37,201 nucleotides of DNA, from positions 1-37,201 of IMG/VR virus record IMGVR_UViG_3300020045_008319. One strand, given 5' to 3'. This document shows, in pieces, positions 1-37,201 of this stretch; positions within the stretch are counted from its first letter, which is position 1; each line of letters starts with the position of its first letter. The position numbers and the translations under genes are program-made. This DNA is from a virus. Taxonomy: Duplodnaviria; Caudoviricetes. A model generated the notes under the pieces. The model had not been told where the DNA came from, searched no databases, and was given only the letters and a program-made list of their open reading frames with translations.

Positions 1-121
1 AAATAGGGTAAGTTATACTAGTATCAGCAGGATAAACATTGTTTTCAGTAGCAGGGGTTGATGGAGTTAAATAAGTATGTTCCTTATAAACAAGGAATTT
101 TGTCCCTGCTTTTATTGTTGG
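1..121. repeat. Terminal direct repeat, copy 1 (identical to 37081-37201); circular assembly overlap
   Basis: Bases 1-121 (aaatagggtaagttatacta...tttattgttgg) match 37081-37201 base for base, and an ORF reads through the junction. Confidence 0.97.
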
Positions 122-241
122 TGGATTATCTCCATCTTTAGCAATAATAATATTTTCTTGCCCAACAACTCTCAATGTATCATTTAGGGTTAATCCCCAG
201 ATATTAATATCTGTTCCTGCTTTTGGTAATCTTACTGGCAT
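1..241 (-). CDS. 5' part of putative tail fibre/receptor-binding protein spanning the circular junction (continues at 37080 to 36332; 329 aa total)
   Basis: ATG at 241 preceded by AAGGAG. Translation MPVRLPKAGTDINIWGLTLNDTLRVVGQ...; the RLP-x-G-D...WG..LND N-terminus resembles phage tail-fibre starts. In frame with the 36332..36931 ORF across the junction. Confidence 0.75.
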   Translation of the reverse strand, partial: MPVRLPKAGTDINIWGLTLNDTLRVVGQENIIIAKDGDNPPTIKAGTKFLVYKEHTYLTPSTPATENNVYPADTSITYPI

Positions 242-253
242 ATATACTCCTTA

Positions 254-1084
254 TTAAGAACTTAAATTCCCATTCAAATCACGATATCCTACTGCAATTA
301 ATTCAATAGTTGAAGTATAATTCCCGCTATTGTTTATACTCAATTGATATAATCCAGGATTACAAATTATATTATCTTTATAAACAGAAGTTCCTCCAAG
401 CCCTGTAGCTACTGTTTTGGTTTCATAATTAATATAAGATCCTCTTTGTTTTAAATTTAATTCATAAACAGTAGAAAATCCAGCTCCACCAGCCGCCGTA
501 TTATAACATGATAAATAACACATAATGGGTTTATAAATAGTAAAATTTGTTGTTCCAATCCCAACCCCATTAACTGTTAATGATTTAACAGTTGTTCCTG
601 TATCATTTGCATATACATTATTAGTATCAGTTAAAGAAATAGATTCGCCTATAATTTCTCCCAATGATGTTATAGTTCCTGTTACTTCTGGTGAATTAAA
701 ATTTTCTGCATCTGCTATAGAACCAAAAGAATAAAAATCATACCCTATAGTATTTCCTGCTTGTCCGCTGTTTAATTCTATAACATGAGGGGTTTTGCTA
801 TCGTCGGGCGCAACACGATATTGATTTACTCCTGGAACCCCTGTTACTCTTGTTAATGTAACGCCACCTGTTACATCCTTAATCAGCATCGGTCTTGCGC
901 CAGCTAGATCTGTTGTATCTGGTATATAAGGTAAATATAAAAAATATCTTGTTGGGGTTATTGGCGGATGATTTGCTGAAGCTGGAGCTATTAAATCTTC
1001 ATTCGCACCACCATATCCAGCGCTTTGTTCGTGAATAAATTCACCAATTGCGTCAGAATTAAAAGGATCTCCTGCATAATTAAT
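254..1084 (-). CDS. Tail tip/baseplate structural protein (start uncertain; reading frame open well upstream of the ATG at 889)
   Basis: Gly/Thr/Ser-rich, beta-type sequence between the hub gene and the tail fibre. The frame is open from 1087 to 254 (…INYAGDPFNSDAIGEFIHEQ…RPMLIKD). A candidate ATT start at 1084 follows GAGG. Confidence 0.6.
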   Translation of the reverse strand: MNYAGDPFNSDAIGEFIHEQSAGYGGANEDLIAPASANHPPITPTRYFLYLPYIPDTTDLAGARPMLIKDVTGGVTLTRVTGVPGVNQYRVAPDDSKTPHVIELNSGQAGNTIGYDFYSFGSIADAENFNSPEVTGTITSLGEIIGESISLTDTNNVYANDTGTTVKSLTVNGVGIGTTNFTIYKPIMCYLSCYNTAAGGAGFSTVYELNLKQRGSYINYETKTVATGLGGTSVYKDNIICNPGLYQLSINNSGNYTSTIELIAVGYRDLNGNLSS

Positions 1085-1100
1085 AAATTATGGCCTCATA

Positions 1101-2753
1101 TTATGAACTCCTTAACGCTGTTTCTAGCGTGTTTATTTTATTTTCAAGATCGAAAAGTTTATCGTTTGCTTTTGGGTCATAACTATTTAATTTCATTGTG
1201 ATTTTCTCTCCGCTAATACCGATATCATAATTAATTTGTATTATATTATCTTGATATTGTTTCCTGTAAGGACGCATTACCTGTATTCTGTCCACGTTTA
1301 CTTTGGTTGTGGTTGTTGGGTTGGTATTAAAATAAAATTCAATACTCACTATAGGTTCTGTCATATCAAATTCGACATAATGCCACACATTAGCAGAAGG
1401 AATATAAATTGTATTAATTGTATATGTTTCCGTTGTTTCATCTGATACTATTTCGTTTTCACAATAAGCATTATCTGAATATATCCCGGCAGAATAACCA
1501 CCATCTCTATAATTAGTTCCATAGGTTATTTTAACAGATAGTTTTCTTCCACTCTCTGCGCTTTTAATCATAAACCCTATTTTAGATACTAGTAAATATC
1601 TCATTTGTTTAGGGAAATTATATTGCATCCCATCGCCGGATACGGTTCCATTAAAATATACCGATCCAACGCCTTCCACATAATCTACAGAATCTAACGT
1701 GGCATTCGTCCAACCTAAAACAGAATCACAATTTACAATGGTTGTTAATTGGGTCTCTTCTTTATCCTGAACTCTTATTAATTTCCCTATCTGCGGAACA
1801 TATCTTAATAGATTAATATTATTAACTGTAATGCTTTCTATTGGCTGAAATGATTTTAATAGCGAATACGCATAATCCAGAGCCTCGGCATCAGAAAGCA
1901 CCTCAGAAACTGTTATTTTGTCTTCTTTAATTCTAAATAATTTTTCAATCGGCAATGGCGGATAAGTCCCTGAAGAATAACCTACTTCCCCGATCAATAC
2001 AGTAGAAGATGAACCACTAACTTTTTTTAATACTTTATATCTTGTTGCTTTAATACCAGAATAATCTATTTCAAATTCAATATCTGAATACGCGACATTA
2101 TCAGAATAAAATAAATCAGCATCAAGAACAGAATCTAATTCTTTGACATAAAAAATATTATCCGCCGTAACGCCCCAGTATCTATCATCTAATTTTGAAA
2201 CAGTATCATCAATTACTTTTTTTGCTTTTTCATATTCATACGTTACAGAATAAGTGTCTGTTGATCCTGTATTAATATATACAGATGATCCGTTCCAAGT
2301 AATCAAAGAATTATCGTCTGTTGCCTCTATAACTGTTTGTAATATTTGTGCCGCTGTTTGAGTAGTAAAGATCCCATTATATAAAAGCTCGTCTAGCCTT
2401 CTCCATTGTGGAATAAATTCTATTAGTCCGCCTCTAATATCTGGCGTTATATCCACAATCCCGCGATAAATTTTAGTCCCATTATAATAAATTTCACAAT
2501 AATCATCCGCATCAACTGGGAAATCAATAAAAGCAAGCTCTATTGACCCTGCCCCGCATCCTGTTTTATTTAATTCAAATTTGAAGTTTTTTAAAGCTGA
2601 GTCTGCTTGCCCAAAAAGGTATTCTTTTTTTAATCCGCCACTGCGATGATATAATTTTATATTCCATTTATAGGCCGAATCTATATCTGTGGGAGCTGGC
2701 GGCGTATATTCTGAAGTAAATGTACTGACTATTTGAGAACTTACAAAATACAT
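1101..2753 (-). CDS. Baseplate hub/Tal-like tail tip protein (550 aa)
   Basis: Lies immediately after Dit. The N-terminal half has hub-like motifs (GCGAGSIEL, IYRGIV, YWGVTADNIFY). It has an internal beta-rich insertion and a C-terminal coiled-coil tail. Confidence 0.65.
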   Translation of the reverse strand: MYFVSSQIVSTFTSEYTPPAPTDIDSAYKWNIKLYHRSGGLKKEYLFGQADSALKNFKFELNKTGCGAGSIELAFIDFPVDADDYCEIYYNGTKIYRGIVDITPDIRGGLIEFIPQWRRLDELLYNGIFTTQTAAQILQTVIEATDDNSLITWNGSSVYINTGSTDTYSVTYEYEKAKKVIDDTVSKLDDRYWGVTADNIFYVKELDSVLDADLFYSDNVAYSDIEFEIDYSGIKATRYKVLKKVSGSSSTVLIGEVGYSSGTYPPLPIEKLFRIKEDKITVSEVLSDAEALDYAYSLLKSFQPIESITVNNINLLRYVPQIGKLIRVQDKEETQLTTIVNCDSVLGWTNATLDSVDYVEGVGSVYFNGTVSGDGMQYNFPKQMRYLLVSKIGFMIKSAESGRKLSVKITYGTNYRDGGYSAGIYSDNAYCENEIVSDETTETYTINTIYIPSANVWHYVEFDMTEPIVSIEFYFNTNPTTTTKVNVDRIQVMRPYRKQYQDNIIQINYDIGISGEKITMKLNSYDPKANDKLFDLENKINTLETALRSS

Positions 2754-3536
2754 TTATAAGTACCTCTCGTTAATTGAAATATCTAAAGAACCTTGAGCTG
2801 CATAAATATATAATGTATTATTCCCAGGCTCTAAATTAAAAACAGATCCCGCGGTTAAAAGCCCAGTTTCGATATTTCCATTAACAGTTAAAACCCCATT
2901 TCTGCAATTATAACTAATAACATTCCCACTGCTCCACGTTGAAAACTCTAATCTAAATCCGTAATCTTCACCCAGTTGAACTTGAAACAAATCACAAGTG
3001 GCTGTTAATGTTAGTGTAAAAATTGGCGGGGTAGAAATAACACCTAAATTATTAACTACTTGTGTTTCAAGTGTACTAGATATCAATGTCTTTGTTGTTG
3101 TCGTTGCAGTAACTTTTTCAAAAAACCCATCAACCATTATAAAAGTCATTGTTATTTCAGAAGAAATATTTAACGACCTATATGACTCACCGCTAGATTT
3201 AGATGGCACAACTCTAGCCCTTAATGTGTCCCCGTCTCCTGAAACAATATAAAAATATAATGTTTTATATCTTGATACAGACAGCCAGCGCATAATAGCC
3301 GCCCGGAAAGAGTTCCAAGCCGTTGTCGCTGTAGTGGATGCGTTTTGTGTGAATTTCTTCATGAATGATATCTCAGAAGTTATAAATGATCCGTCACCAC
3401 GAATATAAGCTGAATTATTTGCGAGATCAATTTTTTCCCACGATCTAGCGGGTGAAGGAAAATTAATAGAAATGGCTTCTGTGTCTATGTCGAGCGTTTG
3501 TGCTTCACCATCAATTTTAAAATAATAATATGCCAT
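2754..3536 (-). CDS. Distal tail protein (Dit, siphovirus type)
   Basis: 260 aa, directly after the tape measure gene. VVNNLGVISTPPIFTL and FNLEPGNNTL are typical Dit motifs. Confidence 0.8.
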   Translation of the reverse strand: MAYYYFKIDGEAQTLDIDTEAISINFPSPARSWEKIDLANNSAYIRGDGSFITSEISFMKKFTQNASTTATTAWNSFRAAIMRWLSVSRYKTLYFYIVSGDGDTLRARVVPSKSSGESYRSLNISSEITMTFIMVDGFFEKVTATTTTKTLISSTLETQVVNNLGVISTPPIFTLTLTATCDLFQVQLGEDYGFRLEFSTWSSGNVISYNCRNGVLTVNGNIETGLLTAGSVFNLEPGNNTLYIYAAQGSLDISINERYL

Positions 3537-5126
3537 TTATGCCCTCGATGCTTCAGTCCGCGCAATAAATCTTAGTTGTTTCGTAAAATCTTCAACGTCT
3601 CTAGGATAAACATTAACAGATGCAATGTTTATTCCCATCATGTTTTGACTTTCAGAATTTGAAAACACTCTTGATCCGGATGGTAAATTAACCAATTCCG
3701 GCCCCTGTTCTCCGACTAAAGCCATACCACCAGTCGAAACACCGCCTCTTGCAAAAGCTGGCATAGGTTGTGCGGCAATTAATCCTGTTTGTATTGCTCC
3801 AAGCCCGCCTATTATTCCGGCCATGAGAAAGTTCGATGGCGGCGGATAAGTAGCTGGATTTAATGCAGCTATAACTGCTGATGCGGTATTAATAATTGAA
3901 TCGACAATTGCTATAGATTTATTGGCAGTAAACTGTTCTTTTTTTAATTGCTTTTGTTTTTCAACGTTCCCTTCTGCATTAGTTAATTCATTTGAATAAT
4001 ATTGGTCAGAAATAGCAGAAAGAGAACCAAAAACTGCCCCCGTTCCCGTTTCAATAGATTTCCAGCCTTCTGAAATTTGTGAGATTGTTTCATTGGTATT
4101 ATCAATAATCCCAGCATTAGTTTTGTTTACACTTATTCCAAGGTTCTGAAAAGCATTTGTAACTTGAGATTCTATTTTGCCGAAAGAATTAACAACTTCA
4201 TTCGCGTTTTTACCAGTCCGGTCCGCGAACCCCTGAATGTCTTTCGCTGTGTCTTTAATGGCTTTACTTGCCCCTTCAAAATTTCCGGTAACGGCTTCTT
4301 TTACTACCGTTCCAAAAGTAATCAAAGTTTTTATTGTTGTCCATATAAAATCGAATAAAGTCTTTATGGTATTAACAACAAAGGATACTGCAGTCCCTAA
4401 TGTGGCAAAAGTTTTCGCCATTATCTTGATCCCATTTTCTGTTTTAAGAAAATCAATTATCATTTGAACCATAGAATTCATTGCCTGAACCATGTCTTTT
4501 CCTATAGAAGAAATTAATTGTCCAAAAATTTCCATTAAATCATCTGTTGTGTTTTCAAAAGCTTTCAATGATCCGCCAAAAGTATTAGTTTTCGCTTTCG
4601 CAATATCAAATCCATCCGCCATTTTTCTGTTTACAATATCCATTTTTTCGCTTTCTGTTGTAGCATTTCTTAGTTCAGGGATATATCTTTGGAGCATTGT
4701 AAATTGCCCTTGATTTGTTTGTGCCACCATTTTCATGGATGTATTAAGATCAATCCCAAAAGCCTCAGATAATCCTATTGCCCCTTTAGAAGCATCGTCA
4801 AGATTATCTTTTGAAATCCCCATTGTTGAGCCTAATTTCATTATCTCCATTACGGCTTCATCACTTACATTGGTTACCCGTTGCATTTTTGATGCGTAAT
4901 TTTCTAGTTCTTTTGTGTTCCCGCCAACGGCTGTTTGAAGACTTACAACCGCTGCCTCTTGTTGTGTAAAAGCTTCAATTGATTTTTTAGCTATATCAGT
5001 TACAAAACCAATAGCCATTTCAATCCCTTTAAAGGCTATTTGTGCAGTTATAATTGACGAGGTAACTCCTTTAATGGCGACAGAAGCATTATCCTTCCCA
5101 TTTATCTCAAGATTTACGCGGGCCAT
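3537..5126 (-). CDS. Tail tape measure protein (529 aa)
   Basis: N-terminal LEINGKDNAS, Ala/Ser-rich helical body, C-terminal FARGG…ALVGEQGPELV…GSRV motif. Follows the chaperone pair. Confidence 0.9.
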   Translation of the reverse strand: MARVNLEINGKDNASVAIKGVTSSIITAQIAFKGIEMAIGFVTDIAKKSIEAFTQQEAAVVSLQTAVGGNTKELENYASKMQRVTNVSDEAVMEIMKLGSTMGISKDNLDDASKGAIGLSEAFGIDLNTSMKMVAQTNQGQFTMLQRYIPELRNATTESEKMDIVNRKMADGFDIAKAKTNTFGGSLKAFENTTDDLMEIFGQLISSIGKDMVQAMNSMVQMIIDFLKTENGIKIMAKTFATLGTAVSFVVNTIKTLFDFIWTTIKTLITFGTVVKEAVTGNFEGASKAIKDTAKDIQGFADRTGKNANEVVNSFGKIESQVTNAFQNLGISVNKTNAGIIDNTNETISQISEGWKSIETGTGAVFGSLSAISDQYYSNELTNAEGNVEKQKQLKKEQFTANKSIAIVDSIINTASAVIAALNPATYPPPSNFLMAGIIGGLGAIQTGLIAAQPMPAFARGGVSTGGMALVGEQGPELVNLPSGSRVFSNSESQNMMGINIASVNVYPRDVEDFTKQLRFIARTEASRA

Positions 5127-5394
5127 TTTTCACCTTCAATGAATTTTGAAAATCATCGTCGTTTAAAGTCTTAATATAAAAATATCTAATCTCTTCCCAG
5201 ACCGACATTATAAATTCGTCTTGATTATAATAGCCGCCGTCTTCCGGTAAATGTCTCCAAGACGTTCCATCTAAACACGAAAGCGCATCTCTGACGAAAC
5301 CAATCCATTTCATCCAGTATTGATCGCCTTCGAGGCTTATTCCCATTATTTCAGCCCGGACGGTTGCCTCTATCCCGTCCCTATCTATTCCCCC
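5107..5394 (-). CDS. Tail assembly chaperone, frameshift extension (gpGT-like C-terminal part)
   Basis: The -1 frame is open from the slippery site GGGGGAA (5394-5388) to 5107. LPEDGGYYNQD is typical of these extension domains. Precedes the tape measure gene. Confidence 0.8.
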   Translation of the reverse strand, partial: GGIDRDGIEATVRAEIMGISLEGDQYWMKWIGFVRDALSCLDGTSWRHLPEDGGYYNQDEFIMSVWEEIRYFYIKTLNDDDFQNSLKVKNGPRKS

Positions 5395-5888
5395 AAGTGA
5401 TAGCCCTCAGAGAATTTTTTAATTTCATTAACTAAAAAATCTATTAGTTTATCGTTACTAATTTTGTCTAATAAATCAAAATTAACTTCTATAGTTTGAT
5501 TATTATCCCCAATAAAAGAGTGTTTTTTAGGGTCGATCCCGTTATCAATTATTATTTTACTTAATTCAATTGATGATTTAACCATGCTGGAAATCTCATC
5601 TTCTCGAATATTGATCTCCAGCATAATTTCTGCTTTCTGTGAATCGGAAAGCTGATCTATATTTTGGAGCGGGATATTCTTTTTTTTCATATATGCGTAC
5701 ATAGCTTTTCCGGTAACAGAATTAATATTATTCATTGCTAAAAATTCTATTTTACGCTTAATGCTATACGGCAATTTTTTAATAGTAACAAAATCTTTTT
5801 CTTCATTGCATTTAATTTCAGGTAATAAAAAATCTGAAATATCTAACTTTTTTTCATTCGAACATATTATTGCATTAATTTTTGCCAT
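5385..5888 (-). CDS. Tail assembly chaperone (gpG-like)
   Basis: Between the tail tube and tape measure genes; ends TTG GGG GAA TAG, which contains a slippery heptamer. Confidence 0.8.
   Translation of the reverse strand: MAKINAIICSNEKKLDISDFLLPEIKCNEEKDFVTIKKLPYSIKRKIEFLAMNNINSVTGKAMYAYMKKKNIPLQNIDQLSDSQKAEIMLEINIREDEISSMVKSSIELSKIIIDNGIDPKKHSFIGDNNQTIEVNFDLLDKISNDKLIDFLVNEIKKFSEGYHLGE
5388..5394 (-). other. Programmed -1 ribosomal frameshift site G GGG GAA
   Basis: The heptamer sits immediately before the TAG. A -1 shift gives GGIDRDGIEATVRAEIMGISLEGD…, joining the downstream ORF. Confidence 0.8.
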
Positions 5889-7214
5889 TTAATAACTCGA
5901 TGTATTATCATCAATAATATAAATATATATATGCTCATCATACGTTGTACTTTCTGGTTTTACCACCGTGGCAGCACCAGTTATAGTTAATCTATCGGGC
6001 GTTGATAATGGCGAGTTATAATCTGTTAATTTAGCAGCTGGTATTCTAATAAGAATCGAAAACGGAACTAAATTAGTACTATCAGCATAGTCGTTTGATT
6101 TCCAATACAGATAAAATCCAACGGGTGCGTCGGTTGTATAATTTGATCTTAAAGCATATTGTGTGCTTGTGTTGTTAGCTGTAAAGCTTAATTCAATAGT
6201 ACTGTTTTGTCTTTCCTGTTCCTTTTTATAATACGATCCTATATTTCTATTGTCATCAAGATTTGCATTTATAGTAATGGAATAATCTTTGACCTCATCT
6301 AATTCAGTTAACGCACCTGTTGAACTTTCCATTACAATTTTCATATTTGCAGCTAAATAAGCCTCAATAACTGGCGGAGTTAATGCGGAATCGGTTTTAC
6401 CAGTTTCTTCTGATTTACAATCAAGAGTTATAGTATATTTACAAATATCTTTCGCGGTATTTGATAAAGCAATTGTTGATATTTTAGCCCCTGTTGCCGC
6501 TATAGATTGATTAGCTCCCAACGCCCTGTTAAGAGTAAAACTAAATGACGGCAATGCCGTTGTTGCTCCTGCAGGTTCTAACAAATGAACCTTTGCCGTT
6601 GTACTTGATGGTTGAACTTTCATCAAATAACCGCCTATACTAACAGAAGCGGCTTTTAAATTGGTCGCTGAAAAATCTGCTATTGTAGAAGAATCAGTCG
6701 AATCTCCAAATACAATCGCGTCATATCCGTTTTTACTAGTAATTAATGTCGCCAGTTCAGTTAAAGTGTCAGCAGTGGAACTGCTAACATCTATAGTTCC
6801 AGTCGAAGAAAAATTTGAATCAATTACCCACGATGAACCATTGCCAGAAACTTGAGCCGTTAAAGTGTTACTTGATTTTGTTAATCTCATATAAGCGAAA
6901 CTTCCAGAATACCCAACTAACAACCAAGCTTTTATCGGGTTTGCTAAAGATGATTGATTCCCTAAAACACCATGTAAAAGTTTACCTATATCATCCCCAT
7001 GCATTACTCCCTCGACTGTCCCGCCTATTCCATCCCCAACTTTTATAAGATTCGTTGTATATATTTCAGATACTAGCGATGGGTCTTCTGCATGTTCAAC
7101 GCTTCGCTTTAAACTTTCTGTTGATACTCTAAGATAATCAGTTCCGCTTGCAAAACTACCCCACGTTGTCTCTTTTGCAAATACGACACTTCCTAATCTT
7201 CCTGTGCGTGCCAT
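5889..7214 (-). CDS. Major tail tube protein with internal Ser/Thr-rich insertion
   Basis: FAKETTWG N-terminus, LPSFSFTLNR and YSITINANL motifs of the phage tail tube family. Sits before the chaperones. No sheath gene is present. Confidence 0.8.
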   Translation of the reverse strand: MARTGRLGSVVFAKETTWGSFASGTDYLRVSTESLKRSVEHAEDPSLVSEIYTTNLIKVGDGIGGTVEGVMHGDDIGKLLHGVLGNQSSLANPIKAWLLVGYSGSFAYMRLTKSSNTLTAQVSGNGSSWVIDSNFSSTGTIDVSSSTADTLTELATLITSKNGYDAIVFGDSTDSSTIADFSATNLKAASVSIGGYLMKVQPSSTTAKVHLLEPAGATTALPSFSFTLNRALGANQSIAATGAKISTIALSNTAKDICKYTITLDCKSEETGKTDSALTPPVIEAYLAANMKIVMESSTGALTELDEVKDYSITINANLDDNRNIGSYYKKEQERQNSTIELSFTANNTSTQYALRSNYTTDAPVGFYLYWKSNDYADSTNLVPFSILIRIPAAKLTDYNSPLSTPDRLTITGAATVVKPESTTYDEHIYIYIIDDNTSSY

Positions 7215-7227
7215 TATATTTTCCTCC

Positions 7228-7713
7228 CTAGTTTATTCGTGCCTCAAAATTTACTGTAAATATTTTTAAATTTTGATTTTCATTATTATATAAATCAATG
7301 TTTTCTGTTCCCGTTAAAGCAATCCAACTTATTTCACTTGTATTATAATTATGTAACGATCTTATTACGGCCTCTTTCCAGTCTTCAATCCAGTTCCATA
7401 TATTATCATCATTATATTTTAAAAAACCAGTTACTTTTAATTCATAAACTTCAGGCAAATTTTGCAGATGTAAACTAATTGGCGTAGCAGGATCATCATA
7501 AAGAACTTCACTTGATTCAATTTCAACTAATAAAAATGGGAATTGATTTTGCCCCCATTTATAAGTAATTGATGCCGCTAAGGGCGTTATATGAGTCCTT
7601 TCAGTATTAATAATAGCAATATAATAATTAAAACCGTTTGTGGCGTTCTGCAAACGCGTAATAACATCATTCCTAATATCCTGAGCAAAATACCTATCTG
7701 TCATCGTCGGCAC
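7228..7713 (-). CDS. Putative tail terminator protein
   Basis: 161 aa, immediately upstream of the tail tube gene; QFPFLLV motif. The call rests mainly on synteny. Confidence 0.55.
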   Translation of the reverse strand: MPTMTDRYFAQDIRNDVITRLQNATNGFNYYIAIINTERTHITPLAASITYKWGQNQFPFLLVEIESSEVLYDDPATPISLHLQNLPEVYELKVTGFLKYNDDNIWNWIEDWKEAVIRSLHNYNTSEISWIALTGTENIDLYNNENQNLKIFTVNFEARIN

Positions 7714-8170
7714 TCTCTAAATATACGGTTGTAAAATCTATTAGTTCTTTCCAAACCCTGGCTGGCATATCGCCCTCAGTAGTGTAAAAATATTTTCTAG
7801 GATTTTTCATTCGCTCAGACACATAATAAAAGTAGTCCTTTCCCTGGACTCCAATTTCTAACTTTTTAGAATCTAACTTTTGATACCAACCTGTCCCGCC
7901 ACTTGCAGCGTTAAATAATTTACCGCTTAAAACTAACATCCCTTTCCCAGGGTAGTTTTTTTCTTTCCACTGTTTATATTTTTTTGTTAATGGTTCCCAT
8001 TTTTTACCTTCCATTAACGCCCCTTCACTATTCCAAGTTGAAGGCATTACAGAGTTTTTCCAATAATCAATAAACTTTGTCCAAACTGGCTCTAAATCTT
8101 TAACGTATGAAGCAAGTTTTATAAAAGTTTTTTTCGCCCGTTCTGTTGTGTATTTAATATCTAATTGCAT
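7694..8170 (-). CDS. Phage virion morphogenesis/neck protein (Mu gpG-like)
   Basis: DLEPVW…GKKWEPLTKKYKQWKEKNYPGKGMLVLSGKLFNA matches the family pattern (W.PL...Y...K...L..SG.L). Confidence 0.75.
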   Translation of the reverse strand: MQLDIKYTTERAKKTFIKLASYVKDLEPVWTKFIDYWKNSVMPSTWNSEGALMEGKKWEPLTKKYKQWKEKNYPGKGMLVLSGKLFNAASGGTGWYQKLDSKKLEIGVQGKDYFYYVSERMKNPRKYFYTTEGDMPARVWKELIDFTTVYLESADDDR

Positions 8171-8613
8171 TAGTATTTATAATCCCGATCTATGTATCCA
8201 TTACTTATTTCGCTTTCGGTATTAGTTCCATCTAAAACAATATTTGAAATAACTAAATTTGAATCCCCAGTTATAAGCCCATATAATTCAGGGTCAGTCT
8301 TCATTTCATCTAAAATTTCTTTATATTTTCTGCCAAAATATTCACCCTGAGAACCGTCAACACTTGTATTGTTACCATAAACAGAAAGACAAACGTGTGA
8401 AGCGGAGCCATATTTACACGCAATACCCAAACGACCTAAAATTTTGGAATCTGTTGGTTGTGTGGTTATACCAACCCCGCTCAACACGAAATCAATTTCA
8501 TTTGTTATATCTGAAATAATTGTATTAACCTGTGTTAATGTCGGTCTAGTTGTGCTTGAAAAAGCATCAACGCCCATTATAACATTAACGTCCGTACTAT
8601 CACAATAGTTCAT
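8170..8613 (-). CDS. Head-tail adaptor/connector protein
   Basis: N-terminal YCDSTDV and helical IDFVL segment; position after the capsid gene. Confidence 0.65.
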   Translation of the reverse strand: MNYCDSTDVNVIMGVDAFSSTTRPTLTQVNTIISDITNEIDFVLSGVGITTQPTDSKILGRLGIACKYGSASHVCLSVYGNNTSVDGSQGEYFGRKYKEILDEMKTDPELYGLITGDSNLVISNIVLDGTNTESEISNGYIDRDYKY

Positions 8614-8864
8614 TAGGAACCTCTTTTAGGTCTTCCGCGTTTCTTTTCTGGTTCATCTTTAATGATTTCAACAATTTTTTCTTTTAAAACTCTAAATAAT
8701 ACTTTATTATCAGTCAATAATTTGCTTACAATAAACTTTTCCCTTGCTTCATCACATTCAAAATAAGACTTAACATCAATAAGCTTTTCTTCTTTAGGGA
8801 TTAATTTTCCAAAACGATTATAGTTATCGTTAAAATCTCCAAGATATTTTATGATCGCTTCCAT
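8613..8864 (-). CDS. Small hypothetical protein with C-terminal KKRGRPK motif
   Basis: AAGGAG SD; translationally coupled to the next gene; small basic-tailed proteins are common directly after capsid genes. Confidence 0.7.
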   Translation of the reverse strand: MEAIIKYLGDFNDNYNRFGKLIPKEEKLIDVKSYFECDEAREKFIVSKLLTDNKVLFRVLKEKIVEIIKDEPEKKRGRPKRGS

Positions 8865-8874
8865 TTTTACTCCT

Positions 8875-8904
8875 TAATATAAGGGGGGCAATTAAGCCCC
8901 CCAA
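8875..8904 (-). terminator. Rho-independent terminator-like hairpin after the major capsid gene
   Basis: GGGGGGC-TTAATT-GCCCCCC (8883-8902, 7-bp GC stem) followed on the minus strand by TTATATT. Confidence 0.7.
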
Positions 8905-8909
8905 TTAGT

Positions 8910-9818
8910 TTAATTGTTAGTTTTTACTATTGAGAACGGGTTCAAGAAAGAATAACCCATTCTAAAATCAAAACCGTATTTGATCTCCTTAAATTCGATA
9001 TCATCTTTCATCATCCATTCAGGCTTTTTCCGTTCTTGAATTAAGAAAGGTTTAAACGGCGATGCGATATTAATCAAATACCAATCATTGTCTGTTGCTG
9101 CTTGTCGATAATTTACAATTATTTCAGCATCTCCAGAATAAAGGTTTGATTTTGTCCCAGAAACATAAATTAAACTTTGTCTGCTGGATAATAGCGTTGA
9201 AGCCACATCCTGCATGTGGAAAGGAACCAAAGCAACTAGTTTCATGCCCTCGTTGAAAGGTTCATCTTGCTTGTCCTTTAATCCGCCAAGAGCAATTTTA
9301 GCTGCTTTATAATCAGCTTCAAATTCAGTAAGCGAATAAGTAGAAGATGATGTACCAGTCAAAAGATTGTTAATAGTGTTTGATCCAGTGTCAATATTAG
9401 GTCTTGATGTTGCAAACATTGCTGTTCCGTCAAATGCCGTTGCGTTTGCATCTAACAAAAGCTGGCAAAGTTTAGCCGGAAAGCTTTGATACGCATTAAC
9501 AATAGATTTAACCCAGTTTTCTACGTCTCCGCCAAGGTATTCCCTGGAATCATTAATAGTATCTCTATCAACGCCAACACCAGAATCCCAAGATTTGTTT
9601 CGTACTGTTAAAACCTTATTAGAAAAATCTCCAAAATGCCTCTTGTCAAGCCATTCTTTAACGCCCGGAAGAGTTTCAGGAATATGATAGTCTTCTTTAT
9701 CGCTATTACTATTAACGCGATTAAGTATTTTCTCATATTCATTACTAGGAGATGTAGCCATGAGCTGATTAAAATTTCCTTTTATACCTTTCATTACTGC
9801 AATAGGTGAATTATACAT
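8910..9818 (-). CDS. Major capsid protein, Mu gpT-like
   Basis: LPGVKEW…LTVRNKSWDSGVGVDRDTIND, AFDGTAMFATS, DWYLI…KPFLIQERKKP and KYGFDFR match Mu-like major head subunit motifs. Confidence 0.9.
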   Translation of the reverse strand: MYNSPIAVMKGIKGNFNQLMATSPSNEYEKILNRVNSNSDKEDYHIPETLPGVKEWLDKRHFGDFSNKVLTVRNKSWDSGVGVDRDTINDSREYLGGDVENWVKSIVNAYQSFPAKLCQLLLDANATAFDGTAMFATSRPNIDTGSNTINNLLTGTSSSTYSLTEFEADYKAAKIALGGLKDKQDEPFNEGMKLVALVPFHMQDVASTLLSSRQSLIYVSGTKSNLYSGDAEIIVNYRQAATDNDWYLINIASPFKPFLIQERKKPEWMMKDDIEFKEIKYGFDFRMGYSFLNPFSIVKTNN

Positions 9819-9830
9819 AGTTACCTCCCC

Positions 9831-10676
9831 TTATTCCCAGAGCCTATAGACAATGCCATAGGTTCCTACTAAACCAGCCACCGTTGCAGATGCGGTTCCT
9901 GTTACATATTGCCCACTTGTTGCCTTAGCAATCCGGCCATTAGTTCCACCATTAACAACATTCGATAAAACCTTCGCCAAAGATGCGGTACAACCGTCAA
10001 TTAACAAATCGCTTGATGTGGTTCCATTTGCAGCCACACCAACGTCTAACGTAGCAGCGCCCGTTGATCCAGATGTAACATCAAGCAGCATCAATTCAAT
10101 CATTATGGTTTCACCTGTAGGGTTTGCCCATCTAATCACACCGCCAGCAGCAGTGGACGTTGCAGCAGTCAAATTTCCCTTATAAAGGATTGCCCCATTC
10201 GATTGATAAAACACATTCAAATCAACCCAACCGGAAGTAGCTGAAATATAAGTTACTAACGTTCCAACCTTAACACCGCCAGTCATTGATTCGTCTAAAG
10301 TGTAATTATCAGTAGCATAAACGACTTTTCCCAAATCGCTCTGTGCAATAGCTGTAAAAGCTAAAAGATACTGACCCTTTGTATAACAATATCTTACTGT
10401 TTTATCTCCTGCGATTGCAGAAGCAACTTCATTCGCACCGCTGATAGAACCGCTTGCAGTAGTAGCTGCGGGGCCTGAAGTATTTGCTGTTTCATCAGCA
10501 ACAACCACAATTATCCGAGCATCAATTGCTGCCGTTGAATCCATGTTATAAAGATATCCGTCAGCACCAACCGCCGCTAGAGTCCCTTTATATATTGTTT
10601 CGCCTGTTTTAACAGGAAAAGCGATCGGTTCGCCTTGACCTTTCATGTTTATAATTTGTTGTGCAGTTTTAGCCAT
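9831..10676 (-). CDS. Capsid cement/decoration protein with additional C-terminal beta domain
   Basis: FPVKTGETIYKGTLAAVGADGY and DLGKVVYATDNYTL…VKVGTL…GWVD resemble the head-decoration proteins found between Mu-like protease and capsid genes; about 120 aa of extra C-terminal sequence. Confidence 0.7.
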   Translation of the reverse strand: MAKTAQQIINMKGQGEPIAFPVKTGETIYKGTLAAVGADGYLYNMDSTAAIDARIIVVVADETANTSGPAATTASGSISGANEVASAIAGDKTVRYCYTKGQYLLAFTAIAQSDLGKVVYATDNYTLDESMTGGVKVGTLVTYISATSGWVDLNVFYQSNGAILYKGNLTAATSTAAGGVIRWANPTGETIMIELMLLDVTSGSTGAATLDVGVAANGTTSSDLLIDGCTASLAKVLSNVVNGGTNGRIAKATSGQYVTGTASATVAGLVGTYGIVYRLWE

Positions 10677-10685
10677 TTTTTCCTC

Positions 10686-11909
10686 CTATAAAACTTCTTT
10701 TTTGTAACGGTCTATATCATAAGCACCGTCAGGTCTTTTATAACCCATCTGATCCATTACATGATAATCAATGTTTTCAAGTTCAGTTTTGCTTTCAAGA
10801 TTAGTTCTAGTTAATTGTATCGAAGATTTCTTGGGTTTCATGGAAATCATTTTAACCACAAAATCTTTCGATCGATCATATTCAAGTTTCCAATCTTCAA
10901 CTTCTTTTGGATCAATCTGTCCATCTCTTGTTGCAGATTCAAAAAACCTTTCTTTTTCATCAATATGTTTTTCTTCTTCGATCTTGCTCAATTTTGCTTG
11001 AAATTCTTCAGCCTTCTGTTCTGCGACTTCTTTTTGACCAGTAAGTTCTTCCATTTTTGCTAACATTTCTTTCATCATAGCAATAATCTCATCCAAACCC
11101 GGCATTGCAGGGGCATCCTGTAATTTATGGTTTAATGATCCTTCGAACTTAGCCAATTTTTCTTTTACTTCTGACACTACCATATTTCCTCCTTTTATTT
11201 TTTCAAGACGAATTTGATCTTGTAATTTTGGATTTTCACCTTCGAGAGCTGGAATATTTGTAAGCGTTATCGCAAGCAAAACATTTTTATGTAACTCTTT
11301 TTCTGTATCAACCCTATCACCCCACTCTGGCGAAACATAACTATATATATTATCTTTTACTACTGTTTGACCTCTTGAGTTCAAATTAATTTTTGCATAA
11401 AGACCATCGTCTTTTTTATACAAATCTAATATATCGCCAAACTTTTCTCCTCGTTTATGTTGCTCATCAACAAATGGCTTAAAAAGCTTTTCGTTTTTAA
11501 AATTAGTTATTATTTGATCAAACATTGCGTCGTTTAATTCAAGATATTTCCCCTCATGATCTATATAAACTCTTTTTTTCGGGAAAACTTTTATTTCATA
11601 TTGTGTTGATTTGTCTAATTGATGAATCTGCAATTCAAACTTTGAAGATTCTCCAATAGTATCAAATATTTCTAGTATTTTATCGTCTGTTATACTAAAT
11701 CCATTTTTATCAAAAAGCTTTTTTATATCACTCATTACTTCTATCTTGCTTTTGGGTTTTCTCTCTTGTTCAATTGAGGTTGATTTTCTGAAATTTGTCA
11801 TGCAAATCGCTACTGCCTGTTCTTGATCTTTCCCCTCATTAATCATCATGGGAACACACTCTTTCATATACGTTGATTCATCTTTATTTCCTATTTCTGG
11901 CAATGGCAT
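10686..11909 (-). CDS. Mu gpI-like prohead protease/scaffold
   Basis: FVDEQH, GLYAKINLNSRG…YSYVSPEW and LLAITLTNIPAL are Mu-like protease motifs; C-terminal coiled-coil scaffold; GGAGG SD. Confidence 0.88.
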   Translation of the reverse strand: MPLPEIGNKDESTYMKECVPMMINEGKDQEQAVAICMTNFRKSTSIEQERKPKSKIEVMSDIKKLFDKNGFSITDDKILEIFDTIGESSKFELQIHQLDKSTQYEIKVFPKKRVYIDHEGKYLELNDAMFDQIITNFKNEKLFKPFVDEQHKRGEKFGDILDLYKKDDGLYAKINLNSRGQTVVKDNIYSYVSPEWGDRVDTEKELHKNVLLAITLTNIPALEGENPKLQDQIRLEKIKGGNMVVSEVKEKLAKFEGSLNHKLQDAPAMPGLDEIIAMMKEMLAKMEELTGQKEVAEQKAEEFQAKLSKIEEEKHIDEKERFFESATRDGQIDPKEVEDWKLEYDRSKDFVVKMISMKPKKSSIQLTRTNLESKTELENIDYHVMDQMGYKRPDGAYDIDRYKKEVL

Positions 11910-11921
11910 TTACATTCCTCC

Positions 11922-11954
11922 AAAAAAAAAGACCCAATTTTAAATTGGGCCTTT
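11922..11954 (-). terminator. Terminator-like hairpin with U9 tract directly upstream of the protease SD
   Basis: Minus strand reads AAAGG-CCCAATTT-A-AAATTGGG-TC-TTTTTTTTT-GGAGG…ATG. Confidence 0.6.
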
Positions 11955-12111
11955 AGGTACTCCAAGATATATTTTGATATATACAAATTTTTCCTGAATC
12001 AGGAATTTTTTTATTCCTATTATATTCCAACTTTATTTTAACATACGGAATCATATCGGTCAATATCAAACATTCTCTTTTTATTTTTTCTATTTGTTCT
12101 TGCGTTGTCAT
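11953..12111 (-). CDS. Small hypothetical protein (52 aa), not in ORF track
   Basis: ATG overlaps the portal stop (ATGA). Translation MTTQEQIEKIKRECLILTDMIPYVKIKLEYNRNKKIPDSGKICIYQNISWST. Fills the gap. Confidence 0.55.
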   Translation of the reverse strand: MTTQEQIEKIKRECLILTDMIPYVKIKLEYNRNKKIPDSGKICIYQNISWST

Positions 12112-14135
12112 TTTAAACTATATGCCATAAGCTGGCATCTGCAATTATCCCTTCCTAGACAATCGGGATTTACTGTTTTTTTACCAATATTAAGTCCTGC
12201 GTTTTCTATTTCTTCTTGTGTTAATATCAACCCATCTAAAGGTGCGCAATGATCGCAAAGGCTCCGATCCATTGCAGCGGTATAAAAATAAGTATTAATA
12301 TCATCTGATAAATCTAATAGAGTGGCTCCTCGTCCCTCGGTATAACCGTTTTCTATATCATTAACTATATTGTTTTTTTCACCCTTAAATCCGGTTTCAA
12401 ATCCAAGAATGAAATTCTCTAGGCCGCCTTTATTCTCTATGTATTGATCTGATACACCTTCCATTTTATTTTCTATCACGTTTTTTATTCTGAAAAAAAA
12501 GTTTTTAATGTTTTTTTCAACTGTCTTTCCTGTGTTTGGATTGGGCTGTATTGGTTTTTTTGCTAAAGCGATTGTTCCCTTTTGTAATTTAGCTATTTCT
12601 TTTTTTATATCTTTTACTCCGCGTTCAAAACCATTGTTATAAAGATCTAACATAGTTTTAGTAGCATCATTAATAATTCTATTTGATATTAATATATCTT
12701 TATTGCGGTTTGTTTTTAATTGATTATAAATTTCTAGTATAAACTCATGTGTAAAACTTTCAATTGTATTTTTTGCCTTATCAGAGATTGTTTCATAATG
12801 TTCATTAGCTGATTCGAGTTCAAAATGATTTGTTTCCCAGTCTAGTAAGTCTTGACTTAGTTTTCTAGTTTTATTTTTAGATAGTTTCTCTGTTATTTTA
12901 GGCGGTTCATTAACAATGACTTCTGGAATAACTACCTCTGGCATTCCAAAGATTTGCCGAAGAAACTTTTCATCATCTTTTGTATAATTTAAAAACCCGC
13001 TCTGGGCTAAAGCTGAAATCTGTTGTGCGGTTTTAGCCAAATCAATGCTTTTAATTGTATTAAACTTTATTAAAGGCCAATCCTCTTCTGTTATGTTTTT
13101 AAAAAATGACATCTCCATTGTTTTATCAATCATCTTTTGGATATTATCTTCTAACAACTGTAAAACATAACTAGCCATTAATTCGTATGAAGCCTTATGT
13201 TCTCCTGTTGATGACCTTGACCCGTTTTGACCAATGCCAGAAGTAATAAATTGTGTTAGTGTGTTATAAAACATTTGTCTATCAAAATAATCTACTAAAC
13301 CTATAACATCCTGTTGGTTCTTTAGCTCTAAAAGTTCAATCCTTGCCTTTTCTTCGTCAAGTAAGAAATATCCGTTTTGAACATTACTTAATGTCCGACC
13401 AAGAGTTTCCATTCTTACTTTATCTGCATTGCTTAATTGGCCCTTGCTATATACGCCTACAATTCCTGTGCCTCTTTGGGTTGCGATAGTTTTAGCATTT
13501 AAGACCTTATGTTTACAATCCCAAAAAAACCTAATAGTTCTGAATATTGATCGACCGCGAATATCATTAAACTCTTCTCCATAAGTAAAATAATCTAAAT
13601 TTTCTTTATCAATATTAATAAGAGTTTGTCCTTTTTCAGGCGTTCTTTTTGCGTGTTGAATACCAATAAAATCAGTGAAATCGTCATAATAAAATCTTTG
13701 TATTGTTTCATTTTGGATAGGATTAAACCAAATTGGCCTGTTTGTTGTTTTGCCATTATATTTATCGCCATATTTTACTATCATTTCATGCATTGATAAA
13801 CCATAATCAATTGCTAAAAGTTTATGGTGCTTGTAATAACCAAACCCCTTTTTCATATTATCAATAACCCAATAAACATAATCGCTGATTTCATTGTTCG
13901 GCGTTTCAATCCGATATTCTGACATTAAAATCGGATACTTTAATATATCAACTGTGCTAGAAGCCAAAGGATCGGAATTTCTGATTTTATAATAATCCGC
14001 TTGTAAATCTGTCCAGCTAATATTGTCAAAATCATTAGTCTTTATTTCACCTGCAGCAATCATAATTCCAGTGTTAGTTTCTTGTTCTTTTTTTATTGTT
14101 TGTTCGTCTGTTGGAACCTTTTTCTTTCTTCCCAT
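12108..14135 (-). CDS. Portal protein (DUF935/Mu gp29-like) fused to a MuF/SPP1 gp7-like minor head domain
   Basis: Portal motifs LLAIDYGLSMHE, RGRSIFR, GSRSSTGEH and EKFLRQIFGMP. C-terminal MuF-type YTAAMDRSLCDHCAPLDG…NPDCLGRDNCRC. Confidence 0.85.
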   Translation of the reverse strand: MGRKKKVPTDEQTIKKEQETNTGIMIAAGEIKTNDFDNISWTDLQADYYKIRNSDPLASSTVDILKYPILMSEYRIETPNNEISDYVYWVIDNMKKGFGYYKHHKLLAIDYGLSMHEMIVKYGDKYNGKTTNRPIWFNPIQNETIQRFYYDDFTDFIGIQHAKRTPEKGQTLINIDKENLDYFTYGEEFNDIRGRSIFRTIRFFWDCKHKVLNAKTIATQRGTGIVGVYSKGQLSNADKVRMETLGRTLSNVQNGYFLLDEEKARIELLELKNQQDVIGLVDYFDRQMFYNTLTQFITSGIGQNGSRSSTGEHKASYELMASYVLQLLEDNIQKMIDKTMEMSFFKNITEEDWPLIKFNTIKSIDLAKTAQQISALAQSGFLNYTKDDEKFLRQIFGMPEVVIPEVIVNEPPKITEKLSKNKTRKLSQDLLDWETNHFELESANEHYETISDKAKNTIESFTHEFILEIYNQLKTNRNKDILISNRIINDATKTMLDLYNNGFERGVKDIKKEIAKLQKGTIALAKKPIQPNPNTGKTVEKNIKNFFFRIKNVIENKMEGVSDQYIENKGGLENFILGFETGFKGEKNNIVNDIENGYTEGRGATLLDLSDDINTYFYTAAMDRSLCDHCAPLDGLILTQEEIENAGLNIGKKTVNPDCLGRDNCRCQLMAYSLK

Positions 14136-14968
14136 TATGCACCCCTATCTTCATTCCAATATTCGTTCTGTAACGCCCCGAAATATTGGAGATATTTTTC
14201 TTTTTGTTCTTTCGCAGTATTAAGGTTTTTATCTAAAACAGATTTGTCTTTTTCAAGCATCTTTAAAAGTTCGTTTTTATTAGTTCCTCTTTCAAAATGT
14301 GAATACATTTCTAACGCGCCTAAATATTTATTTATTTTTGCAGTAAGGTTTTCAATGTTATGAAATGAAATGTGCAATTGATTCCATAAATGCTTACGCC
14401 AAGATTTTATCTTATAAATATTAGGTCTCTCTTTATATCCATAAAGAATATCGCCAAAAAACAACTCGCAATCCTCGGGAAAATATACATTAATATTTTC
14501 TTTTTTACTTAACTTTTCAATCCAATACTCTATTCCTGGCCGTTCAAGGAAATATTCTTGCCCTGCGTTTAATAGGATTTTATAAAAATATATTTCTTTA
14601 TAGCCCATCATTGCGGCTAAAACAAACATGTAACAAAATGTCGATGTAAAAAATTCTACTCCGCCATATTCAACGACTTCTTTTAACGGAAATGTTTTTG
14701 CATTAGGAATGATTTGTTTAGTTAAACTATCATCAGCATTCTGAACATAAATAGGTATTTCACCAAAACGTTTAAAATCATAAGATTTATTATCAATAAT
14801 TGTTACTAGTTTTGTTGGCGGATGAATTTCAAACCCGAAATCCATTCTTTTAATATCGTCGTGAGCTTTTCCAAAACAAGAACCGCATCCCCATATTTCA
14901 TAATCGGGATCATCATAAGGAACATCAAATACACTTTCTGCAGTTCCTAACAAGATTAATTTTTTCAT
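14135..14968 (-). CDS. Putative nonulosonic acid (sialyl-type) transferase, CstII(GT42)/Maf-like fold
   Basis: N-terminal KKLILLGTAES parallels the KKVIIAGNGPS strand of CstII-type enzymes. TSTFCYMFVLAAMMGYKEIY parallels TSGVYMCAVAIALGYKEIY (compared from memory). Lies downstream of neuA. Confidence 0.55.
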   Translation of the reverse strand: MKKLILLGTAESVFDVPYDDPDYEIWGCGSCFGKAHDDIKRMDFGFEIHPPTKLVTIIDNKSYDFKRFGEIPIYVQNADDSLTKQIIPNAKTFPLKEVVEYGGVEFFTSTFCYMFVLAAMMGYKEIYFYKILLNAGQEYFLERPGIEYWIEKLSKKENINVYFPEDCELFFGDILYGYKERPNIYKIKSWRKHLWNQLHISFHNIENLTAKINKYLGALEMYSHFERGTNKNELLKMLEKDKSVLDKNLNTAKEQKEKYLQYFGALQNEYWNEDRGA

Positions 14969-15528
14969 TATTTTACCTCATACCAATTTATAACATAGCC
15001 TATAAAATTATTTGTAGTAACTTCGTTTAAAACTCTAATATTGTATTTTTTATTAGGCTTAAATTCGAACTCATTTAAAGCTCTTTCAGTTCCGCCTATG
15101 TTTCTACTCGATCCTAAATGCCTATCTAAAATTGTTGTTGCGCCTGATCTATTAATGTTGCCTGTTAAAGCCCCTTGGTAATTAATAACGTTCGATGTTT
15201 TTGTTGAATTTCTGTTGCGATTAATAGATGAAATCTGTGTCCCGGATAGAGACGCGGAAACTGTAATATCCTCATAAATAATATAACTGCATTCTGCTTC
15301 TGTATCTAAATCAAACAATAAGTGATGTTCGGTTTCTTCATTGGGCGTATGAATAATTATATTATGTGATGCTGAGTTTCCTAAATCAATTGTATTACTA
15401 CTAACATAACTATTGCCTTCGTGTATTTTATGATGTTCACCGTTAATAATAACCAATCCGTTTATATCGCTATCTACCGAAACACGGTGATTATATTTAT
15501 CAACAATTTCTACTATTTCGGTTGCCAT
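14968..15528 (-). CDS. Hypothetical beta-rich protein with EHHKIHEG motif
   Basis: Coupled by TAATG overlaps on both sides; no function recognised. Confidence 0.7.
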   Translation of the reverse strand: MATEIVEIVDKYNHRVSVDSDINGLVIINGEHHKIHEGNSYVSSNTIDLGNSASHNIIIHTPNEETEHHLLFDLDTEAECSYIIYEDITVSASLSGTQISSINRNRNSTKTSNVINYQGALTGNINRSGATTILDRHLGSSRNIGGTERALNEFEFKPNKKYNIRVLNEVTTNNFIGYVINWYEVK

Positions 15529-16079
15529 TACATGCCCCTTTGTGCTTTTATAAAATCATCTATTGTATCAATGTCAACGGAATTTGTATGATTCATTTTA
15601 TATTTTTTAACGTTATAATACAACCCGTATTTTTTATAATTATCTATCGAAGTATAATAAATAGCACCGTTTATTTTATCCGTGCGTTTATCGTAGGAAA
15701 TTATAGAGTTAATTGTTGGATCATAATTACTAATTACAGTTTTAATATCTGTTAATTCTCTAAGTGGACTTGTAACCTGTAATAACATTATATTATCACA
15801 ATCTGTATATTTGTCTAACACATCATCAATTACTTTTTCCATTGGAACTTCGTCTAAACATAACTCATTTTTTCTTTGAATAATATTAACTGGATAATTC
15901 TTAGATTTTTTTATGATAAAATTATCATCGGTTGTTACAACTATTCTTTTGAACTCTCTTGTTGCTACGGCCTGGCTTATTGTCCATTCAAATAAAGGGA
16001 ACCCTGCCAATAGTCTAGTATTCTTTCCTGGAAGTCTTTTTGAATTTTTTCTGGCCGGGATAATTGCCATGGTTTTCAT
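15528..16079 (-). CDS. neuA: CMP-nonulosonate synthetase (acylneuraminate cytidylyltransferase)
   Basis: IIPARKNSKRLPGKN, VVTTDD, LLQVTSPLR, NGAIY and SVDIDTIDDF motifs. Confidence 0.92.
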   Translation of the reverse strand: MKTMAIIPARKNSKRLPGKNTRLLAGFPLFEWTISQAVATREFKRIVVTTDDNFIIKKSKNYPVNIIQRKNELCLDEVPMEKVIDDVLDKYTDCDNIMLLQVTSPLRELTDIKTVISNYDPTINSIISYDKRTDKINGAIYYTSIDNYKKYGLYYNVKKYKMNHTNSVDIDTIDDFIKAQRGM

Positions 16080-17419
16080 TGATATTTTTTATCCTGTTTT
16101 AAGAATGTGTTATTATATATTTTTTTTATAAATCGGTCTATATTAACACTGACAATTATTTTTATAAAATTATTTAACCATTTATTTTGAACAAATAAAT
16201 TTAATAAATAAGACAACCGTATTATTTTCTTTTCATCTTTAAGTTTTATCTTAGTTCTTCCTGAGCGTTTATCAAAATCCTTTTGAAAAGTAGTCCCAAA
16301 ATCATCATCCATGTTTTGGAGCAACAACCTGTCTTTAGCATAGTTATAAACTTCGGTACCTTTAAACGGTTGTAATACACATGCCTTTGCAATTTCAGGT
16401 TCTATTTTCTGATTTAATTCTACCGTTTTTATTGCCGAGTTTAAATTCTCAAAAGGCAAACCAAATATATTTGTTGTTTGAACTCTTATACCATATTTTT
16501 TAAACCATTGCCCAGCATCAATCATTTGTTTATCTGTCATATTTCTGTTTAATATATTGTTGCGTATAAAAGAATCCCCATGCTCAACCCCGAAATCTAC
16601 TCTATTACAGCCTGTTTCAGACATTATTTTAACCAACTCTTCGTCCAATAAATTCACTCGCACATTACAAATATAAGGTTTATTAATTTCTTTCTTTATT
16701 CTTTGTATTAGAGTTATAAACCATTCCCTATTAAGATTCATTGTATCTGAAATAAATTGTAGCCATTTGAATCCGTACTTATCATTCAATTGTTTTATTT
16801 CATCCATTGCTTTATCTATATTCATATTTTGAATTATTGTCCCCTTTCCGTGATACATCTTATTTAATACCGGATTATAACAAAATGAACACTGAAAAGG
16901 GCATCCCCGGACAATATAAACTTGTTTTGTTGATTTGTTTTTTAAAAGACTATATTTATCATAATACAAATTATAATCAGGCATTGGGAGTTTGTTTATA
17001 TCAAATATGTTTCTTATTTCATTTTTAATTATTGTTTTACCAACTTTGAACCATAAGTTTTTTATATCCCGCCTTTTTGGTTCATTAACATATTCTAATA
17101 AAGCCTCATATCCTTCCCCAACACACAATATATCAACGTGTTGTATTACATCTTCTGGATTAAATGTCGCATGTGCGCCGCCAACGATTACCTTTTTCCC
17201 TACTGCTCTAACAGTTTTTATTATCTCAATGTCTTCTTTCCAAGATGGTGTTGAGCTTGAAAACGCATATAAATCCGCCTTGTCTTTAAGAATTTCTATA
17301 ATAGATTCTTTAGAATAAATAAATATATTGGTTATATGTCCTGCTTTTTTCAATAAAGCAGATAAATACATAATCCCAAACTGTTCCCTAAAAGACTGCT
17401 GTATAAAAGTTATCTTCAT
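16076..17419 (-). CDS. B12-binding domain radical SAM enzyme (class B methyltransferase-like)
   Basis: N-terminal GIMYLSALLKKAGH…GGAHATFNPE…VGEG cobalamin-binding domain; RGCPFQCSFC (CxxxCxxC); FGVEHG, IFGLP and PFKGT motifs. Confidence 0.92.
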   Translation of the reverse strand: MKITFIQQSFREQFGIMYLSALLKKAGHITNIFIYSKESIIEILKDKADLYAFSSSTPSWKEDIEIIKTVRAVGKKVIVGGAHATFNPEDVIQHVDILCVGEGYEALLEYVNEPKRRDIKNLWFKVGKTIIKNEIRNIFDINKLPMPDYNLYYDKYSLLKNKSTKQVYIVRGCPFQCSFCYNPVLNKMYHGKGTIIQNMNIDKAMDEIKQLNDKYGFKWLQFISDTMNLNREWFITLIQRIKKEINKPYICNVRVNLLDEELVKIMSETGCNRVDFGVEHGDSFIRNNILNRNMTDKQMIDAGQWFKKYGIRVQTTNIFGLPFENLNSAIKTVELNQKIEPEIAKACVLQPFKGTEVYNYAKDRLLLQNMDDDFGTTFQKDFDKRSGRTKIKLKDEKKIIRLSYLLNLFVQNKWLNNFIKIIVSVNIDRFIKKIYNNTFLKQDKKYQ

Positions 17420-18423
17420 AAAACCCTTGATAAAATATCAGCTATTTTTCTCGATACATATATAAGCTTTTTTGATTTATACCTTTTAGCTTTATTAACT
17501 GCTTTTATAATTGCTTCTTTTTCACATTTTATTGTCTTTGATCCTTCCCTTCCAGCTTGTCGTTCACCCACATTAATAAACGGAAGCCCAAAATATGGAG
17601 CTTCCATTACCCCAGCTGAACTATTCCCAATCATTAAATCTGCATGAAATAACAAGCTTGTCCAATCAACTAAATCTAACTCCCTTAGCTCTCCTAGTTT
17701 TGAAAACCTATCTATTAATTCTCTACTTCCTTTATCAATATTAGGGCGTATTATAACATATTGTAAAGCTAATTCCTTTAATGCATCGATTAATTCTTCT
17801 GGGTCTTCGTCTGATTTTGTGGCGGGATGATATAAAACAATGGCTGTTTTTTTATTTGTTTTAAGTTTTAATTCATTAAATAATTCGGTTTTATCTTTTA
17901 ATATAATTCTGTTTAATGTGTCAATTCTTGGAGAACCCACAACAAAAACATTCTTTTTAATACCAATTTGTTTAAGTCTTTTTTTTGCTTTGTTGGATAT
18001 AACAAAATGATATTGAGATGCCCGGCTTATCCAATCCCTAAATATATCGTCATAACTCCCATTGCTTATTTCGCCGCCGCCAAGATGAATTATTGGAATG
18101 TTTTGAATAACAGCATTGAAAACAGTTATTAAAATTTCCCATCGATCGCCTAAAACTATAATATAATCCGGGTTCATGTTTTCTAAATATGTTTTAATTT
18201 TATCATTGATTTCATTAAAACCATTTTTAAAGTTTATTTTTCTAAAATCTATGAATGTTATGTCGGGCATATATATTAAATCATCAAAATCAATCTTACG
18301 ATCTAAGTTCATAACCGTAAAATTAACTTTTAAATTCTCTTTTTTCTGGCATTCAAGGGCTAACATGTTTAACATGTGAACCTCAGCTCTGCTTCCAGAA
18401 ATAACTAAAATATTAACATCCAT
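17416..18423 (-). CDS. neuC: Hydrolysing UDP/GDP-N-acetylglucosamine 2-epimerase (NeuC/LegG-like)
   Basis: GSRAE, LGDRWE, HLGGGEISNGSYDD, VGSP, YHP, GNSSAG and NVGERQAGR motifs. Start moved to the ATG at 18423 (MDVNIL), which follows GAAGG. Confidence 0.9.
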   Translation of the reverse strand: MDVNILVISGSRAEVHMLNMLALECQKKENLKVNFTVMNLDRKIDFDDLIYMPDITFIDFRKINFKNGFNEINDKIKTYLENMNPDYIIVLGDRWEILITVFNAVIQNIPIIHLGGGEISNGSYDDIFRDWISRASQYHFVISNKAKKRLKQIGIKKNVFVVGSPRIDTLNRIILKDKTELFNELKLKTNKKTAIVLYHPATKSDEDPEELIDALKELALQYVIIRPNIDKGSRELIDRFSKLGELRELDLVDWTSLLFHADLMIGNSSAGVMEAPYFGLPFINVGERQAGREGSKTIKCEKEAIIKAVNKAKRYKSKKLIYVSRKIADILSRVL

Positions 18424-19111
18424 AATATAACCTTCTCGCTTTATCTGCATTATCACAAAACAAAGCAAATTGTTCTGGATTTAAAGACACTTTATTATCA
18501 ATACAATCTTCATCAATTTTAAAATGCTTTTCGATATATTGAATATTTTTAGAATAACACATTAAAGGAATTTCAATCCCTGTTTCAAGAGTATGATCTG
18601 ATAATCCAGAATAATCTGATAAATCGCAATATTTATAATCCTTTGTTTCTGCCGGATATTTACTGATACAATACATTTTATAAACATTATCTAAATCATA
18701 ATCAATACTATACATCCCATCCGAAACTAATACGGGTTTATTAAAAGATGCTGAGCAATACACTAAACTTTTATCATTTGCCCTATCAGAACCGATTTTA
18801 ATTACATCAGGATTATATTTAATTATTCTTAATAGTTTGTTTATTGTGGATGGTGTAATAATAAATTGGACCCCGTGTTTTCTGCATCTATCTTTTATTA
18901 AACCATAATCATCATCGTTTAATTCAAAAGAACGAATCTTATTAAACATTTCAACGTCATCTTTCCACCATGAACTATCAATTGTATTTATAGCATCCGT
19001 AACCTGAAACTTAACCGCCTTAGCCCCGGCCTCAACAGCAGCGTCTATCATTTCTAACGCTTTTAAAATATTACCATTATGATTTAATCCTATTTCTGCA
19101 ATTATTTTCAT
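18413..19111 (-). CDS. neuB: Nonulosonic acid synthase (NeuB/LegI/PseI family), lacking the C-terminal SAF domain
   Basis: IIAEIGLNHNG, AVKFQ, IKIGS, CISKYP, GLSDHT and IEKHF motifs. Confidence 0.92.
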   Translation of the reverse strand: MKIIAEIGLNHNGNILKALEMIDAAVEAGAKAVKFQVTDAINTIDSSWWKDDVEMFNKIRSFELNDDDYGLIKDRCRKHGVQFIITPSTINKLLRIIKYNPDVIKIGSDRANDKSLVYCSASFNKPVLVSDGMYSIDYDLDNVYKMYCISKYPAETKDYKYCDLSDYSGLSDHTLETGIEIPLMCYSKNIQYIEKHFKIDEDCIDNKVSLNPEQFALFCDNADKARRLYYGC

Positions 19112-19920
19112 ATAGCCCTCACTGTATCATATTTCATAAACATTTTATCCAATTCATAATTAGCATTTTTCTTTTTGTTTTTTTCACCATTTATGTTGTT
19201 TATCATTAATTTAATATGATCAATACCTGAATAATGAGCTGGCATATATCCACCGCCAAATCTAGGGTTTATATCTATTATCCAAGCCTTATCAGAAACA
19301 ATAAAATCAATATCAATATTGCCTTTAAATCCTTTCCACTGTAATATTTTTAATTGATCGTATATCGCTTCATCCCATCCGCTAATTGACCGTTCAGTTT
19401 CACCTGCTCGCATTAACAACTTCTTTTGCATGAATACTGAAATAAGGTCTTCAGTATAATAATCATAATATGCTTGAACATTCCATTCAGCCCCATCAAG
19501 TAAAGGTTGACGAATCTTTTCAAACCCTTTTCCGGCTGAACCACATCGGTCTTTTTGAATTGTAGTAGGACAAACCGTTAATTGATCATCAATATTTTGT
19601 GTTTTAGATTTATCGAAAGATTTTTCTATAGATTCATAATCTGATAAAAAAACCCGAATCCCATGGTTTAAAAACAAATTTCTGTCAATCGAAAGATTTA
19701 CTATCATTGGGTCTATAAGCGATGTTATCCATTTAATGTTATTAATCAAACAATAATTAAGTAATTCGACTACTTCATAAGTTTTGTGTGAAATAAAATT
19801 ATTCTTTGTTTCATACAAAGCTGGAGCGGAGATATCACAATCCGTTACATGTAAATTAGGATATAGTTTAATGATTTCTCTTATTAATTCTACCCGCCTT
19901 CCAACGCATGTAATTAACAT
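19108..19920 (-). CDS. ATP-grasp ligase (carbamoyl-phosphate-synthase-like family found in polysaccharide loci)
   Basis: LITCVGRRVEL…DISAPALY, DKSKT, GSAGKG, QPLLDGAEW, MRAGET and DINPRFGGGY motifs. Confidence 0.82.
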   Translation of the reverse strand: MLITCVGRRVELIREIIKLYPNLHVTDCDISAPALYETKNNFISHKTYEVVELLNYCLINNIKWITSLIDPMIVNLSIDRNLFLNHGIRVFLSDYESIEKSFDKSKTQNIDDQLTVCPTTIQKDRCGSAGKGFEKIRQPLLDGAEWNVQAYYDYYTEDLISVFMQKKLLMRAGETERSISGWDEAIYDQLKILQWKGFKGNIDIDFIVSDKAWIIDINPRFGGGYMPAHYSGIDHIKLMINNINGEKNKKKNANYELDKMFMKYDTVRAI

Positions 19921-19927
19921 TTAAACC

Positions 19928-21241
19928 TCAATATGCAAATTGTTTATATAGATCTTCTACTTTGCTTTCTATTTCACCATCATTCTTTTTTATTACCCTT
20001 AGAACACAAGCAGCAGAATCAGCACAATCGTCAGGTTCCTGCCCCTCTTCGTAGTCAATGACTTGATTAACATATTCATCATCTGATTCAGTGGCAAAAT
20101 AAACGTCTTGCCAGTTATACTTAAGATGTCCTATAATTTTATTGTGTTTGTTTTCCTTTTCATGATATCCCGAAATAACAGGATAATATTTTTGAAGTGC
20201 TATTTTCGCCAAGCCCTTATCTGCGTTTGTTTCCATGTAACATGTCCCACAATTATGGGATCGTAATATACCCGCTATTTCAGGGTATAAATCAACTATG
20301 TTTTTTCTCCATGTATATCCTAAAAGTATGTATTTACCTTCCCAAACCTCTGCTAAAGTTAAAGCCGTGTAATGATCCCCAGCATAAGCACAATCTATAT
20401 GAGCAATAATTCCTGAGGCATCATTCACCCAATCTGAATATTTAGCCTCAGAAAATATTTTGTTTTCATCTGTTATATATTTTAATTGGTAATTGATAGC
20501 AAATAATGATGGGGTAGTACGCTTTTTTATTTCTTCTATAAGTTTTGGAGTTAGCTCAGGGATGTCTATTGAACCATAAGGGTATTTATCAGCCTCGGGA
20601 AGAACGGAAAATATATCATCTTTATGCCATGGTGTTCCTGTAAACGTTATAGTTCCATTGGCTTTTTTAATGTTTAAAAGCTCTCTTACAAAGGATTTTG
20701 TTTTTTCTCTTTCGGCCTTTGATACACGGTCTTTAAGGGTTGCGATATCATCACAAAGTATTTTATCGTAATGCCTTCCAGTTATTGCCCCGCCAATTCC
20801 TAGAGAATCTATAGAACCTTCGTTTGTTACATTATTTTTATAGGTTAGAATTATAGAGTCTTTCTTAGCATATTTTAAAGGTGCTTTCGGAAAGCCTAAT
20901 AATTGATATAAAGCCTGAAGTTTAATCCCTTCATACAATCTTGTAATAGCCGAAAGAATCGATGAGGCCCCCTCATATTCTTTTCGTACAATCAATACGG
21001 TTGCTTCAGGGTTAAAAAGTAGGTACCATATAGCCCCAACGTTTAATACGGCAGTGGTTTTATAAGCGTTTCTATGCGCTTGTATTACAACGTCGTTTTT
21101 AGATTCCCACGAATCTTTAATCCATTTGGAATGAATATCGGTTAAAAGGTTATATCCTAGATAGTTTCCTAAAAGATGAGGCTTTTCATATATGGCTTTT
21201 CTTAATTGTTCTGGCTTTAATTTACTATTTAATTTTGCCAA
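19928..21241 (-). CDS. terL: Terminase large subunit
   Basis: Walker A-like AHRNAYKTT, ITGRHYDKILCDD (Walker B), GTPWHKDD coupling motif, nuclease HIDCAY, ETN and DDCADS. Confidence 0.92.
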   Translation of the reverse strand: MAKLNSKLKPEQLRKAIYEKPHLLGNYLGYNLLTDIHSKWIKDSWESKNDVVIQAHRNAYKTTAVLNVGAIWYLLFNPEATVLIVRKEYEGASSILSAITRLYEGIKLQALYQLLGFPKAPLKYAKKDSIILTYKNNVTNEGSIDSLGIGGAITGRHYDKILCDDIATLKDRVSKAEREKTKSFVRELLNIKKANGTITFTGTPWHKDDIFSVLPEADKYPYGSIDIPELTPKLIEEIKKRTTPSLFAINYQLKYITDENKIFSEAKYSDWVNDASGIIAHIDCAYAGDHYTALTLAEVWEGKYILLGYTWRKNIVDLYPEIAGILRSHNCGTCYMETNADKGLAKIALQKYYPVISGYHEKENKHNKIIGHLKYNWQDVYFATESDDEYVNQVIDYEEGQEPDDCADSAACVLRVIKKNDGEIESKVEDLYKQFAY

Positions 21242-21605
21242 AAATTTTCTCCATCTCTTTAATAGCCGACTTAGTGTCTTCGTTAAGGGTATGTTCAGTT
21301 TCTGATCTATCTCTCCATCCCATTTGTTTCAACGAAAATATAGCCATTGCAGTGTTTACCTTATTTGCTAGGGTAGCCTTTTCTAGGTTTGCCTGTTTCT
21401 TTTCAACACATTTTTTTAAAAGATCGGAGAATTCCGCATAATCATATAGGATATCTTTTGTTATGTTATTCTTATATGTGAATTCCATAATAATTGGTAT
21501 TGAGTTTTCTTCAATATACAATTCAAATTTTTCTTTTAATCTTTTCACTTGTTCTGGACTGAACTTCTTAGGTTGTCCTGCTCGTTTCTTTCTATCGTTT
21601 TTCAT
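21225..21605 (-). CDS. terS: Terminase small subunit
   Basis: AGQPKKF N-terminus and AIFSLKQMGWRD C-terminal motif; overlaps the terL start. Confidence 0.85.
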   Translation of the reverse strand: MKNDRKKRAGQPKKFSPEQVKRLKEKFELYIEENSIPIIMEFTYKNNITKDILYDYAEFSDLLKKCVEKKQANLEKATLANKVNTAMAIFSLKQMGWRDRSETEHTLNEDTKSAIKEMEKIFGKIK

Positions 21606-21611
21606 TTTACT

Positions 21612-22577
21612 TCACGCTATATAAAGATAATTTTTGTAATACCGAGATTTTGATAAATCCATCTTCGGGCAATATTGATACATTGGGAAATCAGAAACTA
21701 AGCCCCATATTGGTTGAAAAGAATTATTCTGTTTTTCGTCTATTATTCCAGTCCGCCAATAATTAGGTTTTGTATGTTTTCTAGTTGGAATAACTTCAAA
21801 TTCTTTAGAAAGTTTTCTATATTTATTATAACATAATTCTATATTTTTATTCAATTTTTTTAAGTTTTTTAATCCTAAAATAGCATTCCAGGCTGGCATC
21901 CTATAGTTAAATCCTATTTGATCATGATAATTTTGTTTTTGACTTTGGTCTTTTGCCGTCATAGATAAATGTTTTACATAATTATAATAATCTTTTGACC
22001 ATGTTAAAATAGCTCCGCCGCCGCCAGTAGTAAGTAATTTATTGCCATTAAAACTAATAATACCAAAATCTGAATGTGTCCCTACGTGCTGATTAAATCT
22101 ATAATTATCAGGTTTTTCTATGTAAGATCCAATGGCTTGAGCCGCGTCTTCAATAACTTTTAATCCCCAGTGTAAAGCAATTCGATTAATTTCTTCAATA
22201 TCAATAGGGTTTCCTAAAACATGAACCGCAACAATAGCAGATATTTTTCTGTTAGTTAATTTATTATAGACTATTCCATTTTCAATTTTACCGATATAAG
22301 ATAAATAATGTTCTAGTTTTTTAGTGTCTATCCCTAAACAATCATCACAATCAACAAAATGGGGTATGGCTCCAATATAAACTATAGGGTTAATTGTTCC
22401 AATAAAAGTTAATGCCGGAACTATAACCTCTTCATTTGGTTTTATACCTGAACAAATATACGACAAATGTAATGCAGATGTTCCTGTGTTAGTAGCAAGC
22501 ACATATTTTGATCCGGTTAATTCGCCTATTGCAATTTCAAACTCTTCTGTTTCTTTCCCACGATATGAATAATCCAT
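21612..22577 (-). CDS. legC: PLP-dependent sugar aminotransferase, DegT/DnrJ/EryC1/StrS family, LegC-like
   Basis: TGTSALHL, PALTFIGTIN, VHVLG, EDAAQAIGS, SFNGNKLLTTGGGGAI (catalytic Lys) and HLSMTAK…HDQIGFNYRMP, as in the LegC-type subfamily. Confidence 0.85.
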   Translation of the reverse strand: MDYSYRGKETEEFEIAIGELTGSKYVLATNTGTSALHLSYICSGIKPNEEVIVPALTFIGTINPIVYIGAIPHFVDCDDCLGIDTKKLEHYLSYIGKIENGIVYNKLTNRKISAIVAVHVLGNPIDIEEINRIALHWGLKVIEDAAQAIGSYIEKPDNYRFNQHVGTHSDFGIISFNGNKLLTTGGGGAILTWSKDYYNYVKHLSMTAKDQSQKQNYHDQIGFNYRMPAWNAILGLKNLKKLNKNIELCYNKYRKLSKEFEVIPTRKHTKPNYWRTGIIDEKQNNSFQPIWGLVSDFPMYQYCPKMDLSKSRYYKNYLYIA

Positions 22578-22670
22578 TTAACCCACCACTATTTTTGAAA
22601 GAAATTCTATGATTTGTCCTAATTCTATAATTATTATTATTAACGCTATTAACTGCAAAATTTTAATCAT
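22578..22670 (-). CDS. Small hydrophobic peptide (30 aa), not in ORF track
   Basis: MIKILQLIALIIIIIELGQIIEFLSKIVVG; ATGA overlap with the M23 gene, and its stop abuts the legC ATG. Confidence 0.55.
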   Translation of the reverse strand: MIKILQLIALIIIIIELGQIIEFLSKIVVG

Positions 22671-23323
22671 TTGTTATTTCCTAAAAATAGTTTTGGATTT
22701 TGGTAATTAGATATAATATTATTCCAAATAGCGAAATGTAAATGGTTACCTGTCGAATACTTCCCTGTTGAACCTACTCGCCCGATCAAGTCCCCACGCT
22801 TGACCGAGCAGTTAGGTTTGACCATAATTTGTGATAAGTGCCCATAAATGGTGCTGATCCATCCATGGTAAATCCTTATCGTTTTCCCCGTGTTAAAATA
22901 TTCTTTTGTTTCTTCTACGAATCCATCGGCAACCGCAAATACTGGAGTTCCCCTAGCGGCCGAAATGTCTAATCCTTCGTGGAAATCATTGATTTCACCG
23001 CCAACATCTTTCCCAAACGGCGAACATCTCAAACCCCATTGTGAAGTCTCTTTCCCTTTTATTATCGGGTATATCATTTCAATTTGTTTGTTTATTTTTT
23101 TGATGAGCTTCTTTTGGCTTGATAATAATTCCCAGTTTTTTGATGTGTCATAACCATAATAGGTTTTATAGTCATTCACTTGTTTTTGAAATTCCCTTTG
23201 CTTATATCTAATGGTGAAATAAATGGCACTAAAAACTATCACTAAAAATGTTATGATTAACATTCCCGTTAACACAATCATTTTTATTTTATCCTCGTTA
23301 AATTTCTTGGATCTCAATTCCAT
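22667..23323 (-). CDS. Membrane-anchored M23 family metallopeptidase
   Basis: N-terminal TM helix; HEGLD (HxxxD), YGHL, GSTG.STGNHLHF (HxH). Confidence 0.92.
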   Translation of the reverse strand: MELRSKKFNEDKIKMIVLTGMLIITFLVIVFSAIYFTIRYKQREFQKQVNDYKTYYGYDTSKNWELLSSQKKLIKKINKQIEMIYPIIKGKETSQWGLRCSPFGKDVGGEINDFHEGLDISAARGTPVFAVADGFVEETKEYFNTGKTIRIYHGWISTIYGHLSQIMVKPNCSVKRGDLIGRVGSTGKYSTGNHLHFAIWNNIISNYQNPKLFLGNNK

Positions 23324-23657
23324 GCCTTTCCAGCATTAACTTTTTTTTGATAACGTACACAGGAAGCCTCCTTGTGAAATCGCTTTTGACATCCGCAACT
23401 ATCTTTTTCCATTCACCCCCAACTTTTTTTTCGTAACAAAAATCAGCCACGTATTTTGTTGCCCTTAGTTTTCCTTGCTTTGGTATCAGCTCAAAAGCTA
23501 CTTGCCTTTCGAGATTTCTAATCTCGCCGCTCGCCGCCAATGAACTTAAACCCAAAAATCTTTCAAATTCTTTTTTGCTATCAAATACTATTCCGTTATA
23601 TTTTACCTTTTTATTTCTGTATTTGCAAGGGGTTTTAAATATATATTTATTAGTCAT
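23298..23657 (-). CDS. DUF1064 family PD-(D/E)xK nuclease-like protein
   Basis: KYRNKKV..NGIVFDSKKE, LERQVAFELIP, YVADF, ADVK and YVIKKKLM motifs. Start taken at MTNKY. Confidence 0.85.
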   Translation of the reverse strand: MTNKYIFKTPCKYRNKKVKYNGIVFDSKKEFERFLGLSSLAASGEIRNLERQVAFELIPKQGKLRATKYVADFCYEKKVGGEWKKIVADVKSDFTRRLPVYVIKKKLMLERHGIEIQEI

Positions 23658-23659
23658 CT

Positions 23660-24280
23660 CTATCTCCTCTGATCCAACTCTTTCCATTTACGATATAGTT
23701 CGGCATTCTCTTTTTTTAATTCTTCTATTTCTTTTTGTTCAATCTCAATTTGCGCTTCTGCTTCTTCGAGCTTCATGTCTAATTCTTTTGCAAAGTTTTC
23801 GACCTTTTCAATATGACATTCCAATTCTTTTATCTTATCATCTTTTATTTTAATAATATCTTCATAAAGAGGAACATTGCCTTTAACCGCATCTATTAAT
23901 TTGTCTTTAAGTTCTTGTATCACATCTAGTAGATCTGCAATTCTTTCTTCCTCAAGATCGTATAAATCTTTATAATGTTCTAACTTTATTTGTAACTCTT
24001 CTACCTTTTTGTTGGCGTCAACAATATGGTCTGGTTTAATCCCATCGTTTTCGATGGGTTTGTAATTAGTACACTTGTCGTCGGGCGTTGACCAATTTCT
24101 CCTCGTTACCTCTATCGGCGGGTTTGTCTTGTAGTTAGAACATTTGCTATAACATTCTTTTGTGCTTTTCTTGTCAGGTTCTACAAGCCCTGCGGATTGC
24201 CAGGTTTTAACTATCTCATCTTTATGATGGGTACATAATGTTTTTTCAGCCAACTTCATCGCTTCTTCTTTGCTAATCAT
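23660..24280 (-). CDS. Hypothetical protein with C-terminal coiled coil
   Basis: Open 206-aa ORF, heptad-rich Glu/Lys C-terminus, coupled start. Confidence 0.7.
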   Translation of the reverse strand: MISKEEAMKLAEKTLCTHHKDEIVKTWQSAGLVEPDKKSTKECYSKCSNYKTNPPIEVTRRNWSTPDDKCTNYKPIENDGIKPDHIVDANKKVEELQIKLEHYKDLYDLEEERIADLLDVIQELKDKLIDAVKGNVPLYEDIIKIKDDKIKELECHIEKVENFAKELDMKLEEAEAQIEIEQKEIEELKKENAELYRKWKELDQRR

Positions 24281-24393
24281 TTTATTCCATCCTTTTTTTG
24301 TTTAGACCACATAAAACATCTAATTCCGTTTTGATTGTAAAATTTACAATGTTTAGATACCCACCATTCACATTTAGTGTTCCCACATTTCAT
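24277..24393 (-). CDS. Small Cys-rich hypothetical protein (38 aa), not in ORF track
   Basis: MKCGNTKCEWWVSKHCKFYNQNGIRCFMWSKQKKDGIK; ATGA overlaps at both ends. Confidence 0.55.
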   Translation of the reverse strand: MKCGNTKCEWWVSKHCKFYNQNGIRCFMWSKQKKDGIK

Positions 24394-24929
24394 TTTATTT
24401 CCTCCTTTTCCGAATGTAATTCCCAGGCATCTAGAATTAACTTCTTATATTTCTTCCAGAAATCCAATCCTTTTTTTTCATCCATTGATAGAATTTCTTT
24501 ATCACTAAAACTTTCCCATTCTTTTGCGGTATATTTTTTACATCCTATCTGTATATTTTTTTCAGTAATGAGTACAAAATATTCTAATCCTAATAATTGT
24601 ATTGGTATTTTTGATATTAATTCTCCATCAAGAGAAGCTCTATTAAGAGAAGCTCCATCAAGTGAAGCGCCAATAAGAAAAGCTCCATCAAGAGAAGCTC
24701 CATCAAGATTAGCTCCATAAAGATTAGTTCCATGAAGAGAAGCTCCATCAAGATGAACTCCATGAAGATTAGCTCCATGAAGAGAAGCTCCATTAAGATT
24801 AACTCCATCAAGAGAAGCTCTATAAAAATTAGTTGTATGAATATTTTTCTCAAGACAATCCTTTATAGATTCATATTCCCCACTAATAATAATCGCTCCA
24901 GTATCCCACCGTTTAATCTCTACTTTCAT
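24390..24929 (-). CDS. Pentapeptide repeat protein
   Basis: About 13 A(S/N)L(D/H/N)G repeats; C-terminal IQIGC…EW motif typical of phage pentapeptide-repeat proteins; AAGGAG SD. Confidence 0.9.
   Translation of the reverse strand: MKVEIKRWDTGAIIISGEYESIKDCLEKNIHTTNFYRASLDGVNLNGASLHGANLHGVHLDGASLHGTNLYGANLDGASLDGAFLIGASLDGASLNRASLDGELISKIPIQLLGLEYFVLITEKNIQIGCKKYTAKEWESFSDKEILSMDEKKGLDFWKKYKKLILDAWELHSEKEEIK
24622..24822. repeat. 15-bp-period tandem repeat encoding the pentapeptide repeats
   Basis: Recurring ctccatcaagagaag / ctccatgaagattag units. Confidence 0.85.
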
Positions 24930-24941
24930 TTTATTTCTCCT

Positions 24942-25094
24942 TTATATAAATTTAGTAAAATCGTATTCATTAATTCTGTCTGAAACTCTAGTGATTAAAG
25001 CCAGTGCTGTTCCATAGTTTTGTTTTTCAATACATATTGCTATATAGTTTAATTCTGTTTGCAATATATTTGCAGATATTTTCTTTCTTTTCAT
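24942..25094 (-). CDS. Small hypothetical protein (50 aa), not in ORF track
   Basis: AGGAG SD; MKRKKISANILQTELNYIAICIEKQNYGTALALITRVSDRINEYDFTKFI. Confidence 0.6.
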   Translation of the reverse strand: MKRKKISANILQTELNYIAICIEKQNYGTALALITRVSDRINEYDFTKFI

Positions 25095-25125
25095 TGTTTA
25101 CTCCTTGTTTAAAAAATTAAATGTT

Positions 25126-25695
25126 TTAGTATTCCCAATTGTCTTCTTTTATTTCTTTTTTATCATCAATATCTTTTATATCTTTTAATATTTGTTTAGG
25201 GCAAACAACACAATGAATCGAATTATAATAATGTTTCATTGTTTGGCATCCTATTATTTTGCAAAATTGATGTTGTTTATAGCAAAGAATTTCACTAAAT
25301 TCATTATCCCATTTCCTTAAATCATTATATTCATCCTTCGGTAAATATTGAACATATTCAACAATTATAGTTTTCCAATCATATTCTTTCATGCCTAATT
25401 CTTTGCACCTCCGGCAAACCCAATATCGATTTAATTTATATATCATGTCTTTAAATTCAGCCATTAATTCATTGCCTTTATTGTTTATTTCTAATAATTT
25501 TATATATTCATTTTTATAAAACTCGTTTGAAAACCATTCTGGTTTAATTATATCAAAAGCCTTGTTATTATATTTCGCATGAATTTTTAATGAATTTATT
25601 ATTTTCCATTCAAGCTCTAAATCTTCTGAAATATTATTCCGTTTAAAAAAAGGATTGCTAGAAACTGCTTCAATTACATCATATCTAATATTCAT
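25126..25695 (-). CDS. Hypothetical protein
   Basis: 189-aa ORF overlapping the helicase stop; several Cys pairs; no family recognised. Confidence 0.65.
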   Translation of the reverse strand: MNIRYDVIEAVSSNPFFKRNNISEDLELEWKIINSLKIHAKYNNKAFDIIKPEWFSNEFYKNEYIKLLEINNKGNELMAEFKDMIYKLNRYWVCRRCKELGMKEYDWKTIIVEYVQYLPKDEYNDLRKWDNEFSEILCYKQHQFCKIIGCQTMKHYYNSIHCVVCPKQILKDIKDIDDKKEIKEDNWEY

Positions 25696-26941
25696 TTCTA
25701 AACCTCATAAATTCAGCATCAAAATAAAGCTCAATTGTTCCTGTGTCTCCAAATCTATTTTTTGCTACATTAACTTCAAACCGTCCTTTTAAATCATTGT
25801 TTAATTTATCATAATATTCCGGTCTGTGTAATAATAAAACAATATCGCTCCACTCCTCAATTGATCCGCTTGATTTTATATCAGATAATAGAGGTTTACA
25901 TTGTTTGTTTTCTTCCGCTTCGCGTCTTATTTGTTGCATTATAACTATTGGTATTTTTGTTTTTTGCGCAATAGTTTTTAATCTGTCCATTATATACCCC
26001 AAACGTTCGTGTTTTTTTGCGTATGAATCATGGTCATAAAGTTTTTCCAGATGATCTATATATATAATTTCACAATTTTGTATTGATACCATTATCTCAA
26101 TAATTGGTTCTAATTGATCTATTTTAATATTTTGATTTTTAACGAAAATAATATTTTCAATAATGTCTTTTTTATATTGTTCAAGATTTTCAATAGTTCT
26201 TGATCTAATCTGCCCATAAGGGATCGATAATTCGTTCGATAATATTCTTTCATAAATTTCTTCATTCGACATTTCGAGTGAAATAAAACCAACTTTATGC
26301 CCTCTGTTTTTGTTGTTAATTGCCAATTGCCCGGCGAAAGCTGTTTTACCCATTGCTGTACGCGCGGCAATAGTTATTAGATTGCTCTCTCCAAACCCCT
26401 CTAATTTATCATCTAATCTATAATAACCAGTTTTAATTATTTTTCTTTTAGATCCATTTTTAATTTGATTTAATAACGTGTTTTTAACTTCCCATTCTTC
26501 AACAATTTCATTTTCGCTAAAATTTATATATGAAGAAATTTTAGAAGCTATATTCATTCCTATTGTTTTATAATTCCACACATCAATTTTATCCATGTTT
26601 TCTAACATTTCATTCCTAATTTTTCTTATTTGACAATAATTTTTTAATATTTCGGTTTTTATTTTACAGTCATCAATCGTAGAATCTTTGGGTAATTTAA
26701 AACTTTCTGGAATAATTTTACCGTTTTTTCTGTATTCTGTTTCGATTGCGTTTATGTCGGGTTTAATGTTTTGTTTTAAAAGTTTTTGCATGGTTTGGAA
26801 ATATTGTTTATTGTTTTCATCAAAAAAAGAATCTTCTTTTAGGTGCGTCAATCCTATTATCATACAGTCCCAATTATAAGTCATTGAGTTTAAAACAAAA
26901 GATTCAATTTTGTGGTCGAATAGTTTATTTGGATTTTGCAA
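25685..26941 (-). CDS. dnaB: Replicative DNA helicase, DnaB-like (SF4)
   Basis: AARTAMGKT (Walker A), ISLEMS, IYIDHL, QQIRR, LSDIKSSGSIEEWSD and KNRFG motifs. Confidence 0.93.
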   Translation of the reverse strand: MQNPNKLFDHKIESFVLNSMTYNWDCMIIGLTHLKEDSFFDENNKQYFQTMQKLLKQNIKPDINAIETEYRKNGKIIPESFKLPKDSTIDDCKIKTEILKNYCQIRKIRNEMLENMDKIDVWNYKTIGMNIASKISSYINFSENEIVEEWEVKNTLLNQIKNGSKRKIIKTGYYRLDDKLEGFGESNLITIAARTAMGKTAFAGQLAINNKNRGHKVGFISLEMSNEEIYERILSNELSIPYGQIRSRTIENLEQYKKDIIENIIFVKNQNIKIDQLEPIIEIMVSIQNCEIIYIDHLEKLYDHDSYAKKHERLGYIMDRLKTIAQKTKIPIVIMQQIRREAEENKQCKPLLSDIKSSGSIEEWSDIVLLLHRPEYYDKLNNDLKGRFEVNVAKNRFGDTGTIELYFDAEFMRFRNEY

Positions 26942-27932
26942 GCTCGGCCTCCAATTCAGTTATTATCCCGTCTTCAATCGCTTCCTTGATTTCCCTTTCG
27001 CAAACACGGTCTTTTTTAATAGCTTCTAATAATTCTTTTTTGTTCCTTTGACGCTTTTGTTCTTTAGTTTCTTGTATTGGTTCTATTGATTTTGAACTTC
27101 CTAAAATCAAAACGTCATTTATTTTGCTGGCTAAATTAAGGATACTACGACTGTCTTTTGTAAACCAAAATTCATTATTAAAATATGTTTTAATTGCGGA
27201 AACCACCCCCTGTACATTCAGTTTTTTAAGAAGTGTTTTTAGGATTTGACGATCTTTACTATAGTTTTCTATATAATCTATATTGTATTTTTCTTTATAT
27301 AGCTTTTTAAAGATAGTTTCGATAGAAACCAATTCATCAGAATTGTCCTTGGTTTTCGTTTCTTTTATTTTTTCTTCTTTAAGCATTTTATTATTAGAAC
27401 TTAAAGCATTTGGGGGTAAATTTTCCACTGGGTGGCTTTCACCACTGGGTGGCAAATAGCACGGGTGGTTTTTTATTGAATCGTTTTTAAAATCTAATTC
27501 TTTATTTTTAACTCTAACCTTACCTAACTCTAACCTATCCTTACCTAACTCTAACCTTACCTGGCTATCCAAACTGGATACATCTTGTATACATTTTGTA
27601 TACGCTCCATTTTCATCTTGTTTTAATTGGGCTTTTTCAATTTTATAATGTGTTTCTGTGTATCTGTCGTTTTGTATATAGTTGTGAATTTTCCAATCCC
27701 TAATAACGCAAACACCGGTTTCAAAAGGAATTAGAAATTGTTTTGAGCATAAAACCTTAAAATCATCCTCTGTTGCCCCAACAAATCTCATTATTTTTTT
27801 GGGAGAACCAACAAACCCATCATCATCCGCTCGCATAGATAAATCATAATATAAAAGCCTTGATGATAAAGGCATATTAAGAAACTCATCAGTGTCAATA
27901 ATTCTTAATGAAAACATTCTACGTTGCGCCAT
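26925..27932 (-). CDS. Phage replisome organizer/replication initiation protein
   Basis: MAQRRMFSLRIIDTDEFLNMPLSSRLLYYDLSMRADDDGFV is the characteristic N-terminus; followed by the helicase; GGAGG SD. Confidence 0.9.
   Translation of the reverse strand: MAQRRMFSLRIIDTDEFLNMPLSSRLLYYDLSMRADDDGFVGSPKKIMRFVGATEDDFKVLCSKQFLIPFETGVCVIRDWKIHNYIQNDRYTETHYKIEKAQLKQDENGAYTKCIQDVSSLDSQVRLELGKDRLELGKVRVKNKELDFKNDSIKNHPCYLPPSGESHPVENLPPNALSSNNKMLKEEKIKETKTKDNSDELVSIETIFKKLYKEKYNIDYIENYSKDRQILKTLLKKLNVQGVVSAIKTYFNNEFWFTKDSRSILNLASKINDVLILGSSKSIEPIQETKEQKRQRNKKELLEAIKKDRVCEREIKEAIEDGIITELEAELAKSK
27425..27562. repeat. Iteron-like direct repeats inside the initiator gene (putative replication origin)
   Basis: CCACTGGGTGGC at 27425 and 27442, plus degenerate CACGGGTGG near 27460. 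TAACTCTAACCT at 27509, 27525 and 27546. An AT-rich tract lies between the two sets. Confidence 0.6.
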
Positions 27933-27962
27933 TCATACCCTCCAATAAATTTTCCAATAAAA

Positions 27963-28069
27963 AAGCCAGCTTCACTACCCCTTGTTCGACCTCGGAAATA
28001 GTTTGGCTGGCTTATAGTCAACTTTAACGTTGACAAGAAAACAGGTCGAATATTGTTTTCAAGTCAACT
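27963..28069 (-). promoter_or_regulatory. Structured leader upstream of the replication initiator (two hairpins with complementary loops)
   Basis: AAGCCAGC/GCTGGCTT (27963/28006), GTTGAC..GAAAACA/TGTTTTC..GTCAAC (28029-28068), and loop-loop complement TTCGACCT (27985-27992)/AGGTCGAA (28043-28050). Confidence 0.5.
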
Positions 28070-28085
28070 ACCTTAGTATCATTAA

Positions 28086-28286
28086 TTATATATTGGTTTT
28101 TTGAGTTTGTAAATGTTTTTCTAATATATTTTTTCTTAAACATAAAGCTATGTTGTACATCATTTTAGGCATAACAGCATTACCTAATCTTATACAAATA
28201 TCTTTTTGTTCTTCCGACCATTTTCTTGGATTATATTTTGCAGGTTTAAGATCAGAAATATTCCTTTTTTCGTTCAACCATTTCAT
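28086..28286 (-). pseudogene. Chimeric remnant: ParB-like N-terminus fused to C5-methyltransferase motif X
   Basis: KRNISDLKPAKYNPRK (ParB/Srx-type N-terminus) is followed within about 10 aa by RLGNAVMPKMMYNIA (C5-MTase motif X); total length 66 aa. Confidence 0.6.
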
Positions 28287-28663
28287 ACTCGCACCTCATT
28301 CACAAATTTTGCTATTCTTTTATGCCTTTGTAAAAACGCTTCGTATTTACTTGCCTGATAAGTGTTTATACATTTCCAAGATTTATTATTCATGTGAAAA
28401 CCATGATGAAGTGGGATCAAGTTCAATAAACTATGAATGAACAGTGGAAACTTTTTGCAATTGTTTTTCGTGTCTGAACACCTATGATGCAAATCAATTT
28501 GAAGGTAACTGAAAATATCCATATCAGAAAGTCCTTTAAAAAGCGGGTTCCTTAACCGCACTAATCCAAAATTTACTTCCTTGTAATAAGGAATGCCATT
28601 ACAGTTTTTATAATGTTTAATTAAGTATTCTAGTTTTTCATTCCGAAAAGGAATCTTATTCAC
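28283..28663 (-). CDS. HNH-like hypothetical protein
   Basis: DLHH…LLNLIPLHHGFH resembles an HNH core. GTG start at 28663 follows AAGGGG; the annotated start at 28744 runs through a hairpin and a promoter. Confidence 0.55.
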   Translation of the reverse strand: MNKIPFRNEKLEYLIKHYKNCNGIPYYKEVNFGLVRLRNPLFKGLSDMDIFSYLQIDLHHRCSDTKNNCKKFPLFIHSLLNLIPLHHGFHMNNKSWKCINTYQASKYEAFLQRHKRIAKFVNEVRV

Positions 28664-28677
28664 ATTTGACCCCTTAA

Positions 28678-28705
28678 ATGATAATATAAAAAACCATGTT
28701 GTCAA
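28678..28705 (-). promoter_or_regulatory. Sigma70-like promoter
   Basis: TTGACA (28705-28700), 16-nt spacer, TATCAT (28683-28678). Confidence 0.45.
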
Positions 28706-28721
28706 CAAGTGGAATATACAA

Positions 28722-28749
28722 TCTGGGTGGCGACAACTCACCACCCAGA
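28722..28749. terminator. GC-rich hairpin just downstream of the methyltransferase stop
   Basis: TCTGGGTGG-N10-CCACCCAGA, a perfect 9-bp stem; weak U-tract. Confidence 0.45.
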
Positions 28750-28752
28750 CCG

Positions 28753-30003
28753 TTAAGAAGGATTATCGGCGGTTTGCCGGTTTAATTTTTCACAAACACA
28801 CTTTACAACGGGAACACTGACGGCATTACCTAAGCATTTATATCTTTGACTATCGCTAATTCCTTCTGTCCATCCATCTGGGAATCCTTGCAATCGCTCG
28901 CATTCTATGGGGGTTAAACGACGAATTAATCCGGTAGAATTTAAAAATTGTTTGTTCTGTCCACTGTATCCTTTTCTTAAATCATTCGGATTTAAACAAG
29001 GCGCAATCATAACACCATGCCTATCCTGTGACGTAACCGTAAAACTATCTTCACCAGCTTTTTTCATGCGCCTACCGTTTTGTCTTTTTATTATTCTGTC
29101 TGGCGTTAATATTGGCCTTACTACAAGCGGTTCTGTATCGCCCTTCTTTGTTTCACTTTTCAGTGTTGGACATAATTCTTTTAAATCCATTTTTCCAGTA
29201 AGCCTTTGGTCTGATTTTTGTATCATATACAACCCCGTCTTTGCGCCCTGCCCGCCGCCTTGCGCGGTTAGTTGTGCTGAAATTCCTTCTGGTGAATATA
29301 CCCTTTGACCTTGTGAGTTACTTCCTGTTTTTCCGAATGCGATTAGATCGCCACCGTCTTTATAATCTCTTGTGCTTAAAGCTGATGAATAATTTTTCCG
29401 AATCCGTTCCACTTCTCCTCCGCTTCCTGTTTGTGGTTCAACACTCCGGCTATTGCTTTCTCCGATAGGAAATACTTTGAATCCACTTCGGTTTCTAATA
29501 TGTCTGCCAACACCATAGATCCGCTCGCGGTTTTGTGGGAGAAACCATTTAGTATTAAGCAGTTGCCATTGTAACTCATATACCCCAAGCTCGGCGATTG
29601 TTCGCAATACGATTTCAAAGTCCCTTCCTTCACTACTGGAAAATAACCCTTTGACATTTTCAAAGATAAACCAATCGGGTTCGCATTCGGAAACAATCCG
29701 CATAGCTTCATAAAACAGACCACTTCGTTCCCCGTCCAGGCCTCTTCTTTTCCCAGCAATTGATAAATCTTGACATGGAAATCCGAAGGTAATAAGGTCA
29801 ATTCTTGGCAATCGTCCTTTGTAAATAGTTCTGACATCGCCTAAATCCTCCGATTTCTGAAAATGTTTTTTGTAAATTTGCTTTGCGTATTTATCAATTT
29901 CACTATGACCTTCCCATTCAAATTTAAAACCAGCTTGTTCAAGACCTAAACGAAATCCGCCTATACCTGAAAATAAATCAAGATAATTCTTTATAGCGTT
30001 CAT
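28753..30003 (-). CDS. DNA (cytosine-5)-methyltransferase, orphan
   Basis: Motifs DLFSGIGG (I), GFPCQDLS (IV), FENVKG (VI), PQNRER (VIII), RRLTPIECERLQGFPD (IX) and LGNAV (X). Start taken at MNAIK. Confidence 0.95.
   Translation of the reverse strand: MNAIKNYLDLFSGIGGFRLGLEQAGFKFEWEGHSEIDKYAKQIYKKHFQKSEDLGDVRTIYKGRLPRIDLITFGFPCQDLSIAGKRRGLDGERSGLFYEAMRIVSECEPDWFIFENVKGLFSSSEGRDFEIVLRTIAELGVYELQWQLLNTKWFLPQNRERIYGVGRHIRNRSGFKVFPIGESNSRSVEPQTGSGGEVERIRKNYSSALSTRDYKDGGDLIAFGKTGSNSQGQRVYSPEGISAQLTAQGGGQGAKTGLYMIQKSDQRLTGKMDLKELCPTLKSETKKGDTEPLVVRPILTPDRIIKRQNGRRMKKAGEDSFTVTSQDRHGVMIAPCLNPNDLRKGYSGQNKQFLNSTGLIRRLTPIECERLQGFPDGWTEGISDSQRYKCLGNAVSVPVVKCVCEKLNRQTADNPS
29376..29837 (-). CDS. Nested alternative-frame ORF within the methyltransferase (M.EcoHK31I beta-polypeptide-like)
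   Basis: 153 codons open in a second frame on the same strand, ending in LADILETEVDSKYFLSEKAIAGVL, a motif associated with C5-MTases. Confidence 0.6.
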   Translation of the reverse strand: MSELFTKDDCQELTLLPSDFHVKIYQLLGKEEAWTGNEVVCFMKLCGLFPNANPIGLSLKMSKGYFPVVKEGTLKSYCEQSPSLGYMSYNGNCLILNGFSHKTASGSMVLADILETEVDSKYFLSEKAIAGVLNHKQEAEEKWNGFGKIIHQL

Positions 30004-30406
30004 CGAATATCTCAACTGGCACGCCCATCGTTCCCATGTGGTGCTTAACAGATTCAAAGTAATCCATAAATTCCAACTTACTTAGTTTGGTTGTTGACTT
30101 TGAACCCATTAAAGGCTTCACGCCTTTCTTACTGCGAATCATTATAATTTTCGGTAAGAACAAATGTTTCATTGCTTCGTGGAGTTCAGTCGCTGTGAGT
30201 GTTGGGTCGTCTGATTTCAGGTATGACACTGCAAACGTAAGGAAAAGCCAGTAGCAAGAATTTTGATTTAATGACCTGCCTTTCTGATTGTCATTCCAAA
30301 CTATTTTACAAATAGTGTTTTCTGGAATTTGTTTATTATCCAGAACAAGCCCACGGACAAACCCATTATCAAAGGTCATGACCTTAAAATCTACTGCCCT
30401 TTTCAT
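29978..30406 (-). CDS. NinB/Orf-like recombination accessory protein
   Basis: RSLNQNSCYW, ELHEAMKHLFL and KSTTKLSKLEFMDYFESV motifs. Confidence 0.75.
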   Translation of the reverse strand: MKRAVDFKVMTFDNGFVRGLVLDNKQIPENTICKIVWNDNQKGRSLNQNSCYWLFLTFAVSYLKSDDPTLTATELHEAMKHLFLPKIIMIRSKKGVKPLMGSKSTTKLSKLEFMDYFESVKHHMGTMGVPVEIFDERYKELS

Positions 30407-30483
30407 CGTAAAATCCATTTGCTCATAATTAACGCGGCAACTGTAAAACTAGTTAGAATTCCCAAAACAATAAGCGCTTCCAT
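30403..30483 (-). CDS. Small hydrophobic peptide (26 aa), not in ORF track
   Basis: GAGGTG SD; MEALIVLGILTSFTVAALIMSKWILR; ATGA overlap with the NinB-like gene. Confidence 0.6.
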   Translation of the reverse strand: MEALIVLGILTSFTVAALIMSKWILR

Positions 30484-30486
30484 GTT

Positions 30487-31170
30487 TCACCTCACAAAAG
30501 CTTTAAAAATAGCTTCTTTTTGTGTCTCGGTCAATTCGTTCCAATCCCAAGCTCCATACCCAGAAAGCATTGAAGAAAATGAAGCGTCTTCGATTGCGTC
30601 TTTGCCAATGATCTTTTGGATCGCAATTAATCTAGGATCAACTTCTTTTTCCTTTGCTACGTTCTGGCTTGCTTGCGCTTGGAGTTCTTTCACAAATTCA
30701 GGAATATAATCAATCCCGATTGTAGGTTTGATTACTTCAATCCCTTTTGGAAGCCCGGTAATACCGGAAACATCAGCATAAGTATTACCACTTTGACTTT
30801 GTGAATGAATGACAGTAATGAAACAATTCTTTCCGATCAATTGCTTTTCGTCAAACCCGTTTGTTTTTTCTTCATCAGTCATTGGTCGACCTAACAAAGT
30901 CGGAAGAACTTTCATCAAGTTTGATTTGTCGAAAAAGCTCAAAGTGTATTTCAGGTATTTTGTCATGTTCGAACCAAGGTATTTCCCTTTGGTATATTGC
31001 AGGTAAGGAAGTTCTAGGGCAATGTAGATTTTTTCCTGGTACTTAATTTGCCCTTTGTACTCAACCTTTTGCATACCTAAGTAAAACACATTATACACAA
31101 CCGCTTGATGAGTTCCTACTGGAATCAATTCCCTTTCTACACCTTCATTCGTGTTACTAGGTTTTAACAT
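30487..31170 (-). CDS. Putative single-stranded DNA-binding/replication protein (OB-fold-like)
   Basis: IPVGTHQAVVYNVFYLGMQ…YTLSF..KSNL…LIGKNCFITVIH…YADV pattern seen in phage SSB-like proteins; AGGAGG SD; next to the NinB-like gene. Confidence 0.6.
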   Translation of the reverse strand: MLKPSNTNEGVERELIPVGTHQAVVYNVFYLGMQKVEYKGQIKYQEKIYIALELPYLQYTKGKYLGSNMTKYLKYTLSFFDKSNLMKVLPTLLGRPMTDEEKTNGFDEKQLIGKNCFITVIHSQSQSGNTYADVSGITGLPKGIEVIKPTIGIDYIPEFVKELQAQASQNVAKEKEVDPRLIAIQKIIGKDAIEDASFSSMLSGYGAWDWNELTETQKEAIFKAFVR

Positions 31171-31179
31171 AATTTCCTC

Positions 31180-31341
31180 CTATCGTTTTAAACCTTTTAA
31201 ATGTTTAACTGCTTTTTTAATCTCTTCATTTTCAGCAACTTCAATTGAGTTTTCAAATGTTTTATAACAAAATAACTGTCTGTCTTTTGGAAGCATACCA
31301 TACCGGATTAAAAGAACTTCAAATTTTGTACCCAGTTCCAT
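31180..31341 (-). CDS. Small hypothetical protein (53 aa), not in ORF track
   Basis: AAGGGGG SD; MELGTKFEVLLIRYGMLPKDRQLFCYKTFENSIEVAENEEIKKAVKHLKGLKR. Confidence 0.55.
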   Translation of the reverse strand: MELGTKFEVLLIRYGMLPKDRQLFCYKTFENSIEVAENEEIKKAVKHLKGLKR

Positions 31342-31457
31342 TATAACCCCCTTAAACGCTTAATCATTTTGTCCCAGTGCCACCGACGAACCAATTCTGC
31401 AAACCAGCCTTCTGAACTGTTCATCCAGTCCATGAACCGCTTTTTGAACCACTTCAT

Positions 31458-31778
31458 TTAATCCTCCTTAAATGGTTTTCTACAAATTAAACATCTTTTT
31501 ATTTTTTGTTCTTTTACATAAAGAACAGACTCGCATTTACAAGAAGGGCAATAATAAGATTTTAAAGGATTATTTATTTCCCCATTTTTTATTGAATCTT
31601 CAGCTTCTTGATCCCTGTAATTTTGATAATAACCATTATAATCTTCTGATTCTTCTCGGCGTCTAATTTCGGCCTTACATTCGGTCAAAAGTTCGGCGTC
31701 TTCTAATGGGTCTGATTTTATCAAAATTCCTAACAATCCGGCATCTGTCTTTGATTTTAAGTTAATTTTCATAAACAC
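31458..31778 (-). CDS. Hypothetical protein with C-terminal zinc ribbon
   Basis: CPSC…CLIC motif; GAGGTG SD. Confidence 0.7.
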   Translation of the reverse strand: MFMKINLKSKTDAGLLGILIKSDPLEDAELLTECKAEIRRREESEDYNGYYQNYRDQEAEDSIKNGEINNPLKSYYCPSCKCESVLYVKEQKIKRCLICRKPFKED

Positions 31779-31928
31779 CTCTTTTTATGTGTTTTTCAGG
31801 ATTTTCAAGTCAATGATATCAATGCTTTTTTTCATCGACTTTCGCATGATCGGCCTTTCTTGGCGCCTTCTCGTGTTTTCCATTACAAAAATGCGTTCTT
31901 TTAATTTCAAAGTTTTCAAACCTATATT

Positions 31929-32078
31929 TCACAATGCTTTTTCAAGTATTTGCCTCACAATCGCGGATACCGAATATTTCGACTGTTTTTTCAATGTTTT
32001 TAACTTTGCGATCAGGTTTCCAGTCAACGCAATTGACATCGGCTTTAAGTCTTCTTTTTGCTCAATTTTTTCTATCAT
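31929..32078 (-). CDS. Ribbon-helix-helix (CopG/Arc-like) transcription regulator (49 aa), not in ORF track
   Basis: GAGGTG SD; MIEKIEQKEDLKPMSIALTGNLIAKLKTLKKQSKYSVSAIVRQILEKAL shows the beta strand (MSIAL), helix and S.SAIVR..L pattern. Confidence 0.75.
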   Translation of the reverse strand: MIEKIEQKEDLKPMSIALTGNLIAKLKTLKKQSKYSVSAIVRQILEKAL

Positions 32079-32095
32079 AAAATCACCTCATTAAT

Positions 32096-32124
32096 ATTAT
32101 ATCATATTATTAATTATGGGTAAA
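32096..32124 (-). promoter_or_regulatory. Sigma70-like promoter with extended -10, upstream of the RHH gene
   Basis: TTTACC (32124-32119), 17-nt spacer ending in TGA, TATAAT (32101-32096). Confidence 0.6.
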
Positions 32125-32132
32125 GTTAACAA

Positions 32133-32318
32133 TTATTTATTATCCACTTTTGTTAATGCCCAAACAAAGGCTCCGATCCAGCCAAGAACAGACCAGCCGA
32201 GCAGAATGTTTACTGCGGCAATTGCTCCACGGTTATGATGATGCCGTCCGTAAGCAATAAACAACGGAATGAAATAGGCGACAATAATCGCAATGATTAA
32301 AACTAAACCGCTATCCAT
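32133..32318 (-). CDS. imm: Superinfection immunity protein (T4 Imm family)
   Basis: YFIPLFIAYGRHHHNRGAIAAVNILLGWSVLGWIGAFVWAL is the family signature. Confidence 0.9.
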   Translation of the reverse strand: MDSGLVLIIAIIVAYFIPLFIAYGRHHHNRGAIAAVNILLGWSVLGWIGAFVWALTKVDNK

Positions 32319-32327
32319 ATAATCCTC

Positions 32328-32564
32328 CTAATCGAAATCTAAACTTTTCAGCCCATCCTGGGCAATCAAAAGCGCTTTAATAAAGTAGAAAATTTCGTCA
32401 TCCCATTCAGCTTTTTTTAAAATTGAATTTATTTGTTCATCTGAAAACAAACCTGTCTTTTTTAACATAACTACTTTGTGGGAATATGGAAAAGATTTCA
32501 GGAACCAATTATCCCATTTCTTTTGAACCTCTTTGTTTGTTGTTTCAAAATCTCTGTATTCCAT
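32328..32564 (-). CDS. Hypothetical early protein
   Basis: AGGAGG SD; 78 aa. Confidence 0.7.
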   Translation of the reverse strand: MEYRDFETTNKEVQKKWDNWFLKSFPYSHKVVMLKKTGLFSDEQINSILKKAEWDDEIFYFIKALLIAQDGLKSLDFD

Positions 32565-32572
32565 AAATCCTC

Positions 32573-32740
32573 CTATTCATCTTCCAACGGACAATTTTCT
32601 GGTATAGTTTTAGGGCATTCGTCTTTCCAAATATTCCAAAAACATTCTTTACTTTGATTGTAATTTTGATTATAAGGACATTCGTAACAATCATAAATTC
32701 TGTCATATTTTCTGTTTTTCAAACTAATAATCTTAATCAT
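32573..32740 (-). CDS. Small Cys-rich protein (55 aa), not in ORF track
   Basis: AGGAG SD; …DCYECPY…ECFW…ECPKTIPENCPLEDE; TAATG overlap with the upstream gene. Confidence 0.65.
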   Translation of the reverse strand: MIKIISLKNRKYDRIYDCYECPYNQNYNQSKECFWNIWKDECPKTIPENCPLEDE

Positions 32741-33078
32741 TATTTTCTCCTTGTAGATATTTCGTCAAACATTTCTTGGTCTTTTCTGTCCTGTTCAATC
32801 TGTTCATAGGCGGCTTTGGTAAGTTCTTCAGGTTCATTTCTATTCTGGTAGTATTCAACCAATTCTTTCAGATCAATAAGCAATTGTTTCTTTGCATAAT
32901 CCGATTCGAGGCTGTTGTAAAACTCAATGAATTTTTCAATATTTACGAACTCACCTTCCCTATTAACCGTTTCCGCAACCCATTCGGCATATCCTGGAAG
33001 TTCTTCAGGTATAGCATTGAATTGTTTCTGGATCAGGTCATTCATTTCTTTGTCGTTGTAAGTTGGTTCGTAAGTCAT
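32740..33078 (-). CDS. Hypothetical acidic early protein (112 aa)
   Basis: ATG at 33078 (MTYEPT) follows GAGGTG. Confidence 0.7.
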   Translation of the reverse strand: MTYEPTYNDKEMNDLIQKQFNAIPEELPGYAEWVAETVNREGEFVNIEKFIEFYNSLESDYAKKQLLIDLKELVEYYQNRNEPEELTKAAYEQIEQDRKDQEMFDEISTRRK

Positions 33079-33245
33079 ATAATCACCTCTCAATTTTTGC
33101 AGTCGTTAAAATCAATCAGCCAAAAACCTATATGGATAAGTCTTCCCCTTTCTAGGTATTCTGGATTTTTTGTATCCCAAACAATTACTTTAAAAAACCT
33201 AAACCCATGTTTACTTCTTGTTATAGTCATATAATCACCTCTCAA
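33073..33245. repeat. Identical 21-bp direct repeats spanning stop-SD-start junctions
   Basis: AGTCATATAATCACCTCTCAA at 33073-33093 and 33225-33245. A related 17-mer, CATATAATCCTCCTAAT, occurs at 32316-32332 and 33419-33435. Confidence 0.85.
33090..33230 (-). CDS. Small hypothetical protein (46 aa), not in ORF track
   Basis: GAGGTG SD; MTITRSKHGFRFFKVIVWDTKNPEYLERGRLIHIGFWLIDFNDCKN; flanked by the 21-bp repeats. Confidence 0.65.
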   Translation of the reverse strand: MTITRSKHGFRFFKVIVWDTKNPEYLERGRLIHIGFWLIDFNDCKN

Positions 33246-33421
33246 CGATAATTCTTTCTGGCTATTTCTTTTCCGTCTTGATTTACGATGTTTCCGTTTT
33301 CATCAATTTCAATTTCTTCCTGCCATACCTCAGCTTCATTTTGCAAATCCTCAAAGGAAACACTCGAATTATTTTCGAAGTCTTCGGAAATCCACGCCTG
33401 ATCAATGATTTTGTATGTCAT
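33242..33421 (-). CDS. Small acidic hypothetical protein (59 aa), not in ORF track
   Basis: AGGAGG SD; MTYKIIDQAWISEDFENNSSVSFEDLQNEAEVWQEEIEIDENGNIVNQDGKEIARKNYR. Confidence 0.7.
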   Translation of the reverse strand: MTYKIIDQAWISEDFENNSSVSFEDLQNEAEVWQEEIEIDENGNIVNQDGKEIARKNYR

Positions 33422-33435
33422 ATAATCCTCCTAAT

Positions 33436-33632
33436 GTTCTATATATAATACCGTTGCTTTTAATAGAAAGTGAAATAGTTTATTAATTTATTTTTGTTAA
33501 TTTCTTGTTCTTTTTATACTATATTATACACTATATTTTTAATAATTCCTATATTTTTAATAAAATATTTTTAGCGTCTTATCTGTATATACAGTATATA
33601 GTTATAGAGTTGGTTTTAAAAAAGAGGGTTAC
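33436..33632 (-). promoter_or_regulatory. AT-rich non-coding control region (late/early boundary, probable early promoter)
   Basis: Largest non-coding gap in the genome; very AT-rich; minus-strand TATAAT at 33528-33523; 12-bp palindrome CTGTATATACAG at 33583-33594. Confidence 0.5.
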
Positions 33633-33962
33633 TTAGGCTAAATTTGAAATGACTTTATGTGATTTTATGTGGCAATTTTGGCATAATAATATTAAATTAT
33701 TATAATCATTATTACCGCCAGAACATAGCGGTTTAATGTGATGTATCTGTAAATTTTCATCGTTACTACATTCGGCACATTTATAATTATATTTTTCTTT
33801 TATAAATTCTGTAATTAACAACCATTGTTTAGACGTTATGAAATCTCCTCTTCTTAATTTTAATCTATATTTTAAAGAACAATCCCAACTGCAATATTTT
33901 ACTGCTTTACTTTTTGGATTTAATTTTTTATTACACATTAAACAAAATTTATTTTTATTCAT
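33633..33962 (-). CDS. HNH endonuclease with N-terminal zinc finger
   Basis: CLMC…YCSWDC; CAEC…LQIHHIKP…GGNN…NLILLCQNCH…H. Confidence 0.9.
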   Translation of the reverse strand: MNKNKFCLMCNKKLNPKSKAVKYCSWDCSLKYRLKLRRGDFITSKQWLLITEFIKEKYNYKCAECSNDENLQIHHIKPLCSGGNNDYNNLILLCQNCHIKSHKVISNLA

Positions 33963-33965
33963 AAA

Positions 33966-34295
33966 TTATCGTCTGATTAAGCTTATTGTCGACCAATTTG
34001 AAGCGTTTGAAATGATAGAAATGTCCTTGATTTGGGTCTTAAAATTAGTAGAAATGATCGGGAAAACCATTCGGAAATTAGTCCTGTTACCCTCTATGGT
34101 TGTGTTGATATATGCGTTTGTTAGGATTAATTCAGTGTTAACTAGGTTCAAATTTTCATTCAAATTTTGGTTGACGTTCACATTCTGGACTATTTGTGTT
34201 TGATTGTTTTCTATTTTGATCCCAAAAATTGCCTGAAAAATATTGCCCGCTACAGAAACACCAAGCAAAATAAAAAGAACTAATTCCATTTTCAT
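33966..34295 (-). CDS. Membrane-anchored Asn-rich protein (possible spanin-like or surface protein)
   Basis: Start at MKMELVLF follows AAGGAG; N-terminal TM helix; Asn/Thr-rich remainder; lies downstream of the lysis genes. Confidence 0.55.
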   Translation of the reverse strand: MKMELVLFILLGVSVAGNIFQAIFGIKIENNQTQIVQNVNVNQNLNENLNLVNTELILTNAYINTTIEGNRTNFRMVFPIISTNFKTQIKDISIISNASNWSTISLIRR

Positions 34296-34780
34296 TCTCC
34301 TTTCTTCCACCAATCCCATAACACTCGGAAACCGTGATGAAGATCCTCGCCAAAAAATTTGAGTAGGCAAGAAGCCAATAAAGCGTGGGTCAGAATCATC
34401 ATGAAGAAAAAGAATATATTGCTCATGGAAAACAATGTTAGCAATATCATTTCCATCCCTAAAACGGCAAACATCAAAACCACATTAGGAAAATGTGCCG
34501 ACATAAAAATAAATGATGTAACTATAATTGCGTACTGTAACGGCATGAAGTTTCTTAAAATATGAAATAGAATTAGAATTACTAGCTGTTGAATTGCCGC
34601 GCTTATAGGGTATGTTATAAAAGCCGACTTCAAGAAGTCTTCTTCGGGCGGATCTAGTTTGTGGTCTCCTGGGGTTAATACAATAGGACCGCCGTAATAT
34701 TTGGAAATTTTCCAAAGGACTAAAAAAACTAATACGTCAAATATAGCAATGACAATAAAAGGAATCCATTTATAAAACAT
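34292..34780 (-). CDS. CPBP (CAAX protease/Abi)-like multi-pass membrane protein
   Basis: Several TM helices; FxxxH motif (IFMSAHFPN) and distal His (LTHALL); the EExxxR position reads QQ. Confidence 0.55.
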   Translation of the reverse strand: MFYKWIPFIVIAIFDVLVFLVLWKISKYYGGPIVLTPGDHKLDPPEEDFLKSAFITYPISAAIQQLVILILFHILRNFMPLQYAIIVTSFIFMSAHFPNVVLMFAVLGMEMILLTLFSMSNIFFFFMMILTHALLASCLLKFFGEDLHHGFRVLWDWWKKGE

Positions 34781-34916
34781 CTGTTTCCTCCACGAACAAA
34801 TCACTTAAACTATCAATAAAATTATGGCATTTTTCTTTGCATTCAATCGCTGTTTTCTTACATCGCCCATTTTTAAAAAATAAACAATGTTTTAAAATTT
34901 CTGTTCTGCTATCCAT
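34770..34916 (-). CDS. Small Cys-rich hypothetical protein (48 aa)
   Basis: MDSRTEILKHCLFFKNGRCKKTAIECKEKCHNF…; this internal ATG avoids overlap with the endolysin gene. Confidence 0.5.
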   Translation of the reverse strand: MDSRTEILKHCLFFKNGRCKKTAIECKEKCHNFIDSLSDLFVEETDVL

Positions 34917-34972
34917 AATATAAACGTTACCGCCCCCAATGTTATTACTACAATCAACAAACCTATAATCAT
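34892..34972 (-). CDS. Small hydrophobic peptide (26 aa), not in ORF track
   Basis: MIIGLLIVVITLGAVTFILWIAEQKF; ATGA overlap with the endolysin stop. Confidence 0.5.
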   Translation of the reverse strand: MIIGLLIVVITLGAVTFILWIAEQKF

Positions 34973-35502
34973 TTGTAAAACTCCGGAACAATCCATGAAG
35001 TTGATCTTTCAACCCGAATCCTTCCACGGTCATTTAGTTCATAACAGTCTTCGAATTTCCAATAATCCTTATGCCAGACAGTGAAACATCCGTGCGAACC
35101 ATCATTATCAGGCTTTCCGCTATTATCCCAATCCCCAGCCGATCTATGCAATCTTACTGCTATTATAATCTTTTTGCCATTATGATTAGGGTTCGATATT
35201 AACGACGGTAATGTAATCTGTTCTAAAGTTAATTGATCCCAGTTTTGCCAGAATTTTAAGTCCTTACAAAAGAACGCTGATTTATACTTTCCTTTATGCA
35301 TCCCTATAATATAATCATACGTTCCTTCTGCTAAAATACCGCCCTTATAACCTGCTGTAAAGTCAGTATTAACAAACGAAAGCTCTTCTTGGCATGACAG
35401 GCCATTATACATATATAGCTTTGAATCGAAAAGATCGCCATTATCAGCCTTCATTGCAAAAAGAGAATTCCCACCACGGACGACAACAATTTCCCTATTC
35501 AT
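34969..35502 (-). CDS. Putative endolysin with an L,D-transpeptidase (YkuD)-like His/Cys motif
   Basis: ILAEGTY…VRLHRSAG…GSHGCFTV; directly downstream of the holin-like genes. Confidence 0.6.
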   Translation of the reverse strand: MNREIVVVRGGNSLFAMKADNGDLFDSKLYMYNGLSCQEELSFVNTDFTAGYKGGILAEGTYDYIIGMHKGKYKSAFFCKDLKFWQNWDQLTLEQITLPSLISNPNHNGKKIIIAVRLHRSAGDWDNSGKPDNDGSHGCFTVWHKDYWKFEDCYELNDRGRIRVERSTSWIVPEFYK

Positions 35503-35735
35503 TATTTCTTTCCTATCTCTATCCCATTCCCACTATATTTTATATCCTCTAGCTCAATAGTTCCATTAATAAAGATATATAGAATAAACGGCACAATGAT
35601 CCCGGCTATACACGCCCAGGAGTCTGTTATTCGGCCTGAGGTAATATTATAAAAAATAAGTATTTCAATGATTAAAAAACCAATAAATTTCCTGCTGGTA
35701 TACTCAGTAATCTTTTGTAAAACCCATTCTTTCAT
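35502..35735 (-). CDS. Holin-like protein (2 TM)
   Basis: TSRKF motif followed by two hydrophobic segments; coupled to the putative endolysin. Confidence 0.65.
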   Translation of the reverse strand: MKEWVLQKITEYTSRKFIGFLIIEILIFYNITSGRITDSWACIAGIIVPFILYIFINGTIELEDIKYSGNGIEIGKK

Positions 35736-35743
35736 AAATACCC

Positions 35744-36067
35744 CTATTTAGAAAAAGACCTAATAACAGTAACAATAACCCCGCCAACAAGGAGAAATTT
35801 CCATAATACATCTAGCCATAGAGCCATTGATTTCCCTGTTTTTTCAGGACTAAGGTTTCTTATAGCAGTCCATATTGCATCATGTTCCGTCTTATGAATT
35901 GCAGACTCCGCGGATATGTTTCTCTTTATATCTAAGATTTCATTATTTAAGATCGTACTAAGATCCTGATATTCTTTAATCGTAACTCTTAATTCATCCA
36001 GTTTACCTATTACTGGTTTAATTATTTTATCTTCGATATATTCTAAATCGCTCAATTCTAAAGCCAT
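35744..36067 (-). CDS. Coiled-coil protein with C-terminal TM helix (holin/XhlA-like)
   Basis: Helical N-terminus, C-terminal LWLDVLWKFLLVGGVIVTVI; position in the lysis cassette. Confidence 0.55.
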   Translation of the reverse strand: MALELSDLEYIEDKIIKPVIGKLDELRVTIKEYQDLSTILNNEILDIKRNISAESAIHKTEHDAIWTAIRNLSPEKTGKSMALWLDVLWKFLLVGGVIVTVIRSFSK

Positions 36068-36348
36068 TATTTCACCTTCGCCTCATATTCTGTTTTCTTT
36101 ATTTTATATTCATCAACAATCGTATTCTTTATTTTAATATAGTTGTCCCAATTCAATAACAAATCATCTAAAAGTTTTTGAATTGTTTCTTGCCGATATT
36201 GGTCAAATTCTATTTTTAATTTAAGTTTTTCTGCAATTTGTTGTTTCAATATTGCTTCAGGGGATAAATCATTTATTATTATATAGTTTATTTCACCAGT
36301 TAAAGAATCATATTTGATTTCCACTGACATTTTATTCTCCTTTTTCAA
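36067..36348 (-). CDS. Hypothetical protein after the tail fibre (possible fibre assembly chaperone)
   Basis: Small helical protein directly after the fibre gene; the call rests on synteny only. Confidence 0.5.
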   Translation of the reverse strand: MKKENKMSVEIKYDSLTGEINYIIINDLSPEAILKQQIAEKLKLKIEFDQYRQETIQKLLDDLLLNWDNYIKIKNTIVDEYKIKKTEYEAKVK

Positions 36349-37201
36349 TCACTAAAACCGACCCAACGTCTAAACCATTCGCTGAAGTATTTTCAATTTT
36401 TACTTCTGTTATTGATGAAGTGGGGTTTGTATTATAAATAGAAGCTCTGTGAACAACTGGATTATAAGTAAGTTCTCTTCTAATACTCACGTTATTTATA
36501 ATACAAACATCATTAATTATATAAGATTCGAATTTTCCACCCATAGTGTACCCAGCGGTAATATAAGACAAAGAAGGATCATTGGTTTCACCAGCAGAAT
36601 ATCCTGTATTAAAAACTTGTTCATTTTCTGATCTATAATTTGTTAAAGTTTCATCTCCATTTTGAAAATAATATAAAGATCCTGTTTGTGCTCCAAGGAA
36701 TTGATATTTTCCTTTTATTGATTTTTGAGCTTGAATTGTAGTAGAAATCGAAGTTGCCGCTGAACTGTCAATAGCCGCATATCCTACAACTATATATAAT
36801 AACGGGATTAAATTAATTAAATTTCCACTCCCATTAATATAAAATCTTGCTAAAACTCTATTGTCATTATCATCATACCAACCGCCCTTTAATTCGTCCC
36901 TTGAAACAGTCCCAGCTTCAGAAGAAGTCAATACATCATAAATTCCATTACCTTGACTTGTAGCGTCAACATCTTCCCCGCCTGTACAAACTAAATAATA
37001 TAATGTACTATTTGCTTTTGAAGGTATTCCGCCAGCACCCCATGCAAACGTAACATCAGCAGATTCAAATATAGCCTCTGAAATAGGGTAAGTTATACTA
37101 GTATCAGCAGGATAAACATTGTTTTCAGTAGCAGGGGTTGATGGAGTTAAATAAGTATGTTCCTTATAAACAAGGAATTTTGTCCCTGCTTTTATTGTTG
37201 G
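36332..37201 (-). CDS. 3' part of putative tail fibre/receptor-binding protein (joined to 1..241 via circularity)
   Basis: The frame is open from 37201 through 36931 (…YPISEAIFESADVTFAWGAGG…YYLVCTG…). LKGGWYD…RVLA and C-terminal SITEVKI…GSVLVI are tail-fibre-like. Confidence 0.75.
   Translation of the reverse strand, partial: PTIKAGTKFLVYKEHTYLTPSTPATENNVYPADTSITYPISEAIFESADVTFAWGAGGIPSKANSTLYYLVCTGGEDVDATSQGNGIYDVLTSSEAGTVSRDELKGGWYDDNDNRVLARFYINGSGNLINLIPLLYIVVGYAAIDSSAATSISTTIQAQKSIKGKYQFLGAQTGSLYYFQNGDETLTNYRSENEQVFNTGYSAGETNDPSLSYITAGYTMGGKFESYIINDVCIINNVSIRRELTYNPVVHRASIYNTNPTSSITEVKIENTSANGLDVGSVLVIEKGE
37081..37201. repeat. Terminal direct repeat, copy 2 (identical to 1-121)
   Basis: Exact sequence identity with the first 121 bases. 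Confidence 0.97.

What the first reader, a model, noticed from the sequence alone, without database searches (positions are those of the whole stretch)
14135..14968. Unannotated protein looks like a CstII(GT42)/Maf-fold nonulosonate transferase, completing the pathway
Seen: an N-terminal Rossmann strand KKLILLGTAES…YEIWGC and a later TSTFCYMFVLAAMMGYKEIY. Established: Campylobacter CstII has KKVIIAGNGPS…TSGVYMCAVAIALGYKEIY, and Maf proteins with a related fold transfer pseudaminic/legionaminic acid to Ser/Thr of flagellin. Inference: this enzyme consumes the CMP-sugar made by the nearby NeuA. Its C-terminal coiled coil could target it to a virion substrate. The usual GxD after the motif reads KIL here, so it may be a divergent family.
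Basis: partly seen in the sequence, partly recalled or inferred. Interest (0 to 1): 0.85.

Follow-up and report, generated by a model that had tools for sequence, protein, structure and literature searches.

The report
Phage enzyme sugar-coating its own particle
This phage gene encodes a protein with a predicted sialyltransferase-type fold, sits beside genes for making a sialic-acid-like sugar, and belongs to a large unnamed phage family that likely attaches such sugars to Ser-Thr sites on the outside of the virus particle.

Summary
The ORF (14135-14968, minus strand, 277 aa) is real and lies in a complete 37-kb siphophage genome, between a LegC-like/NeuB/NeuC/NeuA cassette and the portal gene. 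A family profile hits CstII (E 1.6e-6). The model (pLDDT 94) matches CstII/CstI best, then Maf and MptE.

The family is large (1,690 representatives), almost wholly viral, and sits in head modules. A CMP-sugar synthetase occurs in 18 of 20 carrier records of 25 kb or more, against 0 of 28 matched non-carriers.

New here: in carrier phages the dipeptide Ser-Thr (not Thr-Ser) is enriched in exterior neck, tail and putative decoration proteins, in five capsid lineages. It is not enriched in portal, terminase or non-carriers. This points to Maf-like direct O-glycosylation of the virion at a short sequon.

Caveats: this protein belongs to a derived clade lacking the family's Gly-x-Asp. Its two nearest located relatives and the only cultured carrier show no synthetase. 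In this genome only the tail tube shows the Ser-Thr excess, and it is nominal. The cassette has no dehydratase, so the pathway is not complete. No activity is shown.

The parts
14135..14968 (-). GT42/Maf-fold predicted CMP-nonulosonate transferase: residues 1-180 Rossmann-like GT-A domain, 184-276 helical hairpin
14968..15528 (-). 186-aa protein of an unnamed viral family; its homologue follows the major capsid gene in sister phage L265, so probably a virion protein (inferred)
15528..16079 (-). NeuA-like CMP-ulosonate synthetase, compact (183 aa)
   Evidence: PF02348 E 1.4e-17; R-x-x-S-K-R-x-x-x-K-N motif aligned
16076..17419 (-). B12-binding radical-SAM enzyme, predicted tailoring (methylation) of the sugar
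   Evidence: PF04055 and PF02310; below every NCBIfam cut-off shown; role inferred
17416..18468 (-). NeuC/LegG-type hydrolysing nucleotide-sugar 2-epimerase
   Evidence: TIGR03568 246.5 bits, above cut-off 235.9
18413..19111 (-). NeuB-type nonulosonate synthase lacking the C-terminal domain (232 aa)
   Evidence: PF03102 E 1.2e-29; alignment
19108..19920 (-). ATP-grasp ligase, predicted to N-acylate the amino sugar in place of an acetyltransferase
   Evidence: PF21360, PF15632; PRK12767-like; role inferred
21612..22577 (-). LegC-like PLP aminotransferase, upstream of the terminase genes
   Evidence: TIGR04181 309.6 bits, best hit but below cut-off 420; PseC 159 bits
19928..21605 (-). Terminase small and large subunits; the sugar cassette is inserted between TerL and the transferase-portal pair
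   Evidence: sister phage L265 has TerL-transferase-portal directly
8910..14135 (-). Mu-like portal, protease, S/T-rich cement protein (9831-10676) and gpT-like major capsid protein
5889..7214 (-). Tail tube protein, 24% Ser+Thr with an inserted domain (about residues 93-206, 32% Ser+Thr); best candidate acceptor in this genome
   Evidence: PF18906; Foldseek P74-26 tube E 9e-15; 13 Ser-Thr vs 6.5 expected, 3 Thr-Ser; 9 of 13 in predicted loops

Best explanation
The protein has a predicted CstII/Maf-type fold and likely transfers a phage-tailored, CMP-activated nine-carbon sugar directly onto serine/threonine residues of outward-facing virion proteins, most likely the tail tube in this phage. 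Steps: (1) Inferred: a host dehydratase supplies a 4-keto-6-deoxy HexNAc nucleotide. The phage LegC-like aminotransferase aminates it, the ATP-grasp enzyme acylates the amine, NeuC releases the sugar, NeuB condenses it with PEP, the radical-SAM enzyme may methylate it, and NeuA makes the CMP donor, probably a legionaminic-acid derivative. The gene families are shown; the order and product are inferred. (2) Inferred: the transferase is expressed with the head genes and acts in the cytoplasm like a flagellin Maf, with no priming glycan. (3) Inferred from sequence statistics: the family prefers Ser-Thr followed by a small residue, in loops and at C-termini of decoration, neck and tail proteins. 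(4) Speculative: the result is an acidic sugar coat on the particle that could change its stability, its adsorption to surfaces or its recognition.
For: Fold: profile to CstII E 1.6e-6; Foldseek CstII E 5.7e-7, all 16 hits at E<=0.001 ranking above Maf at rank 17, and the 14 of them listed are GT42 chains; VIA Z 10.9 to CstI over residues 1-171 and Z 10.9 to Maf. Active-site-like conservation: G8, H49, E138 and Y176 at 98%, R/K143, E147. Two homologues carry an intein between the GVDMA motif and the E-x-x-x-Q-R motif. Donor: PF02348 in 23 of 44 carrier records, 18 of 20 at >=25 kb, 5 of 5 complete ones; NeuB in 17 of 45. Of 48 terminase-selected controls one has PF02348, and it is itself a carrier, so 0 of 45 non-carriers; NeuB in 0 of 35. 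Acceptor: in most of the 80 viral loci the gene lies in the head module, usually beside the capsid or a small S/T-rich gene after it (map). Dereplicated exterior neck/tail proteins have Ser-Thr 161 vs 96.9 expected (1.66) in carriers and 50 vs 52.2 (0.96) in non-carriers; Thr-Ser is 1.09, and portal, terminase and HK97 capsid show no difference between the groups. Ser-Thr is the top dipeptide in S/T-rich carrier proteins (z 15.6; z -0.7 in non-carriers). Proteins ending in Ser-Thr: 35 of 1081 vs 3 of 1161. The excess recurs in five capsid lineages (1.40-1.58) and in 22 of 33 homologue pairs, with 6 lower and 5 tied. No GT2 or GT1/GT4-type priming transferase over cut-off in 23 carrier records, this genome included.
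Against: No activity is shown. The co-occurrence and Ser-Thr statistics come from loci fetched with patterns of the canonical subfamily (N109 in 98 and D132 in 90 of 111 proteins). This protein is in a derived clade (SH-aLRT 99, quick tree) with K130 and L132, so it lacks the Asp that, by spacing only, matches the essential CbMaf D357. It has no conserved His to match CstII H188. The two nearest relatives with context (L265, 31.9 kb; L267, 20.9 kb; both linear) have the transferase but no NeuA or NeuB. The only cultured carrier (PP496355.1, complete) has no PF02348 and no Ser-Thr excess (22 vs 23.8). In this genome S/T-rich proteins give only 34 vs 27.9. The excess is all in the tube (nominal p 0.016), which would not survive correction for about 12 virion proteins, and the L265 tube has 6 vs 5.6. 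In homologue pairs Thr-Ser also rises (19 higher, 8 lower, p 0.052), so part of the effect is general S/T richness. Records are related to one another, so the p-values are overstated.
Confidence: 0.62

Rival explanations
1. It is a CstII-like capping enzyme that adds the nonulosonate to an existing glycan (host LPS, capsule, S-layer glycan, or a host-primed glycan on the virion), for example to mask the phage receptor.
For: The closest solved relatives are GT42 glycan sialyltransferases, ahead of Maf. Carriers without the Ser-Thr excess exist (29% of 65 carrier loci at or below 1.3).
Against: The genes are embedded among packaging and head genes. No priming transferase was found in 23 records. 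The CstII base H188 has no counterpart (PMC4202792 passages). A glycan acceptor would not explain an order-specific Ser-Thr excess in exterior virion proteins.
Confidence: 0.17
2. The family glycosylates virions, but this derived K130/L132 clade has changed donor or chemistry, or is a non-catalytic assembly or virion protein, and the neighbouring sugar cassette serves something else.
For: L132 in all 19 near homologues and K130 in 17 of 19. L265 and L267 have no NeuA/NeuB in the sequence held. The Ser-Thr signal in this genome is weak.
Against: The clade keeps G8, E47, H49, E138, Y139, E142, R143, E147 and Y176 invariant at 32-65% identity. No other transferase was found in the genome to use CMP-sugar. 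The cassette has inserted next to this gene.
Confidence: 0.12
3. It is an MptE/thiamine-pyrophosphokinase-like enzyme of the same fold, or it sugars a modified DNA base.
For: HPPK 8sd5 scores Z 10.1 and Foldseek E 0.021; 3 of 150 members give weak MptE-like hits. A sister fragment without the gene (L266) has 7-deazaguanine genes near the terminase, so this region takes DNA-modification cassettes.
Against: Only GT42 scores significantly by profile. The co-occurrence is with CMP-sugar synthetases. The Ser-Thr signature is on proteins.
Confidence: 0.05

Closest known systems
Campylobacter CstII/CstI and Pasteurella sialyltransferases (CAZy GT42; PDB 1ro7, 1ro8, 2p56, 9c08)
   Same: Rossmann-like GT-A core; G8 loop, the (T/S)-S...Y-M...A...G-Y-K-E-I helix-strand and, in most of the family, G-x-D.
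   Different: No His188 base; His at the N51 column; own E-Y-x-x-(Q/E)-R-P-x-x-E motif; long C-terminal helical hairpin; only weak Pfam CST-I similarity (1 of 150 members, E 0.002); the predicted acceptor is protein, not galactose.
Maf flagellin nonulosonate transferases (PF01973 domain; PDB 5mu5)
   Same: Same fold class (Z 10.9); GT domain followed by a helical domain; cytoplasmic; linked to NeuB/NeuA cassettes. Acid-Ser-Asp spacing 62/23 in CbMaf matches positions 47/109/132 (spacing only, not an alignment).
   Different: 277 vs 632 aa, no N-terminal domain; viral; below Pfam MptE-like significance (best E 0.017). Maf has no known sequon (PMC11339370 passages), whereas this family shows a Ser-Thr preference. 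The predicted substrate is the virion, not flagellin.
Mycobacteriophage virion glycosylation (Freeman et al. 2023; seen only through passages of PMC12619734 and PMC11256854)
   Same: Phage-encoded transferases glycosylate capsid and tail-tube subunits, reported at their C-termini, forming a shield.
   Different: Here one sialyltransferase-fold enzyme comes with its own nonulosonate pathway, in many unrelated uncultured phage lineages. That the mycobacteriophage glycans use other enzymes and hexose-type sugars is recalled, not read.
Legionaminic-acid pathway (LegB/C/H/G/I/F; names recalled)
   Same: LegC-like aminotransferase, hydrolysing epimerase, synthase and CMP synthetase are present.
   Different: No dehydratase or acetyltransferase found; ATP-grasp and B12 radical-SAM genes added; enzymes are shortened.

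Membership tests
GT42 (CstII-type) | CstII-like GT-A fold | tested here: met
   Foldseek E 5.7e-7, probability 1.00, TM about 0.4; VIA Z 10.9, 161 aligned, rmsd 3.9; profile E 1.6e-6
GT42 (CstII-type) | Score above the Pfam CST-I (PF06002) threshold | tested here: not met
   No hit for this protein; 1 of 150 members at E 0.002
GT42 (CstII-type) | Catalytic His188 in the lid | tested here: not met
   No column from 132 to 229 has His in more than 15% of 169 sequences; H188 role from PMC4202792. Sequence test only, no superposition available
GT42 (CstII-type) | G-x-D after the core helix (CstII G152, D154) | tested here: not met
   K130-I-L132 in this protein; met by most of the wider family (G 83%, D 41% of 169; G 107, D 90 of 111)
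GT42 (CstII-type) | Transfers Neu5Ac to Gal or sialyl acceptors | not testable with these tools
   Needs an assay
Maf flagellin transferases | Central PF01973 domain | tested here: inconclusive
   Structural match to 5mu5 (Foldseek E 0.019; Z 10.9 with rmsd 15.9); Pfam only 3 of 150 members, best E 0.017
Maf flagellin transferases | Essential acid, Ser and Asp/Asn (CbMaf D272, S334, D357) | tested here: inconclusive
   By spacing E47, S109 and L132 here, so the third is missing in this protein and D/N in most relatives; the paper's supplementary alignment could not be seen
Maf flagellin transferases | Three domains, about 600 aa, encoded in a flagellar locus | tested here: not met
   277 aa, in a phage head module
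Maf flagellin transferases | Direct transfer to protein Ser/Thr | not testable with these tools
   Indirect support only
Complete legionaminic-acid pathway | 4,6-dehydratase and N-acetyltransferase present | tested here: not met
   PF02719 and PF01370 absent; no acetyltransferase among 50 window proteins scanned

The most novel reading that the evidence does not exclude
A widespread, unnamed class of uncultured tailed phages coats its particles with self-made sialic-acid-like sugars. They use a minimal one-enzyme transferase that reads a Ser-Thr sequon, and the sequon has been written independently into the exterior proteins of at least five capsid lineages. It would be a phage-encoded nonulosonate virion-glycosylation system, and a sequon-directed protein sialyltransferase, that my literature searches did not find described.
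Probability: 0.5. Interest if true: 0.9.

Novelty: new variant of a known kind. Interest (0 to 1): 0.8.

Why it matters
Phage particles are generally thought to be unglycosylated, with mycobacteriophages the reported exception. This family suggests sialic-type virion glycosylation in many environmental phages that are nearly absent from culture collections: 1 carrier in 50,697 phage records, against 526 confirmed stretches in a partial scan of the viral contigs. It would explain neuA/neuB genes in viral contigs as virion-building genes rather than host-metabolism genes. A 280-aa transferase with a two-residue sequon would be a simpler tool for site-directed protein sialylation than Maf, for which no sequon is known. 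The acceptor sites are predicted here, so the idea is directly testable.

Tried and rejected
Single-sequence searches of Pfam, PHROGs and NCBIfam gave nothing, and the PDB search only a weak SinR hit. The top VIA rows are generic coiled coils matching residues 175-277 and were not used. A reciprocal scan of viral contigs from NeuA could not be run because the alignment had no usable pattern, so how many NeuA-bearing phages carry the transferase is open; one 5.9-kb control fragment (L124) has NeuA and NeuB without it. Complex prediction of the transferase with tube residues 88-215 gave no verdict. No sequencing run was listed. A search for longer, fused forms gave 3 proteins, none fused to NeuA: two with inteins and one with a GT2 domain. 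The HK97-type major capsid protein as acceptor is not supported (0.97 vs 0.97). The Microcystis phage annotation 'type 11 methyltransferase' on its homologue is probably carried over from fused forms (atlas cluster; inferred). Bacterial contamination is rejected: the record has a 121-nt terminal repeat and the cassette lies between TerL and portal. Of 22 genome-collection hits most are short contigs in assembled genomes; L105 is an integrated prophage-like locus. The host was not identified. The careful tree did not finish; the quick tree was used. Literature: 10 searches listed no paper whose title or abstract opening describes nonulosonate glycosylation of phage virions or this family; several returned more papers than were listed (30 of 51, 30 of 887, 30 of 257, 12 of 17, 18 of 20) and subscription papers are not held.
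Full report
Observation. The ORF and all quoted motifs are present. The window is a whole virus record with direct terminal repeats (121 nt). It has Mu-like head genes and a siphovirus-type tail. In transcription order on the minus strand: LegC-like aminotransferase, TerS, TerL, ATP-grasp, NeuB, NeuC, B12 radical-SAM, NeuA, a 186-aa unknown, the target, portal, protease, cement, major capsid.

Family and fold. The protein has 20 close homologues and 1,690 representatives at E<=0.001 among 1.84 billion; its nearest atlas clusters are unnamed and 94-100% viral. A profile of 150 sequences finds CstII at E 1.6e-6, and GT42 enzymes fill the first 9 rows. The AlphaFold model (pLDDT 93.7) gives CstII at E 5.7e-7, then Maf 5mu5 (0.019), thiamine pyrophosphokinase and HPPK (0.021). 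VIA gives CstI Z 10.9 (161 aligned, rmsd 3.9), Maf Z 10.9 (rmsd 15.9) and HPPK Z 10.1. The fold therefore places it in the GT42/Maf/MptE group, closest to GT42, but does not by itself fix the chemistry.

Residues. In the alignment G8 matches CstII G8, H49 (98%) matches N51, and 130/132 match G152/D154. Reading without gaps from the Y-M anchor, S109/T110 match T131/S132 (my reading; HMMER opens a gap there). The family adds E138 (98%), Y139, Q/E142, R143, E147 and Y176, and has no conserved His downstream. So the CstII base H188 (PMC4202792, passages read) is replaced; E138 is the likeliest substitute (inference). CbMaf needs D272, S334 and D357 (bioRxiv 10.1101/2020.06.03.131540, passages and section 12 read). 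The same 62/23 spacing gives E47, S109 and position 132, which is Asp in most relatives but Leu here. That paper's supplementary alignment could not be seen and bears on this mapping. Two homologues have inteins in the loop between GVDMA and the E-x-x-x-Q-R motif; inteins favour conserved active-site motifs (own knowledge). The K/L form is one well-supported clade of 20 among 79 rows (SH-aLRT 99, quick tree, midpoint root).

Donor. I fetched the best 80 of 526 confirmed viral stretches using the canonical subfamily and searched the whole records behind 43 longer ones plus L001. PF02348 was in 23 of 44, in 18 of 20 records of at least 25 kb, and in 5 of 5 complete ones. NeuB was in 17 of 45. 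As control I took 48 of 160 terminase-selected loci, chosen as records of 15 kb or more not already in the carrier set. One had PF02348, and it is one of 3 carriers among them. NeuB was in 0 of the 35 searched. For records of at least 25 kb this is 19 of 21 vs 0 of 28 (Fisher p 1e-11, not corrected for kinship). That count left out L265's record and the cultured phage, both carriers without PF02348; with them and this genome it is 20 of 24. In one related group of about ten loci NeuA directly precedes the transferase; other loci carry PseB-, PseC/DegT-, NeuC-, transketolase- or SDR-type genes, so the sugar varies. Among 50,697 named phage records, NeuA hit 2 and NeuB hit 1.

This genome's sugar. 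The aminotransferase is nearer LegC than PseC, and the epimerase passes the hydrolysing NeuC cut-off, which suggests a legionaminic-type product (inference). The dehydratase is missing and must come from the host. Sister phage L265 has TerL-transferase-portal with no cassette; L267 and L083 also have the transferase directly before the portal. So the transferase is the older resident and the cassette a later insertion (inference). L265 and L267 show no NeuA or NeuB and would need a host donor or genes in missing sequence.

Acceptor. Across the loci the gene sits in the head module, most often after a small S/T-rich gene that follows the capsid gene. Comparing homologous proteins of carriers and non-carriers showed more Ser-Thr dipeptides in tube, adaptor, terminator and closure proteins. 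Because those clusters were picked after seeing the data, I repeated the test three ways. (a) All six exterior clusters, dereplicated at 50%: 161 vs 96.9 expected in 73 carrier proteins and 50 vs 52.2 in 61 non-carrier proteins; Thr-Ser 1.09; no difference for portal, terminase or HK97 capsid. (b) All ORFs binned by S+T content, with no cluster choice: O/E 1.39-1.60 in the three S/T-rich bins of carriers vs 0.67-0.99; Ser-Thr the top dipeptide (z 15.6); per-locus median 1.61 (n 65) vs 0.94 (n 18); C-terminal Ser-Thr 35 of 1081 vs 3 of 1161; Gly or Ala favoured after it. (c) 33 disjoint homologue pairs: 22 higher, 6 lower, 5 tied (p 0.004), with Thr-Ser 19 vs 8 (p 0.052) and internal proteins 9 vs 13; O/E 1.40-1.58 in five capsid lineages. 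Carrier loci are centred on the transferase and controls on TerL, which affects (b) but not (a) or (c). No GT2 or GT1/GT4-type transferase passed cut-off in 23 carrier records (one sub-threshold GT2 hit), favouring direct transfer to protein.

Limits for this protein. Here the excess is confined to the tube: 13 vs 6.5, with 3 Thr-Ser; 9 of 13 in predicted loops (loops are 49% of residues) and 5 in an inserted domain. It is nominal only (p 0.016). The 44 tube homologues give 289 vs 237 expected and 178 Thr-Ser, but they are related and their carrier status is mostly unknown. The cultured carrier shows neither NeuA nor the signature, so the family is not uniform.

Comparison and novelty. It works most plausibly like a Maf (PMC4065374, PMC11339370 and bioRxiv 10.64898/2026.09.01.748753, passages read) but is a member of neither GT42 nor Maf by their defining features. 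Virion glycosylation is reported for mycobacteriophages (Freeman 2023, not held; seen through passages of PMC12619734, PMC12582341 and PMC11256854). Ten searches listed no description of this family or of nonulosonate-coated phage virions (listings only).

Verdict. My estimates: fold about 0.97, CMP-ulosonate donor about 0.85, direct virion-protein acceptor for this enzyme about 0.62. Novelty: new variant of a known kind; interest 0.8.

Noticed in passing
window 14968-15528 (-): His-rich 186-aa protein of an unnamed viral family, structurally near DUF6143; its homologue sits after the capsid gene in L265 and near decoration genes in L022.
   Followed up: partly
L266:429-3352: Sister-phage fragment without the transferase carries QueD, QueC and FolE plus an unknown 412-aa gene just before TerS: a 7-deazaguanine DNA-modification cassette in the slot where the window has the LegC-like gene.
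   Followed up: partly
P0214, P0215, P0216: Two family members carry inteins (LAGLIDADG hit in P0214) in the predicted active-site loop; one is fused to a GT2 domain.
   Followed up: partly
PP496355.1 34781-35584 (L002:11908-12711): Only cultured carrier found, Microcystis phage Mvi-Yong1342-1; gene annotated 'type 11 methyltransferase', just before TerS; no CMP synthetase in the genome.
   Followed up: yes
L037, L041, L048, L049, L063: Cassette of NeuB, SDR, NeuA, transketolase-like and FkbM methyltransferase genes (not all five in each locus) just before the portal, suggesting an unusual branched or methylated ulosonate.
   Followed up: no
L105:5785-11005: Prophage-like locus in a 3.27-Mb Dehalococcoidia contig with FkbM-like, NeuB, NeuA and the transferase.
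   Followed up: partly
L224 (G077): Two copies of the transferase family in one 24-kb record.
   Followed up: no
L005:4854-6110; L009:1275-1982: ORFs in carrier loci, upstream of the capsid genes, with ADP-ribosyltransferase (PF03496) hits.
   Followed up: no
window 24390-24929 (-): Pentapeptide-repeat protein with a 15-nt tandem period.
   Followed up: no
window 28753-30057 (-); 22667-23323 (-): C5 cytosine methyltransferase, and an M23 peptidase as probable lysin; no integrase seen among 50 proteins scanned.
   Followed up: no
window 18413-19111, 15528-16079, 21612-22577 (-): The phage NeuB, NeuA and LegC-like enzymes are shorter than their family models; NeuB lacks the C-terminal domain kept by the six other viral NeuB aligned.
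   Followed up: partly
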